The position numbers were made by a program, and so were the translations under genes. DNA of 64,000 bases. It comes from an uncultured Ignavibacteria bacterium. Its GTDB lineage: Bacteria > Zixibacteria > MSB-5A5 > CAIYYT01. Position 1 is the stretch's first letter; each line of letters starts with the position of its first letter. This document shows, one piece after another, positions 1 to 64,000 of this stretch. The stretch is from positions 25,588 to 89,587 of the forward strand of contig CAZOYE010000011.1 in assembly GCA_964584025.1 (NCBI GenBank). The letters run 5' to 3'. The notes below the pieces were generated by a model that saw only the letters and a list, made by a program, of their open reading frames with translations, did no database searches and was not told where the DNA came from.

Positions 1-218
1 ATTACGTATCAAGGCATTATAGCGGACACATCATGTTTATAGTTAAATCCGCTTTCGAGTGTGGTTTTACTGTTAATCCAACCTTAACCCACTTAGCCAG
101 TGCGAGATAGCATATTCTCTGCAAGGGAGTGCATAGTGGACTTCCGTGGTAATCCGCTGTGGTGATGTGGAATTGTTGGGATTGCAGAGGCCAGTTTAGG
201 TGGTCTGAGAACCAGTGA

Positions 219-1133
219 CTATCTGGCGAAGCGGAAGGAAGCAGTCAACTGGTGTACGCCTTCCTGGGAGGCCGTGGGCCGGTAGGAATAGTCGAGACCC
301 ATCTGGCCGAAGAAAAGTCCGGCGCCGAGAGACAGGCCGTCAGCAGAAGCACCGTTGTCTTCCAATTCGCTGCTGTAGCCGACGCGAACCGCCAGCGCAG
401 AGCTGTAGAGGTACTCTAAGCCACCACCGAGAACGAAGCCCTCGCCATTGGTCTTGGAACCCGCCACCGAGAAGGTTGATGCACCGAGCGTGCGGTAAGA
501 GGCGCCGAGGCGAAGAGTTGCCGGTAAGTTAATGCTCTCTTCGATATACTTCAGGGAGCCCCCAAGATTGGCGTACTGGAGACCCAGGGAGAGCCGTCCA
601 AACTGGGCCATGGCTCCGGCATCGAAGGTAATTGTGCTTGCAGAATAGTCGGCGAGTTTCTCAATGACCGGCTTGGCGGTCACGCCCACAGAGAGGACGT
701 CGCTTAAGCGCTGCGAGTAGCCGAGGCTGATTTGCATCGAGTAGGCAGACAGGTCGCCGGTAGCGACGCCCGCAACGTCGTAGCCCTGGATGTTTCCATA
801 GCCGAGATAGGTGACACCGATACCAAGTCCCCCGCTGCGCAGTGGGATTGCCAAGCTGAGATTGTCGAGGCGCAGGTCCTGCATCAACTCGGAATGGGTA
901 GCGGAAAGCTCGCCAGTGCCGTTTAAAGCGATTGCTGCCGGGTTGTAGAATAGAGCGGCGGCGCCTGAGGCGTTAGAGACACACGCGTTGCCCAGAGCGG
1001 CCCCACGTGAGTAAACAGGAATATTCAGGAAATCTGCCGCGTGAGTGCCGGAACCGGCAAGGACGTTTCCTGACGCCAGAAACAGGTTGAGGGCGGCGAT
1101 TGCTATGTGTCTAATCCAAGTGAACGAGTTCAT
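219..1133 (-). CDS. PorV/PorQ-family (FadL-like) outer-membrane beta-barrel protein, T9SS-associated
   Basis: N-terminal signal peptide (MNSFTWIRHIAIAALNLFLASGNVLA). Motif YSRGAALGNA...SGAAALFYNPAAIA resembles the PorV/FadL N-terminal signature G.A.GGA...D.SA..WNPAGL. Alternating beta-strand-like composition throughout. Confidence 0.45.
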   Translation of the reverse strand: MNSFTWIRHIAIAALNLFLASGNVLAGSGTHAADFLNIPVYSRGAALGNACVSNASGAAALFYNPAAIALNGTGELSATHSELMQDLRLDNLSLAIPLRSGGLGIGVTYLGYGNIQGYDVAGVATGDLSAYSMQISLGYSQRLSDVLSVGVTAKPVIEKLADYSASTITFDAGAMAQFGRLSLGLQYANLGGSLKYIEESINLPATLRLGASYRTLGASTFSVAGSKTNGEGFVLGGGLEYLYSSALAVRVGYSSELEDNGASADGLSLGAGLFFGQMGLDYSYRPTASQEGVHQLTASFRFAR

Positions 1134-1183
1134 TACACCTCTCCCGTCATCGCAATGTTAGTCCATGTACCCGTCGCCAAGAG

Positions 1184-1200
1184 GGCAACGGATGTGCCAA
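1184..1200 (-). promoter_or_regulatory. sigma-54 (-24/-12) promoter candidate, about 45 nt upstream of the PorV/PorQ-like gene
   Basis: Minus strand reads TTGGCACATCCGTTGCC: TGGCAC-N5-TTGC, with GG and GC at the canonical 12-nt spacing. Confidence 0.5.
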
Positions 1201-1742
1201 GGACCAAACAACGGGATGAGGTGCATGCACTACTACCTTCAGATCCGATGAAGATCATTTCTAACTTTATCCCACACAAGATGTTCCGGAGCGCGCCCAA
1301 AAGCGTTTCGTCCATGCGCCGCCGGTTGACACCGTCTTGAAAGAGCGAAGTAGTATTCCCGCGCGTGTTGAATCGTTCAACAGCTTGGGGAGGCTCGTTG
1401 TACTTAGACAGCCCAACCCATTCTCCGACACCCTCCTATGGCCAAGTGTTCAGAGAATGAACTACTGTTTCTAATGTCGGCATGATCCCGGAGAACTTCA
1501 ATCCTTCAAGATCACCGAAAATGCCATTTCTATATATTGCTGTTCTTGGCCAGCAATGCCACTACAGATAGTTTTTGAGGGATCAAAAGTCAAATAAAAC
1601 TTGTGTTTGGATGCACAGTATCTGCAGGGCGAGGACATGCCGAGGGCCGGTCCGTCGGCGCGATTTAATATTGACTTAAGCGGTCGAAGTTGTTACCTTG
1701 CAGCAGAATACAAGATTCCACATCTATCAATTCGGCGGCAGG

Positions 1743-1758
1743 TGGTACCAACGTCGCC
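1743..1758 (+). promoter_or_regulatory. weaker sigma-54-like -24/-12 element upstream of the LOX/dockerin gene
   Basis: TGGTACcaacgTCGCC: GG/GC spacing is correct, with one mismatch in each element. It lies 25 nt upstream of the ATG at 1783, with an AGGAGA Shine-Dalgarno between. Confidence 0.3.
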
Positions 1759-1782
1759 GCCAATAGCTTCTCAGGAGAACCG

Positions 1783-4650
1783 ATGCGCTTGCGAATTCTA
1801 ATCTCATTCCTGCCCATAGGGCTGCTTGCCTACCAGAGCCTCGAGGCTGATATCAAATCTGCGGGCACTCCGAGCCAGATTATTATCGATCAACACAAAG
1901 CGCAAGGGCTGCCCTACCAGGGGGCGTTGTGGCACGCTGCGGAACAGGAATACATCCGACTTCTGGAGATTTCGCGCAGCCGGCCATCAACATCCAGGGA
2001 CGGCGGCAGCACGGCGGCTAATGCCACGCTGATTAGCAGCAGCAATTACCAGGACAACGGCACAACCGTCGGCAAAGGTAACGACGCGTCGATCACTTCG
2101 TGTACAAGCGGCGGCAACGATACAGCGGAAGATGCCTGGTATCGGCTTGAGTTAAGCGAACCCTCCATCGTCGACGTTTGGACGACGTGTGCTGCTTCGG
2201 GCCCACCGAGCTATGATACGCGCTTGGCGATCTTCAACGGCCAGTTTGCTCTCGTCGCCTGCAACGATGATGATCCTGCTTGCGGCAGCCCGAACCTGCA
2301 ATCGAAGATCGAGAGTCAGGCGTTAGGCGCCGGCATCTACTACGTCGTGGTCGACGGCTATAACGGCGCTTCGGGTCCTTACCAGTTGAACGTCGAGTGG
2401 AGCGCCGCGCCGCCGCCTTGCGCGAGCGGATCAAATCAGTCGAATGCGGAAGCGATCTCTTCCCTGCCGTTCAGTGACACGGGCACAACGGCGGGAACGT
2501 GCAATGATATCATCATCCAGTGTGAAAGCAGCGGACCGGACACAGCCCAGGATTACTGGTACTCGGTCGAATTGGATACCACGATGCTGCTAACCGTATG
2601 GACGACGTGCGGACCGCAATATCACGACAGCAAGCTGGCGATCCTGGATTCCAATCTCAATCAGCTCTACTGCAATGACGACAATCCGGGCTGCCCGAAC
2701 GATCAATCGCGGATTTCGCAAGCAGCGCTCCTGCCGGGCGTATATTACGTCATTGTCGACGGCTACCATGCCGAGGCCGGAGACTACGAAATCAACATCG
2801 AGGGTGTTCCGTATGATAGTTCGGTTATCGACACTCTGATGCCTGACATTATTATTCGGGAGGATGACCTCTACGATAACGAAATCTCGACCTCGGTGGT
2901 ACCGGGCCGGCGCCATCTGAAGTTGTCAAACGCGACGCCGAACCTGGGACCCGGGAAGCTCTACCTGTACGGTGTGTTGCCGGGTAATCCAGACGGCACG
3001 CAGGATGTACGGCAGCGAGTGTACCGCAGCGACGGGAGTTTCTTTGATCGCACGGCGGGCAAATTCATCTATCATCCCGGACACGATCATATTCATGTCG
3101 AGAATTGGGCGCAGTTCCGCCTGCGGGAGTTTCTCGCGGATTCGAGTATGGGAGCAATAATCGCAGAGGGCGAGAAGACAAGCTTCTGTATTCTCGATCT
3201 CGGAATCTACAACAGTTCACTTCCCAATTTTGACCCGGATGGTCAATTCCACTCGTGTTCGGGGACGATTCAAGGGCTGTCGGTCGGCTGGGTGGATATC
3301 TACAGTAAGGATCTGCCGGGACAGAATATTGACATCACAGACGTGCCGGATGGAATTTACTGGCTGGAATCGGTGGTTGATCCCGACAGCAATATTCTCG
3401 AAGAAAACGAAGCGAATAACGCATCGCGGATCATCGTGACGCTGGGCGACGGTCCCTTCGCGGTGGCGGATGCTTACGAGCCGAATGATTCATTCGCAGT
3501 CGTTGATTTGCGTCCGGTGGGCACCAACAACAGCCCGAATCTTGGGCCATGCAATCCGGAGCGCACAATTAGCGGACTGAGCATTCATAGCGCGAACAAT
3601 GATGACTACTATCGTTTCTACATGAATGAGACCGGCGGGAGCGGCGATTTCGTCAAGATCAATTTCAATAACGCCGTCGGTGACCTTGATCTCGAGTTGT
3701 ACTTTGGATCGCGATCGTTGGTGGCGATCTCGGCGACATCGGCGGATTCGGAATTTGTGTCAATGTCGGGGCGACCGCAAGGCTGGTACTATGTGAGGGT
3801 AAAGGGCTTCCAGGGAGCGATCAATCCGACGTATTCACTGACGATCAATCCCTCAACAAATGGCGCGCCGGCGGTGACCGTGGTTGATCCTCCGGTGGGG
3901 GACACCACGATGGTGCACGGTGTGGATACCTACAACGTGACGTGGAACTACGGCGATCCGGAAAACGACGAATGCTGGGTGACGGTGTACGTTAACGATA
4001 CCGCTGCTTTCAACGGTCAGGAACTGCTTCTGCCGACGTCTCTAAACGCGGCTGCCGCGCAACAGTTTTACATCGTCAATTCGGCTTACGTGCCGGAGCA
4101 TACGCCACTCTGGGTCTACTGCTCGATAACTGATGGCGGGACGACGACGGGCACGTGGTCGCAGGGCACGGTGACGTTCGTGGACCAGGCACACACGCAC
4201 GGATTGATTTCGGGGACGGTGATCGATGTCGATTCCCTGCCAATCGCGGATGCCGAGGTGGTCCTGAGCAATCATGCGCAGCGCGACACGACCGATGCCT
4301 TGGGAAATTTCCAGATCAACAACATCGAACCGGGATTCTACTCGCTAACGATATCGCATCCGGTCTATGGCGACACGACGCTGACGGACGTGATGATCAA
4401 CATCGCCGGGATCAAATCAAAGATCATTATGCTGGGCTGTGATTACGTCGCCGGCGACGCCGATGGTTCGAAATTAGTCAATATCTCGGACGCCGTTGCA
4501 CTGATTACCTACATCTTTGCAGGCGGACCAGCGCCGGATCCTGTGGAAGCCGGCGATGCCGACTGCAGCGGTACGGTCAATATCAGCGATGCCGTGTACT
4601 TGATTACCTACATCTTCGGTTCTGGCCCGGTGCCGTGCGGAGGGTGTTGA
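1783..4650 (+). CDS. secreted multidomain protein: 2x PPC-like domains, lysyl-oxidase-like catalytic domain, PPC domain, carboxypeptidase-regulatory-like domain, C-terminal tandem dockerin-like repeat
   Basis: The ORF-track frame runs 1690..4650; the likely start is the internal ATG at 1783 (MRLRILISFLPIGLLAYQSLEA signal peptide, AGGAGA RBS). Two repeats, DTAEDAWYRLEL...YYVVVDGY and DTAQDYWYSVEL...YYVIVDGY, look like PPC domains. HPGHDHIHVENW...KTSFCILD...GLSVGWVDIY...NIDITDVPDGIYWL matches the lysyl oxidase copper/LTQ region of animal LOX (WEWHSCHQHYH...ASFCLED...IDITDV). DAYEPNDSFAVV...DDYYRFY is a PPC domain. GTVIDVDSLPIADAEVVL...GNFQINNIEPGFYSLTISHPVYG looks like a CarboxypepD_reg domain. 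The C-terminus GDADGSKLVNISDAVALITYIF...GDADCSGTVNISDAVYLITYIFGSGPVPCGGC resembles a dockerin calcium loop repeated twice. Confidence 0.8.
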   Translation: MRLRILISFLPIGLLAYQSLEADIKSAGTPSQIIIDQHKAQGLPYQGALWHAAEQEYIRLLEISRSRPSTSRDGGSTAANATLISSSNYQDNGTTVGKGNDASITSCTSGGNDTAEDAWYRLELSEPSIVDVWTTCAASGPPSYDTRLAIFNGQFALVACNDDDPACGSPNLQSKIESQALGAGIYYVVVDGYNGASGPYQLNVEWSAAPPPCASGSNQSNAEAISSLPFSDTGTTAGTCNDIIIQCESSGPDTAQDYWYSVELDTTMLLTVWTTCGPQYHDSKLAILDSNLNQLYCNDDNPGCPNDQSRISQAALLPGVYYVIVDGYHAEAGDYEINIEGVPYDSSVIDTLMPDIIIREDDLYDNEISTSVVPGRRHLKLSNATPNLGPGKLYLYGVLPGNPDGTQDVRQRVYRSDGSFFDRTAGKFIYHPGHDHIHVENWAQFRLREFLADSSMGAIIAEGEKTSFCILDLGIYNSSLPNFDPDGQFHSCSGTIQGLSVGWVDIYSKDLPGQNIDITDVPDGIYWLESVVDPDSNILEENEANNASRIIVTLGDGPFAVADAYEPNDSFAVVDLRPVGTNNSPNLGPCNPERTISGLSIHSANNDDYYRFYMNETGGSGDFVKINFNNAVGDLDLELYFGSRSLVAISATSADSEFVSMSGRPQGWYYVRVKGFQGAINPTYSLTINPSTNGAPAVTVVDPPVGDTTMVHGVDTYNVTWNYGDPENDECWVTVYVNDTAAFNGQELLLPTSLNAAAAQQFYIVNSAYVPEHTPLWVYCSITDGGTTTGTWSQGTVTFVDQAHTHGLISGTVIDVDSLPIADAEVVLSNHAQRDTTDALGNFQINNIEPGFYSLTISHPVYGDTTLTDVMINIAGIKSKIIMLGCDYVAGDADGSKLVNISDAVALITYIFAGGPAPDPVEAGDADCSGTVNISDAVYLITYIFGSGPVPCGGC

Positions 4651-4686
4651 GGGGGGACTCTCAAAATCATGATAAGACCAGAAACG

Positions 4687-4724
4687 CAAAAAGCGTCCCG
4701 GGCGACCGGGACGCTTTCTTTTTG
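4687..4724. terminator. bidirectional Rho-independent terminator between convergent genes
   Basis: Perfect 10-bp stem AGCGTCCCGG/CCGGGACGCT (4692-4701 / 4706-4715) with a 4-nt loop, flanked by an A5 run upstream and TTCTTTTT downstream. Confidence 0.75.
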
Positions 4725-4749
4725 AATCCTATGTCGAATCTGACGATCG

Positions 4750-5193
4750 CTACTTCTTCCTCATGAAGACCATTGCTTTGAGGCGATTCTTCGGGAGCGG
4801 CGCCGGTTTCGGCTGGCCGGGTATGAAGACTTCGCTCGGATTAATCTTCTTGGAAAGCTCGCGGGGAATCTGCTTGGACGAGACGAAGTCGAATTTTTCG
4901 AAATACTTCGGCATGTCGGTGGCGAGCCAGACCGTGTCGGGTCCGTGCTCAAGCAGTTTCTTGACGATCAGCTTTCCCCAGCCCTTGCCGCGGAACTCTT
5001 CGGCGACGCCGAGCAGTTCAAGCTCAGTATAGCCGTCGTTGGCGCGCATGGCTCCAAATCCAAGGATCCGTTCATCATTCTTGAGAATGGTGAAGGAGTC
5101 GGGTGGTAGATCGGTCGGCGCGAGATCAAATTTTTCCACCATCCGCATGACCTGCCGGAATTCCATTTCCGACGGTTTCTTGAAGATCAACAT
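4750..5193 (-). CDS. GNAT family N-acetyltransferase
   Basis: Acetyl-CoA-binding motif LLGVAEEFRGKGWGKLIVKKLLE. Start taken at the internal Met (MLIFKK) rather than the longer ORF-track start. Confidence 0.7.
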   Translation of the reverse strand: MLIFKKPSEMEFRQVMRMVEKFDLAPTDLPPDSFTILKNDERILGFGAMRANDGYTELELLGVAEEFRGKGWGKLIVKKLLEHGPDTVWLATDMPKYFEKFDFVSSKQIPRELSKKINPSEVFIPGQPKPAPLPKNRLKAMVFMRKK

Positions 5194-5322
5194 CCTTTCC
5201 CTCCGGGACAATCTCGCAAAAATACGGCATTTGGACGAATCTGACGGCTTTCGCCGTTGCGTCCAAGAGCCCACCTTGACTTAACAGCTACATATTATAC
5301 GATATTTTCGCTCTTTTTCAAG

Positions 5323-5721
5323 CTAAATCTTGATACGGTCGGCGTGCTGACCGATAAACGGGATCGTAAACTCTTTTCCCTGAAGGGAATACAAGATTCC
5401 AAAGACTGCGGATCCGATCGAGAGAATCAGCAATATCCCCCAAAACAGGTTGGAAATAATGTCGAACATAAAGAAGATAGCAAGTATCTCGATAAAGAGC
5501 AGGATCAGACCTTGCTTTCCGTGACGGAATGCAAACTTATTGTGTCGCATTTTGATGAGAGGGACAAAGCAGAGAAACGGGACGTAGCCGAGAATAGCGG
5601 CCGCCTTGCCCTCTTCGATCATTTCCTCTTCACTCGAGTAATGCCTTGCCTCGGCTTCCGGGCCGGAATCGCCAGAATACGTTGCGTCGTCGCCGGTATT
5701 CTCGAATTCTCTATCATCCAT
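5323..5721 (-). CDS. DUF4870-family small membrane protein
   Basis: Acidic N-terminus followed by two transmembrane helices (ILGYVPFLCFVPLI ... LILLFIEILAIFFMF ... GILLILSIGSAVFGILY), which is the DUF4870 topology. Confidence 0.55.
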   Translation of the reverse strand: MDDREFENTGDDATYSGDSGPEAEARHYSSEEEMIEEGKAAAILGYVPFLCFVPLIKMRHNKFAFRHGKQGLILLFIEILAIFFMFDIISNLFWGILLILSIGSAVFGILYSLQGKEFTIPFIGQHADRIKI

Positions 5722-5736
5722 GAGGCCGCCTTCCGC

Positions 5737-7887
5737 CTAAACTTGCCAGAAATGCGCCTGCCCGGGGTCGGGCAGTTCCATCGCTATATAATTGGCCTCG
5801 GGCCATCTTTCAACAATTTTTTCGTTTTCGGCGCAGGCGACGGCGAAGTAGAGATGGCGGTCTTCGGTGAATTTCAACATATCGCGCGGCACCGCGACTT
5901 CGACGATTTGCTCCCAACGTGACTTGGGAGCGATTCCGGCATAGGGTGCACCGCCATCGATGCGGACTTGCGCTTCCGTCTGCGTGATGTCGATCGTCGC
6001 CTTGATGGCGCAGGCGATTTCGAGGCGGATCATGGTTGTTGCCGGTTCGATCGCAGCTTCCCTGTCGAAATCGATGCGGAAATAGAGATACTTGTCGTCG
6101 TAGCCGAAGAGAATGTGCGCAATCCGATTGTCGACACGGTGCATCGCGCCGCCGAGCTTGCTGCACTCGATTCTTCCAGCGCCGAACCACTCAAAGAAGC
6201 TGGTCTGGCGGCCGTCGATTGCGGGATGCAGGTAGTCGGTTGGTTCCTGGACTCCGGGCAAACGCGGGATGCGACGGATCGGACGAAGCAGCGCCAGCGG
6301 CGGCTCGATGCCGAGAGACTCCCAAATGTTCTGCAGATGCCGGCGGAAAAGCGCATCGAAGAGCTGGAAGTGGTCAGTCTGGTGTTCGTCGCCGTACCAC
6401 CAACACCAATCCGAGCCTTCGGCGATGTAGATCTCTTTCCAGCAGAACTCAAGGGTCGCTGCGTCAGGCGGGTCGGCGGAGTTCTGGCGTTCGACGAGTA
6501 TATCGCGGGTCTGAGTCAGCAGGTCCCAGGCGGCGTTATCCTCGGTATGCCCGATCCAGACGCGGAAATTGTGATTAATCCACGAGCCGGGAAAAAGGTG
6601 CGGCAGGTGATGGACGGTTGTGGAGCCGTCGAGAAGCTGTCGGGGAGTTACGGTCTCGATCGACAGTTCACGTTCGAGGCGGCTGTAGAGCGCACGCAGG
6701 AAGTCGTGTCCGTCGTTGGGGTAGTACTCCCAGGCATTCTCGCCGTCGAGAATAATCGAAACGACAGCCTCCTCCCCATTTGCTTTGTATAGCTTGTCGA
6801 GTTGGCGCAGATTGGCGATGAAATCGTCGGCGGCTTTCTCGGCGTTCCAACCGGAATAGACAAAGCCGATTTTGTCGGACATTTTGTGATCGCGGAAGAG
6901 AATCCCGAGCGGCGGCTCACCATCTCCCACGCTGAAGGCGCGATGGAAGCCGTTGCCGGCCACGTCAAGTTTGATGCCGCGATCTGCGGCGAGGCGAACG
7001 GAAGCCTGGTAGATTTCTTCATCGGTGGCGATCCAGCGCACACCGTGCTTGCGCAAGATGGGAAGGATCGACTCGGAGACGGAGCCTTCAGAGGGCCACA
7101 TGCCGAGTGCGGAATCCCCAAAGAGGCTGCGGTAGAGTTCAACCGAACGACGCACCTGCTCGTCGGCGTCCTCCGGGTGCGCGAAGCGCCGTTTCGGAAG
7201 CTCCATGTTGGGCAGCGCGGCGCGGGCGATTTCATGGTCGATCAGCAGCGGCAGGATCGGGTGATAATAGGGTGTGAACGACACTTCGATCTTGCCGGAA
7301 GCCGCGCGTTTCTGGTGTTCGGGAATGATCCGACCCAGCAGTTCGATCTGGAAATCAAGCAATGCGAGCTTTTCTTCCTCCGTGATATTGCGGCCGCGGG
7401 CGTAGAGCGGTTTGACCCGAGGATCGGAGCGAAACATCGGATCGACCCAGACGGCATTGGCCCAGAATTGCAGGTCGCATAGATCCTGCTCGCTGATGGC
7501 ACCGAGGCGCCGGCGTTGCGTGGCCTCTCGCGCCCGCTGTTGGAGTTCGAGGTACCGCGGGTAGGGTTTGATCATCGTCGCCTGATGTGCCGAGAAGAAG
7601 GTCTCGAGAATTTCGAACTTTTCGTCGTCGTGCAGTTCACCGGCGTTCTTGCGCGAAAGTTTCAGATGGCGGTCTTCGGCGCCGTTTTCGACGTAGTCGA
7701 CAATTTGATCAAGAAGCGATGGGACGAGATTGAACGTTTGCCGCAAGCGCGGGAATTCGTCCAGGATCAGCAGCATGTCGAGGTAGTCTTTGGCGCCGTG
7801 CAGACGGACCCACGGCATGAGGATTTCGCCCGACTTTGGATCCTTGTAGAAGGGCTGATGCATGTGCCAGATGAATACCAGCTTCAT
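5737..7887 (-). CDS. glycoside hydrolase family 57 protein (alpha-glucan branching/amylase-type)
   Basis: N-terminal KLVFIWHMHQPFY is the GH57 hallmark motif. 716 aa, consistent with a GH57 catalytic region plus C-terminal domain. Confidence 0.85.
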   Translation of the reverse strand: MKLVFIWHMHQPFYKDPKSGEILMPWVRLHGAKDYLDMLLILDEFPRLRQTFNLVPSLLDQIVDYVENGAEDRHLKLSRKNAGELHDDEKFEILETFFSAHQATMIKPYPRYLELQQRAREATQRRRLGAISEQDLCDLQFWANAVWVDPMFRSDPRVKPLYARGRNITEEEKLALLDFQIELLGRIIPEHQKRAASGKIEVSFTPYYHPILPLLIDHEIARAALPNMELPKRRFAHPEDADEQVRRSVELYRSLFGDSALGMWPSEGSVSESILPILRKHGVRWIATDEEIYQASVRLAADRGIKLDVAGNGFHRAFSVGDGEPPLGILFRDHKMSDKIGFVYSGWNAEKAADDFIANLRQLDKLYKANGEEAVVSIILDGENAWEYYPNDGHDFLRALYSRLERELSIETVTPRQLLDGSTTVHHLPHLFPGSWINHNFRVWIGHTEDNAAWDLLTQTRDILVERQNSADPPDAATLEFCWKEIYIAEGSDWCWWYGDEHQTDHFQLFDALFRRHLQNIWESLGIEPPLALLRPIRRIPRLPGVQEPTDYLHPAIDGRQTSFFEWFGAGRIECSKLGGAMHRVDNRIAHILFGYDDKYLYFRIDFDREAAIEPATTMIRLEIACAIKATIDITQTEAQVRIDGGAPYAGIAPKSRWEQIVEVAVPRDMLKFTEDRHLYFAVACAENEKIVERWPEANYIAMELPDPGQAHFWQV

Positions 7888-7905
7888 CGGCGAAACGCAG
7901 CTTTC

Positions 7906-8604
7906 TTATTTAAAGTCGCCCTGGTCGTAAGTCAGGATGCCCTTTTCGATCAGGATGATCCGGGCACTGCGATAGCGTTCCGAAGTGGTGCTCCGCTTGC
8001 CGAGCAGGTTGAAGGCCTCCTTGGCGGCGGTGGCGTCGCCAGCCTTGACGGCGTTCTCGACGGCATCGAAGAGGTCCTCGTCGTAGGTAGATGCCAGGGT
8101 GTCCGCCTTAGCGACTTCGAGGAAGCTCGCGGCGGCTTCCTGATAGCGCGCCTGGCCGGCGAGCGAGGCCGCGACACCGCGCCGGGCGGAGTGGCGGAAA
8201 TAGTTATCGATGGCGTACTTGTCGACATAGGTCTTGAAGGCCTGCTCGGCTTTGGCATAGTCGCCGGTCTGATACAGCAAGTTGGCCAGTTTAAAAGCGG
8301 CCTGAGCAGCGGCCGGAGTCGAGCCGTACTTGTTAATAACTTCCTCAAAATCGGTGACGGCCAGCTGAGTCTGGTTGGTGCGCATTTCGACCTCAGCACG
8401 TCCCAGCAGTTCGGCGGCCTTCTCTTCGGCGCTGCCAGCCTGCGCGACGTAGACCCAAATAGCGATGGCGATGACGAGCACGGCGACGACGCCGATCACG
8501 ATGTTCTTGAGATTTCCCTCGGCCCACTCTTCCAGTTTGAACATCCCAGTGACGAACTGATCTTCCTTCATTTCGTGCTTGGAGATTCTCTTCTTGGTCG
8601 TCAT
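7906..8604 (-). CDS. membrane-anchored TPR protein (YfgM-like)
   Basis: Single N-terminal transmembrane helix (IVIGVVAVLVIAIAIWVYV) followed by TPR-like Ala-rich repeats. It sits 19 nt upstream of GH57 in the same orientation. Confidence 0.55.
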   Translation of the reverse strand: MTTKKRISKHEMKEDQFVTGMFKLEEWAEGNLKNIVIGVVAVLVIAIAIWVYVAQAGSAEEKAAELLGRAEVEMRTNQTQLAVTDFEEVINKYGSTPAAAQAAFKLANLLYQTGDYAKAEQAFKTYVDKYAIDNYFRHSARRGVAASLAGQARYQEAAASFLEVAKADTLASTYDEDLFDAVENAVKAGDATAAKEAFNLLGKRSTTSERYRSARIILIEKGILTYDQGDFK

Positions 8605-8704
8605 CTAATCCATGGCTCCTGCTTAATCACTACGAATTTATCGACAGTTCTAACAAGACTCATAAGTTAAGGAATTCTTCGGATTTATCAACAGAAATTT
8701 AGGC

Positions 8705-8741
8705 GGAAAAAGCAGCGGGCGGGATAGCGTATCCCGCCCGC
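8705..8741 (-). terminator. Rho-independent terminator downstream of the PorV-like gene
   Basis: 10-bp perfect stem GCGGGCGGGA/TCCCGCCCGC (8715-8724 / 8732-8741) with a 7-nt loop. The A5 run on the plus strand (8706-8710) gives a T-run after the hairpin on the minus strand. Confidence 0.7.
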
Positions 8742-8766
8742 GGGTTGTCCGTTAAATCGTTGTCGC

Positions 8767-10323
8767 TTAGAAGTAGCCGGTGAAATTCACGAAGAAGCGC
8801 GGCGACTTCTTGGTCCGGGTGTTCTCGTACTCGAGAATACTCTGCTCAAGGATTTCGGCGCCCTTCTCGGTCTGCTCTTCGGTACTGAACTCTGCCGCCA
8901 AATCCACGTGGATTTGCGACCAGTGAATTCCCGTGCCGAAGGAGAAGGTCGTTCGCGTGACGTTGTCACCGAGGACGAATCCTTCGAGAGGCTGGTCGTC
9001 TACGTTTCTCTGGAGGTCGCTGACATCGCGGTACGGGAGCTTGGTGTAACGGAAACCGGCACGCAGCGGGAAGGTCCCCAACTTGCTGGGAACCAGGTAC
9101 TCACCACCGAGCCGGATTTGGTAACTGGACTCGAGATCAAGCTCGAACTCGTTGAAAATCTCGATATACTCGCCTTTGGCATCGTAATAGGACGTTTCGG
9201 TCGAATCGACGTAGTAAATCGAGCCGGGGAGAGTGAAGAGATTGACGGAATCAGCGGAGTTATTCGGCGCCTGCTCTGAACGCACGTAATATTTCACACT
9301 GCTCGAACTACGAACCTCGAAGTCAGCAGACACAGTGAATGCCGTCGTCGGTTTGGCGGCAACACCGAAACCGATAGTGAGGGGCTGTTCGACCTTGGTC
9401 TTGGCACGAAAGAGAGTTGGTTTGATCGCTACGGGAGTTCCCTGACCCGGAGCATCCAGGGAACGAAATGAGATCGTATCGGCGCGCTTCAAGTCGTGAT
9501 CAGTCGCCATTTCAAATGGGAGCTGAACATTGACGCCGACCTGGACCTTCTCCGCCTGATAGAGGAAGCCGGCACCAAAGCCGAAGCCGGAGAGATCGGT
9601 TAAATCTTCCATCCTTATTCTGTCGTAGAATTCAACGGAGTCGAGCACCTGTCCGGCGAAGAACAACTCGGTTGAATCGAGAACTGCGCGCAGGTATTCA
9701 CCGCGGCCAGAGCCACTATACACGTTCGCGACGATACCGCCGGAGAGACGACCGTAAATGCCGGTGCCAAAACCGAGGGAGAATTTATCAACGTGGCCGT
9801 TCTGAGTGCTCGTGAAGTTCGCAGCAGTCAACTCCTCCATCTCGTATGCCGTCACCGGCTGCAAGTAGTAGAAGGTGTCATCGCGCTTTCCAAGGCGATC
9901 ATCGCTGTTATCCTGGATTCGTTGATAGGTTCCCGAGCCGACAAAGAGATGACCCTTAATCCGAATCGGGGCTACGAAAGAGCCAAATTCGAGGTTGAGA
10001 AGATCTTTGGTTAGTTTGGTAGTGAGGTTCCTGGATGAGGAGCCAACGTAGTTGAAGGAGTTCTCGGTTTCATGTCGATAGACCGAACCGGCGACAGAGG
10101 CTTGCGTCTTGGTGACCTGAATGAGCCCGGCCGGATTCCAAGTTAGCGCAGAAGCGTCATCGGCGAGGCCGACAAAAGCGCCGCCCATACCGCGAGCGCG
10201 CGCGCCGGCACCGAGGTGCTCCTGGTCGTACATGCTAAATCCATATAAGTGAAAATCTTGCGCAACTGCAGACCCCACCGCCAAAAGGAATATTAGCAAC
10301 CCACTCGCTGCAAATCTCCGCAT
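8767..10323 (-). CDS. PorV-like (FadL-type) outer-membrane beta-barrel protein, T9SS-associated
   Basis: Signal peptide MRRFAASGLLIFLLAVGSAVAQDF. The motif GAGARARGMGGAFVGLADDASALTWNPAGL matches the PorV/FadL N-terminal signature closely. C-terminal aromatic (…FTGYF) gives an outer-membrane beta-signal. Confidence 0.55.
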   Translation of the reverse strand: MRRFAASGLLIFLLAVGSAVAQDFHLYGFSMYDQEHLGAGARARGMGGAFVGLADDASALTWNPAGLIQVTKTQASVAGSVYRHETENSFNYVGSSSRNLTTKLTKDLLNLEFGSFVAPIRIKGHLFVGSGTYQRIQDNSDDRLGKRDDTFYYLQPVTAYEMEELTAANFTSTQNGHVDKFSLGFGTGIYGRLSGGIVANVYSGSGRGEYLRAVLDSTELFFAGQVLDSVEFYDRIRMEDLTDLSGFGFGAGFLYQAEKVQVGVNVQLPFEMATDHDLKRADTISFRSLDAPGQGTPVAIKPTLFRAKTKVEQPLTIGFGVAAKPTTAFTVSADFEVRSSSSVKYYVRSEQAPNNSADSVNLFTLPGSIYYVDSTETSYYDAKGEYIEIFNEFELDLESSYQIRLGGEYLVPSKLGTFPLRAGFRYTKLPYRDVSDLQRNVDDQPLEGFVLGDNVTRTTFSFGTGIHWSQIHVDLAAEFSTEEQTEKGAEILEQSILEYENTRTKKSPRFFVNFTGYF

Positions 10324-10369
10324 AACTCAGACACTCCTTATGTACTTCCCTCTCCAAATTTAAGCAGCC

Positions 10370-10398
10370 AATATAGATTGAGCCGTAAGGCGTGTCAA
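10370..10398 (-). promoter_or_regulatory. sigma-70-type promoter for the PorV-like gene
   Basis: Minus strand TTGACA (10393-10398), a 17-nt spacer, then TATATT (10370-10375). An AAGGAG RBS precedes the ATG at 10323. Confidence 0.5.
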
Positions 10399-10519
10399 CG
10401 CTTTTTTGGCTGCAGCAATTCCCGCTTCGAAGACGCACTCGCACTGCTGGTTGTTTAATGACAATCGGTTAGAGAGACCCGGCGCGACGCCCTCAGAGCC
10501 GATGGGCGTTCGCTGCGGA

Positions 10520-11923
10520 CTAATTGGATTCGCTTTCAGAGTCGCTACCGACGGCAGCTTCGGCGCCGCCCATCATGCCGTATTCGTGGAGTTTGTTGCG
10601 CAAGGTACGAGTGGTGATGCCGAGGGCGTCCGCTGCCTTGGTGCGATTGCCGTCGAAGCCCTCCAGCGCCTTGAGGATCATCAGTTTTTCCATTTCGGCG
10701 AGCGGCAAGATACTGTCGGCTGCGACGGTGGAATGCCGCGCCAGTTCACCGAGGGCCAAATGGCTCGGCAGGTCGGCCTCGGTCAGGCGGTCGGACTTGC
10801 AGAGAACCACGGCGCGCTCGATGTAGTTTTCCAGCTCACGAATATTGCCGGGCCAGTGGTAGCCGAGAAGCAGTTTCATCGCTTTCTCGGTAACTCCTTT
10901 GACCTGCCGCTGGTTTTCCTCGTTGAATTTGCGAATGAAATGATCGGCGAGCATCGGGATATCATTCGGGCGCTTTCTCAAGGGCGGCAGGGTCAGCGGA
11001 ATGACGTTCAGCCGATAGAAGAGATCCTGGCGGAAGCGGCCGGCGGCGATTTCCTCTTCGAGATTACGATTGGTCGTGGCGACGAGGCGGACGTCAACCT
11101 TGATCGTCTGTCCGGAGCCGACGCGTTCGAATTCCCGCTCTTGAATGACGCGCAGGAGTTTGGCCTGAATGCTGGTGGGAATCTCGCTGACCTCATCAAG
11201 GAACAAGGTCCCACCGTCGGCCAGTTCGAAGCGACCGGAGTTCTGCTTGACGGCGTGCGTAAAGGCGCCCTTCTCATGGCCGAACAACTCCGATTCGATC
11301 AGTCCTTCGGGCAATGCAGCGCAGTTCAGTTTAACGAACGGCCCCTGCTTGCGCGGTGAATTGTAGTGAATCGCCCGCGCGATCAGCTCCTTGCCGGTAC
11401 CGGACTCGCCGCGGATCAGGATCGTCGAGCGCGATTTGGCCGCCGAAGCCAGGTCCTCGAGCAAGGTGAGGAGTTGTTTATCGGCGCCGACGATATTGCC
11501 GAAGTTGTAGCGGCTGCGGATTTCGCTGCGGAGAATGCGATTTTCAATAATTAACTGGCGGTGCCCAAGGGCCTTGTTGAGCGAGATTTCGAGTTCATCG
11601 GGGAGGACCGGTTTGAGAATGTAGTCAAAGGCGCCTTTCTTCATGGCGTCGACAGCGTCCTTTACGGTGCCGTGTGCGGTAATCATCATGACGACGGCTT
11701 CGGGAGCTTCGATCTTGATTTTGTCCAGCAGCTCAATGCCGCTCATGCCGGGCATCTTGACGTCGGACATGATGACGTCGAATTCGACGTTCTGAATCAG
11801 CGGCAATGCTGCTTCACCTGACGAGGCCGTTTGGACGTCATGGCCGAGCTTGGTCAAGACCGCAGAGAAGAATTCATTGACCAGGGCGTCGTCATCAACG
11901 ACGAGGATCGAACGCTTGCTCAT
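10520..11923 (-). CDS. sigma-54-dependent response regulator (NtrC family bEBP)
   Basis: Receiver domain (ILVVDDD...[10 protein letters not shown]), AAA+ sigma-54 activation domain ([27 protein letters not shown]-type motif), and a C-terminal Fis-type HTH ([19 protein letters not shown]). Confidence 0.9.
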
Positions 11924-13170
11924 GCCGACCTCAGGGGCAGTTCAATCGTAAAAGTTGAACCGCGATCAGGATTATTGGCGACCAGAATGGCGCCGCGATG
12001 GGCATCAACAACCTTCTTCACAAGCGCCAGACCGAGGCCGGTTCCGCCCTCACGCGTCGTGAAGAACGGAGTGAATATTTTTTCTCGAATGGCATCGGGG
12101 ACACTGCTGCCTTGATCGCAAACCTGGATGCGCGATTGACGACTATCGGCTGAGAGGCGAACGGTTATCGTGCCGCCACCCGGCATGGCTTCGTCGGCGT
12201 TTTTGAGCAAATTGATCAACGCCCCGGAGAGATTTTCACGATCGAAGGCACAGAGGGTCTTGCGGCGCGGCAATTCCAGGTGAAGCTGCGAGGCTGAAGA
12301 GCGCGAGGAGAGATCGACGCGGAAGAAGTCGACGGTTTCCTGCACAAATTCATTGAGGTCGGCTTCGCGCGGCTCGTGGCGCAGATCGCGGGCATATTCG
12401 AGCAGGGACGTCACCGAGCGATTGAGCTTGTCGACACCGGCGATGATTTTGTTCACATAGGCAATCTGCGGATGGTCCTCGCCAAGTTCGGAGCGCAGCA
12501 AGGCGGCGAAACCGGCGATACCGGAAAGCGGATTCCGGACTTCGTGGGCTACCACGGCGGCAACTTCACCCAAAGCGGCGAGGCTTTTGACGCGGGCGAC
12601 TTCGTCTTCCATGCGCCGCAGCTCGGTCAGATCGACAAAGACCTCGAGGGCACCAACGATCTGCTCGTTGGCATCGGTGATGGGGGCACTGGATGCCGAA
12701 ATCGGGACTTCTTCCCCGCCGGCAACCCCGATGCGTTTCTCAACCAGTTTGAAGCTCTTTTTGCCGTCGAGGATACTCAGCAACGAATGCTGGCGCGCGA
12801 GAGCGCCCGAGAGAATTTCGTTGTAGTACTTCCCCACGGCAGCCGAAGGTTTAACGCGCAGAATGTCGCAACCGGCTTTGTTGATCGCGTTGATACGGCC
12901 ATCGAGGTCGACCGTGAGGACACCGGCGGTCAAAGACTCCAAGACATTATGCAGGAAGTTACGGGTGCGAATGTTCTGATCGAGAGCCGCGACCAATTTC
13001 TCATTGGCGGCGGTGAGATCATCGGAAAGCCGCTGGTGCCGCACCTGCAGCGCGCTGTACGACTCGTTAAGCTGGCGGATCGTCTCGTTGAAACTGGCAA
13101 AGGTGTCATTGAAGACGGCCAATTGTTCCGCGCTGATCTCGGGAGTCGTTGCTTTTGGTTGCGGCTTCAT
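11920..13170 (-). CDS. PAS-domain sensor histidine kinase, cognate to the NtrC-like regulator
   Basis: H-box [10 protein letters not shown] and ATPase G-box [15 protein letters not shown] 4-nt overlap (ATGA) with the downstream regulator gene indicates translational coupling. Confidence 0.85.
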
Positions 13171-13235
13171 ATTACTGCAGAATTTGGCGAACTTGGCCGG
13201 ATTTGCAACAAAAACATTGCCCCGGTTGAGATCGA

Positions 13236-14069
13236 TCAGTCGAGTGAGTCGAGAAAGTCAGCGTAAGCGGCCTGAAGCTGCTCTCCTGAGATATTGACCC
13301 CCGAATTGTGTCCGCCCTCGATACGCAGGAACTTCTTCGGTCCGCGAGCCGCTGCAAAGAGCTTTTCAGCCAGTTCAAATGGGACAACTTCGTCGTTCGG
13401 GCTGTGAATGACCAAGACGGGAATGTCCGCTTCCCTCAGAATCACCTCGGAATCGAACTTTTCGGTCAAGATCAAGCTTACGGGGAGATAAGGGAATTTC
13501 TTGCGCGCGATATCGGTCATGGAGTTAAAGGTCGATTCGAGGATCAATCCGGAGAGCGGCAGATGGGTCGAGAGCCTCACGGCCACGGCACCGCCGAGCG
13601 AGCGCCCCATGCCGATGTACTTCACAGAGTCGGCGCCAAAGCGCTGGCGCAGATGAGCTCCGAGTGTGGCCAGGTCCAGATCGAGGGCGCGCTCCGAGAC
13701 GGAACCGGGCGTTCCGGAGTAGCCGCGATATTCGAAGGCGATCACCCCGACGCCGAGATCATGAAGGGTCTGATAGAGGTCGAGATTGGTGGAAATGTTG
13801 TCGGCATTGCCGTGGAAGCAGACGACGAGTTTGCGCGCGCCCTCCCGCGGGATGTACCAACACAAGAAGCGATTGCCGTCGGTCGACTCCAGCCAAATCT
13901 CTTCGAAGGCCAGGCCGGCGTCCGTCGGCGTAGCAATGACGGCGCGGTACGGAAAGTAGATTAGTTGCTTCTGAAACAACCACGCCGCGACGACGATTAA
14001 GAAGTAACCGACAAGCAGCGCGACGAGCACGACATACATACGAGGTTTCTTTCTGGCAGAGTCCGTCAA
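13236..14069 (-). CDS. alpha/beta hydrolase (serine hydrolase, N-terminal membrane anchor)
   Basis: N-terminal transmembrane helix, GMGRSLGG nucleophile elbow (GxSxG), and a downstream Asp/His in alpha/beta-hydrolase order. Confidence 0.7.
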
Positions 14070-14110
14070 TTGGTTTCCTCGCCGCTAAGATACGGTCTTC
14101 GCCGGCTCCC

Positions 14111-14146
14111 CAAAAGAAAAAGGCGACAGCCGAAAGGTTGCCGCCT
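14111..14146 (-). terminator. Rho-independent terminator after the second GWxTD gene
   Basis: Imperfect 10-bp stem (GGCGGCAACC / GGCTGTCGCC, 8/10 paired) with a TTTC loop, followed on the minus strand by TTTTTCTTTTGGGG. Confidence 0.55.
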
Positions 14147-14167
14147 CAAATAGTACGGTTTGTCGGC

Positions 14168-15577
14168 TCAGCGGTAACTTTCGCTTTCGATATCCTTTTC
14201 CCATTCAGGATTCTGGATCTCGCCCTTGATGGTGGAATGGACCAGGCGGTAGTTGCCGTAACCATCCTGATCGACAAAGAGACAATAATCACCGCCGGCC
14301 TGATTGGGCAGACGGTCGTAATACCATTTTTCGTACGGCTTTTGCCCCATTGCCGATGGCTTGCGTTCGACGTTGTCGGGCTGGCCATAAGTGATGTAGA
14401 CTCGGCCGCGATCGGTTTTCCAGCCATCTTCGCGCGCGATCAACGAGGTCGAGTAGTACTGATTGGCATAGGCAAACCGCCGAAAGATCTCGTTCTTGAA
14501 CGTATTGATCTTGCTTCCCGGCGAGGGATTTTTTCTCTCCCAGAACTGGCCGAGAAAGTTCTTCTTGCCCTCGAGGTCGAGATCGCGATAGAGGGCTTTT
14601 TCTTCCTTGGTCGTGACGTACTTGATGACGTTTTCCATCAGGTCAGCATCATCCTGGGTGAACTGGTCGGGCGTGATCTGCGTGGGCGCAAGCTGTTCGA
14701 AATTGTAGATCATCCAGAATTTCTTGGAAGCGCTGGTCTTGTTGCCGGTTGCCAGGTCTTCGACGATCACGCTGAGTTCATAGGTGCCGCCGGGGATGCC
14801 GGCAATGTTGACCTTTTCCATGAGCACGGCGCTCGTCCCCGGTTTGTGCCGACGTTTGACGGGGTACTCACGCATATCGAAGCCGTAGTTGTCGCGGAGC
14901 AAGGTCTTGACTTCAAAGTTCTCCCCTTCTCCCGTACCCGCGGCAAAGTTGTAGACTTCGGCATAGAAGTACACGAGCGTGTCCTCGTTGGAGAAATAGC
15001 GATTCGGGTTTGGCAGAACGCGCCGATTAGCCTTGATCAGCGACGAGAGGGGGTCGAAGCCCGGCGAGTTGACTTCGAGAGTATCGATCGAGTACGCCAA
15101 CTCGAGGTCGGACATCGCGAAGTGATCCGTCGTGAAGTCGCGCACCTGCAAGTCGAAGGTCGCAAGTCCGCTGCGCTTGGTCTTGTAGTCGACAGCGGTC
15201 ACTTTCATGCTATAGGCGCCACTCGGCAACAGCAGGGGCAGAACCTCGAAGATGCGAACGTCGGTCTTGTAGGCGTCATCCAGAAAGCGCACCCCCATCG
15301 GCACGAGTTTAGAACTGGAGTCGATTACGGCGCCGTGGTGGTCTTTGGCTTCAACGTACAACAGCGCCAGAGCCGAGTAGTAGTTGCTGTCGACTTCGAA
15401 CTGGAAGTCGGCCCGCTGGATGGCGACGTAGATTTCGACATAGGTTTTGCTGCGATCCTGGAAATAGATATACGAGCTTCCATCGGCCCAGACGCGAATC
15501 GGCTCGACGCCGCTTTGTGCCTGCAGCGCTGCGGCGCTAACGATCAGGAGCGCCATGGCCCATTGCATTGCTCTCAT
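14168..15577 (-). CDS. GWxTD domain-containing secreted protein (paralogue 2)
   Basis: C-terminal GWKTDRGRVYITYGQPD is the GWxTD motif. Signal peptide MRAMQWAMALLIVSAAALQAQ. Start taken at the internal Met to avoid overlapping the upstream paralogue. Confidence 0.7.
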   Translation of the reverse strand: MRAMQWAMALLIVSAAALQAQSGVEPIRVWADGSSYIYFQDRSKTYVEIYVAIQRADFQFEVDSNYYSALALLYVEAKDHHGAVIDSSSKLVPMGVRFLDDAYKTDVRIFEVLPLLLPSGAYSMKVTAVDYKTKRSGLATFDLQVRDFTTDHFAMSDLELAYSIDTLEVNSPGFDPLSSLIKANRRVLPNPNRYFSNEDTLVYFYAEVYNFAAGTGEGENFEVKTLLRDNYGFDMREYPVKRRHKPGTSAVLMEKVNIAGIPGGTYELSVIVEDLATGNKTSASKKFWMIYNFEQLAPTQITPDQFTQDDADLMENVIKYVTTKEEKALYRDLDLEGKKNFLGQFWERKNPSPGSKINTFKNEIFRRFAYANQYYSTSLIAREDGWKTDRGRVYITYGQPDNVERKPSAMGQKPYEKWYYDRLPNQAGGDYCLFVDQDGYGNYRLVHSTIKGEIQNPEWEKDIESESYR

Positions 15578-15603
15578 ACGAATATTAACTCCTGTCAGGG
15601 GCC

Positions 15604-16914
15604 TTATGGCCCGAGTGTCCCACGACTTCGCCAATCACCGTCGTACGGGTACTGCAACTGCATGTCGCCGTCCCCGCGCGTATCTTCAAAAACGAAAGTG
15701 CGCCGTTGCGTAAAATAGTACCAAACCTGATAGGGCTTGCGTCCGAGTTCGAAGGGATGATTATCGATGTCATCGGGCGCACCGTAGCGGATATAGATCA
15801 TGCCCCGATCCGATTGCCAGCCTTCGCGGTTGACGGTCGAATAGTATTGGTTCGCATAGCGGATGCGGCGATAGTACTCTTCGCGAAACTCGTTTTCAGG
15901 ACTGCTGGGTGTCGGGTCTTTAGACTTCCACCAGTCTTCAAACGCCTGTTCGCGGAGTGAATCGGGCGTCTGCTCGAGGGCCTTTTTTTCATCTTTCTTG
16001 AGCACGTACTTCAACTGGCTCAGCGCATAGTCAAAATCGTTGCGCAAGAGGCTCTGGAGCGACCACTTGACCTGAAAGGCTTCTTCCCGTTCAGCCAGAT
16101 TCTCGCCCTGGTAATCGAGTCGGACCTTGAGGAAGTAATCGCCCGGAACGAGGTCGCCGATCTCAACGAACTGCTGAACGCCGAGGACGGTAGTATCGAC
16201 CGGGACTTCATTGTCTTTGCGAACATCAAAGCCGGAGCGTCGGGCGCGGAGCTCGTACGACAGGGTCATTTGCTTGTTGACGTAGTCGGCTGCATAGATC
16301 TCGACATAGAACCCGAGGGGTTGCTCATCGGAGTCGAAGGCGCGCTCGACTGTCGGAACGGCAGCCAAGCCGTGTTTGTTGAAGGGCGAGCTGCTGTCGA
16401 CCGAAGTGATCTCCTGGATGAACTGAATATCCGAGAGATCGCGGGCGCGTTTGAAGGGGTAACTCTCGATCGTGCCTTCAATCGTCTGGACGTCGTTGGA
16501 GTTGTGGTCGATCAGCTTGCAGACCAGTCGATACTGCCCCGGCGGAATCGGTAGAGTCAGCTGATTGATCAAGAAGCCGCGATCGGACTTGGTGAGGTCG
16601 TAGCTATCAAGGACATAGGTACGCTCGACCGAGCGGCCGGTAACCTGCAGGTCGTGCTCGCCGAGGACGATAACGTTGACTTCGTAGTTGGCGATATACT
16701 TGTCGGCTTTCTTGACGTAGTTCAGGCCGTCATTGAAGATCTTGTAGTAGACCTCAAGACGATTCTGGGCTCCGGTATCGGCGAAGACGGCGACATCCAT
16801 GAAGAACTTCGAACGATCCAGGTTGATATCGTCGCCGCCTTCGGCTAAAAGCGCCGAAGCGGCAGCAAGAACCTGAATAAGAAGGATTGGAAGAAGGCTG
16901 CGAAATCTGGGCAT
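15604..16914 (-). CDS. GWxTD domain-containing secreted protein (paralogue 1)
   Basis: EGWQSDRGMIYIRYGAPDDID GWxTD motif. Signal peptide MPRFRSLLPILLIQVLAAASALLA. Architecture parallels the adjacent paralogue. Confidence 0.7.
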   Translation of the reverse strand: MPRFRSLLPILLIQVLAAASALLAEGGDDINLDRSKFFMDVAVFADTGAQNRLEVYYKIFNDGLNYVKKADKYIANYEVNVIVLGEHDLQVTGRSVERTYVLDSYDLTKSDRGFLINQLTLPIPPGQYRLVCKLIDHNSNDVQTIEGTIESYPFKRARDLSDIQFIQEITSVDSSSPFNKHGLAAVPTVERAFDSDEQPLGFYVEIYAADYVNKQMTLSYELRARRSGFDVRKDNEVPVDTTVLGVQQFVEIGDLVPGDYFLKVRLDYQGENLAEREEAFQVKWSLQSLLRNDFDYALSQLKYVLKKDEKKALEQTPDSLREQAFEDWWKSKDPTPSSPENEFREEYYRRIRYANQYYSTVNREGWQSDRGMIYIRYGAPDDIDNHPFELGRKPYQVWYYFTQRRTFVFEDTRGDGDMQLQYPYDGDWRSRGTLGP

Positions 16915-17038
16915 TGTTCTCTCAATTCTGGTCGCAAAGCTAATTGGTCAAACGGTTACGGCAAGCACTATTTATACGAGGTGACCTGCCCGACTGTTCA
17001 GTGGCAGGCGCCATTCGTTCGATGAGGTTGCGTCGAGG

Positions 17039-18280
17039 CTACTCGTAACGGAGGCTGACAATCGGGTCGACCGAGGCCGCCCGCCAGGCCGGCATGATAC
17101 CGGCGAGCAGGCCGACACCCGCCGCGATGACAAAGCTGATGAAGATCCAGACAAACGGCACCACCATAGGCAGGGGTGACAAGGCAGAAATCACAAAGGC
17201 GAGGACGAGCCCGCAAACGATGCCGATCATGCCACCCGTGCCGGATAGCGTCATGGCTTCCACCAGGAATTGGAAAAAGATATTGGCGCGGCGGGCACCG
17301 ATAGCCTTGCGGATACCGATTTCGCGCGTCCGCTCGGTAACCGAAACCAGCATGATATTAAGCACCCCGATGCCACCGACGAGCAACCCGACTGAGGCGA
17401 TTACCATCATGGCCACCCAGATGCCCAGAGTAAGTTGTTTGTAGGAATCGAGCAGGGTCTCCTGAGTGACGATGGCGAAATTGTCGTCGTCGCTGTACCT
17501 GACACCCCGTAGTCGCCGCAGGGCCTGACGGATTTCATCCTCGGCCTTCCGCATGGTCGTGGGGCTGCTGGCCTTGACGGCGAGCATGAGTTCTTTCTCC
17601 CAGGGATACATTTTCTGAAAGGTTCCGTATGGCAGCATAATGGTGTTGTCATTGGAATCGATCAAGGATGAGCGACGTTTCTCCATGACGCCGACGACGC
17701 GAAGGCGATTGTCGTTGACGAGGATGCTCTTGCCAATGGGCGATTCGTTGGGAAACAAGGTTTCGGAGATATCTTTGCCGATCACGCAGACCATGGCGCG
17801 GTGGAAGTCTTCGGAGGGCAGGAAAAAGCGGCCCTGTCCGATGTAGTGGTTGTTGACGGCTTCGTAATCGACGCTGGTGCCGAAGAGCGCAGAGCGGCTG
17901 GAGCTGTTGTTCTTGTACTTGACGATATTGCCGCCGGGGCGGAAGTAGTAGTTCTGGGGGCTCACGCCGTTGACACTGGGGCAATTCTCACGAATGGCGT
18001 TGGCCTCATCGAGCGTGATCGGTTTACGACTGCGTTCCTTTTCGGTGAGTTCGTTCCAGTTGGTGTTCGGCGGGTATTTCATAACCCAGAAGACATTGGA
18101 GCCCATAGCTTCGATGTCATCCGCGACGGCGCTGTTTAGACCCTGAATGAGCGATACCATCCCGATGACAGAGGCCACGCCGATCAGGACGCCGATGATG
18201 GTCATGATCGAACGGAACTTATTCGAGCGGATGGAATCGAGCGCCATGAGGACGCTTTCTTTGGTCTCGAAGATGTTCAT
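17039..18280 (-). CDS. ABC transporter permease, FtsX/MacB-like (paralogue B)
   Basis: MacB_PCD-like periplasmic domain flanked by a transmembrane helix, then a C-terminal FtsX 3-TM bundle (…[15 protein letters not shown]…). 4-nt overlap with the upstream gene. Confidence 0.8.
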   Translation of the reverse strand: MNIFETKESVLMALDSIRSNKFRSIMTIIGVLIGVASVIGMVSLIQGLNSAVADDIEAMGSNVFWVMKYPPNTNWNELTEKERSRKPITLDEANAIRENCPSVNGVSPQNYYFRPGGNIVKYKNNSSSRSALFGTSVDYEAVNNHYIGQGRFFLPSEDFHRAMVCVIGKDISETLFPNESPIGKSILVNDNRLRVVGVMEKRRSSLIDSNDNTIMLPYGTFQKMYPWEKELMLAVKASSPTTMRKAEDEIRQALRRLRGVRYSDDDNFAIVTQETLLDSYKQLTLGIWVAMMVIASVGLLVGGIGVLNIMLVSVTERTREIGIRKAIGARRANIFFQFLVEAMTLSGTGGMIGIVCGLVLAFVISALSPLPMVVPFVWIFISFVIAAGVGLLAGIMPAWRAASVDPIVSLRYE

Positions 18281-19494
18281 GACTCAAATCTCATGGCATC
18301 GACCGGATCGAGCTTGGCGGCTTTCCAGGCCGGATAGATCCCGAAAAAGATCCCGATGCTGGTCGGGATCAGGAGGCCGGTTGCCACCGCTGTCGGAGAA
18401 ATCACAAACGGTACGCCGAGCCAGTCGGAACAGAAGAACGAGATAAGAAGTCCCAGCGAGAGGCCGATGATACCGCCCTGCAAGGACATCAGGAGAGCTT
18501 CCAGCAAGAATTGCGACAGAATATTGCGACCGCGGGCACCGACGGCTTTGCGGATGCCGATTTCGCGGGTGCGCTCGGTCACGGAGACCATCATGATGTT
18601 CATGACGACAATCCCGGCGACAACCACCGAAATCAGCGGAATCATCATGCCGACGACGCGCGCGACGCCGGTAAAGTTCTCGACGAAGCCCATGATGGAG
18701 TCCTTGGTAAGCATGCCGAAGTCATCGGGATCGTGGTAACCGACATGGCGGCGCGCCCGCATTACCTGTCGAATTTGGTCCATCGCCTGATCCATCAACT
18801 CCTCGGAACGGACCTTGACCATAATGCTGACGTCCTGATGGCGGCCGGTGTATTTGAGCATCGTCTGGATCGGCACGTAACAGAAGCGATCGAGGTTTTC
18901 GCCGAAAATCGAACCGCGCTTCTTGTTGACGCCGATGACGGTGAACGAGGCGCCCCGGATAATGATCTCCTTGCCGAGGGGGTCCTCATAGGGGAAAAAC
19001 TTGTTCTTGATCTCTTCGCCGATGACTACCAGTTGGCGACGATGCTGGTCATCGAGGGCAGTAAAGAAACGGCCTTCCACGATCTCGATGTTGTTGATCT
19101 GGCCGGCATTGGCAGAGAGCCCTTCGATATGGACGTTGTATAGCGATTTGTTGTCACGCTTCACGGTGACGTTGCGTTCGCAAGAGACTCCGACGGCTTC
19201 CGCCAACGGCACCGACCGTTCGATAGCCCGGGCATCTTCAACGGTGATCTTCTTGCGCTTGATCGCCTTGAACCACTCGTCTTCCGACGTGATAATACCG
19301 AATCGCGTGACGTAGACCGTCGAAGCCCCCATTTCGTCAAAAACGTTGGCGATGCGGCGCATCATGCCGTCGAGCACCGAGATGATCGCAATCACTGAAG
19401 CGACGCCGATCATAACGCCGAGCAGCGTCAGGAAGGTGCGCAGCTTGTGTGCCCACAAGGCGGCGCCGGCGAGCTTCAGGGTCTCATAGATCAT
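18277..19494 (-). CDS. ABC transporter permease, FtsX/MacB-like (paralogue A)
   Basis: Same architecture as paralogue B (…[15 protein letters not shown]…). Tandem duplicate. Confidence 0.8.
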
Positions 19495-20195
19495 AGATTG
19501 GCGGTTTCTGAGGAGGTGATAACCTCTTTCTCAATATTGCCGTCGCGGATGTAGATGACCCGATTCGCATGCAGGGCGATGTCGGGTTCGTGGGTGACGA
19601 CGATAATCGTGTTTCCTTCGAGATGGAGTCGCGCAAACAGCCCCATGATTTCCTCGCCGGTCTTGGTATCGAGATTACCCGTCGGTTCGTCGGCGAGGAT
19701 GATCGACGGCTCGTTGACCAGCGCGCGAGCGATCGCGACGCGCTGGCGCTGGCCGCCTGAAAGCTCGTTAGGCTTGTGATACATGCGGTCGGACAAGTCG
19801 ACTAATTCGAGGGCGCGCTTGGCTTTTTCGATACGAGTTTTGGAATCGGTGCCGTTGTAGATCAGCGGTAACTCGACGTTGTGCAGAGCCGTCGCCCGGG
19901 CGAGCAGGTTAAAGGTCTGGAAGACAAAGCCGATTTCGCGGTTGCGAATCAGGGCGAGGTCGTCGTCGTTCATCTTGGCGACTTCCTTGCCGTTGAGCCG
20001 GTAGCTACCCTGCGACGGAGTATCGAGACAGCCGATCAGGTTCATCAGGGTGGACTTTCCGGAACCGGAGGGCCCCATGATCGCCAGGTATTCGCCTTTT
20101 TCGACATAGAAGTTGACTCCGCGCAACGCGTGGAGTTCTTCGCTGCCCATCTTGTAGGTTTTCCAGATGTTTTCGGTCTCGATCAGATGCATCAT
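19491..20195 (-). CDS. ABC transporter ATP-binding protein (MacB/LolD type)
   Basis: Walker [11 protein letters not shown], signature [15 protein letters not shown], Walker [13 protein letters not shown]. Confidence 0.9.
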
Positions 20196-21496
20196 TTCTC
20201 TGTTACTACTTTCGGCGCCGCTTCAACTTTGACCTTGGCTCCGTCTTCCAGCGATCGCAGCACCCGATAGCTGCCGGAGACGATTTCGTCGTCGACGGCC
20301 AATCCTTCGACGATTTCGAGATTCTGTTGGTCGGAAATGCCGGTCTTGACAGTGACGAATTTGGCCACGCCATCTTTGATCACAAAGACACCTTCAATCT
20401 CTTTGGGCTTGGCTGCCTCGTTACTGCTTACAGTCGCGGCTGATTCAACCTCGGCAGCAATCGCGCCGCCGGACGCCGGTTCCTTCGCAGGAGCCTTATC
20501 AAGTGTGTCGATCTTCTCCGGCCGCATCACGACGGCCTGAATCGGGACATACAGGATGTCCTTCTGGCGTGCCACCTCGATATCGGCCGTGGCTGTCATG
20601 CCCGGCTTAATCCCCGGGACGTCATCGGTCAGTAGAATCTTGACGAGGAAATTGGTGACGCGATCAGAAAGCGATGAACCACTCGACTGGGCGGCATTGC
20701 CGATCTCCGAGACTTCTCCCGTGAAAGTTGTGTCGGGAAAGGCGTCCACCGCGATCCTAGCCGGTTGTCCCAGGTGGAGTTTGGCGACGTCGGTTTCGTC
20801 GACTTCGACTTCGACCTCGATTGTGGACAAGTCCGCGACGGTCATAATGACGGTACCGGGATTGTTCATCGTACCGATCATGACGATTTCACCCACTTCA
20901 GCGTTTAATGCCACGATCGTGCCGTCGATCGGCGACGTAATCAGCGTTTTGCGCAGGATGTCGCGTTCCTGTTCGAGCACGGCGATCTGTTGTTTGGTCA
21001 GGAACTGGGAGGACTCATAGTTGGCCTGGGCGACCTGAAAGGAGGTCTCGGCCTGGATATGTTGTTCCTCTGAGATCAATTGCGCCGCGAAGAGCTTTTT
21101 GGCGCGTTCGAAATTCTGGCGCGCCTCGATCAAGCTGGCTTCGGCGCGTTTTTCCGACGCCCGGGCCGAGGCAACGGCGGCTTCCGCCTGGCTGACCGCG
21201 GCTTCATAGCGAGTCGGATCGAGACGGACGAGCACGGCGCCGGCTTTCACTTCATCGCCTTCGCGCACCGGCAGATCGATGATCTTGGCGGAGACGTCCG
21301 CCGAGATCTTTACGGTGGTGCGGGCTTCAACCGCGCCTGTGGCTGTGACCTCCGAAGTGATTTCGCCCTTCTTCACTTTTTCGGTCTGCACCGAGGACAC
21401 ATTGCCACCCTCGCGGCTCATATTGGCGACGACAAAGATCACCAACAGGAGCACGACCCCGGCGACAATGAAAATGTTCCGTTTCTTCTTAGTCAT
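20192..21496 (-). CDS. efflux transporter periplasmic adaptor subunit (HlyD/MacA family)
   Basis: N-terminal transmembrane anchor, coiled-coil hairpin (Ala/Glu/Gln-rich), then beta-barrel/MP domains. Confidence 0.8.
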
Positions 21497-21551
21497 TATT
21501 CAACTCCACGAGTACCCACTCTCAGCAGCCCAACTGGACTGCCATCGGCAA

Positions 21552-22877
21552 TTACATTTGGCCGAGAGAACGCGCCATCGCGGCCACGGCCAGATTCAGC
21601 TCATACAGCGCCTGAATGCGCGAATACTGCGCGTTCGTCAACGAAACTTGCGCGTCGAGCAGTTCAAGAATTGAGGACGCACCGAGACGGTAGCGTTCCT
21701 GCTGCAGTTTCATGTCTTCTTCGGCCGAGCGCTCGGCCAACAGGGCGGCTTCGTGCTGCAGGCGCGCTTTCTGGATGTCGAGATAGGCTTGCCGCACGTT
21801 GAAGACGAGAATGTTGCGCTCGGAGTCATAGTTTTCACGGGCGGTCAACTCGGTCAACTTGGCGCGCGAATAGGCGGTTTTCTTGGTGAAGCCGTCGAAG
21901 AGGCCGTACGACATGCTGATGCCGAAGGAATAGGCGCCGTTGTCGCGCTTGTAAGAGAACCATTCGCCCGATTCGCGCGTGTTCCAACTCCAGGAGAGAC
22001 CGCCACTAATGTTCGGCACCCAGGAGCGCTTGGATATCCAGGTGCCGGCGCGGGCGGCGTCGTAGTTGGCTTTGGTCGCCTTCAGTCCCGGGTTTTCTTC
22101 GAAGGCTGTCTTGATGCAGTCGTCGAGCGACCGCGTGATATCGGCTCGCCCGAGCGTATCGAGCGGTTGCACGGGGAGACTGACATCGCGATTCATCAGG
22201 ATGTTGAGATTAAACTCGGCGGTCGTGATATCGTTGACGCGCTCGAGCAGACGCAACGAGTCGTTGGCAACGTTGACTTCGGCTTTGAGTTTCTCCGAAA
22301 GCGAAGCCGAGCCCAGCTCGTAACGACTGGTGGTCACTTCGAGTTGTTTCTTTGAGCGCGCGAGGGCGTCCTCTTGAACGCGGCGAAGCATATGGGCGCT
22401 GACCAAGCCGTAGTAGGCCTGGCGCACGTTGTAGGCCGTCGAGAGGATTTGTTGACGCAGATCATTGCGCGATGCTGTGCGCGCGAGCGAGTTGCGTTTG
22501 ATATTGAACCAAGTCGCACCACCATCAAACAATGTCATCGAAATGGAGAGCCCGGTGGAATAAGACTTCGTGCCGGGGACTTCGACCTCGATCCCAACGT
22601 CGGGGTTGTACTGCGAGCCGAACGATTTGCTATAGTTGTAGCGGGCCGAGGTGGAAACACTGGGAAGTGCCTCGCCCCAGGCGTCCCACAGGTCCCATTT
22701 CGAGCTCTTATAATTGTTGGTCGCTGCAATGACACCCATGTTGCGCTCGAGCGCGATATCGATGCACTGCTGGAGGGTGAGGCCGTCGGACTGGGCTGAG
22801 ATGCCCGCCTCCGGCGCTATTCCCCAAATGATGACAAACAGGCCAATCAGGATGGTGGTGTTGCGCAATAAAGCCAT
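21552..22877 (-). CDS. TolC-family outer membrane efflux protein
   Basis: Signal peptide plus two internally repeated halves with coiled-coil segments typical of outer-membrane factors. Confidence 0.8.
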   Translation of the reverse strand: MALLRNTTILIGLFVIIWGIAPEAGISAQSDGLTLQQCIDIALERNMGVIAATNNYKSSKWDLWDAWGEALPSVSTSARYNYSKSFGSQYNPDVGIEVEVPGTKSYSTGLSISMTLFDGGATWFNIKRNSLARTASRNDLRQQILSTAYNVRQAYYGLVSAHMLRRVQEDALARSKKQLEVTTSRYELGSASLSEKLKAEVNVANDSLRLLERVNDITTAEFNLNILMNRDVSLPVQPLDTLGRADITRSLDDCIKTAFEENPGLKATKANYDAARAGTWISKRSWVPNISGGLSWSWNTRESGEWFSYKRDNGAYSFGISMSYGLFDGFTKKTAYSRAKLTELTARENYDSERNILVFNVRQAYLDIQKARLQHEAALLAERSAEEDMKLQQERYRLGASSILELLDAQVSLTNAQYSRIQALYELNLAVAAMARSLGQM

Positions 22878-22914
22878 TTAATGCTCCTTAAAGGTTGCTG
22901 AACAAATTCCTACC

Positions 22915-23646
22915 TTAGAACGCCATTGACAGGCCGGTAGTGATCAACGCCAAAACCGCGACGGGAATCAACACGGTCATCGCTGCCCGGCCCGTCTGGA
23001 AGTTGTACAGTACTTTGACGCCGATGATTAACAAGATTATCTGCCAAATGATAAAGACGTCGGTGTAAGTGTTGAGGAAGCTGTACAACGGCGACTCCAA
23101 CGTCTTGAGATCGCTCGGCAACATGAGTGCCAGTGATGTGCGAATATCGATCGAATCCTTGGCAAGCATCAGGGGCAGCTTGACGATCGTCGAAATCACC
23201 CAGGTCATGAAAGAGAGGCAGACTATTGTTAGAAGCTGCACAAAGCGCGCAGAGCCGCCCAGGATGACATTCCCCATGAGAATCAAAAGGCCGGCGCAAA
23301 TGACCATGATGATGCCCCACATGATCGGAGCTGTAATCACGCCGATGATGCGCCCAAACTTCTGGCCCATTTCGTAGTTCTGTTCCGCCTGGGCTTTTTG
23401 TTCCGGGGTGTAGCGGTCGGATTGCATCATGATTTCGTGCCCGTGCTTCATCGCCATCGGTGTGATGATCCAGGCAGAGGCAGTGAAAATCAAGAGAATC
23501 ACTACGAACGGAATGACCCATGCCGGCTTTTCCTTGACGACTTGAAAGACCTTGGTTGGTGAAAACAAGACATTCACCAACATAGACCAAGGCGACATTG
23601 ATTTTGTTTCAGTTACAGGCGTTTGAACGTTATCAAATTCGGTCAT
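22915..23646 (-). CDS. Yip1-domain membrane protein
   Basis: Five predicted transmembrane helices in the Yip1/DUF1282 pattern. Start taken at the internal Met (MTEFDNV), which has a GGGAGG RBS and lies downstream of the sigma-54 element. Confidence 0.6.
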   Translation of the reverse strand: MTEFDNVQTPVTETKSMSPWSMLVNVLFSPTKVFQVVKEKPAWVIPFVVILLIFTASAWIITPMAMKHGHEIMMQSDRYTPEQKAQAEQNYEMGQKFGRIIGVITAPIMWGIIMVICAGLLILMGNVILGGSARFVQLLTIVCLSFMTWVISTIVKLPLMLAKDSIDIRTSLALMLPSDLKTLESPLYSFLNTYTDVFIIWQIILLIIGVKVLYNFQTGRAAMTVLIPVAVLALITTGLSMAF

Positions 23647-23706
23647 ATTACCTCCCTCGACCAGTCTTGACGAACGCAACTTATGAGCAAAAGTTTCAAA
23701 AAACAA

Positions 23707-23723
23707 CCGCTAAGGGTGTGCCA
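23707..23723 (-). promoter_or_regulatory. sigma-54-type -24/-12 element upstream of the yip1-tolC-macAB operon
   Basis: Minus strand TTGGCACACCCTTAGCG: TGGCAC-N5-TAGC, with GG/GC spacing 12 and one mismatch in the -12 box. Confidence 0.4.
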
Positions 23724-23802
23724 ATCAAGATGATATCGGGCGACCTTGGCGATAGCGTTCACAAAGTTCGACCCATGTTCGGGCGATCGGCTTGCGGAGC
23801 TT

Positions 23803-23834
23803 CAAGAAAAAGGCCGGAGCTTTCGCACCGGCCT
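23803..23834 (-). terminator. Rho-independent terminator after the lipoprotein gene
   Basis: 8-bp stem AAGGCCGG/CCGGCCTT with a 10-nt loop. On the minus strand it is followed by TTTTTCTT. Confidence 0.6.
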
Positions 23835-23860
23835 TGAAGACGCTCAGGGACAGTTTTCGA

Positions 23861-24889
23861 TCAGCGTTTCACGAACACTGCTTCGATCACCGGGAAAGTC
23901 ACGCCGGCGACGGAGCCCATCGGGAAATTCGTGCGGCGCGCATCGCCATTCTGTGTTTCAGTCCTGGCCGGGGCATTGCCACGCAGGACAACCAGATTTG
24001 ACGGGCGACGCAGGTCGTTATCAGGGTTCGGTTCGACGGTAATGAATGCGGTTCCGCCCTGCATACAATCCAGCGGCCAGCGCAGCTCCGGAATCCACGC
24101 GGGTCGGTTTTCCAGGAAGTCCTCACCGGGGAAATTGGGGATTGCCCGGAGCTTGCAATGCACGTTGTTATAATCCTGGTAATCGGCGTAGAAGAATTTC
24201 CCCGTGGAGACGGTGTCGCCAATGGCGGTCGCCAACCAGCCTTCGTAGAGATATCCGGTATCAGGAAGCACCGGAAGTTCGAGGGAGACATCGTATTGTT
24301 CTTCGTTTTCAACGCCGGCGCCGCCCACGACGAGACTGAAGAACCAGAGGCCGTAGCGCTCGAGCGCTTTGTCGGGCTCACCCATTTCCTTCCAGTTGCC
24401 ATCCGAGTAGGTGCCGATGTTGAAGCTAGCTGAAGGCACACCGTCAAAGTTGACCGGGAAGCGCATCATCGTTGTGCGGTCGCGGACGATCTCGCTCTGG
24501 GCCACGATGGAGGCCGAGGGTCCCGGATCCGGGTCGTTCGGGAACTGCTCGAGAGTAATGGCGATCAGATTGTAGTCATAGACGTTGACTTTTGCTTCGA
24601 AGACGGAGTCGATTTGCGGGCGACCGGTCGCCGTAGAATAGAACTTGTACTCGTACTCGCTCCAGAAGAAAGTACCGAAGGAGACTTGCTCGGTCCAAAT
24701 ACCATCTTCGGTTGTCTTGACCAGCCAGCCTTCATAGGCGAGGCCCTCGAAGAGGGTCGGGAAACGATCTGGCCGCAGCAATACCGAATTAAAGCCGCTA
24801 TCATTGCCATCTGGTGGATCATCACCGCACCCGGCGATCGCCAAGAGGGCAAGCAAACACACACCCCACACCGTCAGATTTCTTAGCAT
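23861..24889 (-). CDS. lipoprotein of unknown function with an internal duplication
   Basis: Lipobox LLAIAGC. Two related segments (YEGWLVKTTEDG...GTFFWSEYEY and YEGWLATAIGDT...GKFFYADYQDY). Confidence 0.6.
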   Translation of the reverse strand: MLRNLTVWGVCLLALLAIAGCGDDPPDGNDSGFNSVLLRPDRFPTLFEGLAYEGWLVKTTEDGIWTEQVSFGTFFWSEYEYKFYSTATGRPQIDSVFEAKVNVYDYNLIAITLEQFPNDPDPGPSASIVAQSEIVRDRTTMMRFPVNFDGVPSASFNIGTYSDGNWKEMGEPDKALERYGLWFFSLVVGGAGVENEEQYDVSLELPVLPDTGYLYEGWLATAIGDTVSTGKFFYADYQDYNNVHCKLRAIPNFPGEDFLENRPAWIPELRWPLDCMQGGTAFITVEPNPDNDLRRPSNLVVLRGNAPARTETQNGDARRTNFPMGSVAGVTFPVIEAVFVKR

Positions 24890-25085
24890 TTCTGGCTTAC
24901 CTCCCAAACTATATAGAAAACAACAACTTCCAACGTCATAGAACCCTAAGGATATTTCCAGCTCGAAACAGTGTCAAGCGATTATTTTCCCTGTCCTTAT
25001 GACGCGCGAAGGGCTGAAATGCTAAATCCGCGCCGCAGAAGTGTCGATACTTAAAATGATCTAAACCGATAACAGCGGGAGGCTT

Positions 25086-27293
25086 ATGATCGAGTGCAGC
25101 AAGTGCGGCTCAGAAAATCACTTTGACGGCGCAGTGTTTTGCAAGAATTGCGGTGAAGAGCTAGGTAAGGCCGTAGCGGTCGACGTCGCCGAGCAACCAG
25201 AAACGAGGATCGAGGCAGCCCCGGTTAAGCCGGAGGCAACAGCCGATGATGCCGAATTCACGGTGGAAGATGTTGCGGATCCAGATGATCCGGTAGACAA
25301 TCGACCGGAGCCGCGCAGCGAAGGCGGCGGGATCGACAAGCTGCTGAGCCTTTACGGCAACGAATCCAAGGTGGAAGCGGCGCGCTCGCTCGACGAGCCC
25401 GAGAACGCAGGATCGCCGACGCTCGGAATCGAATCAGCCTCCGATTTTCTGATGCGCACTCAAGAAACCGACTCAGAAAGCAAGCCTTCCGTCGAGTCAA
25501 AGACTGAGCGCAACGATGAGCCAAGCGACAACGAAGCTGAAGCCGCTGCCCGCCGCAATCAAGAGATTCTGAGCCGACTCAAGCCGCTCGAAGAGAATGC
25601 TGCTTCCGAGCCGGCCACGGCCGGAAATGTTGAGAGCGGCCAGGTCTCCGCTGCCGACAAAGGGCAGTTACTCGATCGCCTGAACAAATCGCTCCATGTC
25701 GAGCCAAAGTCGCAGGAAGAAGTCGTGGCGGAGTTCAAAGATCCGCTGGGTAATTCACGCTCACTTCGCAACAGCGAACCCGCAACCGTAACCAGTACCT
25801 CCTCGGTTGAGGTCGACGACTCGACCGAGACGCAAGTCGCGGAGCCGCTGTCGCTCACGGCGATTTCCGCTGAACGCGAGTTGGCCGCTTTAAGAAAGCA
25901 GGCGGTCTATTTGCGCGGGCAGAAGCTGACGCTGCCGAAGAACGTCAACTTGCGAAATGGCGACGAGGTCACAATTCAAGGTCAGGAGTACACGGTCAAA
26001 CCGGGCACGCTGGACCGGCGCAATCTGATCATTGGCGCGGCAGCGGTGGCGATCGTAATGATCGTCCTGATCGCGCAGAGTTTCCGGACTCCGGTGACAC
26101 CAAAGGCTACGATCTTCGGCGTGGTGACGAACTCGGAAAGCAGCGAAGTGCTCGCGGGAGTCACGATTAGTATTCCGAGCTTAAATCTGATGACGGTCAC
26201 CGACGAACAGGGCGTGTTTAAGTTTGTGGGGCTTGCCGACGGTCGCTACGATGTCAAGATGGAAGGGGAGCTTTACGAAGAGCGCTATTTCCCTCTCATC
26301 GTCCAAAACGGCCAGTCGGATATCATGTACGGCAGTGTCACGCCGATACTGCCGAAGTCGCGCTCGACAAACATCCGTTCAGTGCAACCCCAGGCAAGCG
26401 TGCCCACCGAAGTCAAGTCGGACTACGGCATGCTGACTGTGAACTGCAACGTGCCGGAGGCGCAAGTGTTTCTTGACGGGAAATCCGCCGGTAAGGTTGC
26501 GCAGGTTCTCAAGCGGATCCGCCCGGGCAATCGCTCGCTGGAAGTGCGCGCGGAGGGCTACGCCACGTTTGCGCAGCCGGTGGAGATCGTCGAGGGCGAG
26601 AGCACGGAACTGGCGATTACGCTGCAGTCGTTGCAGCCCGATCAGCCTACCGAGTACTCGGCGCAAGATTTCTTCGACCAGGCTGAGGCTTTGGCAGGAG
26701 AACAGAAATACACCGAGGCTGTCGGCTATTATACGCTGGCGCTGGCGAAGGACAACACCATGGTTCGCGCCTACTTGCGGCGTGCCGAGGCTCACCTCGC
26801 GGCCGGCAAGAAGCTCAATGCGCGAGCCGACTATCGTTCGGCGGCAGATCTCTACCTCAACTCAGGGCAATACTCACAGGCGATTGTCTGCTACGACAAG
26901 ATTCTCGAATTCCAACCCAATGCTTCCGACGCCTTGACGCTGCGCGGCTGGGCCAAGATCAACTCCGGCAGCTACGATGGCGGAATTGGCGATCTGGAGC
27001 AGGCGTTGCTCTTGTCGCCCGAAGACGTGCAGGCGCAGATTGATTTGGGGAAGGCGCTGTACATCGTCGGTAGATACAAAGATTCAGAGAAGCACCTGAA
27101 GAGGCTCAAGAAGGCGGCGGAAGAGAGTCCGGAGATATTCGGCTACCTGGCATTGACGCACCTGGCTCAGGGCGATGAAAGCGACGCGCGGAAGAACTAT
27201 GAGCAGTTCCGCAAGCGCGCGAACTCGGCGCTCGTAGCCAGAATGTCAACGGAGTCAGGCTGGCAACGCCTGACGGCACTCGCCGGCAATTGA
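25086..27293 (+). CDS. zinc-ribbon / PEGA / TPR-repeat membrane protein
   Basis: N-terminal CxxC...CxxC zinc ribbon (CSKCGSEN...CKNCGEE). Long acidic low-complexity linker. Single transmembrane helix (LIIGAAAVAIVMIVLIAQSF). CarboxypepD_reg-like domain, a PEGA-like beta domain (GMLTVNCNVPEAQVFLDGK...LEVRAEGY), and C-terminal TPR repeats. Confidence 0.7.
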   Translation: MIECSKCGSENHFDGAVFCKNCGEELGKAVAVDVAEQPETRIEAAPVKPEATADDAEFTVEDVADPDDPVDNRPEPRSEGGGIDKLLSLYGNESKVEAARSLDEPENAGSPTLGIESASDFLMRTQETDSESKPSVESKTERNDEPSDNEAEAAARRNQEILSRLKPLEENAASEPATAGNVESGQVSAADKGQLLDRLNKSLHVEPKSQEEVVAEFKDPLGNSRSLRNSEPATVTSTSSVEVDDSTETQVAEPLSLTAISAERELAALRKQAVYLRGQKLTLPKNVNLRNGDEVTIQGQEYTVKPGTLDRRNLIIGAAAVAIVMIVLIAQSFRTPVTPKATIFGVVTNSESSEVLAGVTISIPSLNLMTVTDEQGVFKFVGLADGRYDVKMEGELYEERYFPLIVQNGQSDIMYGSVTPILPKSRSTNIRSVQPQASVPTEVKSDYGMLTVNCNVPEAQVFLDGKSAGKVAQVLKRIRPGNRSLEVRAEGYATFAQPVEIVEGESTELAITLQSLQPDQPTEYSAQDFFDQAEALAGEQKYTEAVGYYTLALAKDNTMVRAYLRRAEAHLAAGKKLNARADYRSAADLYLNSGQYSQAIVCYDKILEFQPNASDALTLRGWAKINSGSYDGGIGDLEQALLLSPEDVQAQIDLGKALYIVGRYKDSEKHLKRLKKAAEESPEIFGYLALTHLAQGDESDARKNYEQFRKRANSALVARMSTESGWQRLTALAGN

Positions 27294-27311
27294 TCCAGAG
27301 TTCATACAATC

Positions 27312-27358
27312 GTTTTGCGGGGTCGCCAAGTACGTTGGCGACCCTGCTCTTTATTTAT
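27312..27358. terminator. bidirectional Rho-independent terminator between convergent genes
   Basis: 11-bp stem GGGGTCGCCAA/TTGGCGACCCT-like (27319-27329 / 27335-27344), with flanking TTTT on the 5' side and TGCTCTTTATTTAT on the 3' side. Confidence 0.65.
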
Positions 27359-27815
27359 GGTATGCGGAACCGGCGTTGATCGAGAGCGCGCGATAGAGTT
27401 GTTCTAATAGCACAACCTGGCACAACTCATGAGGCAGTGTCATCGGCGACAGGGAGAGTCTCTGCCGCCCCGGTTGGTCGAGACTTTTCGCCAAACCAAA
27501 GGCGCCGCCAATGACAAATTGCACGCAGGAATGACGCGACTGAGTCTTGTCGAGGAAGCGCGCAAGTCTCTCTGACGATATTTGCTCCCCCGCTTGATCC
27601 AAAAGGACGGTTAACGCCCTGGGATCGAGAGCAGCTTCGATACGCCCGGCTTCGAGAGCGAGACCGTCGCGGACCGATTGTCCGGTGCCGGCGTCGCGGA
27701 GTACGGTGAGCTTAAGCCGCGCATACTTCCCCAGCAGCTTGCTATAGTGATCGATGCCGCTTTGAATCCAGGCCGCTTTGACCTTACCGACAGCGATGAT
27801 TTCAAGAGTCAACAT
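27351..27815 (-). CDS. rlmH: 23S rRNA (pseudouridine1915-N3)-methyltransferase RlmH
   Basis: About 155-aa SPOUT protein. The MLTLEIIAVGKVK...HYSKLL N-terminus and overall layout are typical of RlmH. Confidence 0.75.
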   Translation of the reverse strand: MLTLEIIAVGKVKAAWIQSGIDHYSKLLGKYARLKLTVLRDAGTGQSVRDGLALEAGRIEAALDPRALTVLLDQAGEQISSERLARFLDKTQSRHSCVQFVIGGAFGLAKSLDQPGRQRLSLSPMTLPHELCQVVLLEQLYRALSINAGSAYHK

Positions 27816-28213
27816 TAGTGCGGGGCGATGCGAACGACGACTTCACGCCGGCGCGGACCGTCAAATTCGCAGAACAAGATTCCCTGCCAGGTGCCGAGCA
27901 GCAGGCGGCCGCCTTCGATCATAACGGTTTCTGAGCAGCCGACCAGCGAGGATTTGATATGCGCGTCGGAGTTGCCTTCGGCGTGACGATACTCATCTCT
28001 CTGAGGGAAGACTTGCTCGAGTTTGCGCAGGATGTCCGACTTTACCGCGGGGTCTGCGTTCTCATTGATCGTGATGGCGGCGGTAGTGTGCGGTGTAAAG
28101 ACGAAACAAAAACCTGTCGTGACGCCGGAGTTGGCGACCAGACGCTCGATATCAGGCGTCATGTCGATCATTTGCTGGCGAGACGAGGTTCGGATGGCGA
28201 GGCGTTCGATCAT
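27815..28213 (-). CDS. YjbQ-family protein (secondary thiamine-phosphate synthase-like, UPF0047)
   Basis: 132 aa. TGFCFVFTPHTTAAITINENADP...GTWQGILFCEFDGPRRR is characteristic of YjbQ. Confidence 0.75.
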   Translation of the reverse strand: MIERLAIRTSSRQQMIDMTPDIERLVANSGVTTGFCFVFTPHTTAAITINENADPAVKSDILRKLEQVFPQRDEYRHAEGNSDAHIKSSLVGCSETVMIEGGRLLLGTWQGILFCEFDGPRRREVVVRIAPH

Positions 28214-29124
28214 TCGAAAAGGGCCTCGACGAAGTCGCGGGGGTTGAATTCGTCCAGGTCGTCCATTTTTTCTCCGATGCCGATCAGAACGACCGGGAGC
28301 TGATACTTGTCGACGATCGAGAAGACGGCACCGCCCTTTGCCGTGCCGTCAAGCTTGGTGATGATGATGCCGTCGAGTTGCACGAGCCGATTGAAGATCT
28401 CGACTTGCTGCAGGGCGTTCTGCCCCGTGGTACCGTCGATAACGAGGAGGGTGCGGTGCGGCGCCGCGGGCATCGCTTTCTTGATTACGCGCTTGACCTT
28501 GCTGAGCTCTTCCATCAGGTTAGCCTTGGTGTGCAGACGGCCGGCGGTGTCGATAATCACGAGGTCGTCGCCGCGCGCCACGGCGGCATTGACTGAGTCG
28601 AACGCAACCGAAGCGCTATCGCCCCCTTCCTGCCCTTTCACGATGTTGCAGCCGACGCGCTCAGCCCAGATCGACAACTGGTCGATAGCGGCAGCGCGAA
28701 ACGTATCGGCGGCGGCCATAGTAACCTTCTTGCCATCGGCGTGGAAGCGGCGGGCGATCTTGGCGATCGAGGTGGTCTTGCCGGTACCGTTGACGCCGAC
28801 AATCATTATGACGTGAGGCTTCTCTGCAACGGAGAAAAACGAGCCGTTTGTCGGAGCGAACAGCTCCACCAAACAGTCTTTCAGTAAACGATAGACGTCT
28901 TCCGAGGCGTCGATTCCCTGCCGGGCGACCTTGTCCTTGAGGTTGCCCATCACTTTCTCGGCTGTTTCCATGCTGATGTCGGTGGTGATGAGAATCTCTT
29001 CGATTTCTTCGAGCAGGGCCTCGTCGACCTTTTTGTGAAGGCCGACCGCGGCTTTGATTTTAGTGACGAGGTTTTCCTTGGTTTTGAGGAGTCCTTGCGC
29101 CAGCTTCTTAAACGAGAAGCCCAT
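28210..29124 (-). CDS. ftsY: signal recognition particle receptor FtsY (NG domain only)
   Basis: SRP GTPase motifs GVNGTGKTTSIAKIA, DTAGR and TKLDGTAKGG. Confidence 0.9.
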   Translation of the reverse strand: MGFSFKKLAQGLLKTKENLVTKIKAAVGLHKKVDEALLEEIEEILITTDISMETAEKVMGNLKDKVARQGIDASEDVYRLLKDCLVELFAPTNGSFFSVAEKPHVIMIVGVNGTGKTTSIAKIARRFHADGKKVTMAAADTFRAAAIDQLSIWAERVGCNIVKGQEGGDSASVAFDSVNAAVARGDDLVIIDTAGRLHTKANLMEELSKVKRVIKKAMPAAPHRTLLVIDGTTGQNALQQVEIFNRLVQLDGIIITKLDGTAKGGAVFSIVDKYQLPVVLIGIGEKMDDLDEFNPRDFVEALFE

Positions 29125-32100
29125 TAATCGTCGTCCTCGTCGTCGTCATCCTCATCGTCGTATTCGTCCTCATCGTCGTCATATTCCCCGGCGGCTTCGG
29201 TTGCCAGGGCGGTCTCGATCGGCGCGGGTGCACGTTCGGGTTCGAGTGTTTCGTCATATTCGGAACCGACATCTTCGAGGTCAACGGCGGACCTTGAAGC
29301 GCGTCCGGGAATTTTGTCGGCATCGGCATCAACCGGCGGCGCTTCATCAAAGGCGAAATTCATGACCTCCAGCTCGGTGCGGCGACCCTTGCCTTCGAAG
29401 TCGACGCTGACAATCTGGCTGACTCCCGGCTGCTGCATGGTCACGCCGTAGAGCCGATCGCACTGCTCCATCGTCCGCTTGTTGTGCGTGATGATAATGA
29501 ACTGGGTGCGGCCAACAAAGCTGCGAACCATGCGCAGGAAGCGCATGACATTGGCGTCATCAAGCGGCGCATCGACTTCATCGAGGATACAGAAGGGCGA
29601 CGGCTTCACCAGATAAATGGCGAACAGGAGCGAAATCGCCGTCAACGCTTTTTCTCCGCCCGACAACTGCGTAATGTTCAGAAAACGCTTGCCGCGGGGA
29701 CGCGCCGAGATCTCGATTGGTGTTTCCAACGGATCGTCTTCGTTTTCCATGCGCAGATCGGCCTCGCCGCCCTGGAACATCTCGGCAAAGACGCGCTGGA
29801 AGTTGGAGCGCACCTTGACGAAGGTCTCATGGAACATGCGTCGGGCGGTGGTGTTGATGCGATTGATCGTCGCTTTGAGATCGTCCTTGGCACGCGTGAG
29901 ATCCTCGATCTGACTGCGCAGAAAACGTTCGCGTTCGGCTTCGCGCTCGTATTCCTCGAGCGCCAGCATATTAACCATGCCGATTTGTTGCTGCTTGGCG
30001 CGGCAATCGGCGAGTTCGGCCTCCAGTTCGTGGAAAGTCTCGTCGGCGAGAGGCTCCGGCATGATCATGGCATCGACCTGGATGTCATAGAGCTCTTTGA
30101 GTTGCCGGGAGATATCATCGCAGCGCGCGTGGAATTCGGTTTCGCTAATCAGCAATTGTTGATTCTGCTCGGAGACCTCGTCGCGATGTTTGCGATTGCT
30201 GCGGACGATCTGATCGAATTCGGATTGTTTTTCGGTAAGCTCGCCCTGGCGCGTCGTTAAAGAGAGTTCTTCGCGCTTAAGAGATTCTCGCTTTTGCCCT
30301 TGTTCATCGAAGGCCACTCTCAATTCGCTGATGCGGGCTTGAAGCGTCTCGACCTCGCCGACGCGCGCGGCAATCGCGGCTTCGCGACGATCGCGCTGGG
30401 TCTGCAACTCGACGGAGACTTCGTCAATACGGCGCAGATTGCCATCGAGAGAGTTGACTTCAGTTTGCAGGCGCAGGAGCTGCAAGCGTTGATCGTCAAC
30501 TTGCTGAGATAAGCGGGCGACTTCGGATTCGAGCGACTCGACGGTGGCGGACTGGCGGCTTAAGGATTCAGCCTTGGAGGCCGAATCTGTCGTCAACTGT
30601 GTGACGCTGGATTGGAGGCTATCAAGTTGTGACCTGAGGCTATCCAATTTCAGTTGACTTGCGCCCACTGTCACGCCCAATTCCTCGAGGGCCTCGCTGG
30701 CCTGCTTCAGCCGCAGATGTTCGCCGGCGATCAGGATTTGCGATTCGGCTGCCTGATCGCGCAGCAGCGCGAGTTGGCGGGATTGATCCTTGAGTTGTTC
30801 CTCCAGCTGAATCCGTTCATCCTGAAGTGCTGCCAGGTGCGCTTCGACCTCACGGCTCCGATCGTCGGCGGCTTCGGCTTCGGCACGCAAACGCTGGAGA
30901 TCCGCATCGCGGCCCAAAAGCGGCAACTGCGCGCTGCCGCCGCCTTCATGCAGCGGGCGGGCGCGATAGAATTCACCATCGAGAGTCACGACGCGCAAGT
31001 CTCCCTGCGCCAGCTCAATTAGTTTCTCGGCGGCATCGCGATCCTGCACGATCCAGACATCGCCCAGTAACAGGTCGGCGAGCTTCTCGAACCCGGGACG
31101 CACGCGGATCACTTCGGTGGCCTGCACCAAGTGTCCGCCGAAGCCGCCGGGGCGGGCGATTTTGCGATCTTTCGTCCAGGCATCGAGTTCGCTCTTGACG
31201 ATAAAGGTCACGCGCCCCTGGGACTGGCTTTTGAGAAACTCGATGGCGCGGTACGCGGCGGGGCGATCTTCAACGACGACGTACTGAGCGGCCTCGGCAA
31301 GCGCCGTTTCCACGGCGCGAAGGTATTCCGGTTGGCCTTCGATCAGGTTCGCCGCGGTATCGATGATACCACCGAGAGAGTCGCGGCCGGCGAAGACCGC
31401 AGTGACACCGGAGCCGTACCCTTCATAGTGGGCGATCATGCGCTCGAGAATCTCGATCTGGGCGCGTTGCGAGCGCGCCTCGAGGCGCAGATCGGAAAGT
31501 TGGGCCTGCCGATCGGCAGATTCGAGTTCGACGGCGTGACGGCGTTCTTCTGCGTGGCTTCGACCGGTCTCGAGTTGCCCAATCTGCGCCTTCAGGTCAT
31601 CGTGTTTCTGTCCGATTTCACGGATGGCATCGGCCGAGCGCGAGCACTCGGTCTGCAGTTGCGCCTTCTTCTCGGCGTTACGTGTCATTGCCGCTTCGAT
31701 TTCAACGACCTGCTGTTCAAGCTGCTGTCGGTTCTGCTCGGTAAGAGAGCGACGGCCCTCGATTTCGAACAAGTCGCGCTGTTCGGACTGCGAGGAACGG
31801 CGCGCCGACTCCAATTCAGTCAGCCTTTCGTTCAGCGTGTGTTCCAGGTTCCCGCTATCGGAATTGAGCTGCTCCAGCAATTGCCGCTGGCCGGCCAGCC
31901 GATCGGAGAGGGTTGATTTCTCGATTACGAGCTGCTCGAGCTTGGCGTTGATGCCGTTGATGTCGCGACGATCGCTCTCGTCGGTCTGGGTGGCGGCGCG
32001 AATGCGCTCGTCATTGACGGAGATCTCGGTTTCGAGACGGTAGCAGGTGGCGGAAACTTCTTCGACCTGCGCCCGCAGTTGCCGCAGTTGCTCGCCCAAT

Positions 32101-32933
32101 TCGAGGGATTGAGCCGCGTACTCTTCGCGCGCCAGGTCCCATTTGTCGATTTCGCCGCTTAATTCAGCCAACTTGATCTGGCTGAGGCGCTTTTCGTCGC
32201 GCACTTGAACCAACTGTGTGTCAAGGCGGCGGTATTTTTCTTTCAACAAGACCTGGCCGGCAGTACGGATGCGATCCTCGAGCGTCTTATAGCGCTCGGC
32301 GCGTTTCATCTGGCGGCCAAGACCGCTGACCTGGGAGGAGACTTCCGCGAGAATATCAAGGAGGCGAAGCAGATCCTGCTCGGTGGCTTCGAGTTTACGC
32401 AGGGCTGCGCGTTTGCGCTGCTTATACTTGGTGATGCCGGCAGCTTCCTCGAAGAGCATGCGACGCTGATCAGCCTTGTCCGAAAGGATAGCTTCGACCA
32501 TGTCGAGTTCGATCGCGGAGTAGGCGTGCGCGCCCATGCCGGTATCGGCGAACAATTCGGTGATATCCTTGAGACGACAGACGACGTTATTGAGCAAATA
32601 CTCGGACTCGCCGGAACGATAAAGGCGGCGCGTGATCGTGATATTATTGTATTCCGTCGGCAGCACGCCGCGGTTATTGACAATGTGAAGCGCCACTTCG
32701 GCCATGCCGATCGGCTTCATTTCGCGTGTCCCGGCGAAGATCACGTCCTCCATCTTGCCGCCGCGCAGAATCGAAATGCGCTGTTCGCCAAGCACCCAGC
32801 GGATGGCATCAAGTACATTGGTTTTGCCACAGCCGTTAGGACCCACGACGCCCGTAATGCCGTTAGCAAACTCGACCGAGGTCTTCAGGGGAAATGATTT
32901 GAATCCGAGTATCTCTAATCCCGATAAATACAA
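29124..32933 (-). CDS. smc: chromosome segregation protein SMC with a C-terminal acidic extension
   Basis: Walker A GPNGCGKTN. Long coiled coils with a hinge. Signature LSGGEKALTAISLLFAIY and Walker B ILDEVDAPLD. An extra ~90-aa tail ends …EYDDDEDEYDDEDDDDEDDD. Confidence 0.9.
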   Translation of the reverse strand: MYLSGLEILGFKSFPLKTSVEFANGITGVVGPNGCGKTNVLDAIRWVLGEQRISILRGGKMEDVIFAGTREMKPIGMAEVALHIVNNRGVLPTEYNNITITRRLYRSGESEYLLNNVVCRLKDITELFADTGMGAHAYSAIELDMVEAILSDKADQRRMLFEEAAGITKYKQRKRAALRKLEATEQDLLRLLDILAEVSSQVSGLGRQMKRAERYKTLEDRIRTAGQVLLKEKYRRLDTQLVQVRDEKRLSQIKLAELSGEIDKWDLAREEYAAQSLELGEQLRQLRAQVEEVSATCYRLETEISVNDERIRAATQTDESDRRDINGINAKLEQLVIEKSTLSDRLAGQRQLLEQLNSDSGNLEHTLNERLTELESARRSSQSEQRDLFEIEGRRSLTEQNRQQLEQQVVEIEAAMTRNAEKKAQLQTECSRSADAIREIGQKHDDLKAQIGQLETGRSHAEERRHAVELESADRQAQLSDLRLEARSQRAQIEILERMIAHYEGYGSGVTAVFAGRDSLGGIIDTAANLIEGQPEYLRAVETALAEAAQYVVVEDRPAAYRAIEFLKSQSQGRVTFIVKSELDAWTKDRKIARPGGFGGHLVQATEVIRVRPGFEKLADLLLGDVWIVQDRDAAEKLIELAQGDLRVVTLDGEFYRARPLHEGGGSAQLPLLGRDADLQRLRAEAEAADDRSREVEAHLAALQDERIQLEEQLKDQSRQLALLRDQAAESQILIAGEHLRLKQASEALEELGVTVGASQLKLDSLRSQLDSLQSSVTQLTTDSASKAESLSRQSATVESLESEVARLSQQVDDQRLQLLRLQTEVNSLDGNLRRIDEVSVELQTQRDRREAAIAARVGEVETLQARISELRVAFDEQGQKRESLKREELSLTTRQGELTEKQSEFDQIVRSNRKHRDEVSEQNQQLLISETEFHARCDDISRQLKELYDIQVDAMIMPEPLADETFHELEAELADCRAKQQQIGMVNMLALEEYEREAERERFLRSQIEDLTRAKDDLKATINRINTTARRMFHETFVKVRSNFQRVFAEMFQGGEADLRMENEDDPLETPIEISARPRGKRFLNITQLSGGEKALTAISLLFAIYLVKPSPFCILDEVDAPLDDANVMRFLRMVRSFVGRTQFIIITHNKRTMEQCDRLYGVTMQQPGVSQIVSVDFEGKGRRTELEVMNFAFDEAPPVDADADKIPGRASRSAVDLEDVGSEYDETLEPERAPAPIETALATEAAGEYDDDEDEYDDEDDDDEDDD
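29127..29400. repeat. GTC/ATC trinucleotide-rich low-complexity tract encoding the acidic SMC tail
   Basis: gtcgtcctcgtcgtcgtcatcctcatcgtcgtattcgtcctcatcgtcgtc on the plus strand. Confidence 0.6.
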
Positions 32934-32953
32934 TTGGCGCTCCTGCTTTCCGT

Positions 32954-33523
32954 TTAAGTTGTCCCTTGGATATCCGGCAATACCGAGCTGATTTGGATAG
33001 AACTCAGCATATCGATCATACTGCGATAGACTTTGAGTTCGTCGTGTTGAAAACTCGACCGGATCTCGAAGTTATGGATGGGCGGGCCCCAGACACCGAC
33101 GAGGCCGACCCGCAACATCGCGCTGGAGTGAATCGCCACGAGCGCATTGAAGACGTTGCGTTTGGTTTCAAAATCGATGAAGACCGAGGCGTCAAATTCC
33201 TCGATCTTCTTGAAGAAATCATTCTTGGGCAGCCCGATGAAATTGGCGGCATACAGGTCGGGCGAAATTGTGTGGATGCCGGTCTTGCGCGCGATCTCGG
33301 TGCAGCCGTTCGGGACGGCGATCATCATATCGCTGCTGGGAAATATGATCGTCAATTCGCTGATCATGCGCAGCAGCACGCTGTTGGTCTGAATGCCGAA
33401 CGGCAGCGTCACCACGATGCGTTTGCTGCCGCGGATCGAAGACGGGAATTCGTAGGCCGTCATCCGCAATTGACGACCTTTCAGCCCGACATAGAGGTGC
33501 TGTAGTTTCTCCCGCAATTTCAT
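32954..33523 (-). CDS. hypothetical protein (189 aa) embedded in the rodZ-smc operon
   Basis: ORF with operon-consistent spacing (4-nt overlap with the upstream gene, 20-nt gap to smc). No motif recognised. Confidence 0.45.
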   Translation of the reverse strand: MKLREKLQHLYVGLKGRQLRMTAYEFPSSIRGSKRIVVTLPFGIQTNSVLLRMISELTIIFPSSDMMIAVPNGCTEIARKTGIHTISPDLYAANFIGLPKNDFFKKIEEFDASVFIDFETKRNVFNALVAIHSSAMLRVGLVGVWGPPIHNFEIRSSFQHDELKVYRSMIDMLSSIQISSVLPDIQGTT

Positions 33524-34368
33524 GGCGCAAGCCTCGTAGTATCGACAAAGTCCTGGTAGTTGTTGCGCGTGAGGGTAAAGGTTTTCACGCTGCCGTCATC
33601 AGGTGTTACCAGCGCCAGCGGCTTGGCGTTGCACCAAACTTCGACCATATTAGCGCGTCCGAACTTGCAGGCAATGCTGTCCTGCATCGCGAACCAGAGC
33701 GTGTCGGGGGCTTTGAGGATTTCCGAGAAGATGCTGTCGCCGTCGATACTGACTTCAATCCAGCATTCGCCCTTACCAATCATCAGCAGGTTTAGCATCG
33801 CCGGTTCGGTCGCCACTTGAACGGTGTCGAGCGGCAACGAATCGGGAATCACCGTTTCCCTGACGGCGGGCGAAACGCCGGCCGGCGCCGAATCTTCGGT
33901 CTTCATGAAATTGTCCCGATAGTACTTGAGGCCGTAGAGACCGACGAAAATCGCGATGATACCGAACAGGAGATAGAGTACGGGACGACCGCCCTTACGG
34001 CGCGGCGTTTCCGGCAGCGGCGCCTGTACGGGAGTTGCGACTGCCGGCGCCTTGACAGGAGGTTTCGTCGGCTCAGACTGCTTGGGTTCTTCCTCGGAAA
34101 CGGCACTCGGTTCGTGCTCGGGCAGACGCAGAAGAAGCTCGTCCAGCGCCACGCCGAGATAATCGGAATAAGCTTTGAGGAACAGCTCTTTGTAGATGGT
34201 GTCGGGGAGATCCTGGTCGCGGCCCTCTTCGAGGGCTGAGAGGTACTTCGAATGAATTTTGATGTGCGCAGCGACGTCTTCGAGCGACAGTTCCTTCGAT
34301 TCGCGCTTACGGCGAAGGTACTCACCAACGGTCTTGATATTGTCTTCGGAGCCGAATTCAAAAGTCAC
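33520..34368 (-). CDS. RodZ-like cytoskeleton protein (XRE HTH + transmembrane helix + C-terminal DUF4115-like domain)
   Basis: N-terminal HTH (TVGEYLRRKRESKELSLEDVAAHIKIHSKYLSALEEG), Pro-rich linker, transmembrane helix (LYLLFGIIAIFVGLYGL), and a C-terminal beta domain. Confidence 0.65.
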   Translation of the reverse strand: MTFEFGSEDNIKTVGEYLRRKRESKELSLEDVAAHIKIHSKYLSALEEGRDQDLPDTIYKELFLKAYSDYLGVALDELLLRLPEHEPSAVSEEEPKQSEPTKPPVKAPAVATPVQAPLPETPRRKGGRPVLYLLFGIIAIFVGLYGLKYYRDNFMKTEDSAPAGVSPAVRETVIPDSLPLDTVQVATEPAMLNLLMIGKGECWIEVSIDGDSIFSEILKAPDTLWFAMQDSIACKFGRANMVEVWCNAKPLALVTPDDGSVKTFTLTRNNYQDFVDTTRLAP

Positions 34369-35003
34369 GAGCGCAACCCTCTCACCATCTTGATAAAGAG
34401 ATTGAGCGGAAACCCAATAACATTGAGCAGGCTTCCCGTCAAGTCCTCGACCAACAATTCGCCCATCCCCTGAATTCCGTAGGCGCCGGCCTTGTCCATC
34501 GGCTCACCGGAGTCGACGTAAACCGCGATCGCAGACTCGTCCAGAGAATGAAACTTCACCCAGCTGACTTCCCCGTCAACGAGGGTACGGCCGCTCCTGT
34601 CGCGGACGGCCAGGGCCGTCAGCACGAAATGCCGATGGCCGGCCAAGTGGCGGAGGATACGGATGGCGTCGGCACGATCGACGGGCTTGCCAAGGATATG
34701 GTTGTCCAACACGACGATCGTGTCCGCAGCTACGGTAAGCGTGCCGTTCGCCGGGATCGCTTCCAGCTTGCGCAAGGCCAGGTCCAGGGCGTAACGTCGC
34801 GGCTCGGCGCCCTCGGGCACGTCTTCGTCGACTACCGGAACTACGACATCGAAGGCAACACCTGCCAGGCGCAGAATCTCCCGGCGACGCGGCGAGCCGG
34901 AAGCCAGAGTGATCCGCTCATTGCCGAGCAGTGAGTGCAGCTCTTCACGGTCGCGTGCGTCGATTGAAAGCTCAAAGCGTTTGCTGATGGTCATATTCGT
35001 CAT
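34365..35003 (-). CDS. maf: Maf-family nucleoside triphosphate pyrophosphatase (septum formation protein Maf)
   Basis: [24 protein letters not shown] matches the Maf N-terminal motif. Confidence 0.8.
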
Positions 35004-35452
35004 GATCGCTTCTCTTCGGAGTTGAGAATGATCGTTACCGGTCCTGCATTACATAGTGATACATCCATAGCTGCACCAAAAATCCCGGACTCGACAGCGA
35101 CACCTCTTGACTTGATCGCAGACTTGAAGTGCTCGAACAGCAGCGCAGCCTTGACCGGCTCCATCGCCTCTGTAAATGCGGGTCGACGGCCTTTGCGCGT
35201 GTCTGCGTAGAGCGTGAATTGGCTCACTGCGAGGAGTGCGCCGCCGACATCAAGCAGAGACAAATTCATCTTGCCTTCAACGTCTTCAAAGATGCGCAAG
35301 TTGACGCACCGTTCAGCCAGCGTCTCAGCGTCACGTTCCGAGTCAGCGTGCGTCGCCCCGACTAAGACCATGAGGCCATTATCGATAACTCCGACGACTT
35401 CATTTTCTACTTCCACGCGCGCCCACTTCACCCGCTGAATTACAAGTCGCAT
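35000..35452 (-). CDS. dtd: D-aminoacyl-tRNA deacylase
   Basis: MRLVIQRV...SQFTLYAD...GAAM pattern of Dtd. Start set at the internal ATG (35452) to give a canonical ~150-aa protein. Confidence 0.8.
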
Positions 35453-35473
35453 CCATAGGCCTTTCAGGCGGTT

Positions 35474-35502
35474 TAGATAGCCCTGATTATATTCAATGTC
35501 AA
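35474..35502 (-). promoter_or_regulatory. sigma-70-type promoter for the dtd-maf-rodZ-smc-ftsY-yjbQ-rlmH operon
   Basis: Minus strand TTGACA (35497-35502), 17-nt spacer, TATCTA (35474-35479). About 20 nt upstream of the dtd ATG. Confidence 0.45.
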
Positions 35503-35613
35503 CTAAAACTGTGCCTGAATTCAGCGCCACGGGCGTGTGGTAGAGTGATACTTTAATTGATGTCCGTAACTGACAGTACACGCGTGCGTTGCTGTGGCTA
35601 ATGAAAGGTACTT

Positions 35614-35640
35614 AGGGCTCCACTCTTTCGCTGGAGCCCT
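35614..35640 (-). terminator. hairpin downstream of the TPR lipoprotein gene (weak terminator or attenuator)
   Basis: 9-bp perfect stem AGGGCTCCA/TGGAGCCCT with a 9-nt loop, but a poor T-tract. Confidence 0.3.
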
Positions 35641-35664
35641 AGACTTAGTGGAATCTCTGTCTTG

Positions 35665-37326
35665 TCAAAGACCGGAGAGCTGTAGTTTGACGTCGGCCTG
35701 AGCCCAAGCGCGCTCGAATTCCAGTTGAACGTTTGCTGCATCGGCGTCCTTCCCCTGTCGCTGGAGCGATTGCCAGAGACCGTATAGCGCACGACCGGAG
35801 CGCGGGTGCACAACCAATTCCGCACGGAATTCTTTCTCGGCATCGGCAGGGCGATCATTGCGGAGCAGTAGTGCACCGAGAGCCTCGCGAGCATTGAAAT
35901 ACCAGCCCTCAGGCTCGTCATAACGCAACGACTCCTGCGCGCCAACGGCGGCACGGAGGAGCTTCTCTGCCTCGTGCGCGTTGCCTTCGGCCTCAGCGAT
36001 CGCTCCACCAAGCATGTTCTCCAAAATCGGAATAGCATTTCGCGCATCGTTATTCATGCTCATGTAGCAGCCTTCCGGGAAGTTCGCCGTGAGCTTCATC
36101 ACTTCTGCAAGTGCAGACTTCGCCTTCTTGACATCGCCCTTCGACGCGTAAGCCATGCCATGAGCGAAATGATGAATGGTTTTGGTGAGGACGTAGCCGT
36201 GATCCGGCAACTTGGTCTTAAGGATCTCATCCCACTTGTTGAAGACCAGAAGCACCAGGTAACGAGTCGGCACCAGGATGCCAACCATCGGATCGACATT
36301 GGCAAACGGCGTGATATGCTGCTCGAGCAAGTCAACAGCCTGCATCGATTCTTCGTAGCGTCCGGCAATCGCGGCGGAAACCGCGAGGAAATGAATGTTG
36401 TGGGGGTAATACATCATCCCGTAGAAACCGACGCCGCCTTCGTTAACATACATGCTGTCGGCATGCACGGCGTAGCGGTTGGCAATTACTGCTCCCATAT
36501 AATCGCCGGAGCGGATGTAAGCGTGCGCCGGCATATGCACCAGATGTCCGGCAGCCGGCACGAGTCTCTCCAGTTTGTAAGCGGACAGGAGCCCGCGGTT
36601 CGGATCGCGCGAGGCTTCAACGGCGTGAATGTAGTAGTGGTTGGCGCCGGGGTGATCCGGGTTGCGCTCCAACACGGTTTCAAGCGCGGCTATAATTTCC
36701 GGCGTCCCTTCGGCCGGTGAACCATCGGCATTCCACAACTGCCAGGGTTTAAGATTCATCATGCTCTCGGCGTAAATTGTGAGAGCGTCCATGTCGTCGG
36801 GATACTTGCCGCTTAGGGCTTTCATGGCATCGCGGTAGGCCATTTCGTTGCGCATGTAGTCGGCCTTGACGTCGGCGGAGTATCGCTTCATCATGGCATC
36901 GATGTAGTCGCACTCAGCCGGCGAGGCGAACGAGCGCAGGCTGTCGGCTTTGCGGATCGCTGCAAAGGCACCCTTGGCCTGCAGCGAGTCGATCGGGCGA
37001 TTGTAGTTGGTCCCCAGCGCGTAGGCGATACCCCAGTGCGCCATCGCGAGATTGGGATCAAGTTCCGCAGCCTTGCGGAAGGAGCGAATGGCTTCGTCGT
37101 GATTGAAGGCAAAACACATGGTCAGCCCCTGGTCGAAATAGGCCTGAGCTTCGGCGTTTTTCGTGCTGACCGGATGATGATGGTTGCCGCGTCCCTCCAT
37201 GAGACTGGTCGGCAACGATTCGAGATAGAGCTTGTTCTTGCCGCAGTACGGGCAGGCGGACAAAGCCGCCGTAAGCGCCATGAGCAGTGCGGTCGTCAGA
37301 AGTACCGTGCGAAAAGTTCGAGTCAT
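35665..37326 (-). CDS. TPR-repeat lipoprotein of unknown function
   Basis: Signal peptide with lipobox-like ALSAC, followed by CPYCGK. Multiple TPR-like helical repeats over 553 aa. Confidence 0.6.
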   Translation of the reverse strand: MTRTFRTVLLTTALLMALTAALSACPYCGKNKLYLESLPTSLMEGRGNHHHPVSTKNAEAQAYFDQGLTMCFAFNHDEAIRSFRKAAELDPNLAMAHWGIAYALGTNYNRPIDSLQAKGAFAAIRKADSLRSFASPAECDYIDAMMKRYSADVKADYMRNEMAYRDAMKALSGKYPDDMDALTIYAESMMNLKPWQLWNADGSPAEGTPEIIAALETVLERNPDHPGANHYYIHAVEASRDPNRGLLSAYKLERLVPAAGHLVHMPAHAYIRSGDYMGAVIANRYAVHADSMYVNEGGVGFYGMMYYPHNIHFLAVSAAIAGRYEESMQAVDLLEQHITPFANVDPMVGILVPTRYLVLLVFNKWDEILKTKLPDHGYVLTKTIHHFAHGMAYASKGDVKKAKSALAEVMKLTANFPEGCYMSMNNDARNAIPILENMLGGAIAEAEGNAHEAEKLLRAAVGAQESLRYDEPEGWYFNAREALGALLLRNDRPADAEKEFRAELVVHPRSGRALYGLWQSLQRQGKDADAANVQLEFERAWAQADVKLQLSGL

Positions 37327-37448
37327 AACTCCCTCCTCCTGTCGTTTCGAAGTCGCCTTCGTTTAACATTACCAATATAGGTCTATAATATGAGTGCTCC
37401 AAGCTGCGGGCAACAGAAAAGTTTGCGCGGGCGCGGAGAGTTTGGCCG

Positions 37449-37477
37449 TTGCTAAAATCGCCATTCGTGGCTATATT
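37449..37477 (+). promoter_or_regulatory. sigma-70-type promoter for the dockerin-tailed secreted protein gene
   Basis: TTGCTA (37449-37454), 17-nt spacer, TATATT (37472-37477). About 60-nt leader with a GAGGAGG RBS before the ATG at 37546. Confidence 0.45.
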
Positions 37478-37545
37478 GTGGCGAAGTGAACAACCCTGCT
37501 CTTTGATCTCATCACCGCTCGTCATTCAACGACGAGGAGGAAGAC

Positions 37546-38844
37546 ATGGGAAGTAGATTCAATCTCGCGTTCTCGGTTTTGGCGGTAGGTGCAGTATCAT
37601 TGTTCCTATCGCAATCGGCAAACCATGATGCCAATGCAACCCAAGTCTGGGGAGGACAGAACGCCATCGCGGATACCGATACCACGTTTCTGCCGCCCGA
37701 CTCTGAGATACGCACTTCCTGTCTGCGTGTCTCGGTGGCGCCGCACTCGCTGATCGGCACCGGCCCGCACTATTGGGAGTACTTTGCGGATGGCCCGACC
37801 GCCCCGGATTATATCTATGAGGGCTACCTGATTCTTGGCAACTCAGCCGAGAATCTAAGTTACATGGGGAGCAGCAGTCGAATTCACCCAAATCCGACTC
37901 CCAGTAATCCCTTCGGTTATCTCCAGAGGGATGAGCAAGTCGTGATGACCGTCGACTCAACTTCGGCCTGGAATCAACGAGTCGCAACCGGTTCGGGGTT
38001 CAATCGTGATTCAACGCTTCAATTCTACGTCAGTTGGTATGCCTCCAAGATCCCCGACTCGTGCAATTTCCTGTTTGGAGCCTTCAAGATTTTCAAGGGA
38101 CCCAATGGCGGCACGGTTGCGGGCTTGACAGTGGCGTACTTCGTCGACTGGGACATTCCCGCTGACACCGGGAGCGACAATTACTGCGGAGTAGACTATC
38201 CAAAATCAATGCTTTATCAGCGCGGATCGCCGACGGGAAGCGCAAGCAATAATGCCTCGCGTTACGGCGCGATGAGCGGATTCTGTGAGCTCGGGAGGAT
38301 CGTCGGAGGATTCGTTTTGGAGTCGCCAACCTACATCTATCCGGAAGCGGCACTTGAAAACGACTCGATTTGGAATCGCATGAGCGGCCTGCAGCAGAAC
38401 CAGTATCACTTCCCAGCGGCTTACGTCGATCCGCTGAGCAGTTCAGGCGCGGCTGAGGACCTTTGTATGGTGTCGGTATTGGCGCGCAATCAGACCATCG
38501 ATAGCGATGACACGCTGCACTGTGGCGTCATACTTGCCTCCCAGCCTTCAGGCGGCACGCTTGCCGGACTGAAGACTGCGATCACTCAGGGCGTCAAATT
38601 TGGTCAATCCCGCAACCTGGTTCCGGGCGCCTTTGCCGAGTGCAAGTGTGGCGATTGCGACAACAACGGCATCTGGACAATCTCCGACGCAGTCTGCCTC
38701 CTTTCGTATTTGTTTTGGGGAGGTCCTTATCCCGGACTCACCTGTCTCGGCGATGCCGATGGAAACAAGATCATCACGATTTCGGATGCCGTGTATATCA
38801 TCACGCACGTCTTCGGAGGCGGACCGCAACCGGGGGGATGTTGA
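37546..38844 (+). CDS. secreted protein of unknown function with a C-terminal tandem dockerin-like repeat
   Basis: Signal peptide MGSRFNLAFSVLAVGAVSLFLSQSA. The C-terminus CGDCDNNGIWTISDAVCLLSYLFWGGPYP...GDADGNKIITISDAVYIITHVFGGGPQPGGC has the same two-repeat module as the protein at 1783..4650. Confidence 0.75.
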   Translation: MGSRFNLAFSVLAVGAVSLFLSQSANHDANATQVWGGQNAIADTDTTFLPPDSEIRTSCLRVSVAPHSLIGTGPHYWEYFADGPTAPDYIYEGYLILGNSAENLSYMGSSSRIHPNPTPSNPFGYLQRDEQVVMTVDSTSAWNQRVATGSGFNRDSTLQFYVSWYASKIPDSCNFLFGAFKIFKGPNGGTVAGLTVAYFVDWDIPADTGSDNYCGVDYPKSMLYQRGSPTGSASNNASRYGAMSGFCELGRIVGGFVLESPTYIYPEAALENDSIWNRMSGLQQNQYHFPAAYVDPLSSSGAAEDLCMVSVLARNQTIDSDDTLHCGVILASQPSGGTLAGLKTAITQGVKFGQSRNLVPGAFAECKCGDCDNNGIWTISDAVCLLSYLFWGGPYPGLTCLGDADGNKIITISDAVYIITHVFGGGPQPGGC

Positions 38845-38874
38845 TTCACTAACGAAGTATTGGGCATTGAAGAG

Positions 38875-38910
38875 CGCCGTCAGGACAGAATCCTGACGGC
38901 GTTTTGCTTT
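38875..38910 (+). terminator. Rho-independent terminator; copy 1 of a repeated 27-nt palindromic hairpin
   Basis: CGCCGTCAGGA-CAGAA-TCCTGACGGCG (11-bp stem) followed by TTTTGCTTT. Confidence 0.7.
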
Positions 38911-38918
38911 GGGGAGAA

Positions 38919-40586
38919 TCAGGATCCACCAGCCAACAATTCCCGCTGACGCGATTGGGCGGTATTGCCGTAGTAGATCTTCCTCCAGGTGTCTTTGTCT
39001 TCAAGATGGCGAAATGCCGTCGCGCCTTGCGCTGCCGGTGAGGCCGCCCATTCGCGGAAGGCATGGTGTTTCCACAGACGCAGAAACTCCGTGAAGTAAA
39101 TGTCGGCGACGGTCGTATCACCGCGAACGACGAGCATGTTTTCGTCGTTATTGGTGGTCGAGGCTTTCGAGAAATTCGCGGATCCCGAAACCACGATCGG
39201 ATCGCTGCCCAGCGGATCGATCAGCATGTACTTCGTGTGAACATAGCGGGCGTGCTGGTTAAGCCCACTAAGCTGCTCACGCAGCCACGCGTCGAATCTG
39301 TTTACTTTCATGAAGTTTCCTACGGCGAACCGATTCCATGGTTTAAACCGCAATTCCTTGACGACACTCTCCTGCGCCGGACCTCCGTCACTGTCGAGCA
39401 ATGCGTAGCGAAGGCCGCTGAAACTGCCTCGCATCATGTCGGCAAACGGCGCGCTGACGCCAAAGGGGAACGTCATGCAGGTCATCGTCTGTGAAGATCC
39501 GGCCAGATCGGCGTACCACTGGAGCAGTTTCTCGCCTTTGCGCGGGCTGAAAAGGATGGTCGTTCCGGTGTTCACCAACGTTGAAGTTGGCGTTGGTGTA
39601 TTGTTGTCGACCCAGGGCCGTAAGACTTTGGCTTCAGGGTCGCCAGCGAGTTCGTTCCAGTAGTCGAGATAGATCTGAGCAACGGTGCGGTCATTCACGA
39701 CATGACCGACATCGGAATGGCCGAAGATGCCGCCGCGAGTGAAGTTCGTTGAGCCTGTCCAGACGGCCTGAGGTACGCCGTTGCGCAGAAGCACGATGAA
39801 TTTATTGTGGGCGATGTAACTCGGATTCTCCTTCCGGGGCGTGCAGAGTACCGCTATGCCGGCAGCCTGAATGGCCGCATCGTTGGGTACCGCTACTTCG
39901 TCTTTGCGCGCGTCGTAGACGATCCTGACATCGGCGCCATCCGCTTTCGCCTTCTTGAGCGCCTCGAGTACAGGAGCGTAGGTGAACTGGTAGGCAGCCA
40001 CGCGGAGGGCAAACGACGCGTTTTTCGCACGGCCGATGAATTCGCCCAATGCTTCATTGAGCCCGCGCGAGAGCCAGTTCCAGGCAGGCTCACCAACTTC
40101 ATCGGGGCGTCGGTTGTTAAAGCGGCGCGCGTATTCCTGGCTGGCAGCGGCACCGCGATTGAACCAGACCTCGTGCGTACCAAGATCTTCCTCCTCGGTG
40201 GTAATCGTCACGCTCACTTCGGCGTCCTCCTGGAGATCGTCAGGCGTGCCCTTGAGCGCGACGACACGATACCGGTATTTGCGACCCGGCTTAGCGGTCA
40301 GGTCAGACCACGTAAAAGCCTGAAGAGGATGCTCGCGGGTGGATACGAGTCCGTCCAGGCCGACGCCCGGATCAGTTAGCGCGAAGGTCTTCATCCCCCG
40401 CAGCCAGTAGAGTTCATCCGCCTCGTAATCGCGCCGCTGGATCGCGAACCCAAGTACGCCACGCGACTTTGCCTCGGTCATGTCCCAGCCGAGCATCACA
40501 ACGTGAGTCCCCGCAACGGCAAGAAGCTTGATGCCGTCGTTGTTAGCCTTTCGTCTCATGTTTTTCCACCTTTCTAAGTTTAGCAT
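38919..40586 (-). CDS. phospholipase D-family protein (two HKD motifs) with an N-terminal beta-sandwich-like domain
   Basis: The ORF 38919..40586 is flanked by copies of the 27-nt hairpin (copy 1 at 38875-38901 between this gene and the upstream dockerin gene; copy 2 at 40788-40814 downstream of dnaK). First HKD motif AHNKFIVL...GSTNF; second VHTKYMLID...GSANFS. Confidence 0.8.
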   Translation of the reverse strand: MLNLERWKNMRRKANNDGIKLLAVAGTHVVMLGWDMTEAKSRGVLGFAIQRRDYEADELYWLRGMKTFALTDPGVGLDGLVSTREHPLQAFTWSDLTAKPGRKYRYRVVALKGTPDDLQEDAEVSVTITTEEEDLGTHEVWFNRGAAASQEYARRFNNRRPDEVGEPAWNWLSRGLNEALGEFIGRAKNASFALRVAAYQFTYAPVLEALKKAKADGADVRIVYDARKDEVAVPNDAAIQAAGIAVLCTPRKENPSYIAHNKFIVLLRNGVPQAVWTGSTNFTRGGIFGHSDVGHVVNDRTVAQIYLDYWNELAGDPEAKVLRPWVDNNTPTPTSTLVNTGTTILFSPRKGEKLLQWYADLAGSSQTMTCMTFPFGVSAPFADMMRGSFSGLRYALLDSDGGPAQESVVKELRFKPWNRFAVGNFMKVNRFDAWLREQLSGLNQHARYVHTKYMLIDPLGSDPIVVSGSANFSKASTTNNDENMLVVRGDTTVADIYFTEFLRLWKHHAFREWAASPAAQGATAFRHLEDKDTWRKIYYGNTAQSRQRELLAGGS

Positions 40587-40779
40587 TCACCCGCAATTTC
40601 CTCGCGGACTGGCTTTGCGAATACATGACTTGCTTTCCGCCTGCCCCGCGAAAAGCATTGGGCATCAGACCCAGAGCGCGGCAGAATAGCCCAGTTGTGA
40701 GATTTGCAGTTTGCCGTTAATTCCTAGACAACATAGTTCTCTCCGGCAAGGATGTCAAGGGAGTCAAGGCGCGTTAATG

Positions 40780-40814
40780 AATGGAAACGCCGTCAGGACA
40801 GAGTCCTGACGGCG
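40780..40814 (-). terminator. terminator for dnaK; copy 2 of the repeated 27-nt palindromic hairpin
   Basis: CGCCGTCAGGA-CAGAG-TCCTGACGGCG (40788-40814), 26/27 identical to copy 1. On the minus strand it is followed by TTTCCATT. Confidence 0.55.
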
Positions 40815-40859
40815 CGGATTTATGTAAAGGGGTTAAAGGGGAACTGATGCAGACGACTC

Positions 40860-42770
40860 TTACTTCACAACTTCATAGTCGGCATCGACGGCTTCCCCAC
40901 CGGACTGGGCTTGCGAACTGTTCGCACCGGCGGGCTCTTGCTGTGGCTGCGCCGACTGCGAACGCTGCTGCGCCGCCTGCTGATAGAGTTGCGACGCCGC
41001 ATTCTGCATGATCGTCTGGAGCCGGTCAGTTTCTGACTTCATGGCAGAGAAGTCGGATCCCTTGGTCAGCTCTTTGACCTTCTCAATCTGGCGTTCCAGT
41101 TCGGCTTTGACAGTCGCATCGATCTTGTCGCCGCTCTCCTTCACGAATTTCTCGCATTGGAAAGCCATCTGGTCGGCGTTGTTCTTGACCTCGACATCCG
41201 CCTTGCGCCTGCGGTCGGCTTCGGCATTGGACTCGGCATCGCGCACCATCTTCTCGATCTCTTGTTTGGAGAGGCCGGAAGAGGACTCAATGCGGATATT
41301 CTGCACCTTACCGGTACCGAGATCGCGCGCTGAGACATTCAGGATGCCGTTGGCGTCGATGTCGAAAGTGACTTCGATTTGCGGAACGCCGCGCGGCGCG
41401 GCCGGGATGCCATCAAGAAAGAAACGTCCGATCGTGCGATTGTCGAGGGCCATCTCGCGTTCGCCCTGCAGCACGTGAATCTCCACCGAGGTCTGGCTGT
41501 CGCCTGCCGTCGAGAACACCTGCGATTTTTTGGTCGGAATCGTCGTGTTGCGCTCGATCAATTTAGTAAAGACACCGCCCAGGGTTTCGATACCGAGCGA
41601 AAGCGGCGTGACATCGAGGAGCAGGACGTCTTTGACGTCGCCCGCGAGCACGCCACCCTGAATGGCGGCGCCGATCGCCACGACTTCGTCGGGATTGACG
41701 CCCTTGTGCGCTTCACGACCGAAGAAGCGTTCGACTTCCTCGACCACTTTCGGCATGCGGGTCATACCCCCCACAAGGACGACCTCGCCGATATCGGACG
41801 GCGAGACCTTGGCATCGGCCATCGCCTTGCGCACCGGTTCCATACAGCGCGTGATCAGGTCCTCGACCATCCCCTCGTATTTCGCCCGCGTGAGCGTGAT
41901 ATTGAGATGGCGCGGGCCGGAAGCGTCGGCAGTGATAAACGGCAGATTGATTGTAGTTTCTTTGACCGTCGACAATTCGATCTTGGCCTTCTCAGCGGCT
42001 TCCTTCAAGCGTTGCAACGCCATCGGATCGCGCGACAGGTCAATGCTGTCGGTTTTCTTGAATTCGGCAACCAGCCAATCGATGATGCGCTTGTCGAAAT
42101 CGTCGCCACCAAGATGCGTGTCGCCGTTAGTAGAGAGCACTTCGAAGACGCCCTCGCCCAATTCGAGTATTGAGATATCAAACGTGCCGCCGCCCAGGTC
42201 GAAGACAGCGATCTTCTGCGCCTTCTTCTTGTCGAGCCCGTAGGCCAGCGCGGCTGCGGTCGGCTCGTTGATAATGCGCATGACCTCGAGACCGGCAATC
42301 TTGCCGGCGTCTTTGGTAGCCTGCCGCTGCGCATCATTGAAATAGGCCGGGACGGTGATGACCGCTTTGGTAACTTTCTGGCCGAGATAGTCCTCGGCGG
42401 CCTGCTTGAGTTTGCCCAGGATCACGGCTGAGATCTCTTGCGGCGTAAACTCCTTGCCCTCAATCTCGATCACAGCCAGGCCGTTGCCGGCGCGCTTGAC
42501 CTTGTACGGGAAGTTCTTGATCTCTTCCGTCGTTTCGTCAAAGCGCCGCCCCATGAACCGCTTAACGGAGAAGACGGTATTGAGCGGGTTCGTGATCGCC
42601 TGGCGCTTGGCAATCTGGCCGACCAGGCGCTCTGATCCTTTCATGCCGACGACGGACGGCGTGGTGCGTCCGCCTTCAGCGTTGGCGATCACGACCGGTT
42701 CCTTGCCTTCCATCACGGAGAGGCAGGAGTTGGTCGTGCCCAGGTCGATGCCGATGATTTTATCTGACAT
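40860..42770 (-). CDS. dnaK: molecular chaperone DnaK (Hsp70)
   Basis: [18 protein letters not shown] and DLGGGTFD motifs plus full Hsp70 architecture. Start set at [11 protein letters not shown], which has an AAGGAGG RBS. Confidence 0.92.
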
Positions 42771-42886
42771 ATCTGTTGTTCCTCCTTCAGCGGGCGATCT
42801 CGAATCGTCCGCCTTTGCATCAGAAAGCCCGCCCAGTGACTCCGAGCGGGCTTGACGTTTCACTCGTCGCGTTTGAGAATTCTCGC

Positions 42887-43336
42887 TTAGCCGATCTTAA
42901 TGTCGATCTGCTTCGGCTTCACCTCTTCAGCCTTCGGCAGGACGATCTCAAGCACACCGTTCTTGTAGTTGGCCTGAATCTTCTGCGCATCGACATCCTT
43001 GGAGAGACGCAGGCTGCGCGTGAAGGTGCCGTAGATCCGCTCGATATGGCGGTAGTCCTTCTCCTCGTTGCGCGACTCGTACTTGCGTTCGCCGGTCACG
43101 ACGAGAGTGTTGTCTTCGAACTGCACCTTGATATCGTTCTTGTCGACGCCCGGCACATCGAGGTGGACGACGAAGCTCTCGGGGGTTTCGTGCACATCGG
43201 CACGCGGGACCCAACCGGCTTCGCTTTCAACCATCGACCCGCCATTGAAGCCGTTGAAAATCTCGGTGAACACGCGGTCCATTTCGTTGCTCAGGAGACC
43301 GAACCGATTCCGGGGCTTGCTGACTGTGAGATACAT
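42887..43336 (-). CDS. Hsp20/alpha-crystallin family small heat shock protein
   Basis: 149 aa with the alpha-crystallin domain pattern (…[21 protein letters not shown]…GVLEIVLPK). Confidence 0.85.
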
Positions 43337-43414
43337 GAGTGTTTCCTCCTCTGCTATCCGTTAGTTTACTTACTTTCGTTCACTTGCCGCGATCTTTGTC
43401 GCGACGCACTAACC

Positions 43415-43436
43415 TATTGCAGAGAGCGTGCCAACG
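43415..43436 (-). promoter_or_regulatory. sigma-54 (-24/-12) promoter candidate upstream of hsp20-dnaK
   Basis: Minus strand TTGGCACGCTCTCTGCAAT: TGGCACG-N4-CTGCA with GG/GC spacing 12, about 80 nt upstream of the hsp20 ATG. No CIRCE element seen. Confidence 0.5.
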
Positions 43437-43588
43437 CTTTGTGCTCTCGCGTAATTCGTTGCAATATCATCGGTTACGCAACACGCAAAAAGTTTGTGAT
43501 GATTGTCAGACAGTGCCACCATGGCAGGATTCATGCCAGAGCGGCACGATCTCTGTCAGGCTGTCAGTTAAGATGGCAGAGGTGAGTC

Positions 43589-44722
43589 TTAACTGCCAAT
43601 AGCGTAGAGACGACGTTGGGTAGTGACCACGTAAACGAATTCGTCAATCACGGCAGGAGAGGCGATGATCGTACCGCCGACGTTGACGCGGCCTTCGAGA
43701 GTGCCGTCATGGGCAAACTGATAAACGGAGCCGGCGCTGTTCGCCACAATGAAGGAATTACCGACGGCGATCGGGGAGGCTTGCACGACGCCGTCAGTTT
43801 CGTAGCGCCAGATGATGCCGCCATCTTCGGCGTTAAGGCAGTAGACCGTGCGATCGTCGGAGCCGAAGACGATCCGGTTACCCTTCAGTACCGCCGTGGT
43901 GTGGATCGAATTGACGGTTTGATGACGCCAGACTTCCGTTCCAGTCTCCGTATCCAGCGCTATGAAGCTGCCATCGCCGACGCCGGCGTAGAGGTATTTT
44001 GCGGCGAGCGGTTGAGCAAAGATCGTACTGCCGGTTTCGAAGCGCCACTTCTCGGCGCCGCTGGCGCGATCCAGGGCGATGATCACCCCGCGGTCGGTGC
44101 CGATGTAGACGGAGTTAGAGTCGATCGCCGGCGGCGCGTAGACGTGGGCGCGGAGATCTTGCTCCCACGTTATCTTTCCGGTGAATCGATTCAGAAGCGT
44201 GACCGTGCCGACTCGAGAGACGACAAAGAGATCGTCACCGTCGATGATTGGAGCCGCGGGCGGGTCGATGACTTTGAAGGTCCACAGTTTCTTCCCGTTG
44301 ACCAGGTTCATAGCTGTGAGCTGATCGGAACCTGATTCGTCGGCGAAGTAGAAGAGTTCGTCTTTCAAGGCAACGGCGGAGCCAACGGAAGAACCGGCTT
44401 CGAGTGAAGTGATCTCGTTACCACTGCGCGGGTTGAGGAAGTAGATTCGTTTATTATAAGAGGGCACGATGATGAACTGCGAGTTCCCGACTACCTGACC
44501 GCCAAGCCCACCGTTGAGTTTGCGCTCGAACTTAATGGTGTCGATTGGCGGCAGATCCATCTCGACGACGGCGTTTCCGGTGGCATTAACGCGATGCTGG
44601 GTGAAGCCGACGCCGGAGGGCGGCACCGACTTGAACGCCTTGAAATGGGGGGCGCAGGCGACGAGCGTAAGTACCAGGAGCAGTAGACTCGTCGGCCGCA
44701 TCATGGACGAAGTCGGAATCAT
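43589..44722 (-). CDS. PQQ-like beta-propeller repeat protein (BamB-like)
   Basis: Signal peptide. Repeated YAxxxxDGxxxWxxxxG propeller blades (LYAIGS, VYCLNAEDGGIIWRYET, IIALDRASGAEKWRFETG, etc.). Confidence 0.7.
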   Translation of the reverse strand: MIPTSSMMRPTSLLLLVLTLVACAPHFKAFKSVPPSGVGFTQHRVNATGNAVVEMDLPPIDTIKFERKLNGGLGGQVVGNSQFIIVPSYNKRIYFLNPRSGNEITSLEAGSSVGSAVALKDELFYFADESGSDQLTAMNLVNGKKLWTFKVIDPPAAPIIDGDDLFVVSRVGTVTLLNRFTGKITWEQDLRAHVYAPPAIDSNSVYIGTDRGVIIALDRASGAEKWRFETGSTIFAQPLAAKYLYAGVGDGSFIALDTETGTEVWRHQTVNSIHTTAVLKGNRIVFGSDDRTVYCLNAEDGGIIWRYETDGVVQASPIAVGNSFIVANSAGSVYQFAHDGTLEGRVNVGGTIIASPAVIDEFVYVVTTQRRLYAIGS

Positions 44723-45076
44723 CTACTGATTAGTCCCCTGCCCCGAATGAGTGAAATCGCGCAGCTGTCGTTTGATGTTCTCAATGCGCAATTCGTAATG
44801 CGCGGCGGCACTCCGCGAATCGCGTGAGGCAATTCGCAGCGAGTCGTTCAGCCGCAGGCCGAGATTAAGCATACCGATCAGCGAGTCGAGCGCGGCGGGC
44901 TCCAGAGCCGAAAGGTCGGTTCTGGAGAACAACTGTGCTGAACCGAGGAGTTCCACCTGCTTGTTCATGGCAATGTCCGATGCCGCCGGCGGAACCGGTT
45001 TGAAAAGCGCGGCTGCAGCGCCGATGACCGCCATCAGGATCACGAGCGCTATGACGATGATTCTACCGTTTACCAT
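44723..45076 (-). CDS. small membrane protein of unknown function
   Basis: Single transmembrane helix (IIVIALVILMAVIGAAAALF). Lies between the Omp85-like and BamB-like genes with no gaps. The start is uncertain (a 45115 alternative overlaps the upstream gene). Confidence 0.45.
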   Translation of the reverse strand: MVNGRIIVIALVILMAVIGAAAALFKPVPPAASDIAMNKQVELLGSAQLFSRTDLSALEPAALDSLIGMLNLGLRLNDSLRIASRDSRSAAAHYELRIENIKRQLRDFTHSGQGTNQ

Positions 45077-45086
45077 GGAGACAAGA

Positions 45087-47843
45087 TCAGAAGTTCCAGC
45101 CGAAGAAGAAATCAAATTTCAAGCCCGGCTCGAATGTTTCGAAGTCTGTCTTCTTGGAAAGATCGAAGCGCAGGACCGCCATGTAGCCCAGGGCTACTCT
45201 CGCGCCGACGCCTGCGGAGCCGTAGAAGCGGTCGAATTCGTCGTTCCAGCCGGAACCGACGTCGGCAAAAAGCGCTCCGCGAATAGCTTGGAAGCCCATG
45301 CGGCCAAAAGGAAAGCCGATAAACAGATTGTCGATGAGCGGAAAACGCAACTCATTGGACAACAAGACGACTTTGCGTGAGTAAAATTCACGGCGGTCGT
45401 AGCCGCGCAGCGACCAGCTGCCGCCGAGATACATCCGTTGCGGTTCTTCGCCGGCCGACCAGAACCCGAAGGCCCGCGTGGCAAATGCCGAGTATTTGCG
45501 AATCCGCAGATAATTGCGAAGGTCAACAAAGACCAGACGATTAAAGAACTGGCCGGAATAGAAATCGGTTGTCAGCCCGACGGTAGCGTTCAAACGCATC
45601 CCGTCGAGAGGACCGGAGATATCCCACAGAGAATTGTCGTGGATGAGCGACGCGTAATTGGTCGCCAGGATGGCATGGCGCTTGTCGAAGAAGAGCGGTC
45701 GTTCTTTGTAAGAGTGACGCAAGAACAACGAGGTCTCGACGCGTGTGAATTTCGACAATGGATACGATAGCAACCCCTGCACACCGCTCTGGCGTTCGTC
45801 GTAGTAGCCTTCGTAGTCGTCGTAGTGCTCATCATACAAGTGATAGGCGCCGAGACCATAGTTGATGCGGTGTGTCTTGTTGATGTAAGTAATGCCAACA
45901 TTGAATGATTCCAGGAGTTCGTTTTTGGAATCGGCTGTATTCGACAACAGGATGTAGTAAAGCTTATCGCCGAGCATGTCGGAAAACACGGCCTGAAATC
46001 CGCCGATCGTTCCGTACACGGCGTCGTAGGCGATGGCCGACTGAGCGACATCGAACGAAAACTCGTTGTTGTAGTCGATAACTCCGGCCTCTTCGCTGCC
46101 ACCCAGGCGATCGGGGTTCCAAGCGGCATACTGCGCTACCGGGGTCTCAACCGGCACAGCCGACGCCGTATCGAGCGGCATGGCGTAGACACTGAAGCTG
46201 AAGTTCTGGTACCCGGAGAACATCAATCGGTCGCCGTACATCACGGGGTCGAAGACGCCGGTAACAAAGGAGGACACCTGCTTGAGGCGCTCCTGGCGAT
46301 CAAGCAGATAGATATTGGAAACGCCGTTGCGGTCGGAGGAAAACAGGATCCCTTCGGAGGTGACATAGGGAGAGCGGTCGTTGAATCGGCCATAGGAGAG
46401 GGGTGCGATAACCGAGTCACGCCACTGATAGCGAAAGAGATTGGTAAACCCTTCATGGCCGTAGCCACCGCGATCGGAGGCAAAGATGATGTCCTCGCCG
46501 TCAAACACCGGCTCTGTGTCGAGGTAGATATCATTGGTCAAGCGTGTCAGGGCCGAGTCGGTCAGGTTCAGTAGGTACAGATCGTGGAAACCGCCGTAGG
46601 TTGCCCCGGAAAATACGATGCGCTTACCGTCCGGAGACCAAGATGGAGACAGCAGTTGGTACAGCTTGGCGAACTCAAAGGTCAGCACAATGTCCTGCTC
46701 GCGGACGTCATAGATATAAAGAACATCCCGGGAATACCGCTTGGAGATGAAGGCAATGCGGCCGTCTCCCGATGCGCTGATACGCGACTGCAGGAGATGG
46801 AGCGATTCAAAGGCGGGCGAGCGCTCGCCCTTGACGAGGGTGACTTCTTCATCCAGCGTCTGCGAGCGCATGTAAATTCCGGAGTAGCCAAGCTTATTGG
46901 CCTTGTAGGCGACCCAGTCGCTGGCGCCGCGAAACTCGATATTGAGCGGAACCGGCTTGACGGCGAACTGCTTTTCGGTAATCGGCGTCGTTGTCTTGGC
47001 CGGCAGATCAGCGTCCTTGAGATCGGGGAAATAGCGTTTTTTGAGCGAGTACACCCATTCGGCGCCAACTTCCTCGAGCGATTTACCGACCGTCACTTTG
47101 AATAACTGGCGAAAGGTCTGGGCTTTCCACCAGTTTTCGAACATCATCTGCAATTTGTCTTCGCCGTAATTGTCGGCAAGGAAATGACAAAACGACTCGC
47201 CATACTTGTACATGAAGAACGAGCCGGAGAGATACTCCAGTTCGTGAATCGGCCGCAGCGTGCCCTCGATAGCCATATCGGAGAGAATCATGTCGGCTTC
47301 GGCGTCCCACTCACGCGACCAGTATTCAGCCAGTCCTTCCGTAAACCACAGGGGAGGGCCGTAGAAGCTCATTTTGCGGTGCTGGGACATGATGGCCTGG
47401 ATTTTGTCGAAGGTGAACACGTGCACGAGTTCGTGGCGGATTACGCGCTGGAATTCGGAGATCGAGCCGTTGAAGGGCACGACCATGCGGCCCTTAAAGA
47501 ACTCGGTGAAGCCGGCCACGCTTTCGGGAAGCAGCGTCGGTGTTACGTTGGTCTGGGTGAAGAAGGTCGGCGCGCTGTAAATGATCAGGGGGATCTTGCG
47601 AAAGATATGGAAATTGAACTTGTCGGCGAGATGATCGTAGCTGGCCTCGGCGGCAGCCGCAGCGATTTCCGGGAGTCCGCCGTCGTCGTCGTAGAAGAAG
47701 ATGCGGAAGTGCTCGGTCTGCAGGACCTTCCACTCGAAGGGCTGGTACTGCACCTTGTTCTTACCGAAGTAGAACTGTGCCGCGGCATCGCTGAAGCCGA
47801 TGCTGAGGGCGACAGCGATGAGAGCGAGTCGACATAGAATCAT
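45087..47843 (-). CDS. Omp85-family outer-membrane beta-barrel protein fused to a PD40 (TolB-like) beta-propeller and an N-terminal HExxH domain
   Basis: Signal peptide. HELVHVF zinc-metallopeptidase-like motif near residue 150. PD40-type repeats (SPSWSPDGKRIVFS, IIFASDRGG, ILFSSDRNGVSNIYLL). C-terminal barrel with a bacterial-surface-antigen-like segment ending …KFDFFFGWNF (aromatic beta-signal). Confidence 0.6.
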   Translation of the reverse strand: MILCRLALIAVALSIGFSDAAAQFYFGKNKVQYQPFEWKVLQTEHFRIFFYDDDGGLPEIAAAAAEASYDHLADKFNFHIFRKIPLIIYSAPTFFTQTNVTPTLLPESVAGFTEFFKGRMVVPFNGSISEFQRVIRHELVHVFTFDKIQAIMSQHRKMSFYGPPLWFTEGLAEYWSREWDAEADMILSDMAIEGTLRPIHELEYLSGSFFMYKYGESFCHFLADNYGEDKLQMMFENWWKAQTFRQLFKVTVGKSLEEVGAEWVYSLKKRYFPDLKDADLPAKTTTPITEKQFAVKPVPLNIEFRGASDWVAYKANKLGYSGIYMRSQTLDEEVTLVKGERSPAFESLHLLQSRISASGDGRIAFISKRYSRDVLYIYDVREQDIVLTFEFAKLYQLLSPSWSPDGKRIVFSGATYGGFHDLYLLNLTDSALTRLTNDIYLDTEPVFDGEDIIFASDRGGYGHEGFTNLFRYQWRDSVIAPLSYGRFNDRSPYVTSEGILFSSDRNGVSNIYLLDRQERLKQVSSFVTGVFDPVMYGDRLMFSGYQNFSFSVYAMPLDTASAVPVETPVAQYAAWNPDRLGGSEEAGVIDYNNEFSFDVAQSAIAYDAVYGTIGGFQAVFSDMLGDKLYYILLSNTADSKNELLESFNVGITYINKTHRINYGLGAYHLYDEHYDDYEGYYDERQSGVQGLLSYPLSKFTRVETSLFLRHSYKERPLFFDKRHAILATNYASLIHDNSLWDISGPLDGMRLNATVGLTTDFYSGQFFNRLVFVDLRNYLRIRKYSAFATRAFGFWSAGEEPQRMYLGGSWSLRGYDRREFYSRKVVLLSNELRFPLIDNLFIGFPFGRMGFQAIRGALFADVGSGWNDEFDRFYGSAGVGARVALGYMAVLRFDLSKKTDFETFEPGLKFDFFFGWNF

Positions 47844-47846
47844 GCG

Positions 47847-50384
47847 TTATTCGGTCGTGGTGACGGTTTTGAGATAGCGTTCTGCCAGTTTAACGGACTC
47901 CGCCTTCCGGAGCTGCCCGAAGAGAGAACGCGTGCTCTGCTTGACGTATTTGCGCAGAATGTCGTCAAAGATGACCGATCTCAACATAATAAACGTCTTA
48001 ACGATCAACTCGTTCAACTCTTCATCGGGCTTGCTGAACAATTTATGGTAGGATTGCGACTCGCCTAAGAGAATTTGAGCCAGAAAAGTCAGGCTGCGCT
48101 GCTTGTCGAGCTTAATCAGGACGGGTAAAATGGCCTGGCGATCGGTCACATTGCGCAGGAAATAGTCTTCGACGTAGGGATACTCGGCGGCGGAGCCGAT
48201 TTGCCCAAGGGCATGAAGGGCCTTGATGCTGATTTCCCGGATCGGGTGCTGCAGGAGGCGGGAGATGCCGCGGGCACCCTCGGTGCCGCCGAGCTTCTCG
48301 AGCGCGACCAGCGACTCCATGACGACGCGTTCGTCGCTATCCTGGATAAAGCGCAAGACCAGGGCTACCGAATCGGGGTGTGGTATGTTACCCAGAACGA
48401 AAAGCACATTTCGGAGCTTGAACCAGTTTTCCGTCGAAAGCTCCGGGTTGTTGGCTGCCCTGGCCGTGAGGCTGCGATCGGAAAGGACCAGCTTAAAAGC
48501 GTTAATGGTCTTCTCGCCGAAGCTTGAGAGGATACGGATCAGTGTGATGCGGACGCCGCGCTCGCGATGGCTCAGGTAGCTGGTGAAGACCAGGATCGGC
48601 TCGAGGTTATTGAACTTCTCCAGCAGCGGAATCATCGGCTTGCCAACGAGGTCAAAGTGCTTGGCGAGCTTGGAGATCAGTGTCTCCGCCAACTGGGCTG
48701 AGGTCATTCGCTGATGGGCCTTGGCGGCGGCATCAGCGACACCCTCCTGATAGATGACGTTGAAATCGAGCTTCTGGACGATCAGGTCAAGCAATGAAGC
48801 CGCTTCTTCATACAGGTCGATATCGATGTAGCTTTGATAATATTTCTCCACGATATCGGCGAGGAGATTGAATTCGCGCAGACTGATGTTCGGTTCGGCG
48901 ATGCGTTCTTTCAACTCCAAGAGCTGCAGCCCGGAAACCGGCGCATTGTTGTTCTCCGCACAGATCGAGGCAAAGCGCAGGAGCGCTTCGTGCTGAGTTT
49001 CGGTCAGTTCATAGCCCTGGCGGTCGAGTCCGGCGTAGAACTTCTTGACGAAGTCCTCGGTGTATTGCATGTCGCTGATGGTTTCGAGCCAGCCGATGAC
49101 ATCATCCACATTGCTGGGGTCGACATCCCCGAGGAAGAAATCAGACTTGAAATTCTCGATCTCGATGTGGGCGATCTTTTTCGGCGAGGCGTCAGTTGAG
49201 AGGATCTCGCGCAGATAGTCGTTGTCAACCAGGTCAAGCTGCTCGATTTCTTCCTTGAGGCGCGGCAACAATTGAATCGCCTCGCGTTCCTGGAGCATTT
49301 CGCGAAAACCGGTGAGAGCTTTGCCGACTTCGGCCCGGCTGGCTTGTTTGCCATCTGCAAATGACATACGCAGAGCGGCTACAAGTAGCCCGAGCAGCTC
49401 TTCATTGTTGACTTCGTTAAACGATTCTTTTAGCCGCTTGTAGTCCTCGGCTGTAAACTTGACGCCGTTACCTGCTCCGCTTCCACCGGCTCCGCTGCCT
49501 CCCCCCCCGCGCCCGATTCCAATCGCGCGTAAGCCTTCCTGCACAGATGCGCTGACTCGGCCCTTCCATTCAACGAAGCCTCCGCCGCCGGTGCCCTGAC
49601 CTGTGCCACCTCCACTGCCACTGCCACCGGATCCCGGCCCGAGTCCACTACCACCACCTTGACCGCTTCCTGAGCCGCCGCCTTCTCCGCTACCAACTCC
49701 GTCGCCGGTGCCTCCCCCGGAACCGGCGCCGCCGCCACCGAGGCGCCGAGTCAGAACCTGCAGGAGCAGTTCCGGATGCTTGCGGAGGACGTCAGACATT
49801 GTTTGTTCGACCTGCTGCATCAATTCTGGTGAGTCGAGACCGCCGCCGGAACCACTGCCTCCGGATCCCAACCCTCCACCTCCGCCGGCAGACAGTTCAT
49901 CCTCCGAGACCACGCGCTCGCCATCACGGACGAGTTGATACTGGAGCTTGCCGACAGTGATGCGCCGGATCTTCTCAGTCTCAAGGAAGTTCTGAATGTC
50001 GCGATGTTCTTTCTTGAGGTTGATGTGCGAAAGGAATTTTTCGAATTCGTCGGGCGTGACGCCGACCTCAAACGAGACGCTGTGCAGACCCGATTCAACC
50101 AGAACCTTCCCCAATCCTTCGGTAAGCATTTTCGCATCAAGCGGGATACCGTCACCGAGAAGAGTGCCTTCGGCGATGGCAAAGACAACAGTCTTGTCGG
50201 CCGCCAGAAGTTCTTTGAGAATCGCGAATGGTCGTTCCGCAGCCTTGGCGGAAATGGGATGACCGGGTGGATATATTCCGAGTTTGCGCGCCGCTGCTGA
50301 GACCTCGCGCAGGAAGGAGACGAGGGTCTCGGGTGAGAGCGCCGATTGCGTGGCTCGCTCCATATCTAAGTTAATCGGCAGCAA
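47847..50384 (-). CDS. HEAT-repeat protein with a long Gly/Ser-rich low-complexity linker
   Basis: C-terminal PBS-lyase/HEAT-like repeats (…VVMESLVALEKLGGTEGARGISRLLQHPIREISIKALHALGQIGSAAE…). A central ~150-aa GGGSG-type tract. Ends 3 nt before the downstream Omp85-like gene. Confidence 0.6.
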   Translation of the reverse strand: MLPINLDMERATQSALSPETLVSFLREVSAAARKLGIYPPGHPISAKAAERPFAILKELLAADKTVVFAIAEGTLLGDGIPLDAKMLTEGLGKVLVESGLHSVSFEVGVTPDEFEKFLSHINLKKEHRDIQNFLETEKIRRITVGKLQYQLVRDGERVVSEDELSAGGGGGLGSGGSGSGGGLDSPELMQQVEQTMSDVLRKHPELLLQVLTRRLGGGGAGSGGGTGDGVGSGEGGGSGSGQGGGSGLGPGSGGSGSGGGTGQGTGGGGFVEWKGRVSASVQEGLRAIGIGRGGGGSGAGGSGAGNGVKFTAEDYKRLKESFNEVNNEELLGLLVAALRMSFADGKQASRAEVGKALTGFREMLQEREAIQLLPRLKEEIEQLDLVDNDYLREILSTDASPKKIAHIEIENFKSDFFLGDVDPSNVDDVIGWLETISDMQYTEDFVKKFYAGLDRQGYELTETQHEALLRFASICAENNNAPVSGLQLLELKERIAEPNISLREFNLLADIVEKYYQSYIDIDLYEEAASLLDLIVQKLDFNVIYQEGVADAAAKAHQRMTSAQLAETLISKLAKHFDLVGKPMIPLLEKFNNLEPILVFTSYLSHRERGVRITLIRILSSFGEKTINAFKLVLSDRSLTARAANNPELSTENWFKLRNVLFVLGNIPHPDSVALVLRFIQDSDERVVMESLVALEKLGGTEGARGISRLLQHPIREISIKALHALGQIGSAAEYPYVEDYFLRNVTDRQAILPVLIKLDKQRSLTFLAQILLGESQSYHKLFSKPDEELNELIVKTFIMLRSVIFDDILRKYVKQSTRSLFGQLRKAESVKLAERYLKTVTTTE
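49440..49900. repeat. GGN-codon low-complexity nucleotide tract (Gly/Ser-rich coding)
   Basis: Plus strand is dominated by imperfect (CCN/GCC/ACC)n runs, e.g. ccactgccactgccaccggatcccggcccgagtccactaccaccacc. Confidence 0.7.
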
Positions 50385-50495
50385 CTGATTAGATATTTAG
50401 AGCGATGTGCTCAAATGCTGCGCTGACGTTCATTGTGAAACAAATGAGCGACAGTCAACTGGGTAAGCTCATGAAGGCAACAGGTTACGGCCCTT

Positions 50496-51689
50496 TTACT
50501 TGAGAAAAAGCAGTTTGAGCGCTCCTGATTTGCCGTATTGACGGCAAAAATAAATGCCGCTGGAAACAACATTTCCTGATGAATCCCGGCCATCCCACAT
50601 GAAGTAGTCTCTCCCATCGACGTTGAAGACGGTCACCAATCGGCGCACTTTGCGACCGAGAAGATCCATGATCACCATCTCCGCGGGGGAATCAGAGACG
50701 ATGGTCGTTTCCGAGTTGAATGGATTGGGGAAGCTCGACATCGAGCCGTTGGATGGGATGTCCTGTGCCGCCTGGTCGCCGGCGCTCGTCATGAGGTCGA
50801 TGAGAAGCGCATCAGACTTCGGCCCCAGATTATCGCCGAGCCAGGCAGCGACTGAAAGGTACTTGCCGTCGATTTCTTCTCGAGAGAAGACATAGTGCAT
50901 CGCCGAGGTGCCAGGCACAATTTGCTCCGGCATAGTAGCGGCTGCATCTCCAATACTGATCATGAAGATCGAAAAGGAATCAGGAAATTCCGCGGAAGGG
51001 GCGAAGCTGCCGATAGTGTCGCAGACGCTATAGGACATGCGCAGATGGACGTTCATATCAGTCAGATCAATCCAGGTGATTGACTCGCCTTCCGGAGTGC
51101 CGAACCACTGCCCCTCGGCGCCGATCGTGTAAGAGACCGCCAAGGCCGGTGCGGACGGAGTTGCTTCGAGCCACTCGACCATGACGTACACGGCATTACC
51201 GACACTGCAAAGCGCTTGAACCGGAAAGCGGCACCATTGCGCCGCTGAAGCGATTGTAGAACAGGCGACAATGTTCTCCCAGAGGGGGGCCTCCGACGAT
51301 GTGCCTGGCAGATGATCATAGATTGCCAGGCGAAACGGCGACATGAAGTCCCCGGGCTCCTCGACGTGCGGATCGCTCGGCCAGAGGCGCAGTTCCACGG
51401 CTTCGACAGCGATCTCCGGCCTTTCAACAGGCAGTTCCCTGACAAATCTGGCGCCGACGTACTCCGACGAATAGAACACAAATGAGATCGGTGTCTCATT
51501 ACGATCGCCGGCGAGTTGGCTGTTTACTCCGGGATAGTACCAGGCGACGACGACACTGTCGTCTCTTGCGGCATAGGAGAGTCCGTATGGCGCGTGGATT
51601 TCATCCGACTTGATTTCAGTTGAAACCGCCATGGCCGCCGCCAGGACGACAGCAAACGGAACCCTTATTTGAGCACCCCTACCATTCAT
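50496..51689 (-). CDS. secreted protein with a T9SS C-terminal sorting domain (CTD)
   Basis: Signal peptide MNGRGAQIRVPFAVVLAAAMAVST. The C-terminal ~80 aa FPNPFNSETTIVSDSPAEMVIMDLLGRKVRRLV...WDGRDSSGNVVSSGIYFCRQYGKSGALKLLFLK matches the Por-secretion CTD pattern (NPFN...DxxGRxV...WDGxxxxGxxxxSGxYF.R......KLLLxK). Confidence 0.75.
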   Translation of the reverse strand: MNGRGAQIRVPFAVVLAAAMAVSTEIKSDEIHAPYGLSYAARDDSVVVAWYYPGVNSQLAGDRNETPISFVFYSSEYVGARFVRELPVERPEIAVEAVELRLWPSDPHVEEPGDFMSPFRLAIYDHLPGTSSEAPLWENIVACSTIASAAQWCRFPVQALCSVGNAVYVMVEWLEATPSAPALAVSYTIGAEGQWFGTPEGESITWIDLTDMNVHLRMSYSVCDTIGSFAPSAEFPDSFSIFMISIGDAAATMPEQIVPGTSAMHYVFSREEIDGKYLSVAAWLGDNLGPKSDALLIDLMTSAGDQAAQDIPSNGSMSSFPNPFNSETTIVSDSPAEMVIMDLLGRKVRRLVTVFNVDGRDYFMWDGRDSSGNVVSSGIYFCRQYGKSGALKLLFLK

Positions 51690-51791
51690 GGATATGTTGG
51701 AAGATATTAGATCGTGCGCTGAGGCGCAAGCCATGAAATGGCTCAAGCATAATAGAATCAGTTCTCGATGATGTAATGATCGAAGAGCGGA

Positions 51792-52652
51792 TTAGTCGCG
51801 CGCCGAACTCAGCAATTCGCCCTTGGTGGTGGAATAGACTTCACGAACGGAGGCGAATTCGAACTCGGAAAGCATGCGGCGAAGTTTGGGTTCGACGGTC
51901 GAGAGATTCGTGTAATGGCGCAGTCGGCTTTTTAAAGCCACGCCGCTCTCGCGCGGTTGATCGGGATCGAGTTCCCAGGGATGAAGGTAGATCATGGCCG
52001 GATAGCCGGCTGCATTATATAAACGAATGGCTCGTCGTGTGTACCAGTACGGAAACATGCGAAAACTTCCGCCGCCACAAGCCGGCAGCCGTTTGCCGAG
52101 AAAGACGCAGGTTACCGGCGGGATTTCCAACAGCCGACCCTGGCTGGTATTGATGAAGTGTGGATAGCGAGGAGCGCTGGGGTCGCCGTAAAGATCGTGG
52201 CGGATCGGATAGATGCTTGAGTCATACTCGATGCCACATTTCACGAGAATTTCCCAGATCCACTCGCGTCCGCGTTCGGCCGAAAAGGTGGGAGCGCGAT
52301 AACCTTTGACCCGGACTCCGGAGGCATCTTCCAAAGCCCCGATCGAGCGGCGGATATCGTCCTCGAATTGCTTCTCGTCGAGGCGTGTCAGCGTATCGTG
52401 GCCGTAGCCGTGGGTCGCCAGTTCGTGGCCGCGCGCCTTGATCATTGCCATAATGTGCGGGAAGCGCTCGGCGAGCCAGCCAAGTGTGAAGAAAGTCGCG
52501 GTGGCGTGATATTCGTCGAGAATATCGAAAATCCGCATCATGTTCATCGTGAGCCGGCTTTGGCGCTTGGACCACTCCGAACGCGGAATGTGGCTGTAAA
52601 ACGCTTCGACCTGGAAGTGCTCTTCCACGTCAAATGACAGAATGTTCTTCAT
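51792..52652 (-). CDS. polysaccharide deacetylase, exopolysaccharide-locus subfamily (XrtA/PEP-CTERM-locus-type)
   Basis: MKNILSFDVEEHFQVEAF N-terminus typical of that subfamily. NodB-like His/Asp residues (HGYGHD). Confidence 0.7.
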   Translation of the reverse strand: MKNILSFDVEEHFQVEAFYSHIPRSEWSKRQSRLTMNMMRIFDILDEYHATATFFTLGWLAERFPHIMAMIKARGHELATHGYGHDTLTRLDEKQFEDDIRRSIGALEDASGVRVKGYRAPTFSAERGREWIWEILVKCGIEYDSSIYPIRHDLYGDPSAPRYPHFINTSQGRLLEIPPVTCVFLGKRLPACGGGSFRMFPYWYTRRAIRLYNAAGYPAMIYLHPWELDPDQPRESGVALKSRLRHYTNLSTVEPKLRRMLSEFEFASVREVYSTTKGELLSSARD

Positions 52653-52655
52653 ATC

Positions 52656-53360
52656 TCACGACTTCTTGGTTGCGTAGTTGTAACCGTAGTACTGATGGTT
52701 GTAGTGGTACGGCAACACGCCGGACACATTGTTCAGTACAACACCGACGATATTCGCATCGGTCTTACTGATTATATCGGCAGCCCGCTTGATAACTTCT
52801 TTCTGCGTTGCTCCTGCCTTGACGACGAGAAGAAGTCCGTCCATGTTTGGACCCAGGACCACCGGGTCGGATACCGGTATTATCGGGGCGCAATCGACGA
52901 AAACCAAGTCAAAATAGAATTTCACCTTTTCAATCGCCTCGATCACTTTATCGCTTTCAAACAGCTCTGTAGGGTTGTGTTTCAGAGTGCCGGCGGTGAG
53001 AATCCAAAGATCGCTGATCTTGGTCGGCTTAAAGGCGTCCTCGGCCTTGGCAGTGCCGTCGATGATATCGGTCACGCCGGGCTCGAGAGGAAGGTCAAAT
53101 ATCTTGTGGATCGTCGGGCGGCGCAGGTCGGCGTCGATAAGGATTGTCTTGCGTTTCTTATAGGAGGCCGCCGTGATCGCCAGATAAGACGACACGGTAG
53201 ACTTCCCCTCCGAGAGCATTGCCGAGGTGACAAGGAAAGACCGTTTCGAGACACCCTTGACAGGCCGGGTGATATTGTGCAGCAGGCGGCGGAATTCGGT
53301 ACCGACAACGGACTCGGGATGGTAATACTCCCAGATCGGTCTGCGCCGCTCCTTGTTCAC
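52656..53360 (-). CDS. CpsD/CapB-type bacterial tyrosine autokinase (cytoplasmic BY-kinase domain)
   Basis: Walker A SAMLSEGKSTVSSYLA, Walker A' ILIDADLRRP, Walker B LVFVDCAP, and a C-terminal tyrosine cluster YHYNHQYYGYNY. Confidence 0.85.
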   Translation of the reverse strand: MNKERRRPIWEYYHPESVVGTEFRRLLHNITRPVKGVSKRSFLVTSAMLSEGKSTVSSYLAITAASYKKRKTILIDADLRRPTIHKIFDLPLEPGVTDIIDGTAKAEDAFKPTKISDLWILTAGTLKHNPTELFESDKVIEAIEKVKFYFDLVFVDCAPIIPVSDPVVLGPNMDGLLLVVKAGATQKEVIKRAADIISKTDANIVGVVLNNVSGVLPYHYNHQYYGYNYATKKS

Positions 53361-53362
53361 AA

Positions 53363-54487
53363 CTATCCTTTCAGGATCGCCTTGACTAAAGCATCGAAGC
53401 CGCGGAATTCGTTCTCCGCGAGGCGCAGGCTCTTCTTTGCGCGCTCGAAGTCCGGATTGATCTTGAGAGCTTCCTGATACTCCTTGATCGCCTTGGAGTG
53501 AATGAACCGCCCCATGAGCGTGTAGGCGACCGCAAGATCGTAGTGAAGGTCCGGGAAATGAGGATTCTTGGCAATGGCGTCCTTGAGATTCTCGATGCGG
53601 CGGCGCAGTGTTTTCTCGTCGATTTTGTCAGTGACGAGCATGAATTTCAGGTAGACGCTGGAGAACTCGCGGAAGCGCTGTTCCTTCTTACGCTCGCGAG
53701 CCAGTACGAGCTTTGTGTAGGCGCCTTCCAGATCGCCCTCGCCAAACAGGCGCCGGCCGTCATCGAAGTTTTTGTCCTGATACTCGGGGCAGACGACAAT
53801 GGCTCGCTCGAGATTTTCGGCGATTTTTTCGGTGGCTTCCGAGAACAGCTTGAAGTCCTCGCGTCTTATCGAATTTAAGACGTAGGTCAGCGCCTTGTTG
53901 TAGTAGGCGTCACCGTAGTAGATGTTGATGGTGATGGCCTCATCGAATTCGATCATGGCGCGCTTGCAGCTCCCGTGCGCCAGATAGGCCTCGCCGAGGT
54001 TGTTGCGATAGTCCGCAAAACGCGGTTGTGAATCGACGCAGCGATTGAAGACTTCGATCGCTTCGGCGAACTTGTTCTGCATCATCAGGACCTGCCCCAG
54101 GTGACACCACTGCTCGTGGCCGTCGGGCCGCAGCGAGACCGCGCGGCGGAACAGGACCTCGGCTTCGTTGTACATCTTCTTGTACATGAGCGCGAGAGCA
54201 AGGTAGTCGATCTGCTCGGCTTCGTTGGAGCTGAGCGCCTCTTTATAACGCTCAAAGATGTGCTCGACTTCTTCTTTGCGTTCTTTGTGGGCGTTCTTCA
54301 CCAGTTCGAGCAGTTCCTGCTCGGGCAGATGCGGGTAGACGTTTTCTTCAACCGTTTCGAGCAACTGACCCTCGGCGAAGATCGACGAGCGAATCTGGTG
54401 ATTCGCCGTGTCGTTCACCGTCTGGATCAGATATTCGCGATCGGTCGAAGCGACCCGCGAGTTGAGTCGATAAGTTTCCATCAGCAC
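53363..54487 (-). CDS. TPR-repeat protein within the exopolysaccharide cluster
   Basis: Multiple canonical 34-aa TPR units (AxxYxxLGxAY-type). Confidence 0.65.
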   Translation of the reverse strand: MLMETYRLNSRVASTDREYLIQTVNDTANHQIRSSIFAEGQLLETVEENVYPHLPEQELLELVKNAHKERKEEVEHIFERYKEALSSNEAEQIDYLALALMYKKMYNEAEVLFRRAVSLRPDGHEQWCHLGQVLMMQNKFAEAIEVFNRCVDSQPRFADYRNNLGEAYLAHGSCKRAMIEFDEAITINIYYGDAYYNKALTYVLNSIRREDFKLFSEATEKIAENLERAIVVCPEYQDKNFDDGRRLFGEGDLEGAYTKLVLARERKKEQRFREFSSVYLKFMLVTDKIDEKTLRRRIENLKDAIAKNPHFPDLHYDLAVAYTLMGRFIHSKAIKEYQEALKINPDFERAKKSLRLAENEFRGFDALVKAILKG

Positions 54488-54490
54488 TTC

Positions 54491-56005
54491 CTATGCCGCC
54501 TTCATTCCCTTGGCTTGCGACGAGGCATCGATATTCGGAATGGTCCCGACCACCTCCAGCCCCAAGAGCTCTTCAATATCTTCAACGCGTTTAATCGAAT
54601 GGTCAACGACCTCGACAACAACGACGGCGCAGCCGCCCAGCACGAGTCCCAGAGCGAGTCCCATCAGGGTGATCTTGCCGCGATCGGGCGAAGAGGGCTC
54701 CAGGGGAATCGTAGCCGGTTCGAGGATCGTATAGCGCGTTTCCGCCTCCGCTTCCTTGCTGGCGCGCGCGATTTTCTGGCGCTGAGCCTCGTCCTGCCAG
54801 TTCAAATATTCTTTCTTCTTTTCTTCAACTTTGTTCTCCAGACGCTTCACCATCTGTTCATAATACGGTTGGCCGGCGATGACGCCCCGAATTTCATTCA
54901 CTGCCGCGGCGAGGATTTCCCGTTTGCGCTGCAGAAAGCTGATTTCGTGAGAGCGGTAGACGAACTCGCCGGCCTCGTTGCGCGCGGCGGTTGCCAGGTT
55001 CGGATACTGCTGCGCAACGATGCGCGTACAGGCAGTTTGCAGTGAATCGAGCGCATCGCGCGTCCGGAGCAGCTGCGATTGGATCTTGCCGTCCTTCCAG
55101 AGATACCGCGAGAGCAGCTCGGCCGTTTCCCGCGTTGACTCCTCGGCGGCGGCTTTGTGGCGGCGGACCTCCGGCGTTACGGCCAGCACTCTTGCGGTGT
55201 CGATCCCTTCCGAGATAAGCTTGCCCGCCAGGAAATTCACCCGGTCAGAAGCTTCACTGGTTTCGATGCGAGTGGCGTCGACTTCCGACTCGATCTGTCC
55301 CAGATTCTGATCGGAATTGATCCCCGCCTGCAGTTGCCGATTGCGGTAGGAAGTCATGAAGTCGGTGAGTTGTTTGTCGGCGTCTTCGTATTCTTTCTTG
55401 GCGATCGAGAGCTGTTTCTCCGCGAGGGACTGGCCTTCGTCACCGGCCAAAACCTGCTCGCTCAGTTTGCGTTCGCGATAGACCTCGGCCAGGGCTGTGG
55501 CCATGCCAGCGGCCTGGCGCGGATTGCGCGAGCGGGCGGTAATGACGACCTGATTTTCCCCGATGAGGCCGACCTCGATATCGTCACGCAATTCCTCGAT
55601 CTGGAGGGTGCGCACCATAGTCGGCAAGTCGTTATCGGGAAAGTCGGATAACATGTTCCGGGCGTCGGCCATCACGCGCTCCGATGGCTCAAGTTTCATT
55701 TGCTCGATCATCCGATTGATATAGCCGGAAGAAGTGATCTCCGAGCGCGTCGCCGCGAGCCAGTACTGGCGCGCCCGAGGTTCGGGCAAGACTCCGGCTT
55801 CGTCCGGGAGCAGCCGCTCGAGTGTTGGTGAGAGGAATTTCTGATTGGAAATCACGACCTTGGTTGCCGATTCGAAAATGGTCGGCAACGCGTAACTGCC
55901 GGCGAAGGCGACTGCTGTGACGACGACCAACGGCGTCACCAGCCAGAACTTCCGCTTCCAAACGATCTGCCAGATGTCGCGCAGTGTGATTTGGCGCTGA
56001 CTCAC
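54491..56005 (-). CDS. polysaccharide chain-length determinant protein (Wzz/GumC family; BY-kinase transmembrane activator)
   Basis: Wzz N-terminal motif (LRDIWQIVWKRKFWLVTPLVVV). Large periplasmic coiled-coil region. C-terminal transmembrane helix (ITLMGLALGLVLGGCAVVVV). Confidence 0.8.
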   Translation of the reverse strand: MSQRQITLRDIWQIVWKRKFWLVTPLVVVTAVAFAGSYALPTIFESATKVVISNQKFLSPTLERLLPDEAGVLPEPRARQYWLAATRSEITSSGYINRMIEQMKLEPSERVMADARNMLSDFPDNDLPTMVRTLQIEELRDDIEVGLIGENQVVITARSRNPRQAAGMATALAEVYRERKLSEQVLAGDEGQSLAEKQLSIAKKEYEDADKQLTDFMTSYRNRQLQAGINSDQNLGQIESEVDATRIETSEASDRVNFLAGKLISEGIDTARVLAVTPEVRRHKAAAEESTRETAELLSRYLWKDGKIQSQLLRTRDALDSLQTACTRIVAQQYPNLATAARNEAGEFVYRSHEISFLQRKREILAAAVNEIRGVIAGQPYYEQMVKRLENKVEEKKKEYLNWQDEAQRQKIARASKEAEAETRYTILEPATIPLEPSSPDRGKITLMGLALGLVLGGCAVVVVEVVDHSIKRVEDIEELLGLEVVGTIPNIDASSQAKGMKAA

Positions 56006-56970
56006 TCTCCCAACCTGTCAATAAGCAGAACGGTCGATGTGATTGTCGTCCCTAACGTGATGATGTCACGGAATAGATTGAACCCGCTGCCGACTCCACC
56101 CGAGCGCGCCGGGATGTAAATGGCATCCTCGGGCTTGAGCAGATAGCGCTGCGGGCTGCCGGTTTTGAGCTGTTTGTCGAGATTCACCTCGTAAACATTG
56201 GCGTAGTCGCCGCTCTTGGAAGAGACGCGGATCTTCTTGAGGTCGGCATCCGGCGTGGTGCCTCCAGCCAGCGCGATCGCCTCAATCAGATCAAGGCGGG
56301 CATCCAGCGTGTACGCATTCGGCCGAGTCACAGCGCCAACGATGTAGAAAACGTTACGTTTGGCTTCACTTTCGGCAAGATTGATATTCGTCGGCACGCC
56401 GCCCAGAGTGGGAGGCACGCGAATGATGTCCTTTGCATGCACTTCCGGGAGTTGCGAAAAATCGCGCGATCGAATCGCCGAGAGTACGTCGACGGTGAGC
56501 ACGGTGCCTGGATCAACGGCGCCGCCGCGGATCAGGCGGACATTGGTTAAGTCGCCGGTAGCAGTCGGGCCGCCCATTTCCTTAATGACCGTCCAGATAT
56601 CAGGAATGACTTCCCTGGCATATCTGCCTGGAGAAACAACCTCACCTTCAACAAAAACGGTCTGAGAATTGAAAGCCGTGACGACAACGGTGGCCTGGCT
56701 GATGTCGCGATTAAATCGCGAGACTTGCTCGACGATCTTACGGGATAGTTGCGATGTGGTCAAGCCGGCCGCCGTGATTTCACCGATGACTGAAAGGGTG
56801 ATTTTGCCGTCGGCATTCACAACAACCGACTGGTCGAGAGTAGGCGCCTGCCAGAACGAGACCTGCAGAACATCATCAATCCCGATGACGTAGTCTGCTA
56901 GGGCGCTCTGCGGGGCCGCTAACCCGAGAAAAACCAGCAACAAGATGGGTAGTAATAACTTCCGAGTCAT
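56002..56970 (-). CDS. polysaccharide export protein (Wza/EpsE-like; Poly_export + SLBB domains)
   Basis: Signal peptide. DYVIGIDDVLQVSFWQAPTLD...NADGKITLSVIGEITAAGLT is the Poly_export signature. Followed by SLBB-like repeats. Confidence 0.8.
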   Translation of the reverse strand: MTRKLLLPILLLVFLGLAAPQSALADYVIGIDDVLQVSFWQAPTLDQSVVVNADGKITLSVIGEITAAGLTTSQLSRKIVEQVSRFNRDISQATVVVTAFNSQTVFVEGEVVSPGRYAREVIPDIWTVIKEMGGPTATGDLTNVRLIRGGAVDPGTVLTVDVLSAIRSRDFSQLPEVHAKDIIRVPPTLGGVPTNINLAESEAKRNVFYIVGAVTRPNAYTLDARLDLIEAIALAGGTTPDADLKKIRVSSKSGDYANVYEVNLDKQLKTGSPQRYLLKPEDAIYIPARSGGVGSGFNLFRDIITLGTTITSTVLLIDRLGE

Positions 56971-56975
56971 AACTC

Positions 56976-58715
56976 CTACTTCTTCACGGTAATCAGATTT
57001 TCATCGAACATAAATGACTTATTCTTGCCGGTGCTCTTCGCCTGCAAGAGCGCCATGTCGGCACAATATATTAATCGGTCAATCCGTTGTGCGTCATTAG
57101 GATAAATCGCTCCCCCCAGTGATACGGTGATTTTGAGACTGGCGGGAGTGAATTTGTCGCGGAATTCGTTTTCGAGAATGGCGTTGCGCAAGCGATCCAT
57201 GAAATTTATGCAGTCGGCGGCGTTGGTATCAGGCATAACAATACAGAACTCCTCGCCTCCATAGCGCGACACGATATCGATAGAGCGTACCGACTTAGTC
57301 AGGAGTCCGCCAAGCTGCTCCAACAGAAAATCTCCTGATTGATGACCGTAAGTATCGTTAAAAACCTTGAACCCGTCAACATCAAAGATGACCAGGCCGA
57401 GGTGGCGATTAAATCGCTGGGCGCGAGTCATTTCCTGCTGAAGCCGCTTGTAGAAGTAGCGGTAGTTGTAGAGACCGGTCATCTCGTCGGTGTACGAAAG
57501 CCGCTCGATTTTCTCGAAATTGGTGAGGTTGTCGAGGATCAAGCCGAACATGCGGCTGAAGGTTGAGAAGACCTCGATATTCTCCGGGCTGAATTTCTCC
57601 GGCGGGCAGTTCATCCCGATATATCCATCTCGCGGATTGGAGCCGTTCAAAAATCCCAGGCAACGAATACCGGCCGCCTTTAACTGGGCAATTGCCTCCG
57701 AGCCGTCCTGGGAGTAGGCCTCCAGAGAAAGGACAGGCCTCTCAGGGCTGAGGAGTTCGAACAAGGAATGATTGGCCGCCAACGTGAAGTCAGCGGGGAG
57801 ATTCGGGAGCTTTCCCCGATCTCCTTGACGCGTGACCGTGCGCCTTTCGGCGTCATGAACCAGAAGAACCGCTGAATCAACTTTGAACTCCTCCGCAAGC
57901 AGCCGCAGGTAGGCCGCGTAGAGCTTGTTGCGATCGTAGATCCGCGCCAGCTTATCGAGCGCCGAAATGAGTACGGTGGGGTTGCGGCGATTCGCGGTCT
58001 CATGCGATGAGCGGTCGTTTTTGAGTGCATCGAGCTGCTGACGCAGTTTCTGGACGGTGAGGTTATGTTTGTAAGTAGCATCGTCGAGATGCTTGAAATT
58101 TCCGACCTGGTCAGCCAGCGACAACAAGAAGGGCCGGATGATTCGAAACGGCACGTCCTGAGGCGTGGAGAAGGCGATGAAATAGTTGCAGCGCCCGCTT
58201 GTCAGAACCGGCACGGCCTGATCGAACGGATGGGGGTCATTGCCCTGGCTGCCGTCCCCGGGGTAGACCTTGCGAAACGGAATCGATGATTCCCGTTTTT
58301 CCAGCATGTGCTCGAGTTCGGGACGGAAGAGGACGCGATAGTTTTTGAGACTTTCGCGCTCTGCGCCAAAGAGATCGGTCAGCATGTAGCCGCGCTTGCG
58401 GCGGGCGAAGACGGCTACCGTGTTAAGTCCAAAATCGTCGTGAAAATAGCGGGCGAGCGAGGTCACCTGTTGATCGAGTTGTCGGCGCTGCGAGAAGTCC
58501 TTGTGAATCTGCTCGACCTGGTGCAGGTAGAGGCGCACGATGGTTTCGAGGCGATCGGTGCCTCGTCTTCTCAGCAGGATAGCATAGCTAAAACCACCGA
58601 CGAGGGCGACGACGATCGCCGCCACAAGCAGCGGGCGCGACCATTGATCGACAAGCAAAGCTCCGCCGATCAGCGCCGTAATGGTCGCCATCAAAGCTGC
58701 CAGAAAATAGAGCAT
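56976..58715 (-). CDS. membrane-anchored diguanylate cyclase (GGDEF) with a GAF-like sensor
   Basis: Two N-terminal transmembrane helices. Central GAF-like region. C-terminal GGDEF domain with RYGGEEFCIVMP and product-inhibition-site-like RxxD. Confidence 0.85.
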   Translation of the reverse strand: MLYFLAALMATITALIGGALLVDQWSRPLLVAAIVVALVGGFSYAILLRRRGTDRLETIVRLYLHQVEQIHKDFSQRRQLDQQVTSLARYFHDDFGLNTVAVFARRKRGYMLTDLFGAERESLKNYRVLFRPELEHMLEKRESSIPFRKVYPGDGSQGNDPHPFDQAVPVLTSGRCNYFIAFSTPQDVPFRIIRPFLLSLADQVGNFKHLDDATYKHNLTVQKLRQQLDALKNDRSSHETANRRNPTVLISALDKLARIYDRNKLYAAYLRLLAEEFKVDSAVLLVHDAERRTVTRQGDRGKLPNLPADFTLAANHSLFELLSPERPVLSLEAYSQDGSEAIAQLKAAGIRCLGFLNGSNPRDGYIGMNCPPEKFSPENIEVFSTFSRMFGLILDNLTNFEKIERLSYTDEMTGLYNYRYFYKRLQQEMTRAQRFNRHLGLVIFDVDGFKVFNDTYGHQSGDFLLEQLGGLLTKSVRSIDIVSRYGGEEFCIVMPDTNAADCINFMDRLRNAILENEFRDKFTPASLKITVSLGGAIYPNDAQRIDRLIYCADMALLQAKSTGKNKSFMFDENLITVKK

Positions 58716-58727
58716 AGACTATCGGTT

Positions 58728-58768
58728 TATATAATCAGCGGCGAGCGCGGTTGCAAGCGCAAAGCCAC
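58728..58768 (-). promoter_or_regulatory. overlapping sigma-54-type (-24/-12) and sigma-70-type promoter signals upstream of the GGDEF-EPS operon
   Basis: Minus strand TGGCTTTGCGCTTGCAA: TGGCTT-N5-TTGCA, spacing 12. The same TTGCAA (58751-58756) plus a 17-nt spacer and TATATA (58728-33) gives a sigma-70 consensus. 12 nt to the ATG. Confidence 0.4.
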
Positions 58769-58798
58769 GCAACCCTTCGGCGTCGGGTGCGCTCCCGG

Positions 58799-59533
58799 TC
58801 AGGCCTTGCGACTATAACGAAAGCGGTTCTTTTTGGACAAAAGCGAATGGCGGCGGAGAATGCTCCAGACGCCCCACCAACCGATCTTCTGGCCATCCCC
58901 GTTGGCATCGCTGCGAATAATGCGCACGATTTCGCCAATGGAGTAGAAGGGGTCGGTCTTGACCAGGCTGAGCACGAGGCTCTCTACGCTGGGGCGAGCG
59001 GTGACTGACGGAGCGGTTTTTGTCTCCGGCGGGGTCACTGCCGAGGCCTTGATTCGGGCCGTCGGCAGATCGGCTTCGGCTGTGGCGACTTCGACCTGGC
59101 GGGCGATGGATGCTTTTTCGGCTTCCTTCTGGTTATGCTGGCGGACTTCCGCGGCGGCGTCTTCACCGGAATGCCCGTTGCCACGAAACTCGATTTTGGC
59201 CTTTTCGATATTGTCGTAGGCTTTCAAGATCGAGTCGAATTCAAGCAGCTCGAAGATCTCATAGACACTGGGGATCATTCGCGCGAGTTTGATGTCGCCG
59301 GAGTTGGACTTGATCTCGCGGATATTGCTGATGAAGATGCCCCAGCCGGCGGAAGAGATATAATCGACGCCGGCAAGATCGATGATGATCTTGTAGCGCT
59401 TCTGCTCCATCAGCGAGTTCATGACGCGTTCGAGTTCGGATGAGGTCATCGTGTCGATGACACCGTCGACGCGCACCAGAGTGACGTCGCCGCTTTGCCC
59501 GGCCGTATCCAGAGAGATTCTTATGTCGTCCAT
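58799..59533 (-). CDS. STAS-domain protein (anti-sigma-factor antagonist-like) with a C-terminal extension
   Basis: TLVRVDGVIDTMTSSELERVMNSL...IIDLAGVDYISSAGWGIFI is a STAS/SpoIIAA fold signature. The extra ~120 aa C-terminal region is Ala/Glu-rich. Confidence 0.75.
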   Translation of the reverse strand: MDDIRISLDTAGQSGDVTLVRVDGVIDTMTSSELERVMNSLMEQKRYKIIIDLAGVDYISSAGWGIFISNIREIKSNSGDIKLARMIPSVYEIFELLEFDSILKAYDNIEKAKIEFRGNGHSGEDAAAEVRQHNQKEAEKASIARQVEVATAEADLPTARIKASAVTPPETKTAPSVTARPSVESLVLSLVKTDPFYSIGEIVRIIRSDANGDGQKIGWWGVWSILRRHSLLSKKNRFRYSRKA

Positions 59534-60312
59534 GCCTGCTTCTCGTCCTTTGCGGCCGCCACCGGATGGCCGTTTTGTGAATAGTTGGCGATTTCCTTTG
59601 CGAACAAGAAGTAATCGAGCGCACCGTTGGAATAAGGCGCATGTTCGAACACCGTCTTGTATAACATCTGCGATTCTTTCAGTTGCGTGTTGATCCGGAT
59701 CTTGGATGCAAACAACTTGTCACCGTACTCCGTGAGCAACTGGTTGTAGATCGTTTTTGAGACCTTGGTCCTCGTGTCAAAAAACGTCGCGAGAATCCCC
59801 AGCAACTCGACCTTGCGGCCGATTTTCCGGTAAAGATCGTCAAGTAACTTAAGGGTCTTCTTGGCGCCCTCACAAGCAAAAAAATCCATCGAGACCGGGA
59901 TCACGACGCCGTCGACGTAGTTGAGGACATTCATATTGATCAGGTTGATTGCCGGGGGGCAATCGCAAATCACGTAATCGGTGCCGCGCAGATTTTCGAG
60001 CACCTGCCGGAGGCGCTGTTCGCGGTCGACCTGGCGCGCCAGGAACAACTCCGTTTCGACGATGCGCGTGTTCCCGGAATCGATCAAGAAGAGGTTGGGG
60101 CGCAGCGGCGCGATCTCGACTTCTCCGGTTGTGAGGAGTTCTGCCAGACCCTTCTGCGGCTGGACGTTGAAAGCCATCGACACGTTCGCCTGGCTGTCGC
60201 AGTCGACGATAAGGGTCCTCTTCCCCGACATGGCGAGACAATGCGCCAGGTTGATCACCGTGGTGGTCTTGCCGGTTCCGCCTTTACAGGTTATGACCGC
60301 AATTTTCTTCAA
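59521..60312 (-). CDS. ParA/MinD-family P-loop ATPase
   Basis: Deviant Walker A KGGTGKTTTVINLA. DCDSQANVS motif. Confidence 0.85.
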   Translation of the reverse strand: MKKIAVITCKGGTGKTTTVINLAHCLAMSGKRTLIVDCDSQANVSMAFNVQPQKGLAELLTTGEVEIAPLRPNLFLIDSGNTRIVETELFLARQVDREQRLRQVLENLRGTDYVICDCPPAINLINMNVLNYVDGVVIPVSMDFFACEGAKKTLKLLDDLYRKIGRKVELLGILATFFDTRTKVSKTIYNQLLTEYGDKLFASKIRINTQLKESQMLYKTVFEHAPYSNGALDYFLFAKEIANYSQNGHPVAAAKDEKQAWTT

Positions 60313-63131
60313 TCTTTTTCATCCTTGCGTTGATCGCCGAGGAGACGTTTTTCGTAATCGGCAAATGAGAGCGAAGGTTCCGCGTCGGGCAGCTCCACCG
60401 TTTCGAGACTGATCCCCTCTTCGGCGCGTTTTTGCCATTCCTTCTCGTCGACAGTCTCGAGACGCGCCGTCGACAAGACGTTGCGCTTCTCGGCCTCGCG
60501 GTCCAGTTCCTTGACTCGGCCGGCGACACGGTCAAATAATAAACGCAACTGATCGGCGGATATTTGACCTTCCATCTCTTCAAACATGGCGGTCAAGACA
60601 TCGGTGCGCTCGTCGTCGACGCCCAATTCGCGTAAGCGATCTTTAAAAGCCGCGAGTTTGTCGTCTTCTTGTTTCTGCAAGTTGTCCTTGATCTGGCCCA
60701 GGTAGGCGGCACGATCCAGGGTCGGATGGGGCGACTCCACCTTCTGCGCCAGCTTGAGGTACTCCTGCTCCTGCTCGGCCGTAAGGGTTCCGCCGAAGCG
60801 GCGGGCAAACTCATAACGTTGGCGTTTGGTGTTAAGCCGTAGGCGCACCAGTTCGGAGTAGATCGTGCGGTCCTCAACACCGACATCTCCCGCCTGCTCG
60901 AGTTCACGTTTGATGCGTGTGGGGCCGTAGTCCGGGTTCTTGCGGATGATCTCGAGCACGGCATTGCGCTCGTTGTAAGAGAGTTGCGCCGGAGCATCGT
61001 CGACGCGCAGGGTCTTATTGAGGAGGCCCTCTTCGCCGAACTGCTCAAAGCGCTTCTTGTAACGATAATAGGTTGAAGTCGAGAGTCCCATCATGCGGCA
61101 CGCTTCCGCCACCGGGACTCTCTGGACATCCACCATTTCGAGCAGTTTCTTGCGGCGGGCGAAGATGTATTCGTCGGCCTCGACCTTTTCCTTGATCGCG
61201 ACCATCGTGATATCGTCGTTCTGCTCGGCGCCCTGGGTGAACTTGCCGAGGTCTTCTTCGAACTTCTCGGCGAATTCATCCGGCGACAGATCCGAGTTGT
61301 CGCGGATGAACTGCAGGAACTTCTCCATGCCGTATTGCTGTTTGCGCGGGTTCATCGCCTCGGTGATACCATCGGTATAGATCACCAGCATGTCGCCCTT
61401 TTTGAGGCGCACGCCCTGGCTCTCGAGATTTTCCTCGAAACTGACTCCGTCAGGCAAGGTTATGCCAAGCGGAATGCCGCGCGGGTTCATGAAGAAGGTT
61501 TTGTCCTCGTCCTTGCGGTAGAGAATCATCGGATTGTGCCCGGCCGAGGCGAAGGAGATTTTGCGCTGCTGGGTGTCGATGACGACCATGAAGATCGTGA
61601 TGAACATCCCTTTGCGGACATCCTCGGTGACGAATTCGTTGACGTTGCAGAGAATATCTACCGGCGAGCGGGCGCCGCGCGACTCGAGGCGAATCGCGGT
61701 GCGGATCATGGTCATCACGAGCGAGCCGGGGACGCCTTTTCCGGAAACGTCGGCCACCACGATACCGAGCGTTTTTTCGTCGAGCCAGACGAAATCGTAG
61801 TAGTCGCCGCCGACGTCCTTGGCCGCGCGATAGATGGTCGCGATGTCGAAGCCCTCGATATCGGGGAAACTCTTGGGCAGCAGCGTGTGCTGGATATCCT
61901 GCGCCACCTGCATCTCTTTGCGCATGCGCTCCTGCTCGACGACGTTGGCCTGGGCTTCTTTGAACTTCACGCGCATCTCATTGAAGGCTTCGGCGATGGC
62001 ATTGTATTCGGCGGCGCCTTCGACTTCGATCTTGGAATCGAGGTCGCCCTTGCCGATGCGCCGCACACCGTCGATCAGGCGTTGAATCGGCCGCACGAAA
62101 TAGTTCGAGAGCAGGTAGACCGCGCCTATAACGATAAACATCGCGATAGCGACGGTTACGAGAATAGTCTGGCGCGCTTCGGCGATGCCCTCGAGCAGGC
62201 GTTCTTCACCGAAGCCGACGTGCAATCTCCCATATGAATTGGCCTGGTAGTTGATCGATTCGACGACGTGATGCAGGCTGCCCCCGTCCTCTGCGACGTA
62301 GGGTTGCGCGACACCGGTTCGATCCGCATCGATACCGTCCGGAGGCTCGTAGGTCGTGTGCAATCGTTCGGGGAGATCGGTTGAGGCAAGGACCTTGTTC
62401 TCCCGGTCGACGACGAAGATGTAGCGAACATCCTGATTCTGGCGCGCGAAGTTCCGGACAAACTCGTCGAACTCGACGTCTGAGGAACGATTGATGAAGT
62501 GATTGGCCGCCTGTGCCGCGATGGCGTTGCCGTATTCGGCGATCGACGCGCTAAATTGCTCCTGCCGCCAAATGACCATGCGCGTTTCCCAGAGGAAGTA
62601 GACCGAGACGATAACGGCGGTCATGATCAGCGAGGTCCAAAGCGCGAATTTCCAGCGGATCGAAACGCCTTCGGTTTTTGCTACCGGTTCGGGCTTAATG
62701 TCCGGGTAACGCTTGACAAGCTTGAGTTCGTTGACGCCGGCGTTGGTGGAGTAGGAGACATCGTCGGTGACTTTGCGAATCAGGTAGATTCCCAAGCCGC
62801 CCTTGCGCCCGGTCTTGATGTAGTGATCGAGATTGGGATCGGTCAGCTTGTCGAAATCGAAACTGCGGCCGCGATCGTAAATGGAGACGCCCATGCGATC
62901 TTTAAAGAGCGATAGGCGGAGCTTGATCGTGCCTTCGCCATAGAGGTAGGCGTGGCGGATAACGTTGGTGCATGCCTCTTCAATTGCCAGAAGAATCGCG
63001 GTCGTGTCCTTACGGCGAAACGGAGTCTCGGCAAGAACCGTCTCGACGAAACTGCGAATGTCCGGCAGCTTAGCTTCCTGCGCCGGAAATTCGGCAAAGA
63101 TTTCTTTCGTGGGACGGGAGAAGAGTCTCAT
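60309..63131 (-). CDS. multidomain partner-switching signalling protein: RsbW-like HATPase_c kinase + 2 TM/periplasmic sensor + HAMP + PP2C (SpoIIE/RsbU) phosphatase + C-terminal transposase-derived HTH/coiled-coil region
   Basis: N-terminus AILLAIEEACTNVIRHAY...GGLGIYLIRKVTDDV is the anti-sigma-regulatory-factor kinase fold. Two transmembrane helices bracket a ~170-aa sensor region. HAMP domain (IQRLIDGVRRIGKGDLDSKIE). PP2C motifs (GGDYYDF, DVSGKGVPGSLVMT, TDGITEA). C-terminal VPVAEACRMMGLSTSTYYRYKKRFEQFGEEGLL...AVLEIIRKNPDYGPTRIKRELEQAG resembles the IS481/IS3 transposase N-terminal DNA-binding region; no DDE domain follows. Confidence 0.8.
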   Translation of the reverse strand: MRLFSRPTKEIFAEFPAQEAKLPDIRSFVETVLAETPFRRKDTTAILLAIEEACTNVIRHAYLYGEGTIKLRLSLFKDRMGVSIYDRGRSFDFDKLTDPNLDHYIKTGRKGGLGIYLIRKVTDDVSYSTNAGVNELKLVKRYPDIKPEPVAKTEGVSIRWKFALWTSLIMTAVIVSVYFLWETRMVIWRQEQFSASIAEYGNAIAAQAANHFINRSSDVEFDEFVRNFARQNQDVRYIFVVDRENKVLASTDLPERLHTTYEPPDGIDADRTGVAQPYVAEDGGSLHHVVESINYQANSYGRLHVGFGEERLLEGIAEARQTILVTVAIAMFIVIGAVYLLSNYFVRPIQRLIDGVRRIGKGDLDSKIEVEGAAEYNAIAEAFNEMRVKFKEAQANVVEQERMRKEMQVAQDIQHTLLPKSFPDIEGFDIATIYRAAKDVGGDYYDFVWLDEKTLGIVVADVSGKGVPGSLVMTMIRTAIRLESRGARSPVDILCNVNEFVTEDVRKGMFITIFMVVIDTQQRKISFASAGHNPMILYRKDEDKTFFMNPRGIPLGITLPDGVSFEENLESQGVRLKKGDMLVIYTDGITEAMNPRKQQYGMEKFLQFIRDNSDLSPDEFAEKFEEDLGKFTQGAEQNDDITMVAIKEKVEADEYIFARRKKLLEMVDVQRVPVAEACRMMGLSTSTYYRYKKRFEQFGEEGLLNKTLRVDDAPAQLSYNERNAVLEIIRKNPDYGPTRIKRELEQAGDVGVEDRTIYSELVRLRLNTKRQRYEFARRFGGTLTAEQEQEYLKLAQKVESPHPTLDRAAYLGQIKDNLQKQEDDKLAAFKDRLRELGVDDERTDVLTAMFEEMEGQISADQLRLLFDRVAGRVKELDREAEKRNVLSTARLETVDEKEWQKRAEEGISLETVELPDAEPSLSFADYEKRLLGDQRKDEKD

Positions 63132-63215
63132 AATATTCTATCGTATGTCATATCAACGGAATTACCAAGCCCGGATATAGTCAGGCAGCAGCCGTTAAGC
63201 ACACTTCCTTGTTAA

Positions 63216-64000
63216 TCAATTGGTTTTGCCGTTTGATTGAAGTCTTAGTTTAGCTTGAACGATGTTCTTTTCGGTTTCGGGATTCCCCGGATACTTTGCC
63301 AACACCTGTTCCCAGAGGCGAATGGCTTCGGCATACGCGCCATTGCGGAACTTATCGATGCCGTCGAGATAGAGCTTCCACACCGCACCATCTTTCTGAA
63401 TTTCGCTCAGGGGGATAGCGCCAGCCGACCTGCCGTTGTCAAGCTTGCTCAGGAGCTCCAATGCTACAGTGTCCTGCGGATTGCTTGAGAGCGCTTGAGA
63501 CAGGAACTGGCGAGCCTGTACGGTGTCGCCGGCACTGTAAGCGGCCACACCGGACCGCAGCAGTCCCAAGGAGGCAATGCGATTATTGATCTGAATCAAG
63601 CTGCGTTGGGCGGCCTGATCGCCGGGATTGAGTTTGAGGATTTCGCCGTAACTCACAGCGGCATCGCTGTACTTGCCGGCATTGGCCTGGCGCGTGGCCT
63701 CAGTGCGCAGCGCCGTGATTCGGTCACCTGTCAGGAGGTTGTACTCGGCTTCGCTTTGCTGGAACCGCTGGTCGGCTCCAAAGGCGGGGCGCAGCCGCGA
63801 GAGCATCACTGAAGCAGCCTCGAGATCCTTGACATCGAGCGCCTCCCGCAGTTCGCCGAAGAGCTCTGCCGCCTTGGCTGAGTCGGTTTCGGCGAGCACG
63901 CCGGCGCGCACGGAAGCGGTCAGTTGGTCGGTGCGCTGGCGGTCGATCTCGGCAAGACGCTCGTCGGCCTCATCGCTGTTGTTGCCGGTCAGTACGTAGA
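63216..64000 (-). CDS. TPR-repeat protein (5' end runs off the window)
   Basis: TPR units throughout. The reading frame continues without stops to position 64000. Confidence 0.6.
   Translation of the reverse strand, partial: YVLTGNNSDEADERLAEIDRQRTDQLTASVRAGVLAETDSAKAAELFGELREALDVKDLEAASVMLSRLRPAFGADQRFQQSEAEYNLLTGDRITALRTEATRQANAGKYSDAAVSYGEILKLNPGDQAAQRSLIQINNRIASLGLLRSGVAAYSAGDTVQARQFLSQALSSNPQDTVALELLSKLDNGRSAGAIPLSEIQKDGAVWKLYLDGIDKFRNGAYAEAIRLWEQVLAKYPGNPETEKNIVQAKLRLQSNGKTN

Follow-up and report, generated by a model that had tools for sequence, protein, structure and literature searches.

The classical enhancer for the activators NtrC and NifA is composed of tandem dyad sites located ~100 bp upstream of the −24/−12 promoter. 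The dyads themselves differ: the NtrC site reads TGCACC-N5-GGTGCA, and the NifA site reads TGT-N10-ACA. Chhabra et al. are said to have predicted, in 2006, sigma-54 promoters for Desulfovibrio heat-shock genes.

Sigma-54 has been connected to heat-shock genes in two other bacteria. In E. coli, ibpB is transcribed from a sigma-54 promoter (Kuczynska-Wisnik et al. 2001, cited and confirmed by ChIP in PMC2831329). In the latter paper, dnaK is the sigma-54-negative control (PMC2831329). In Myxococcus xanthus, lonD, a heat-shock gene, is under the control of the NtrC-type pair HsfB/HsfA (Ueki & Inouye, listed in PMC3892784). More broadly, Francke et al. (2011) described sigma-54 as the 'controller of the bacterial exterior' (PMC3162934).

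The DNA analysed here is a 64-kb stretch, and "the window" refers to all of it. A sequence-only reading had proposed four main sigma-54 promoters and a weak fifth. At a probability of roughly 0.78, two of these are genuine: one before hsp20 with its enhancer, and one before a PorV/PorQ-family gene with a candidate enhancer. The motifs before yip1, the GGDEF-EPS operon and LOX would then be lookalikes beside sigma-70-like blocks. What survives of the proposal is the PorV/PorQ and hsp20 sites, which are conserved; the yip1, GGDEF and LOX sites lose GG/GC in relatives and drop out.

Related loci were used for comparison. An Hsp20 99% identical to that of the window is encoded in MAG contig CAZNWJ010000011.1, deposited as 'uncultured Ignavibacteria', and six related species were recovered. 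For three other window proteins, every named homologue is from Zixibacteria, and the lineage is treated here as Zixibacteria-like, within the FCB group. Comparison loci for yip1 were taken from protein homologues and their contigs; the metagenome scan gave one locus only.

All five −24/−12-like motifs were found at the coordinates originally claimed, with the four main ones on the minus strand and the weak fifth on the plus strand:

1199 to 1184, minus strand: PorV/PorQ site TGGCACATCCGTTGCC, ending 51 nt before the ATG at 1133
43433 to 43418, minus strand: hsp20 site TGGCACGCTCTCTGCA, ending 82 nt before the hsp20 ATG at 43336
23723 to 23708, minus strand: yip1 site TGGCACACCCTTAGCG, ending 62 nt before the yip1 ATG at 23646
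58767 to 58752, minus strand: GGDEF site TGGCTTTGCGCTTGCA, ending 37 nt before the GGDEF ATG at 58715
1743 to 1757, plus strand: weak LOX/dockerin site TGGTACCAACGTCGC, 26 nt 5' of the LOX ATG at 1783

The minus strand is the coding strand for the genes behind the four main sites. At all five, GG and GC are exactly 10 nt apart in a TGGCAC-N5-TTGC-like context. Pfam and NCBIfam profiles confirmed the gene identities that had been assigned (PorV/PorQ family, Hsp20, DnaK, efflux, EPS, and regulator with kinase). The efflux operon is composed of Yip1-OEP-HlyD-ABC-MacB-MacB. The EPS operon is composed of GGDEF-Wza-Wzz-TPR-ParA-like genes and an XrtA-system deacetylase, which scores 339 against a cutoff of 276.2 (TIGR03006). 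An Rfam scan of the window at gathering thresholds returned zero hits, so the conserved leaders and hairpins described below are not known RNA families.

The sites were scored on both strands with a sigma-54 matrix that we built ourselves to approximate the published TGGCACG-N4-TTGCW consensus. The hsp20 site has the highest score of the window at 17.0 bits, followed by PorV/PorQ (13.7), GGDEF (12.5) and yip1 (12.2); the LOX site scores less than 8. Six matches reach at least 12 bits: these four main sites, one at 43523–43538 (105 nt 5' of the hsp20 site) and one inside yip1. Five of the six, one of which (43523–43538) is made of two adjoining enhancer half-sites, lie in sense-oriented upstream spacers, which account for 3% of the strand space of 128 kb (binomial 1.6e-7). 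None of 2000 spacer shuffles reached five such placements. The top-scoring matches are therefore placed non-randomly, and this placement is silent on which single sites work. A matrix test for enrichment, suggested at the outset and run here on the 64-kb window, thus gave a divided answer: the best hits are concentrated in sense upstream spacers, but the loose consensus count is not enriched (54 matches in the window with at most two mismatches versus 56.6 expected). This last result is what one would expect if all of the motifs were chance matches with no sigma-54 promoter among them. Such an explanation is extremely improbable in light of the placement of the best hits, the phylogenetic footprints at two sites across 5–7 species, the enhancer architecture at hsp20, and the sigma-54 activator encoded in the window.

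The highest-scoring site precedes the gene for a small heat-shock protein. The features of this upstream region are as follows:

42887–43336, minus strand: hsp20, alpha-crystallin small heat-shock protein (Pfam HSP20 E-value 9e-27)
43418–43433, minus strand: predicted sigma-54 −24/−12 promoter of hsp20, TGGCAC-GCTCT-CTGCA, with GG at 43432/43431 and GC at 43420/43419
43514–43526 and 43534–43546, no strand: tandem palindromes TGCC-N5-GGCA, a predicted enhancer by position and conservation

A motif of 16–18 bits is found 78–82 nt from the ATG in the window and in the six related species, whose Hsp20 proteins share 72–99% identity. Across the seven species, TTGGCAC and CTGC are invariant and are joined by six different spacers. 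The −12 element of this promoter reads CTGC, not TTGC. Transcription, which would depend on RpoN, may start near 43407.

The two palindromes have centers 20 bp apart, at distances of ~87 and 107 bp 5' of the −24 motif, and so fall within the ~80–150 bp range of upstream activator sites. The exact sequence TGCC-N5-GGCA occurs only at these two places in the whole 64 kb, and relaxed copies number only 4 in all. At the same positions upstream of hsp20, L002 and L004–L007 carry TGCC/TGCT-N5-GGCA/GACA. Judged from sequence, the arrangement is that of a classical bEBP enhancer. An enhancer-binding protein, probably a dedicated one, would bind both palindromes, separated by two helical turns, from one face of the DNA. 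The bound activator would then loop to the closed complex and open it using ATP. The inducing signal may be heat or proteotoxic stress.

Inverted-repeat repressor control is common for heat-shock genes, and the palindromes could instead be repressor operators, as an analogue of CIRCE/HAIR. They could also belong to a second upstream sigma-54 promoter: at 43523–43538, the right half of one palindrome and the left half of the next give GG-N10-GC with 12.7 bits, and L002, L004 and L006 share this motif. Both proposals are quite unlikely. The palindromes are located ~90–110 bp 5' of the −24/−12 promoter and ~190–210 bp from the ATG, a distance typical of an enhancer and not of an operator. In L005 and L007, GACA half-sites break the GG of the would-be second promoter yet preserve the palindromes. 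Moreover, loci from other phyla show a single palindrome at the same distance, which argues against either alternative and for the enhancer.

The enhancer and promoter were also looked for at 71 distant hsp20 loci. A motif of at least 12 bits is present at most 220 nt from the start in 10 loci on the sense strand versus 1 on the antisense strand, with 0.3 expected. In a test with a TGYC-N5-GRC(A/G)-type pattern, a looser form widened after the distant loci had been seen, a palindrome lies 30–190 nt upstream in 11 of the 18 loci with a motif of at least 10 bits versus 3 of the 53 without one (Fisher 3e-6), and 12 palindromes were found versus 0.36 expected. The strict pattern, TGYC-N5-GRCA, is a slightly tightened form of the one first written from the Zixibacteria loci. 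Strict palindromes are found in Planctomycetota (L040, L061 from Kuenenia, and L078) and Verrucomicrobiales (L048 and L070), centered 92–110 nt 5' of the motif, with an extra copy at 139 nt in L078. These distances match the 87 and 107 nt of Zixibacteria.

Taken together, the module is seen in Zixibacteria, Planctomycetota (among them the anammox genera Kuenenia and Brocadia), Verrucomicrobiota and several lineages of the FCB group. This distribution suggests an activator-enhancer-sigma-54-hsp20 module that different phyla have in common. In the Zixibacteria-like lineage, dnaK is downstream in the module. Among 80 loci, a bEBP is encoded within 4 kb of hsp20 only in L009 and L018, neither of which has a good sigma-54 motif. 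Such adjacency is too rare for the activator to be named by it. We tentatively suggest, at somewhat less than even odds, that the module represents an undescribed cross-phylum regulon for heat or proteotoxic stress. One orthologous enhancer-binding protein would act on TGYC-N5-GRCA dyads ~90–110 bp 5' of a sigma-54 hsp20 promoter. In the searchable literature, whose coverage is incomplete, no description was found of a module joining sigma-54 to hsp20/heat shock in Planctomycetes, Bacteroidetes or Zixibacteria.

Downstream of hsp20, two features are of interest for how far transcription from its promoter may extend:

40860–42770, minus strand: dnaK, with its true ATG at 42770, where the N-terminus begins (Pfam HSP70 881 bits)
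42818–42853, minus strand: conserved 12-bp GC-rich hairpin followed by CTTTnTGATG, in the hsp20-dnaK interval

The order hsp20 then dnaK is found in all six relatives (6/6). All 12 hairpin pairs are preserved in 6 species, one of them through compensatory changes, and the 50 nt past the hairpin contain no conserved promoter. The hairpin may serve as a partial terminator or as a stabilizer of the 3' end. Transcription from the hsp20 promoter would meet it, and part would probably read through into dnaK. The hairpin could alternatively be a full terminator, with dnaK then having another promoter. That these heat-shock genes lack a CIRCE element had been claimed beforehand and was borne out: TTAGCACTC-N9-GAGTGCTAA has no match with at most three mismatches anywhere in the window.

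The second conserved site precedes a gene for an outer-membrane beta-barrel protein. The features of this locus are as follows:

219–1133, minus strand: PorV/PorQ-family outer-membrane beta-barrel gene, 304 aa, the predicted target of the promoter at 1184–1199
1184–1199, minus strand: predicted sigma-54 −24/−12 promoter, TGGCAC-ATCCG-TTGCC, exact consensus, with GG at 1198/1197 and GC at 1186/1185
1260–1329, minus strand: conserved block upstream of PorV/PorQ, with the core GCTTTTGGGCG at 1294–1304, ~105–110 nt 5' of −24

The protein is a member of the PorV/PorQ family (NCBIfam NF033709, 167.7 bits versus a cutoff of 90) and falls under the PorV and PorQ equivalog cutoffs; its matches to Pfam PorV and OMP_b-brl are weak. 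At 5 orthologous loci, with 51–100% protein identity, yGGCAy-N5-TTGCC is kept in place, GGCA...TTGCC is invariant, and the flanks diverge. The start site, again RpoN-dependent by prediction, may lie near 1173. The GCTTTTGGGCG core pattern occurs once per orthologous locus and in the same place. Moreover, the block is still conserved in L087 despite a different upstream gene. We regard the block as a candidate enhancer (UAS). Its sequence is not related to that of the hsp20 palindromes, and this difference implies a different activator. The PorV/PorQ gene would be driven from TGGCAC-N5-TTGCC, with the block ~105–110 bp upstream as the enhancer for that activator.

In 4 of 4 relatives examined, Bac_transf, PEGA/DUF5683 and Fn3 genes come next after the PorV/PorQ gene. 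Upstream of Bac_transf, those 4 relatives have another conserved sigma-54-like site, TGGCA-N6-wTTGCT (14–15 bits), so that these next genes, the sugar transferase, PEGA/DUF5683 and Fn3, may be under a sigma-54 site of their own. The Bac_transf region falls beyond the start of the window. The PorV/PorQ locus fits the link of sigma-54 to cell-exterior functions (PMC3162934).

The remaining three sites are not conserved. The yip1 site (23708–23723) loses GG and/or GC in 5 of 5 other species (L097, L089, L091, L092 and L088). In L097, which has 94% identity, TAGC is replaced by TAGG, so that the essential −12 C becomes G in an otherwise near-identical spacer. L089, a 69% relative, has CAGCAA...TAGA at this site, and the more distant L091, L092 and L088 have no similarity there. 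The invariant element in all six species is the 20-mer GTTGTTTTTTGAAACTTTTG (23688–23707), which adjoins the site, together with the leader. The −24/−12 lookalike is probably non-functional.

A further match lies within the yip1 coding sequence:

23117–23132, minus strand: exact TGGCAC-N5-TTGCC inside yip1, 240 nt before tolC

This match was considered as a tolC promoter and rejected as uninformative, since conserved Leu-Ala-x-x-Leu-Pro codons spell TGGC...TTGCC; it is probably a product of the coding sequence.

At the GGDEF site (58752–58767), the GG at −24 is absent in L094, L095 and L096. The invariant parts of this upstream region are CTTGC and, 17 nt downstream, TTATATAA (58727–58734). 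TTGCAA (58751–58756) and TTATATAA may form a sigma-70-like −35/−10 pair, in which case the TTGC proposed as −12 would be the −35. The LOX site (1743–1757) has no aligned GG/GC pair in L082, L085 and L086; conserved there instead is TTGACT (1671–1676)-N17-TAyCTT. The conserved blocks at yip1, GGDEF and LOX may be sigma-70-like promoters, although a strict sigma-70 scan calls none of the elements proposed at these three loci. As judged from the alignments, the yip1, GGDEF-EPS and LOX motifs are chance or species-specific lookalikes beside other conserved blocks.

At yip1, and perhaps at GGDEF too, the site could instead be a recent, species-specific weak sigma-54 promoter layered on an ancestral one. 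The leftover high-scoring matches in upstream spacers exceed the 0.1 expected and, compared with L089, most differences in the 16-mer go toward the consensus. Recent gain is nevertheless unlikely: the closest relative, L097, has G for the essential −12 C in its near-identical spacer, the −12 region TAGCG of the yip1 site is poor, and the GGDEF match owes its TTGCA to the conserved block. Lookalikes remain the preferred reading of these sites. They provide a worked example of how well-placed, good-looking −24/−12 matches can be false and of how cleanly conservation sorts them.

The window also encodes an activator and kinase pair:

10520–11923, minus strand: NtrC-family response regulator (bEBP), with Pfam PF00072 Response_reg, PF00158 Sigma54_activat (240.7 bits) and PF02954 HTH_8
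11920–13170, minus strand: PAS histidine kinase, with Pfam PAS, HisKA and HATPase_c

All three parts of a bEBP are present: the REC domain, the AAA+ sigma-54 domain and the Fis-type HTH. The protein aligns full-length with the Aquifex NtrC4 structure 4l4u (E-value 3e-111) and falls under every NCBIfam equivalog cutoff. An assignment to PrsR/PrsK, the PEP-CTERM/XrtA EPS pair, was rejected on scores of 395.9 versus 502.6 (TIGR02915) and 83.1 versus 300 (TIGR02916). The sigma-54 contact loop reads GAFTHA, which is atypical compared with GAFTGA. Among the 150 nearest bEBP representatives, 97 have GAFTGA, 2 have GAFTHA, and 16 have the position-5 variants D/S/H/N. Taken alone, GAFTHA is not an argument against function as a bEBP. 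This protein is the only bEBP of the window. As it is a complete sigma-54 activator, sigma-54 should be in use in the organism, and from this bEBP we infer the presence of rpoN. A search for the RpoN-box motif found none in the window or in 97 sequences (0.72 Mb), a scope at which the result is uninformative.

The pair had been called cognate to the promoters. It is indeed encoded at 10520–13170, but nothing ties it to the PorV/PorQ or the hsp20 promoter: the bEBP is located 9 kb from one conserved promoter and 30 kb from the other, and a search of the window found no copy of the hsp20 enhancer palindrome near it. The FadL-like gene adjoining the bEBP has a textbook TTGACA-N17-TATATT promoter, so the lineage uses canonical promoters too.

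These observations also bear on whether all four main sites work as one envelope, efflux, stress and EPS sigma-54 regulon under the bEBP at 10520–11923. Each of the four has GG-N10-GC on the coding strand, a plausible distance to the ATG and at least 12 bits. The window encodes both the bEBP and the kinase paired with it, and sigma-54 is frequently associated with envelope and EPS genes (PMC3162934). Even so, such a regulon is very unlikely. None of the other species examined, the 94%-identical one included, keeps the essential dinucleotides intact at the yip1 and GGDEF sites. The conserved elements upstream differ between the two conserved promoters, no palindrome is found near the bEBP, and the gene adjacent to it has TTGACA-N17-TATATT. 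The earlier claim of a single sigma-54 regulon that includes efflux and c-di-GMP/EPS is unsupported, as the yip1 and GGDEF sites are unconserved. Two separate promoters, at hsp20 and PorV/PorQ, are the preferred reading.

Most of the finding as first proposed is ordinary: three of the five sites fail, and the remaining two are precedented. The main added value is the cross-phylum hsp20 module, which is a testable regulatory module. If true, it would be a third widespread mode of heat-shock control beside sigma-32 and repressor/operator systems such as HrcA-CIRCE. To our knowledge, sigma-32 control has been characterised mainly in Proteobacteria. If one conserved activator is responsible, the module would describe how several phyla that have been little studied turn on their heat-shock genes, and the hsp20 palindrome is a handle for finding the sensor.

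Both genuine promoters have precedents, as sigma-54 promoters are known for envelope genes and for a small heat-shock gene. Like E. coli ibpB, the hsp20 of the window is a small heat-shock (alpha-crystallin) gene behind a −24/−12 promoter. In E. coli, ibpB is also under sigma-32 control, and its sigma-54 promoter is inside the ibpAB operon. At the window hsp20, in contrast, the predicted sigma-54 promoter is the sole conserved promoter element, a tandem enhancer lies upstream, and dnaK is directly downstream. The architecture resembles that of NtrC and NifA, with two dyads two helical turns apart and ~90–110 bp upstream. The half-sites TGCC-N5-GGCA (TGYC-N5-GRCA) match neither the NtrC nor the NifA site, and there is no IHF consensus between the hsp20 enhancer and promoter.

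As with HsfB/HsfA, a kinase and an NtrC-type sigma-54 activator that switch on a heat-shock gene would be the likely logic at hsp20. The systems differ in target, the Lon protease in M. xanthus and Hsp20/DnaK here, and in phylum, and are likened here by their logic. The PorV/PorQ locus follows the theme of Francke et al., with sigma-54 before an outer-membrane protein gene and, in relatives, before a sugar-transferase/polysaccharide cluster. The efflux and the GGDEF-Wza-Wzz-XrtA-type EPS operons of the window, which the sequence-only reading had placed under this theme, are without conserved sigma-54 promoters.

A second conserved sigma-54-like site, TGGCA-N6-wTTGCT (14-15 bits), is found near the PorV/PorQ-like gene in relatives. 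All four that were examined have Bac_transf, a sugar transferase gene, after PorV/PorQ, and the site is 60-75 nt 5' of Bac_transf. The site is positioned in these homologous loci as follows.

L082, 3708; L085, 3672; L086, 3703; L087, 3723; plus strand; sigma-54-like site of Bac_transf, corresponding to a region beyond window position 1

Because a conserved site precedes Bac_transf, the polysaccharide cluster adjoining PorV/PorQ may also be driven by sigma-54. The spacer 3' of the PorV/PorQ-like gene has a conserved element of its own, TGCAC-N5-TTGCA...AATRTGCTA (window 100-135, minus strand), which is common to L082 and L085-L087 and is dyad-like in L087 (GTGCAA-N4-TTGCAC). This element may act as the enhancer for the Bac_transf promoter.

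For the GGDEF-EPS operon, a partner-switching-like module is a more likely regulator than sigma-54. Such a module is located directly 5' of the operon (58799-63131, minus strand). It is composed of a 940-aa HATPase_c_2-HAMP-SpoIIE phosphatase-HTH protein, a ParA-like ATPase, and a STAS protein, and its synteny is kept in the homologous loci L095 and L096. At the start of the operon, CTTGC and TTATATAA are invariant 5' of the GGDEF gene (58727-58756, minus strand). The conserved GGDEF ATG is only ~12 nt 3' of TTATATAA and no Shine-Dalgarno sequence precedes it, which suggests a near-leaderless mRNA. One deposited protein, P0038, begins 8 codons further on instead. The last gene of the operon encodes an XrtA-system polysaccharide deacetylase (TIGR03006, 339 bits), and its neighbor encodes a protein with a weak T9SS sorting-tail-like C-terminus (50496-52652, minus strand).

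Upstream of the efflux operon, the 20-mer GTTGTTTTTTGAAACTTTTG (23688-23707, minus strand) is invariant in six species with 53-100% protein identity, as is most of the yip1 leader. This block may serve the efflux operon as a promoter (TTGTTT-N17-TAAsTT) or as an operator; neither the block nor the leader has a match in Rfam. Two GWxTD-domain proteins are encoded side by side 3' of the MacB genes (14168-16914, minus strand).

The hsp20-dnaK spacer contains a 12-bp GC-rich hairpin followed by a conserved CTTTnTGATG (42818-42853, minus strand), and the hairpin is retained in six species with compensatory changes. The predicted hsp20 leader begins with a small hairpin that shows a few compensatory changes (43380-43405, minus strand; alignment A7) and might affect mRNA stability or act in thermosensing. 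In the same alignment, hsp20 has an invariant Shine-Dalgarno region, and its first codons do not vary either.

Six other hsp20 loci (L011, L013, L028, L035, L054, and L064), from MAGs labelled Bacteroidota or Chromatiales, have TTGGCAyGG...TGA ~55-66 nt 5' of hsp20, often with TGCC-N5-GGCG palindromes upstream. An A occupies the position expected for the -12 C, possibly as a lineage-specific form of the -12 element. The NtrC-family bEBP (10520-11923, minus strand) has GAFTHA in place of GAFTGA as its sigma-54 contact loop (residues 218-223); in its nearest representative (60% identity) the loop is GAFTGA.

Follow-up and report, generated by a model that had tools for sequence, protein, structure and literature searches.

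Dockerins found outside cellulosomes are widespread, obscure in function and often called orphan for want of an annotated cohesin. A comparable case among candidate phyla is that of Ca. Stygibacter (Cloacimonadota), for which dockerin-bearing enzymes were reported together with a cohesin scaffoldin carrying a T9SS C-terminal domain (PMC8542988). As for the structure of the module, it was described that residues -1 to -3 of solved dockerins touch the C-terminus, and that this contact stabilises both the fold and the binding; such clasps involve stacking or electrostatic contacts only, being non-covalent and devoid of cysteines or disulfides (PMC3821032), and the terminal cysteine pointed out by an earlier note on the DNA studied here is indeed atypical of classical dockerins in this respect. 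Literature searches on dockerins combined with disulfide or cysteine returned nothing relevant, and no paper joining Zixibacteria with dockerins was found.

The stretch of DNA analysed here (64 kb, hereafter the window) encodes two proteins whose last ~70 residues are formed by two 28-residue calcium-loop/helix repeats with a cysteine at the end. The features are as follows.

1783..4650, + strand: protein 1, open reading frame of 955 aa
4438..4647, + strand: protein 1 dockerin module, flanking cysteines included (subtype A)
4453..4536, + strand: protein 1 repeat 1, GDADGSKLVNISDAVALITYIFAGGPAP, with calcium loop D1, D3, S5, N9, D12, then helix
4552..4635, + strand: protein 1 repeat 2, GDADCSGTVNISDAVYLITYIFGSGPVP, read from the sequence
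4636..4647, + strand: protein 1 tail CGGC, family pattern CxxC[x]-end
37546..38844, + strand: protein 2, open reading frame of 432 aa
38641..38841, + strand: protein 2 dockerin module, of subtype B
38650..38733, + strand: protein 2 repeat 1, GDCDNNGIWTISDAVCLLSYLFWGGPYP
38749..38832, + strand: protein 2 repeat 2, GDADGNKIITISDAVYIITHVFGGGPQP
38833..38841, + strand: protein 2 tail GGC

The C-terminus of protein 1 reads LGCDYVA-GDADGSKLVNISDAVALITYIFAGGPAP-DPVEA-GDADCSGTVNISDAVYLITYIFGSGPVP-CGGC-stop, its second repeat being identical to the first at 21 of 28 residues, and that of protein 2 reads AECKC-GDCDNNGIWTISDAVCLLSYLFWGGPYP-GLTCL-GDADGNKIITISDAVYIITHVFGGGPQP-GGC-stop. In all four repeats, a hydrophobic helix comes after the EF-hand-type loop D-x-D-x-[S/N]-x-x-x-[N/T]-x-x-D. 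The earlier note had claimed that one repeat module was shared by two otherwise unrelated secreted proteins, and this was borne out, since the two modules had 54% identity across 65 residues (E 1e-21, which rules out a chance or low-complexity likeness), while the remainders of the proteins (886 and 360 residues) displayed no mutual similarity (best E 0.97). Protein 1, whose gene is present as an identical copy on Logan contigs, has a signal-peptide-like N-terminus and, according to Pfam, two PPC domains (54.5 bits), a lysyl-oxidase-like domain (Lysyl_oxidase, 60.2 bits), CarboxypepD_reg (49.1 bits) and the C-terminal dockerin. Protein 2, for which 15 full or partial orthologues were found, comprises a signal-peptide-like N-terminus, a conserved beta-rich domain and the C-terminal dockerin; its N-terminal part had no Pfam or NCBIfam match, and the whole protein was modelled by AF2 with 13 orthologues at low confidence (pLDDT 56.6). 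A six-frame motif scan of the open reading frames revealed no other copy of the module within the window.

It was verified that the Pfam model Dockerin_1 (PF00404; gathering threshold 22.9 bits) matched protein 1 above threshold, with 26.1 bits for the whole protein and 31.9 bits for the module alone (E 1.5e-7). The module of protein 2 alone remained below it (13.8 bits, E 0.069), which counts against the assignment; PF00404 is a precomputed annotation of its orthologues P0157 and P0165, and Dockerin_1 was matched by 75 of 80 related representatives. When compared with the PDB, the family profile matched 13 chains, all of them dockerins, with E-values down to 7e-9. The AF2 model of the protein 1 module (pLDDT 90.1) presented helices at residues 22-34, 42-45 and 55-67, and its best 33 Foldseek matches in the PDB were all dockerins (probability 0.87-1.00), the top 32 with a probability of at least 0.93 and target-normalised TM-scores mostly of 0.65-0.81. 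Since the Pfam match of protein 1, the dockerin-only profile matches and the predicted fold converge, the shared module is an authentic dockerin of type I, with a duplicated Ca2+-binding F-hand and two antiparallel helices, and what had been described as dockerin-like is a true dockerin. The modules of the window probably bind Ca2+, as their loops suggest.

The module is by no means confined to these two proteins. A query profile built without the module flanks and tail matched 24,300 cluster representatives of the Cys-flanked subfamily, with many copies in relatives labelled Zixibacteria or "Ignavibacteria", and a protein search with the module returned fragments of 41-133 aa named Zixibacteria, dockerin type I. 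The closest related assembly alone contained at least 13 module-bearing open reading frames in 8 sampled loci, so that the absence of the module elsewhere, which the earlier note had named as grounds for dropping its proposal, was not observed. The module therefore constitutes a distinct Cys-flanked dockerin subfamily, hugely expanded in uncultured Zixibacteria-like FCB bacteria. Regarding the cargo, the domains that commonly accompany it among 80 relatives were PKD, TSP3, He_PIG and FG-GAP, besides peptidases, and none of the top 25 partner domains was a glycoside hydrolase family. A cellulosome would comprise CAZyme cargo and a multi-cohesin scaffoldin with a CBM; the cargo of the window consists instead of a lysyl-oxidase-like/PPC protein and an unassigned domain, and no multi-cohesin scaffoldin was seen among the relatives examined.

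The feature that sets this subfamily apart is its cysteines. Module 1 has four, at position -5, at loop-2 position 4 and in the tail C-G-G-C, and module 2 has six, namely C-K-C before repeat 1, the GDCD/DAVC pair within repeat 1 (m3/m16), a linker cysteine two residues ahead of repeat 2, and the terminal one. In protein 2, C366, C368, C400 and C432 were invariant in 13/13 orthologues, and the terminal cysteine, whose lack of conservation would have reduced the module to an ordinary dockerin, proved to be conserved well beyond them: a tail cysteine was found in 84/84 terminal modules among the best database matches and in 115 of the 117 terminal modules from 79 loci of related MAGs. An upstream cysteine within six residues was present in 68/84 terminal modules among the best database matches, and the tail pattern CxxCx occurred in 44/84 terminal modules of database representatives and in 81/117 of those in the related MAG loci. 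A cysteine stood at position -1 in 59% of modules, and the tail cysteines at +1 to +5. The upstream cysteine of protein 1 lies at -5 rather than at the usual -1, which counts against reading it as part of a clasp.

These cysteines tend to come and go together. Among the 13 protein 2 orthologues, m3 and m16 were both present in seven and both absent in six, and never occurred singly. Strong co-occurrence was likewise measured for this pair (phi 0.77), for position -3 with the linker cysteine (phi 0.82), and for the loop-2 cysteine with tail positions +1 and +4 (phi 0.72 and 0.62, respectively). Because the extra cysteines occur only in pairs, we infer from these sequence patterns that they were gained and lost as disulfides, although the four-cysteine sets would be just as compatible with a Zn(Cys)4 site. 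In this alternative, the dockerin fold would hold four cysteines from the N-flank, loop 2 or linker, and tail as a structural zinc site instead of two disulfides; the fact that exactly four is the commonest cysteine count (44/84 terminal modules among the best database matches and 79 of 116 counted in the related MAG loci) and that zinc knuckles typically show CxxC and CxC spacings speaks in its favour. However, export of these proteins is by Sec, and domains that are exported usually become oxidised; 41 internal modules had exactly two cysteines (counting six residues upstream, the core and eight downstream), one per flank in the two-cysteine copies listed (e.g., P0002 and P0004); and the both-or-neither behaviour of m3/m16 fits disulfides but not a tetrahedral site. 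A zinc site is therefore considered improbable, and disulfides are preferred. Which cysteine would pair with which can be suggested from their positions and co-occurrence. After Sec export, the cysteines of the module would be oxidised, and one disulfide would tie the C-terminal tail to the residue or residues just upstream of the first loop, thus giving a covalent counterpart to the intramolecular N-to-C clasp that is non-covalent in cellulosomal dockerins and stabilises them. The terminal cysteine belongs to a conserved, even-numbered set, whose members stand shortly ahead of the first loop, within or ahead of the second, and in a tail of three to five residues.

The earlier note had proposed a search for cohesin-like partners. 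The lead came from phmmer/jackhmmer searches with two clostridial cohesin queries, which yielded one marginal match, an open reading frame of locus L045 (E 1.3e-3). A family was grown from this match (profile A6) and then validated independently by Pfam and the PDB: A6 picked up 18 cohesins in the PDB and almost nothing besides, with 4dh2_A (E 7e-10), the cohesin partner chain in the Doc435 entry 4DH2, ranking first, and P0029 scored 34.1 bits, above the Pfam Cohesin gathering score. Among representatives guessed to carry a cohesin, ten checked with Pfam and two checked by PDB sequence search showed none. The A6 cohesin was present in 29 of 150 representatives (E<=1e-10), where the spacing is fixed at Doc-(~20 aa)-Coh-(6-8 aa)-Doc, and in the related MAG loci L027, L030, L045, L051, L054 and L064, of which L027 belongs to the assembly of the window's closest relative. 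The architectures observed were Doc-Coh-Doc units and small signal-peptide-Coh-Doc adaptors. Candidate partners were found in the related lineages, where a cognate-looking divergent cohesin family exists alongside the Cys-flanked dockerins, and profile A6 detected no cohesin in the 64-kb window, which counts against the docking reading.

That gap, and the scarcity of open reading frames bearing both cohesin and module in the related loci (6/124), would also suit a cohesin-independent dockerin, that is, a Ca2+-stabilised tail serving polysaccharide or outer-membrane adhesion or cargo stability, as suspected for orphan non-cellulosomal dockerins. The mostly non-CAZyme cargo points the same way, and Peer et al. 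(2009, cited in PMC8542988) reportedly noted many genomes with dockerins but without recognisable cohesins. Nevertheless, this explanation is unlikely, given that a cognate-looking cohesin is fused beside these very dockerins in the representatives mentioned above and is present in the closest related assembly as well, and that both repeats keep near-identical helix surfaces, like dual-binding-mode dockerins. Moreover, Pfam found cohesins in 4/80 representatives and profile A6 in 18/80; since Pfam misses most such cohesins, the orphan status may be an annotation artefact. The dockerins of the window would then bind, in a Ca2+-dependent manner, a cohesin of the A6 type, the actual partner being putatively encoded elsewhere.

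The proximity of T9SS components had also been put forward for this DNA. Three open reading frames bear on it:

219..1133, - strand: outer-membrane protein of the PorV/PorQ family, next to protein 1 in divergent orientation (167.7 bits on NCBIfam NF033709, whose cutoff is 90)
8767..10323, - strand: weak matches to PorV/BamG-like models
50496..51746, - strand: Por_Secre_tail match below cutoff (19.5 against 23)

The claim held for the PorV/PorQ-family gene but not beyond it, as the other matches were weak or below cutoff and a search of the window for genes of the core T9SS machinery found none. A further link was found in the homologues of protein 1. No orthologue of it was found among the related genome loci, and a homologue of 88% identity from the metagenome scan lies on a contig that ends before the C-terminus; in L084 and L087 (51-54% identity), a T9SS type A C-terminal domain occupies the place of the dockerin, and Por_Secre_tail reached 69.6 bits among the protein 1 homologues of the metagenome scan. 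In addition, an open reading frame of L053, from the closest related assembly, was weakly cohesin-like (hhalign probability 72%, E 3e-5) and matched Por_Secre_tail with 37.8 bits. The connection with T9SS is therefore indirect, consisting of this domain swap on the cargo and of this one candidate cohesin-like protein that bears a T9SS C-terminal domain.

Such a swap, in which one cargo family bears either the module or a T9SS C-terminal domain, could also mean that the Cys-terminated module itself acts as a signal for secretion or sorting, read by T9SS or by a different outer-membrane translocon, or processed at the cysteine in a sortase-like manner; the PorV/PorQ-family gene adjoining protein 1 and the location of the module at the extreme C-terminus in 117 of the 124 module open reading frames of related MAGs are compatible with that. 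However, cellulosomal dockerins are likewise typically C-terminal, and the module was also found internally and N-terminally, even in proteins bearing their own T9SS C-terminal domain (P0032, P0036 and P0059), which is unexpected for a signal. T9SS C-terminal sorting domains are beta-sandwiches of 70-100 residues (TIGR04183/PF18962 or CHU_C), whereas the fold predicted here is alpha-helical, and the Por_Secre_tail, CHU_C and NCBIfam CTERM models matched neither window protein. Both proteins end at the cysteine, with none of the transmembrane helix and basic tail that accompany the motif in exosortase-, rhombosortase- or myxosortase-type signals. A sorting signal is thus very unlikely. The identity of the module as a true dockerin and the existence of matching cohesins in close relatives argue instead for a non-cellulosomal docking system. 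Of the distinct anchoring or sorting module formerly envisaged, anchoring stands, by means of cohesin-dockerin docking, which is the more economical reading, and sorting is not needed. Since neither window protein has a T9SS C-terminal domain, crossing of the outer membrane counts against docking at the surface, where the two proteins would presumably be located.

Altogether, we consider that these are disulfide-clasped dockerins docking on divergent cohesins, with the two window proteins as clients, at a probability of roughly 0.6. The stapled dockerin would dock, in the presence of Ca2+, onto the divergent cohesins of the same lineages, hosted by Doc-Coh-Doc units, by signal-peptide-Coh-Doc adaptors and possibly by a cohesin-like protein anchored through a T9SS C-terminal domain, and both proteins would thereby be recruited to a non-cellulosomal assembly, either extracellular or at the cell surface. 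A bolder and improbable extension is that this constitutes a large, previously undescribed cohesin-dockerin system of Zixibacteria-like bacteria, made of disulfide-clasped dockerins and divergent cohesins largely overlooked by standard models, in which daisy-chained Doc-Coh-Doc units would make up a network at the surface, and clients without a T9SS signal, among them the two window proteins, would dock in the periplasm on cohesin-bearing T9SS substrates and hitch-hike with them to the cell surface as folded complexes. A large and sharply defined subfamily, with many copies per genome, a proposed cysteine clasp and cognate-looking cohesins that Pfam largely misses, makes the question of what dockerins do testable across a candidate phylum. 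That homologous cargo bears either a dockerin or a T9SS C-terminal domain suggests that diderm bacteria have two alternative ways of reaching one cell-surface destination, and a small disulfide-stapled dockerin/cohesin pair could serve as an orthogonal tool for protein assembly.

When compared with the type I dockerins of cellulosomes, such as C. thermocellum Doc435 in complex with the OlpC cohesin (PDB 4DH2), the present family shares the two tandem F-hand Ca2+ loops (D1, D3, x5, x9, D12) with a helix after each, the near-symmetrical repeats, the C-terminal place on secreted proteins and the same three-helix fold (Foldseek probability 1.00, TM ~0.7). It differs in that its host is a diderm FCB bacterium and that its cargo (lysyl-oxidase-like, peptidases, PKD/TSP3/FG-GAP proteins) does not consist of plant-cell-wall enzymes. 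Set against clostridial and ruminococcal dockerins, it shows no more than 35% identity to any dockerin of solved structure, keeps the signature NISDAVYLIxYIFxGGPxP with strong conservation, and has additional conserved cysteines: one at -1 (or a pair at -3/-1), others either at loop-2 position 4 or in the linker, and others in a terminal tail of three to five residues. With the T9SS type A C-terminal domain (TIGR04183/PF18962), the module has in common its C-terminal site on homologous cargo and presumably a role in surface localisation, but the folds are unrelated, a beta-sandwich in one case and a helical EF-hand pair in the other. The Ca. Stygibacter system (PMC8542988) also belongs to a diderm candidate phylum and shares the placing of dockerins at the C-terminus of peptidases and further non-cellulolytic enzymes, the cohesin-bearing partners and T9SS as the proposed anchoring route; the host studied here belongs to a different phylum, Doc-Coh-Doc units and small Coh-Doc adaptors were seen in place of a large multi-cohesin scaffoldin, and a cysteine clasp is absent from that description. 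Finally, the cysteines of the present family sit in the same N-to-C contact region as the W(-1)/P75 clasp of the R. flavefaciens ScaA dockerin (PMC3821032), where the non-covalent contact of ScaA would be replaced by a disulfide.

Two proteins of the window, hereafter protein 1 and protein 2, had been noted for a common C-terminal module, composed of two repeats of about 30 residues and ending in a Cys. Both open reading frames (ORFs) proved to be real and to share this module, as revealed by the sequences themselves and by the 54% identity (E 1e-21) between the two copies; outside the module, the proteins were unrelated (best E 0.97). The features considered are:

219..1133, PorV/PorQ-family gene, the only clear gene of the window related to the type IX secretion system (T9SS)
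1783..4650, + strand, protein 1, 955 aa from the ATG at 1783
37546..38844, + strand, protein 2, 432 aa

Protein 1 ended in ...LGCDYVA-GDADGSKLVNISDAVALITYIFAGGPAP-DPVEA-GDADCSGTVNISDAVYLITYIFGSGPVP-CGGC and protein 2 in ...AECKC-GDCDNNGIWTISDAVCLLSYLFWGGPYP-GLTCL-GDADGNKIITISDAVYIITHVFGGGPQP-GGC, and no third copy of the module was detected in the window by a six-frame motif scan. Pfam assigned to protein 1 two PPC domains, a lysyl-oxidase-like domain and a CarboxypepD_reg domain; the N-terminal 360 residues of protein 2 matched no Pfam or NCBIfam family. Genes identical to both ORFs were present in the Logan assemblies of SRR14787577, SRR14787579 and SRR14787580.

The module, described in the earlier note as dockerin-like, is a genuine dockerin. 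With Pfam Dockerin_1 (gathering score 22.9), protein 1 scored 26.1 bits as a whole and 31.9 bits for the module alone, although the module of protein 2 alone reached only 13.8 bits; orthologues of the latter carry a precomputed PF00404 annotation. The F-hand ligands (D1, D3, S/N5, N/T9 and D12), followed by a helix, were found in all four repeats. A profile built from 24 members of the family matched 13 distinct PDB sequences, all of them dockerins, with E-values down to 7e-9. The AlphaFold model of the last 76 residues of protein 1, built from 63 aligned sequences, presented a mean pLDDT of 90.1 and the expected helices, and its best 33 Foldseek matches in the PDB were all dockerins, cohesin-bound or free (probability 0.87-1.00, target-normalised TM mostly 0.65-0.81, identity ≤35%). 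Databases already list this domain family: in Zixibacteria MAGs, NCBI calls such proteins 'dockerin type I (repeat/domain)-containing protein'.

The module belongs to a distinct and very large dockerin subfamily flanked by Cys residues. When a 61-column profile, from which the flanking Cys and the tail had been purposely excluded, was run against 1.84 billion cluster representatives, 24,300 matched at E≤1e-3 and 5,087 of them at the stricter E≤1e-10. Among the best 150 of these 24,300, 84 full-length modules lay no more than 8 residues from the C-terminus, and all 84 presented a tail Cys, most frequently in the pattern CxxCx (44/84); a Cys was also found up to 6 residues upstream in 68 of them, usually immediately before the loop-1 Gly. 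Internal copies behaved alike, with a Cys within 8 residues past GGPxP in 144/166. The two main patterns were type A, represented by protein 1 (C-GDADG ... GDADC[N/S] ... GGPxP-CxxC[x]-end), and type B, represented by protein 2 (CxC-GD ... PxxxC[L/N/Q]-GDADG ... GGPxP-x(G)C-end); some tails were longer and rich in Cys (PCxCxxWLxxCGxPLRK or PCDxDGDGxPDC, for example). The terminal Cys is a conserved, family-defining feature, on which the structural papers on dockerins consulted are silent.

Some representative proteins (P-numbers) differed in architecture. P0001, P0003, P0005, P0007 and P0013, of ~1,100 aa, had a subtilisin-like C-terminus behind 8-9 dockerin-like modules in tandem, whereas P0004 and P0010 carried 12-14 modules with non-peptidase tails. 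P0038, a protein of 95 aa encoded on a 28-kb contig, consisted of a hydrophobic N-terminus and a single Cys-flanked dockerin with no cargo; similar mini-proteins came from larger contigs of 0.3-1.9 Mb (P0253, P0264 and P0299) and may, like P0038, be real or else gene-calling truncations.

Conservation was also followed among orthologues. The N-terminal domain of protein 2 retrieved 17 proteins, and in the alignment of the 13 complete sequences (43-85% identity) C366, C368, C400 and the terminal C432 were invariant (13/13), which bore out the terminal Cys as a conserved residue. An extra pair, GDCD ... DAVC (loop-1 position 2 and helix-1 position 15), was complete in 7/13 and entirely missing in 6/13, with no sequence having a single member, and another additional pair (IC...GC) was common to two of the 13. 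For protein 1, the homologue of 88% identity (L088) ended at the contig end, and no close complete orthologue was obtained.

Co-occurrence of Cys was computed over 312 distinct modules. The Cys at -3 (before the loop-1 Gly) was associated with the linker Cys (phi 0.82), module column m3 with m16 (phi 0.77), and the Cys at loop-2 position 4 with tail positions +1 (phi 0.72) and +4 (phi 0.62), the Cys at -1 being generic (59% of modules). The number of Cys per module was mostly even, with a mode of four: 44/84 terminal modules of the best 150 representatives and 79/116 of those from related MAGs had four, and 98/116 of the latter had an even number. Exactly two Cys, counted over flanks and core, occurred in 41 internal copies, and the copies listed, as in P0002 and P0004, had one per flank. 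In solved dockerins, residues -1 to -3 touch C-terminal residues in a non-covalent 'intramolecular clasp', which matters to stability, Ca2+-induced folding and cohesin binding (PMC3821032); that study does not mention Cys or disulfides. The co-occurrence and the even counts, together with this known contact, suggest that the terminal Cys supplies the C-terminal end of a disulfide clasp. Modules with four Cys would have a second disulfide, tying the tail or the N-flank either to loop 2 or to the linker; a rival explanation for such sets is a Zn(Cys)4 site in place of disulfides.

A scan of 185,579 species-representative genomes yielded at least 573 matching stretches, 553 of them confirmed among those listed. 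The best 80 came from MAGs titled Candidatus Zixiibacteriota, candidate division Zixibacteria, 'uncultured Ignavibacteria bacterium' or 'bacterium', with up to 10 loci from a single MAG. In 79 related-MAG loci (0.87 Mb), 124 module-bearing ORFs were found, 117 of them with the module at the extreme C-terminus (tail Cys in 115/117), and 30 loci contained two to four module genes. Locus L060 (CAZNWJ010000011.1) was syntenic to 33.4-44.1 kb of the window at 84-89% nucleotide identity, and the CAZNWJ assembly is therefore the closest relative found among the matches listed. L060 harbored three tandem module-bearing genes (4258..6219, 6223..7482 and 7597..8856) against one in the window, and at least 13 such ORFs occurred in only 8 sampled loci of this assembly, so that the module extends beyond the two window genes.

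A phospholipase-D-like (PLDc_2) gene just downstream of protein 2 (38919..40586, -) was missing from the otherwise syntenic L060, which has the three tandem module-bearing genes instead. Elsewhere in the window, two adjacent GWxTD-domain proteins (14168..16914 and 17039..22877, both -) adjoined a MacB/FtsX permease pair, an ABC ATPase, an HlyD-type adaptor and an outer-membrane efflux protein. An exopolysaccharide export cluster (51792..58715, -) comprised a DUF3473-type polysaccharide deacetylase, a ParA-like ATPase, a TPR protein, Wzz-like and Poly_export/SLBB proteins and a GGDEF diguanylate cyclase. An unusual partner-switching fusion was located at 58799..63131 (-): a single protein of 940 aa unites a HATPase_c_2 anti-sigma-type kinase domain with HAMP, a SpoIIE phosphatase and the transposase-like domains HTH_28 and HTH_32. 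It adjoined a STAS-domain protein and a ParA/MinD-like ATPase.

Cohesin-like partners, proposed as a check in the earlier note, were found in dockerin-bearing representatives and related MAGs. Pfam Cohesin matched 4/80 representatives. A marginal phmmer match in L045 was grown into a divergent family of ~140 residues, A6 (consensus ...GDSVxIPIYxTNDxxLxGFSLGFxYNSxDIExTSVDFTGS...GGLLATLWxQVPxGTPxQ...DSxFVxPxGEFIF...DCGxAD), whose profile matched 18 cohesins in the PDB and essentially nothing besides (top 4dh2_A, E 7e-10). On Pfam Cohesin itself, P0029 exceeded the gathering score (34.1 bits), with three others slightly under it. At E≤1e-10, A6 was present in 29/150 representatives, including 18/80 in the set where Pfam had found four; its profile detected no cohesin within the 64-kb window. 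Spacing was fixed, with one dockerin preceding the cohesin by 8-33 residues (mostly ~20) and a second one often following it after 6-8 residues, resulting in Doc-Coh-Doc units, as in P0028 and P0029; P0015, P0075 and P0102 were further carriers. In related MAGs, L030, L051, L054 and L064 encoded small proteins (246-274 aa) with nothing but a signal peptide, one cohesin-like domain and one dockerin, and L045 and L027 (CAZNWJ assembly) larger Coh-like-Doc proteins of about 285-290 aa. The proteins of all six loci could be adaptors or self-associating units.

As to secretion, the T9SS components reported nearby were reduced to the PorV/PorQ-family gene, the remaining hints in the window being weak. 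The module as a T9SS C-terminal domain was ruled out by its helical fold and by the lack of a model match, and neither window protein carried such a domain. Homologues of the protein 1 core in metagenome contigs (L084:2339-6949, L085, L086 and L087:1379-4165; 51-54% identity) had a T9SS type A C-terminal domain (Por_Secre_tail, 69.6 bits in L084) where protein 1 has the dockerin; the same lysyl-oxidase-like cargo is thus found with its C-terminal module swapped. In P0032, P0036 and P0059, a T9SS C-terminal domain and a dockerin stood in one protein, the dockerin being N-terminal or internal. A candidate surface anchor in the closest relative of the window was encoded by L053 (CAZNWJ010000003.1, about 8240..9280, -): in this ORF, ~2 kb from a dockerin gene, a T9SS type A C-terminal domain (Por_Secre_tail, 37.8 bits) came after a domain with weak resemblance to cohesin (hmmsearch E 8e-6; hhalign probability 72%, E 3e-5).

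The module is probably an anchoring device, and the interpretation of the earlier note stands as to anchoring and the conserved terminal Cys, but not as to a distinct sorting module, since this is a genuine dockerin with probable cognate cohesins. In the literature searched, there appears to be no description of the proposed Cys clasp, of the scale of the expansion in Zixibacteria-like bacteria or of the hidden cohesin family and its Doc-Coh-Doc units. A comparable arrangement to the dockerin, cohesin and T9SS set found here has been proposed for Ca. Stygibacter (Cloacimonadota), in which a cohesin scaffoldin carrying a T9SS C-terminal domain accompanies dockerin-bearing enzymes (PMC8542988).

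Follow-up and report, generated by a model that had tools for sequence, protein, structure and literature searches.

A peptidase- and propeller-bearing Omp85 protein encoded next to a BamB-like lipoprotein in Zixibacteria

Layout of the locus

The genes described here lie in a window of 64,000 nt, which is the whole stretch of DNA that was analysed, and form a genuine conserved gene cluster in a host genome of the Zixibacteria lineage. Four ORFs, designated genes A, B, C and D, are all encoded on the minus strand and are then followed by hsp20 and dnaK. As called, these ORFs span 47847-50384, 45087-47843, 44723-45115 and 43589-44722 (all minus strand), exactly at the stated positions. The start of gene A is most likely the ATG at 50363, and the resulting protein of 838 aa has the same sequence as NCBI protein P0121; gene C starts at the ATG at 45076 (117 aa), and the ORF beginning at TTG would overlap gene B by 29 nt. 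With the corrected starts the spacers measure 3 nt (A-B), 10 nt (B-C) and 0 nt (C-D), in agreement with the 0-11 nt packing given in the initial annotation. The features of the locus are the following:

47847..50363, minus strand: gene A, 838 aa, HEAT repeats and Gly-rich insert (HEAT_2 match and NCBI P0121 start)
45087..47843, minus strand: gene B, 918 aa, signal peptide, gluzincin peptidase, TolB-like propeller and Omp85 barrel
47778..47843, minus strand: predicted signal peptide of B, residues 1-22 (...SDAAA, followed by QFYFGKNK), from the sequence
46989..47735, minus strand: peptidase domain of B, about residues 37-285, mostly helical, Peptidase_MA_2 / M9-like
47421..47435, minus strand: HELVH motif of B, residues 137-141, from the sequence, invariant in alignments A1 and A3
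46149..46964, minus strand: six-bladed TolB/PD40-type beta-propeller of B, about residues 294-565
45090..46058, minus strand: 16-stranded Omp85 barrel of B, about residues 596-918
44723..45076, minus strand: gene C, 117 aa, one N-terminal transmembrane helix, between B and D
43589..44722, minus strand: gene D, 377-aa lipoprotein carrying a PQQ-type beta-propeller with a BamB-class fold
43418..43433, minus strand: TGGCACgctctCTGCA, a sigma-54-type -24/-12 element located between D and hsp20, from a motif scan
42887-43336, minus strand: hsp20 (HSP20 at 9e-27)
40860-42863, minus strand: dnaK (HSP70 at 4e-265)

Domain architecture of gene B

Gene B is not a chance ORF, since more than 3900 homologs are found at E<=1e-5; at E<=1e-30 it is matched by 981 clusters (50 % identity). 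The domain order proposed in the initial annotation was borne out: PD40/TolB repeats and an HExxH domain, rather than POTRA, lie ahead of an Omp85-type barrel. No POTRA domain (PF07244) was detected in B, in the precomputed Pfam lists of 120 homologs or among 240 listed homologs overall, and from propeller to barrel the AF2 model of B contains zero helices and no beta-alpha-alpha-beta-beta unit. At the mature N-terminus, Q23, F26, G27, N29 and K30 are invariant in an alignment of 36 close homologs (A1), and the N and K are still invariant in 34 divergent sequences of 23-42 % identity (A3).

The C-terminal region folds as an Omp85 barrel with 16 strands, sharing the fold of BamA, TamA and FhaC and being closest to BamA and TamA. 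Hallmarks of Omp85 proteins such as BamA and FhaC are the loop-6 motif (V/I/L)RG(F/Y) and its partner motif (F/G)xDxG in strand 13. B carries L-R-G-Y at 812-815 in loop 6 and F-A-D-V-G at 859-863 in beta-13; A1 shows no variation at R813, G814, F859, D861 and G863, and A3 shows none at the R, G and D of these motifs. The protein ends in ...KFDFFFGWNF, with FFFGWNF as the C-terminal signal. Sequence profiles recognise the barrel with NCBIfam Omp85_fam (7e-8, residues 786-897), ShlB (0.005) and BamA TIGR03303 (residues 658-918, 0.0014, 17 bits against a cut-off of 297 bits). The curated Omp85 thresholds of PF01103 and NF047779 were not reached by B, for which NF047779 gives 32 bits where 200 are required. 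Many homologs have a precomputed PF01103 match, and P0222 attains 41 bits, above the gathering score of 24. Of the other families expected for B, PD40 and, below threshold, Peptidase_MA_2 were matched.

The propeller matches PD40 at 2e-8 and TolB TIGR02800 at 3e-20, TolB being its best match; precomputed matches to Tricorn_N, Tricorn_2nd and DPPIV_N also occur.

A predicted zinc peptidase domain

The HELVH motif, already noticed as zinc-peptidase-like in the initial annotation, is located at residues 137-141 and is invariant in the homologs. The surrounding domain matches Peptidase_MA_2 (PF13485) over residues 84-267 at 3.7e-6 and also matches M9/M61 profiles; the 27.3 bits for Peptidase_MA_2 fall short of the gathering score of 32.4, which some homologs pass. 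As judged from the sequence, H137, H141 and E169 are the putative zinc ligands and E138 the putative catalytic base. These four residues are invariant both in the 36 close homologs of A1 and in the 34 divergent ones of A3, as is the downstream E-G-x-x-E (E169/G170/E173), so that the signature of clan MA(E) gluzincins, HExxH plus a later Glu as third zinc ligand, is present and conserved. The stretch WFTEGLAEYW aligns with WWSEGIAEY of collagenase 7esi, and both the spacing and the W-x-x-E-G-x-A-E-Y pattern agree with M9 collagenases; H141 and E169 are 28 positions apart, equal to the spacing between H527 and E555 in ColG. The strict invariance of the HExxH...E triad across very divergent homologs suggests that B is a protease and not solely an insertase, and a zinc-dependent protease activity of B is predicted on these grounds.

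The same invariance bears on the view of the N-terminal module as a structural envelope tether, whose propeller, together with D, would attach to Pal-like or peptidoglycan-associated proteins while the HExxH domain served only as a binding scaffold. TolB is the best propeller match of B, and links between TolB, Pal and BamA have been discussed by Heinz & Lithgow (PMC4104836), but the preservation of all four catalytic and zinc-binding residues across large sequence distances is typical of an active enzyme and makes a tether very unlikely.

Genes C and D and conservation of the B-D pair

Gene C encodes, as first annotated, a membrane protein with a single hydrophobic helix at its N-terminus. 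It matched no family in Pfam and NCBIfam, and its homologs are confined to the four closest genomes (Zixibacteria loci L001, L002, L006 and L007). D, first annotated as a PQQ-propeller lipoprotein of the BamB type, has a lipobox (L-V-A-C23) conserved among orthologs, matches PQQ_2 at 1e-39 and BamB TIGR03300 at 1.7e-45 (155 bits, below the cut-off of 285), and its length is compatible with the eight propeller blades of BamB, an outer-membrane lipoprotein. D resembles BamB (YfgL) in being a PQQ-type propeller lipoprotein encoded beside an Omp85 gene. However, PQQ propellers other than BamB resemble it no less closely: its PDB matches are the archaeal propeller 3hxj (2e-29) and BamB of P. aeruginosa (4hdj, 6e-23) and of E. 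coli (~3e-15). BamB binds POTRA2-3 of BamA, and B, the neighbour of D, lacks the POTRA3 docking site.

Synteny across relatives is preserved for this pair. D follows B in 64/67 Zixibacteria loci, 49 of which show a 13-nt B/D overlap with the D start codon within the last codons of B, and the pairing also occurs in 19 independent metagenome loci. Of the four genes, only B and D are the constant core: A is kept in the cluster in 30/43 loci, where it may precede B or come after D, and C in four genomes only. In a longer paralog subfamily of B, D is not a neighbour, which indicates that D is dispensable for the family overall. A canonical BamA was detected neither in the window nor in the other loci retrieved. 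The context of the pair in Zixibacteria, with D after B, a mobile A, a clade-specific C and hsp20-dnaK downstream, appears to be new.

BamA contains five POTRA domains and TamA three, in whose place B has a peptidase and a propeller. The initial annotation saw in this cluster a BAM/TAM-like outer-membrane insertion or processing machine. Read as an insertase, B with D would fold or insert dedicated outer-membrane proteins, the propeller-peptidase replacing POTRA as receptor and D playing the role of BamB. The barrel is indeed nearest to BamA and TamA, its conserved L6 RGY and FxDxG motifs are required for BamA function, its N-terminal strands are modelled at low confidence, and D is a lipoprotein partner with the BamB fold; in addition, protein assembly is the default hypothesis for Omp85 subfamilies of unknown function (Heinz & Lithgow 2014, PMC4104836). 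Nevertheless, B lacks POTRA, the place where BamB docks on BamA, its scores against BamA and TamA profiles fall far under the cut-offs (17 vs 297 bits for TIGR03303), no TamB-like partner is present in the cluster, and an insertase would not need an invariant catalytic HExxH...E, which points to a protease instead. We therefore regard an insertase as unlikely.

Orientation and proposed function

The N-terminal module of B probably faces the periplasm, since to our knowledge all characterised N-terminal domains of Omp85 proteins, type-Vd passengers excepted, are periplasmic, as are TolB and BamB. An alternative reading of B is a type-V-like self-exporter, whose barrel would move the peptidase-propeller onto the cell surface, where the protease, anchored or set free, would serve feeding on external proteins. 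PlpD (type Vd, patatin-Omp85) provides a precedent for the export of an enzyme fused to an Omp85 barrel and shares with B an N-terminal enzyme domain, in its case a lipase. The peptidase of B resembles secreted M9 collagenases, the linker between propeller and barrel is modelled at low confidence and becomes a low-complexity tether of 30-80 residues in the long paralogs, and neighbours of some paralogs bear T9SS-type tails. On the other hand, type Vd proteins are arranged as passenger, POTRA and Omp85 barrel, their passenger being surface-exposed or released, and the POTRA kept by PlpD and TpsB proteins is missing from B; its conserved L6 motifs suggest a BamA-like plugged lumen, TolB-type propellers are periplasmic and the coupled D is folded like a periplasmic lipoprotein. 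Surface export of the peptidase thus seems improbable.

We favour, with a probability of roughly 0.45, the reading of B as an outer-membrane-anchored, periplasm-facing zinc peptidase that, together with D, processes or quality-controls envelope proteins. The signal peptide of B would be cleaved and its 16-stranded barrel inserted in the outer membrane, anchoring a periplasmic module in which the gluzincin peptidase is packed on the six-bladed TolB-like propeller. The lipoprotein D, a translationally coupled BamB-fold propeller, would be the partner of B at the inner face of the outer membrane, and we infer that both form a physical complex whose substrates would be unfolded or misassembled envelope polypeptides, first bound and then cleaved. 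The propellers of B and D may act as docking platforms or substrate filters. Tricorn/DPP-IV-type propeller-gated peptidases likewise combine PD40/Tricorn-type blades with a peptidase, but they are soluble serine peptidases, while B is a predicted metallopeptidase on a membrane barrel.

By analogy, the B-D pair could operate as an outer-membrane-resident processing or quality-control protease similar in function to BepA at the BAM complex. BepA, a BAM-associated zinc protease (PMC13067283) that we count as a precedent for B, is a periplasmic HExxH protease with a protein-interaction domain; its targets are outer-membrane proteins that have stalled at an Omp85 machine. The likeness is only functional and no homology is claimed: BepA is a soluble M48 protease with TPR, not fused to a barrel. 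Periplasmic quality control is also one possibility raised for enzyme-bearing Omp85s by Heinz & Lithgow (2014, PMC4104836). In the literature we found no experimental work on any member of the family of B.

A more far-reaching proposal is that B and D, perhaps with A, constitute an autonomous proteolytic Omp85 machine that has its own BamB-like subunit, in which the lateral gate of the barrel or its periplasmic face would capture stalled or unwanted outer-membrane proteins and deliver them to the fused zinc protease. We consider this doubtful; if true, such a machine would add a third functional class, that of degraders or processors, to the insertases and translocases, and in Zixibacteria it would be genetically tied to the hsp20-dnaK stress module.

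Relation to the WD40-like Omp85 proteins

Omp85 proteins are central to outer-membrane biogenesis, and the classes studied comprise only insertases and translocases. The architecture of B is already known, as it corresponds to the 'WD40-like (PD40) Omp85' subfamily of Heinz & Lithgow (2014, Front Microbiol 5:370, PMC4104836). B shares the tri-domain plan of this subfamily, with a PD40/TolB-like propeller in place of POTRA and an N-terminal aminopeptidase/collagenase-like domain of thermolysin fold. Table S3 of that work contains about 89 UniProt members, with barrels assigned to BamA 4k3b or TamA 4c00, propellers to TolB 2w8b, and 1z5h, 4kxd, 4ar1 and 3qnf as 'best aminopeptidase hit'; a 2024 paper refers to the group as Omp85s 'with divergent WD40 and peptidase domains'. 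The 2014 study was computational only, did not include Zixibacteria and likened these proteins to a BamA-BamB fusion. In contrast, the propeller of B is six-bladed and of the TolB type, and a separate, coupled gene for a BamB-like lipoprotein was not described there.

Taken alone, the locus adds one more member to a family already catalogued and is not a new kind of system. It weakens the earlier view of WD40-like Omp85s as plain 'BamA-BamB fusions', and offers a defined two-gene module and a working hypothesis, in which an Omp85 that bears a protease has a BamB-like lipoprotein of its own, for a large class of PD40-peptidase Omp85s that occurs in many uncultured and some cultured lineages with a strictly conserved active site.

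Neighbouring genes

The chaperone neighbours hsp20-dnaK(-dnaJ) are conserved, hsp20 being found downstream of B in 39/46 and dnaK in 32/46 Zixibacteria loci, and we count them as support for the quality-control reading of the B-D pair. Their adjacency, pointed out in the initial annotation, is qualified by a gap of 252 nt between D and hsp20, in which a predicted sigma-54-like promoter, a feature of this clade, suggests that hsp20-dnaK forms a separate transcription unit. Sigma-54-type motifs precede hsp20 in 7/46 Zixibacteria loci (background, 0.004 per 500 nt). As the chaperones are cytoplasmic and have their own predicted promoter, their vicinity may reflect mere conserved gene order.

The product of gene A has no signal peptide and is therefore probably cytoplasmic, a placement hard to reconcile with its participation in an envelope machine. 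Its C-terminus consists of PBS-lyase-type HEAT repeats (HEAT_2 at 4e-13) with profile matches to alphaRep/HEAT structures, and the AF2 model, although poor (pLDDT 60), is mostly an alpha-solenoid. In an alignment of A with its homologs (A2), the Gly-rich insert (about residues 160-300) is found only in the close clade, and the N-terminal domain bears an invariant Y-P-x-x-H-P motif.

Gene organisation

The four ORFs that the initial annotation had described were present on the minus strand, where they are designated A to D, with the following neighbours:

50496-58715, minus strand: exopolysaccharide-type cluster directly upstream of A, from profile matches
47847-50363, minus strand: A, HEAT/Gly-rich protein
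45087-47843, minus strand: B, Omp85 protein of three domains, 918 aa
44723-45076, minus strand: C, protein with one transmembrane helix, 117 aa
43589-44722, minus strand: D, PQQ-propeller lipoprotein, 377 aa
42887-43336: hsp20, downstream of D
40860-42863: dnaK, downstream of hsp20

The reported packing with 0-11 nt spacers is real, since the ATG of B lies 3 nt past the stop codon of A, the most plausible start of C, the ATG at 45076, is 10 nt past the stop codon of B, and the ATG of D directly abuts the stop codon of C. In the NCBI annotation A begins at the ATG at 50363 and is 838 aa long (library protein P0121, 100 % identical). As expected, hsp20 and dnaK lie downstream of D, after a gap of 252 nt. 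The upstream cluster encodes a T9SS-like-tail protein, a DUF3473 polysaccharide deacetylase, a ParA-like ATPase, a TPR protein, Wzz, a Poly_export/SLBB protein and a GGDEF cyclase, and locus mapping indicated that it is kept in the closest relatives. A generic scan for sigma-70 promoters and terminators yielded matches no more numerous than in shuffled sequence, and an Rfam scan of window 40000-52000 detected no RNA element, thermometers included.

Domain architecture of protein B

B carries a signal peptide (...SDAAA, with cleavage before QFYFGKNK), and its AlphaFold2 model, built from 36 homologs (pLDDT 78, pTM 0.73), has a domain of helices over residues 37-285, forms an all-beta propeller over 294-565 and shows 16 strands at 596-916. 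Profile searches matched the propeller part to PD40 (2e-8), TolB TIGR02800 (3e-20) and the TolB structure in the PDB (1.8e-11), and the C-terminus to ShlB (0.005), NCBIfam Omp85_fam (7e-8) and BamA (0.0014). Foldseek against the PDB recovered BamA and TamA barrels with E values of 1e-7 to 1e-10 and a TM score of ~0.6 on barrel-only entries, as well as TolB. Strand count and structural matches together bear out the proposed Omp85 barrel, with 16 strands. The propeller-barrel linker, modelled with low confidence, contains zero helices and hence no POTRA domain; the barrel is indeed preceded by PD40/TolB repeats. The Omp85 hallmark motifs L-R-G-Y of loop 6 (812-815) and F-A-D-V-G (859-863) are invariant in the alignment. 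The mature N-terminus Q-F-Y-F-G-K-N-K (residues 23-30; window 47754-47777) also ranks with the best-conserved parts of the family, its N and K being invariant in 34 divergent homologs, and is unstructured in the model (pLDDT <50).

The zinc-peptidase-like HELVH motif described near the N-terminus is present as H137-E-L-V-H141 and, together with E169-G-x-x-E173, is invariant both in 36 close homologs and in 34 homologs of 23-42 % identity. Peptidase_MA_2 matched this part at 3.7e-6, below its gathering threshold, with weaker matches to M9 and M61, and the segment WFTEGLAEYW can be aligned to WWSEGIAEY, the segment of an M9 collagenase that holds a zinc ligand. The degree of conservation at HExxH and EGxxE argues for a predicted active zinc peptidase in this domain.

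A catalogued family and its neighbours

A word-indexed search returned >3900 relatives of B, the best 120 of which are 50-100 % identical, ~920-940 aa long and, where named, from Zixibacteria. In an exhaustive search of 50 %-identity representatives the family comprised 981 clusters at E<=1e-30, with full-length single-stretch matches down to 29 % identity. Source names include 'BamA/TamA family outer membrane protein', 'peptidase MA family metallohydrolase' and 'Tol biopolymer transport system component'. This architecture has been catalogued before. Heinz & Lithgow 2014 (PMC4104836) distinguished ten bacterial Omp85/TpsB subfamilies, among them a 'WD40-like' one, with PF01103+PF07676 architectures in their Table S2 and, in Table S3, a BamA or TamA barrel match and a TolB match per member, plus a 'best aminopeptidase hit' column naming F3, APN, ERAP1 and ColG; a 2024 paper paraphrases the subfamily as Omp85s 'with divergent WD40 and peptidase domains'. 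In the literature, experiments on members of the family were looked for, and only the 2014 catalogue and papers citing it came up. Cultured carriers of the family may include Rhodothermus marinus, Ignavibacterium album, Caldithrix abyssi and Anaeromyxobacter. B thus adds a new member, from Zixibacteria, to a family already listed but so far uncharacterised. The subfamily has been called 'reminiscent of a BamA-BamB fusion' (Heinz & Lithgow 2014, PMC4104836), which fits B poorly: the propeller within B has six blades and resembles TolB, and the BamB-like protein is encoded by a gene of its own alongside.

What is apparently new here is the tight, phylum-wide coupling of B to that BamB-like lipoprotein, together with a mobile HEAT-protein neighbour. 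The synteny scan, with one genome per species, gave 79 loci, all from Zixibacteria-lineage MAGs, some labelled 'uncultured Ignavibacteria' (L006, 99 % identical, among them), and neighbours were mapped by tblastn and jackhmmer. Of the 67 loci whose flank was long enough, 64 have D immediately after B. The D ORF of 49 of these 64 overlaps B by 13 nt, and the codons for Gly-Trp in the terminal G-W-N-F of B supply its start (ATG or GTG); by its sequence this is a classic arrangement for translational coupling. Synteny in relatives thus holds for B and D, but not for A, which changes position, nor for C, found only in the four closest genomes. Among the 43 informative loci, an A-family gene was present in 30. 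Seven of these carry it upstream of B and 21 between D and hsp20, and the other 2 have one at both places. C, for which no family matched, appears to have been inserted recently between B and D. With D constant after B, A mobile and C clade-limited, the predicted constant functional core is B plus D.

A further 80 metagenome loci were picked for their distance from B, and there D follows only the ~940-aa subfamily (19/63). It was not found in these loci beside the paralogs of 1000-1090 aa, which rules out D as a companion of the whole family. This longer subfamily, present in Zixibacteria and KSB1, differs from B mainly in its longer L6 and in the low-complexity tethers, 30-80 residues long, that join propeller to barrel. 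Two of its members are located as follows:

L080:6001-9231, strand not given: long paralog without PQQ neighbour
L081:6001-9135, strand not given: long paralog without PQQ neighbour

The L080 gene is flanked by genes for FlgD_ig / T9SS-tail proteins. A candidate natural B-D fusion, the 1321-aa library protein P0175, in which a B homolog is joined to a PQQ propeller, was rejected: the part that matches B ends at loop 6, and the protein lacks the final barrel strands. A frameshift in overlapping B and D genes most likely produced this artefact, which merely confirms that they are adjacent.

D combines a conserved lipobox with a PQQ-type propeller, in agreement with the initial annotation. Its assignment to the BamB type holds for the fold but not for orthology: it matched BamB structures from P. 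aeruginosa (6e-23) and E. coli (~3e-15), yet a non-BamB archaeal PQQ propeller matched just as well and the score falls below the BamB equivalog cut-off. 'BamB-like' is accordingly a statement of predicted fold. A and every ortholog examined lack a signal peptide. Its N-terminal domain bears an invariant Y-P-x-x-H-P motif and its C-terminus PBS-lyase-type HEAT repeats, the only family that profile searches recovered, none being matched by the N-terminal domain. The AF2 model of A is of too low a quality for fold searching (pLDDT 60, N-domain <50), its Gly-rich insert is clade-specific in the ortholog alignment, and a homolog search swamped by Gly-rich words returned 11 close relatives only. 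HEAT-repeat proteins also precede B-like genes in the high-GC metagenome loci L151:2896-4992, L152:2860-4935 and L160:84-1712, the last overlapping the B-like gene by 4 nt; they have a signal peptide and lack the YPxxHP domain. A distant lineage thus also has a HEAT partner beside this Omp85 class, there predicted to be exported.

Possible function of the B-D pair

Of the BAM/TAM-like insertion or processing machine that had been proposed, the combination of barrel, propeller and HExxH motif stands, and of the two functions processing is the more probable. By homology, the barrel would anchor B in the outer membrane, its peptidase-propeller module would face the periplasm and the lipoprotein D would bind that module; unfolded envelope polypeptides might then be cleaved, with the propellers docking or filtering them, a step for which the evidence is residue invariance. 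Such a pair could be functionally comparable to BepA at BAM. We consider this processing role the most economical reading, with a probability of about 0.45. B might instead be an insertase with a non-POTRA receptor, for which the BamA- and TamA-like barrel could speak; the invariant peptidase site points elsewhere, and we regard this as unlikely. No canonical BamA was found in the window or in any fetched locus. Self-export of the protease to the cell surface, as in PlpD, seems less likely still. A module facing the periplasm agrees with the characterised Omp85 N-terminal domains, all of which, to our knowledge, face the periplasm save for type-Vd passengers, as do TolB and BamB. Finally, the TolB-like propeller could make the module a non-catalytic tether, which the invariance of HExxH and EGxxE renders improbable beside the processing role.

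The hsp20-dnaK genes

Of 46 loci mapped, 39 carry hsp20 downstream and 32 carry dnaK; in several, dnaJ comes after dnaK. The D-hsp20 gap and the end of D contain:

43418-43433, minus strand: sigma-54-type -24/-12 element TGGCACgctctCTGCA, ~80 nt upstream of hsp20 in the 252-nt gap
43522-43538, minus strand: palindrome TGGCATgaatcCTGCCA, ~100 nt further upstream
43562-43598: inverted repeat of 12 nt, 92 % complementary, 13-nt loop, straddling the D stop codon, no T-run

The -24/-12 element is near-consensus (TGGCAC-N5-CTGCA), and a motif scan found such elements before hsp20 in 7/46 Zixibacteria loci, the background rate being 0.004 per 500 nt. This recurrence suggests that heat-shock genes may be under sigma-54 control in this clade. 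The palindrome looks like a candidate enhancer-binding site, and given both motifs hsp20-dnaK forms a separate unit in this clade, one that is probably enhancer-dependent. The inverted repeat may form a hairpin at the mRNA end. The conserved proximity of A-D to hsp20-dnaK suggests a shared stress context, of which it is no proof.

Elsewhere in the window, a 986-aa protein (1690-4650, plus strand) has PPC and CarboxypepD_reg domains alongside one of the lysyl-oxidase type; lysyl-oxidase homologs are uncommon in bacteria. A 940-aa ORF (60309-63131, minus strand) with HATPase_c_2, HAMP, SpoIIE phosphatase and transposase-type HTH domains represents an unusual fusion or the merger of two genes.
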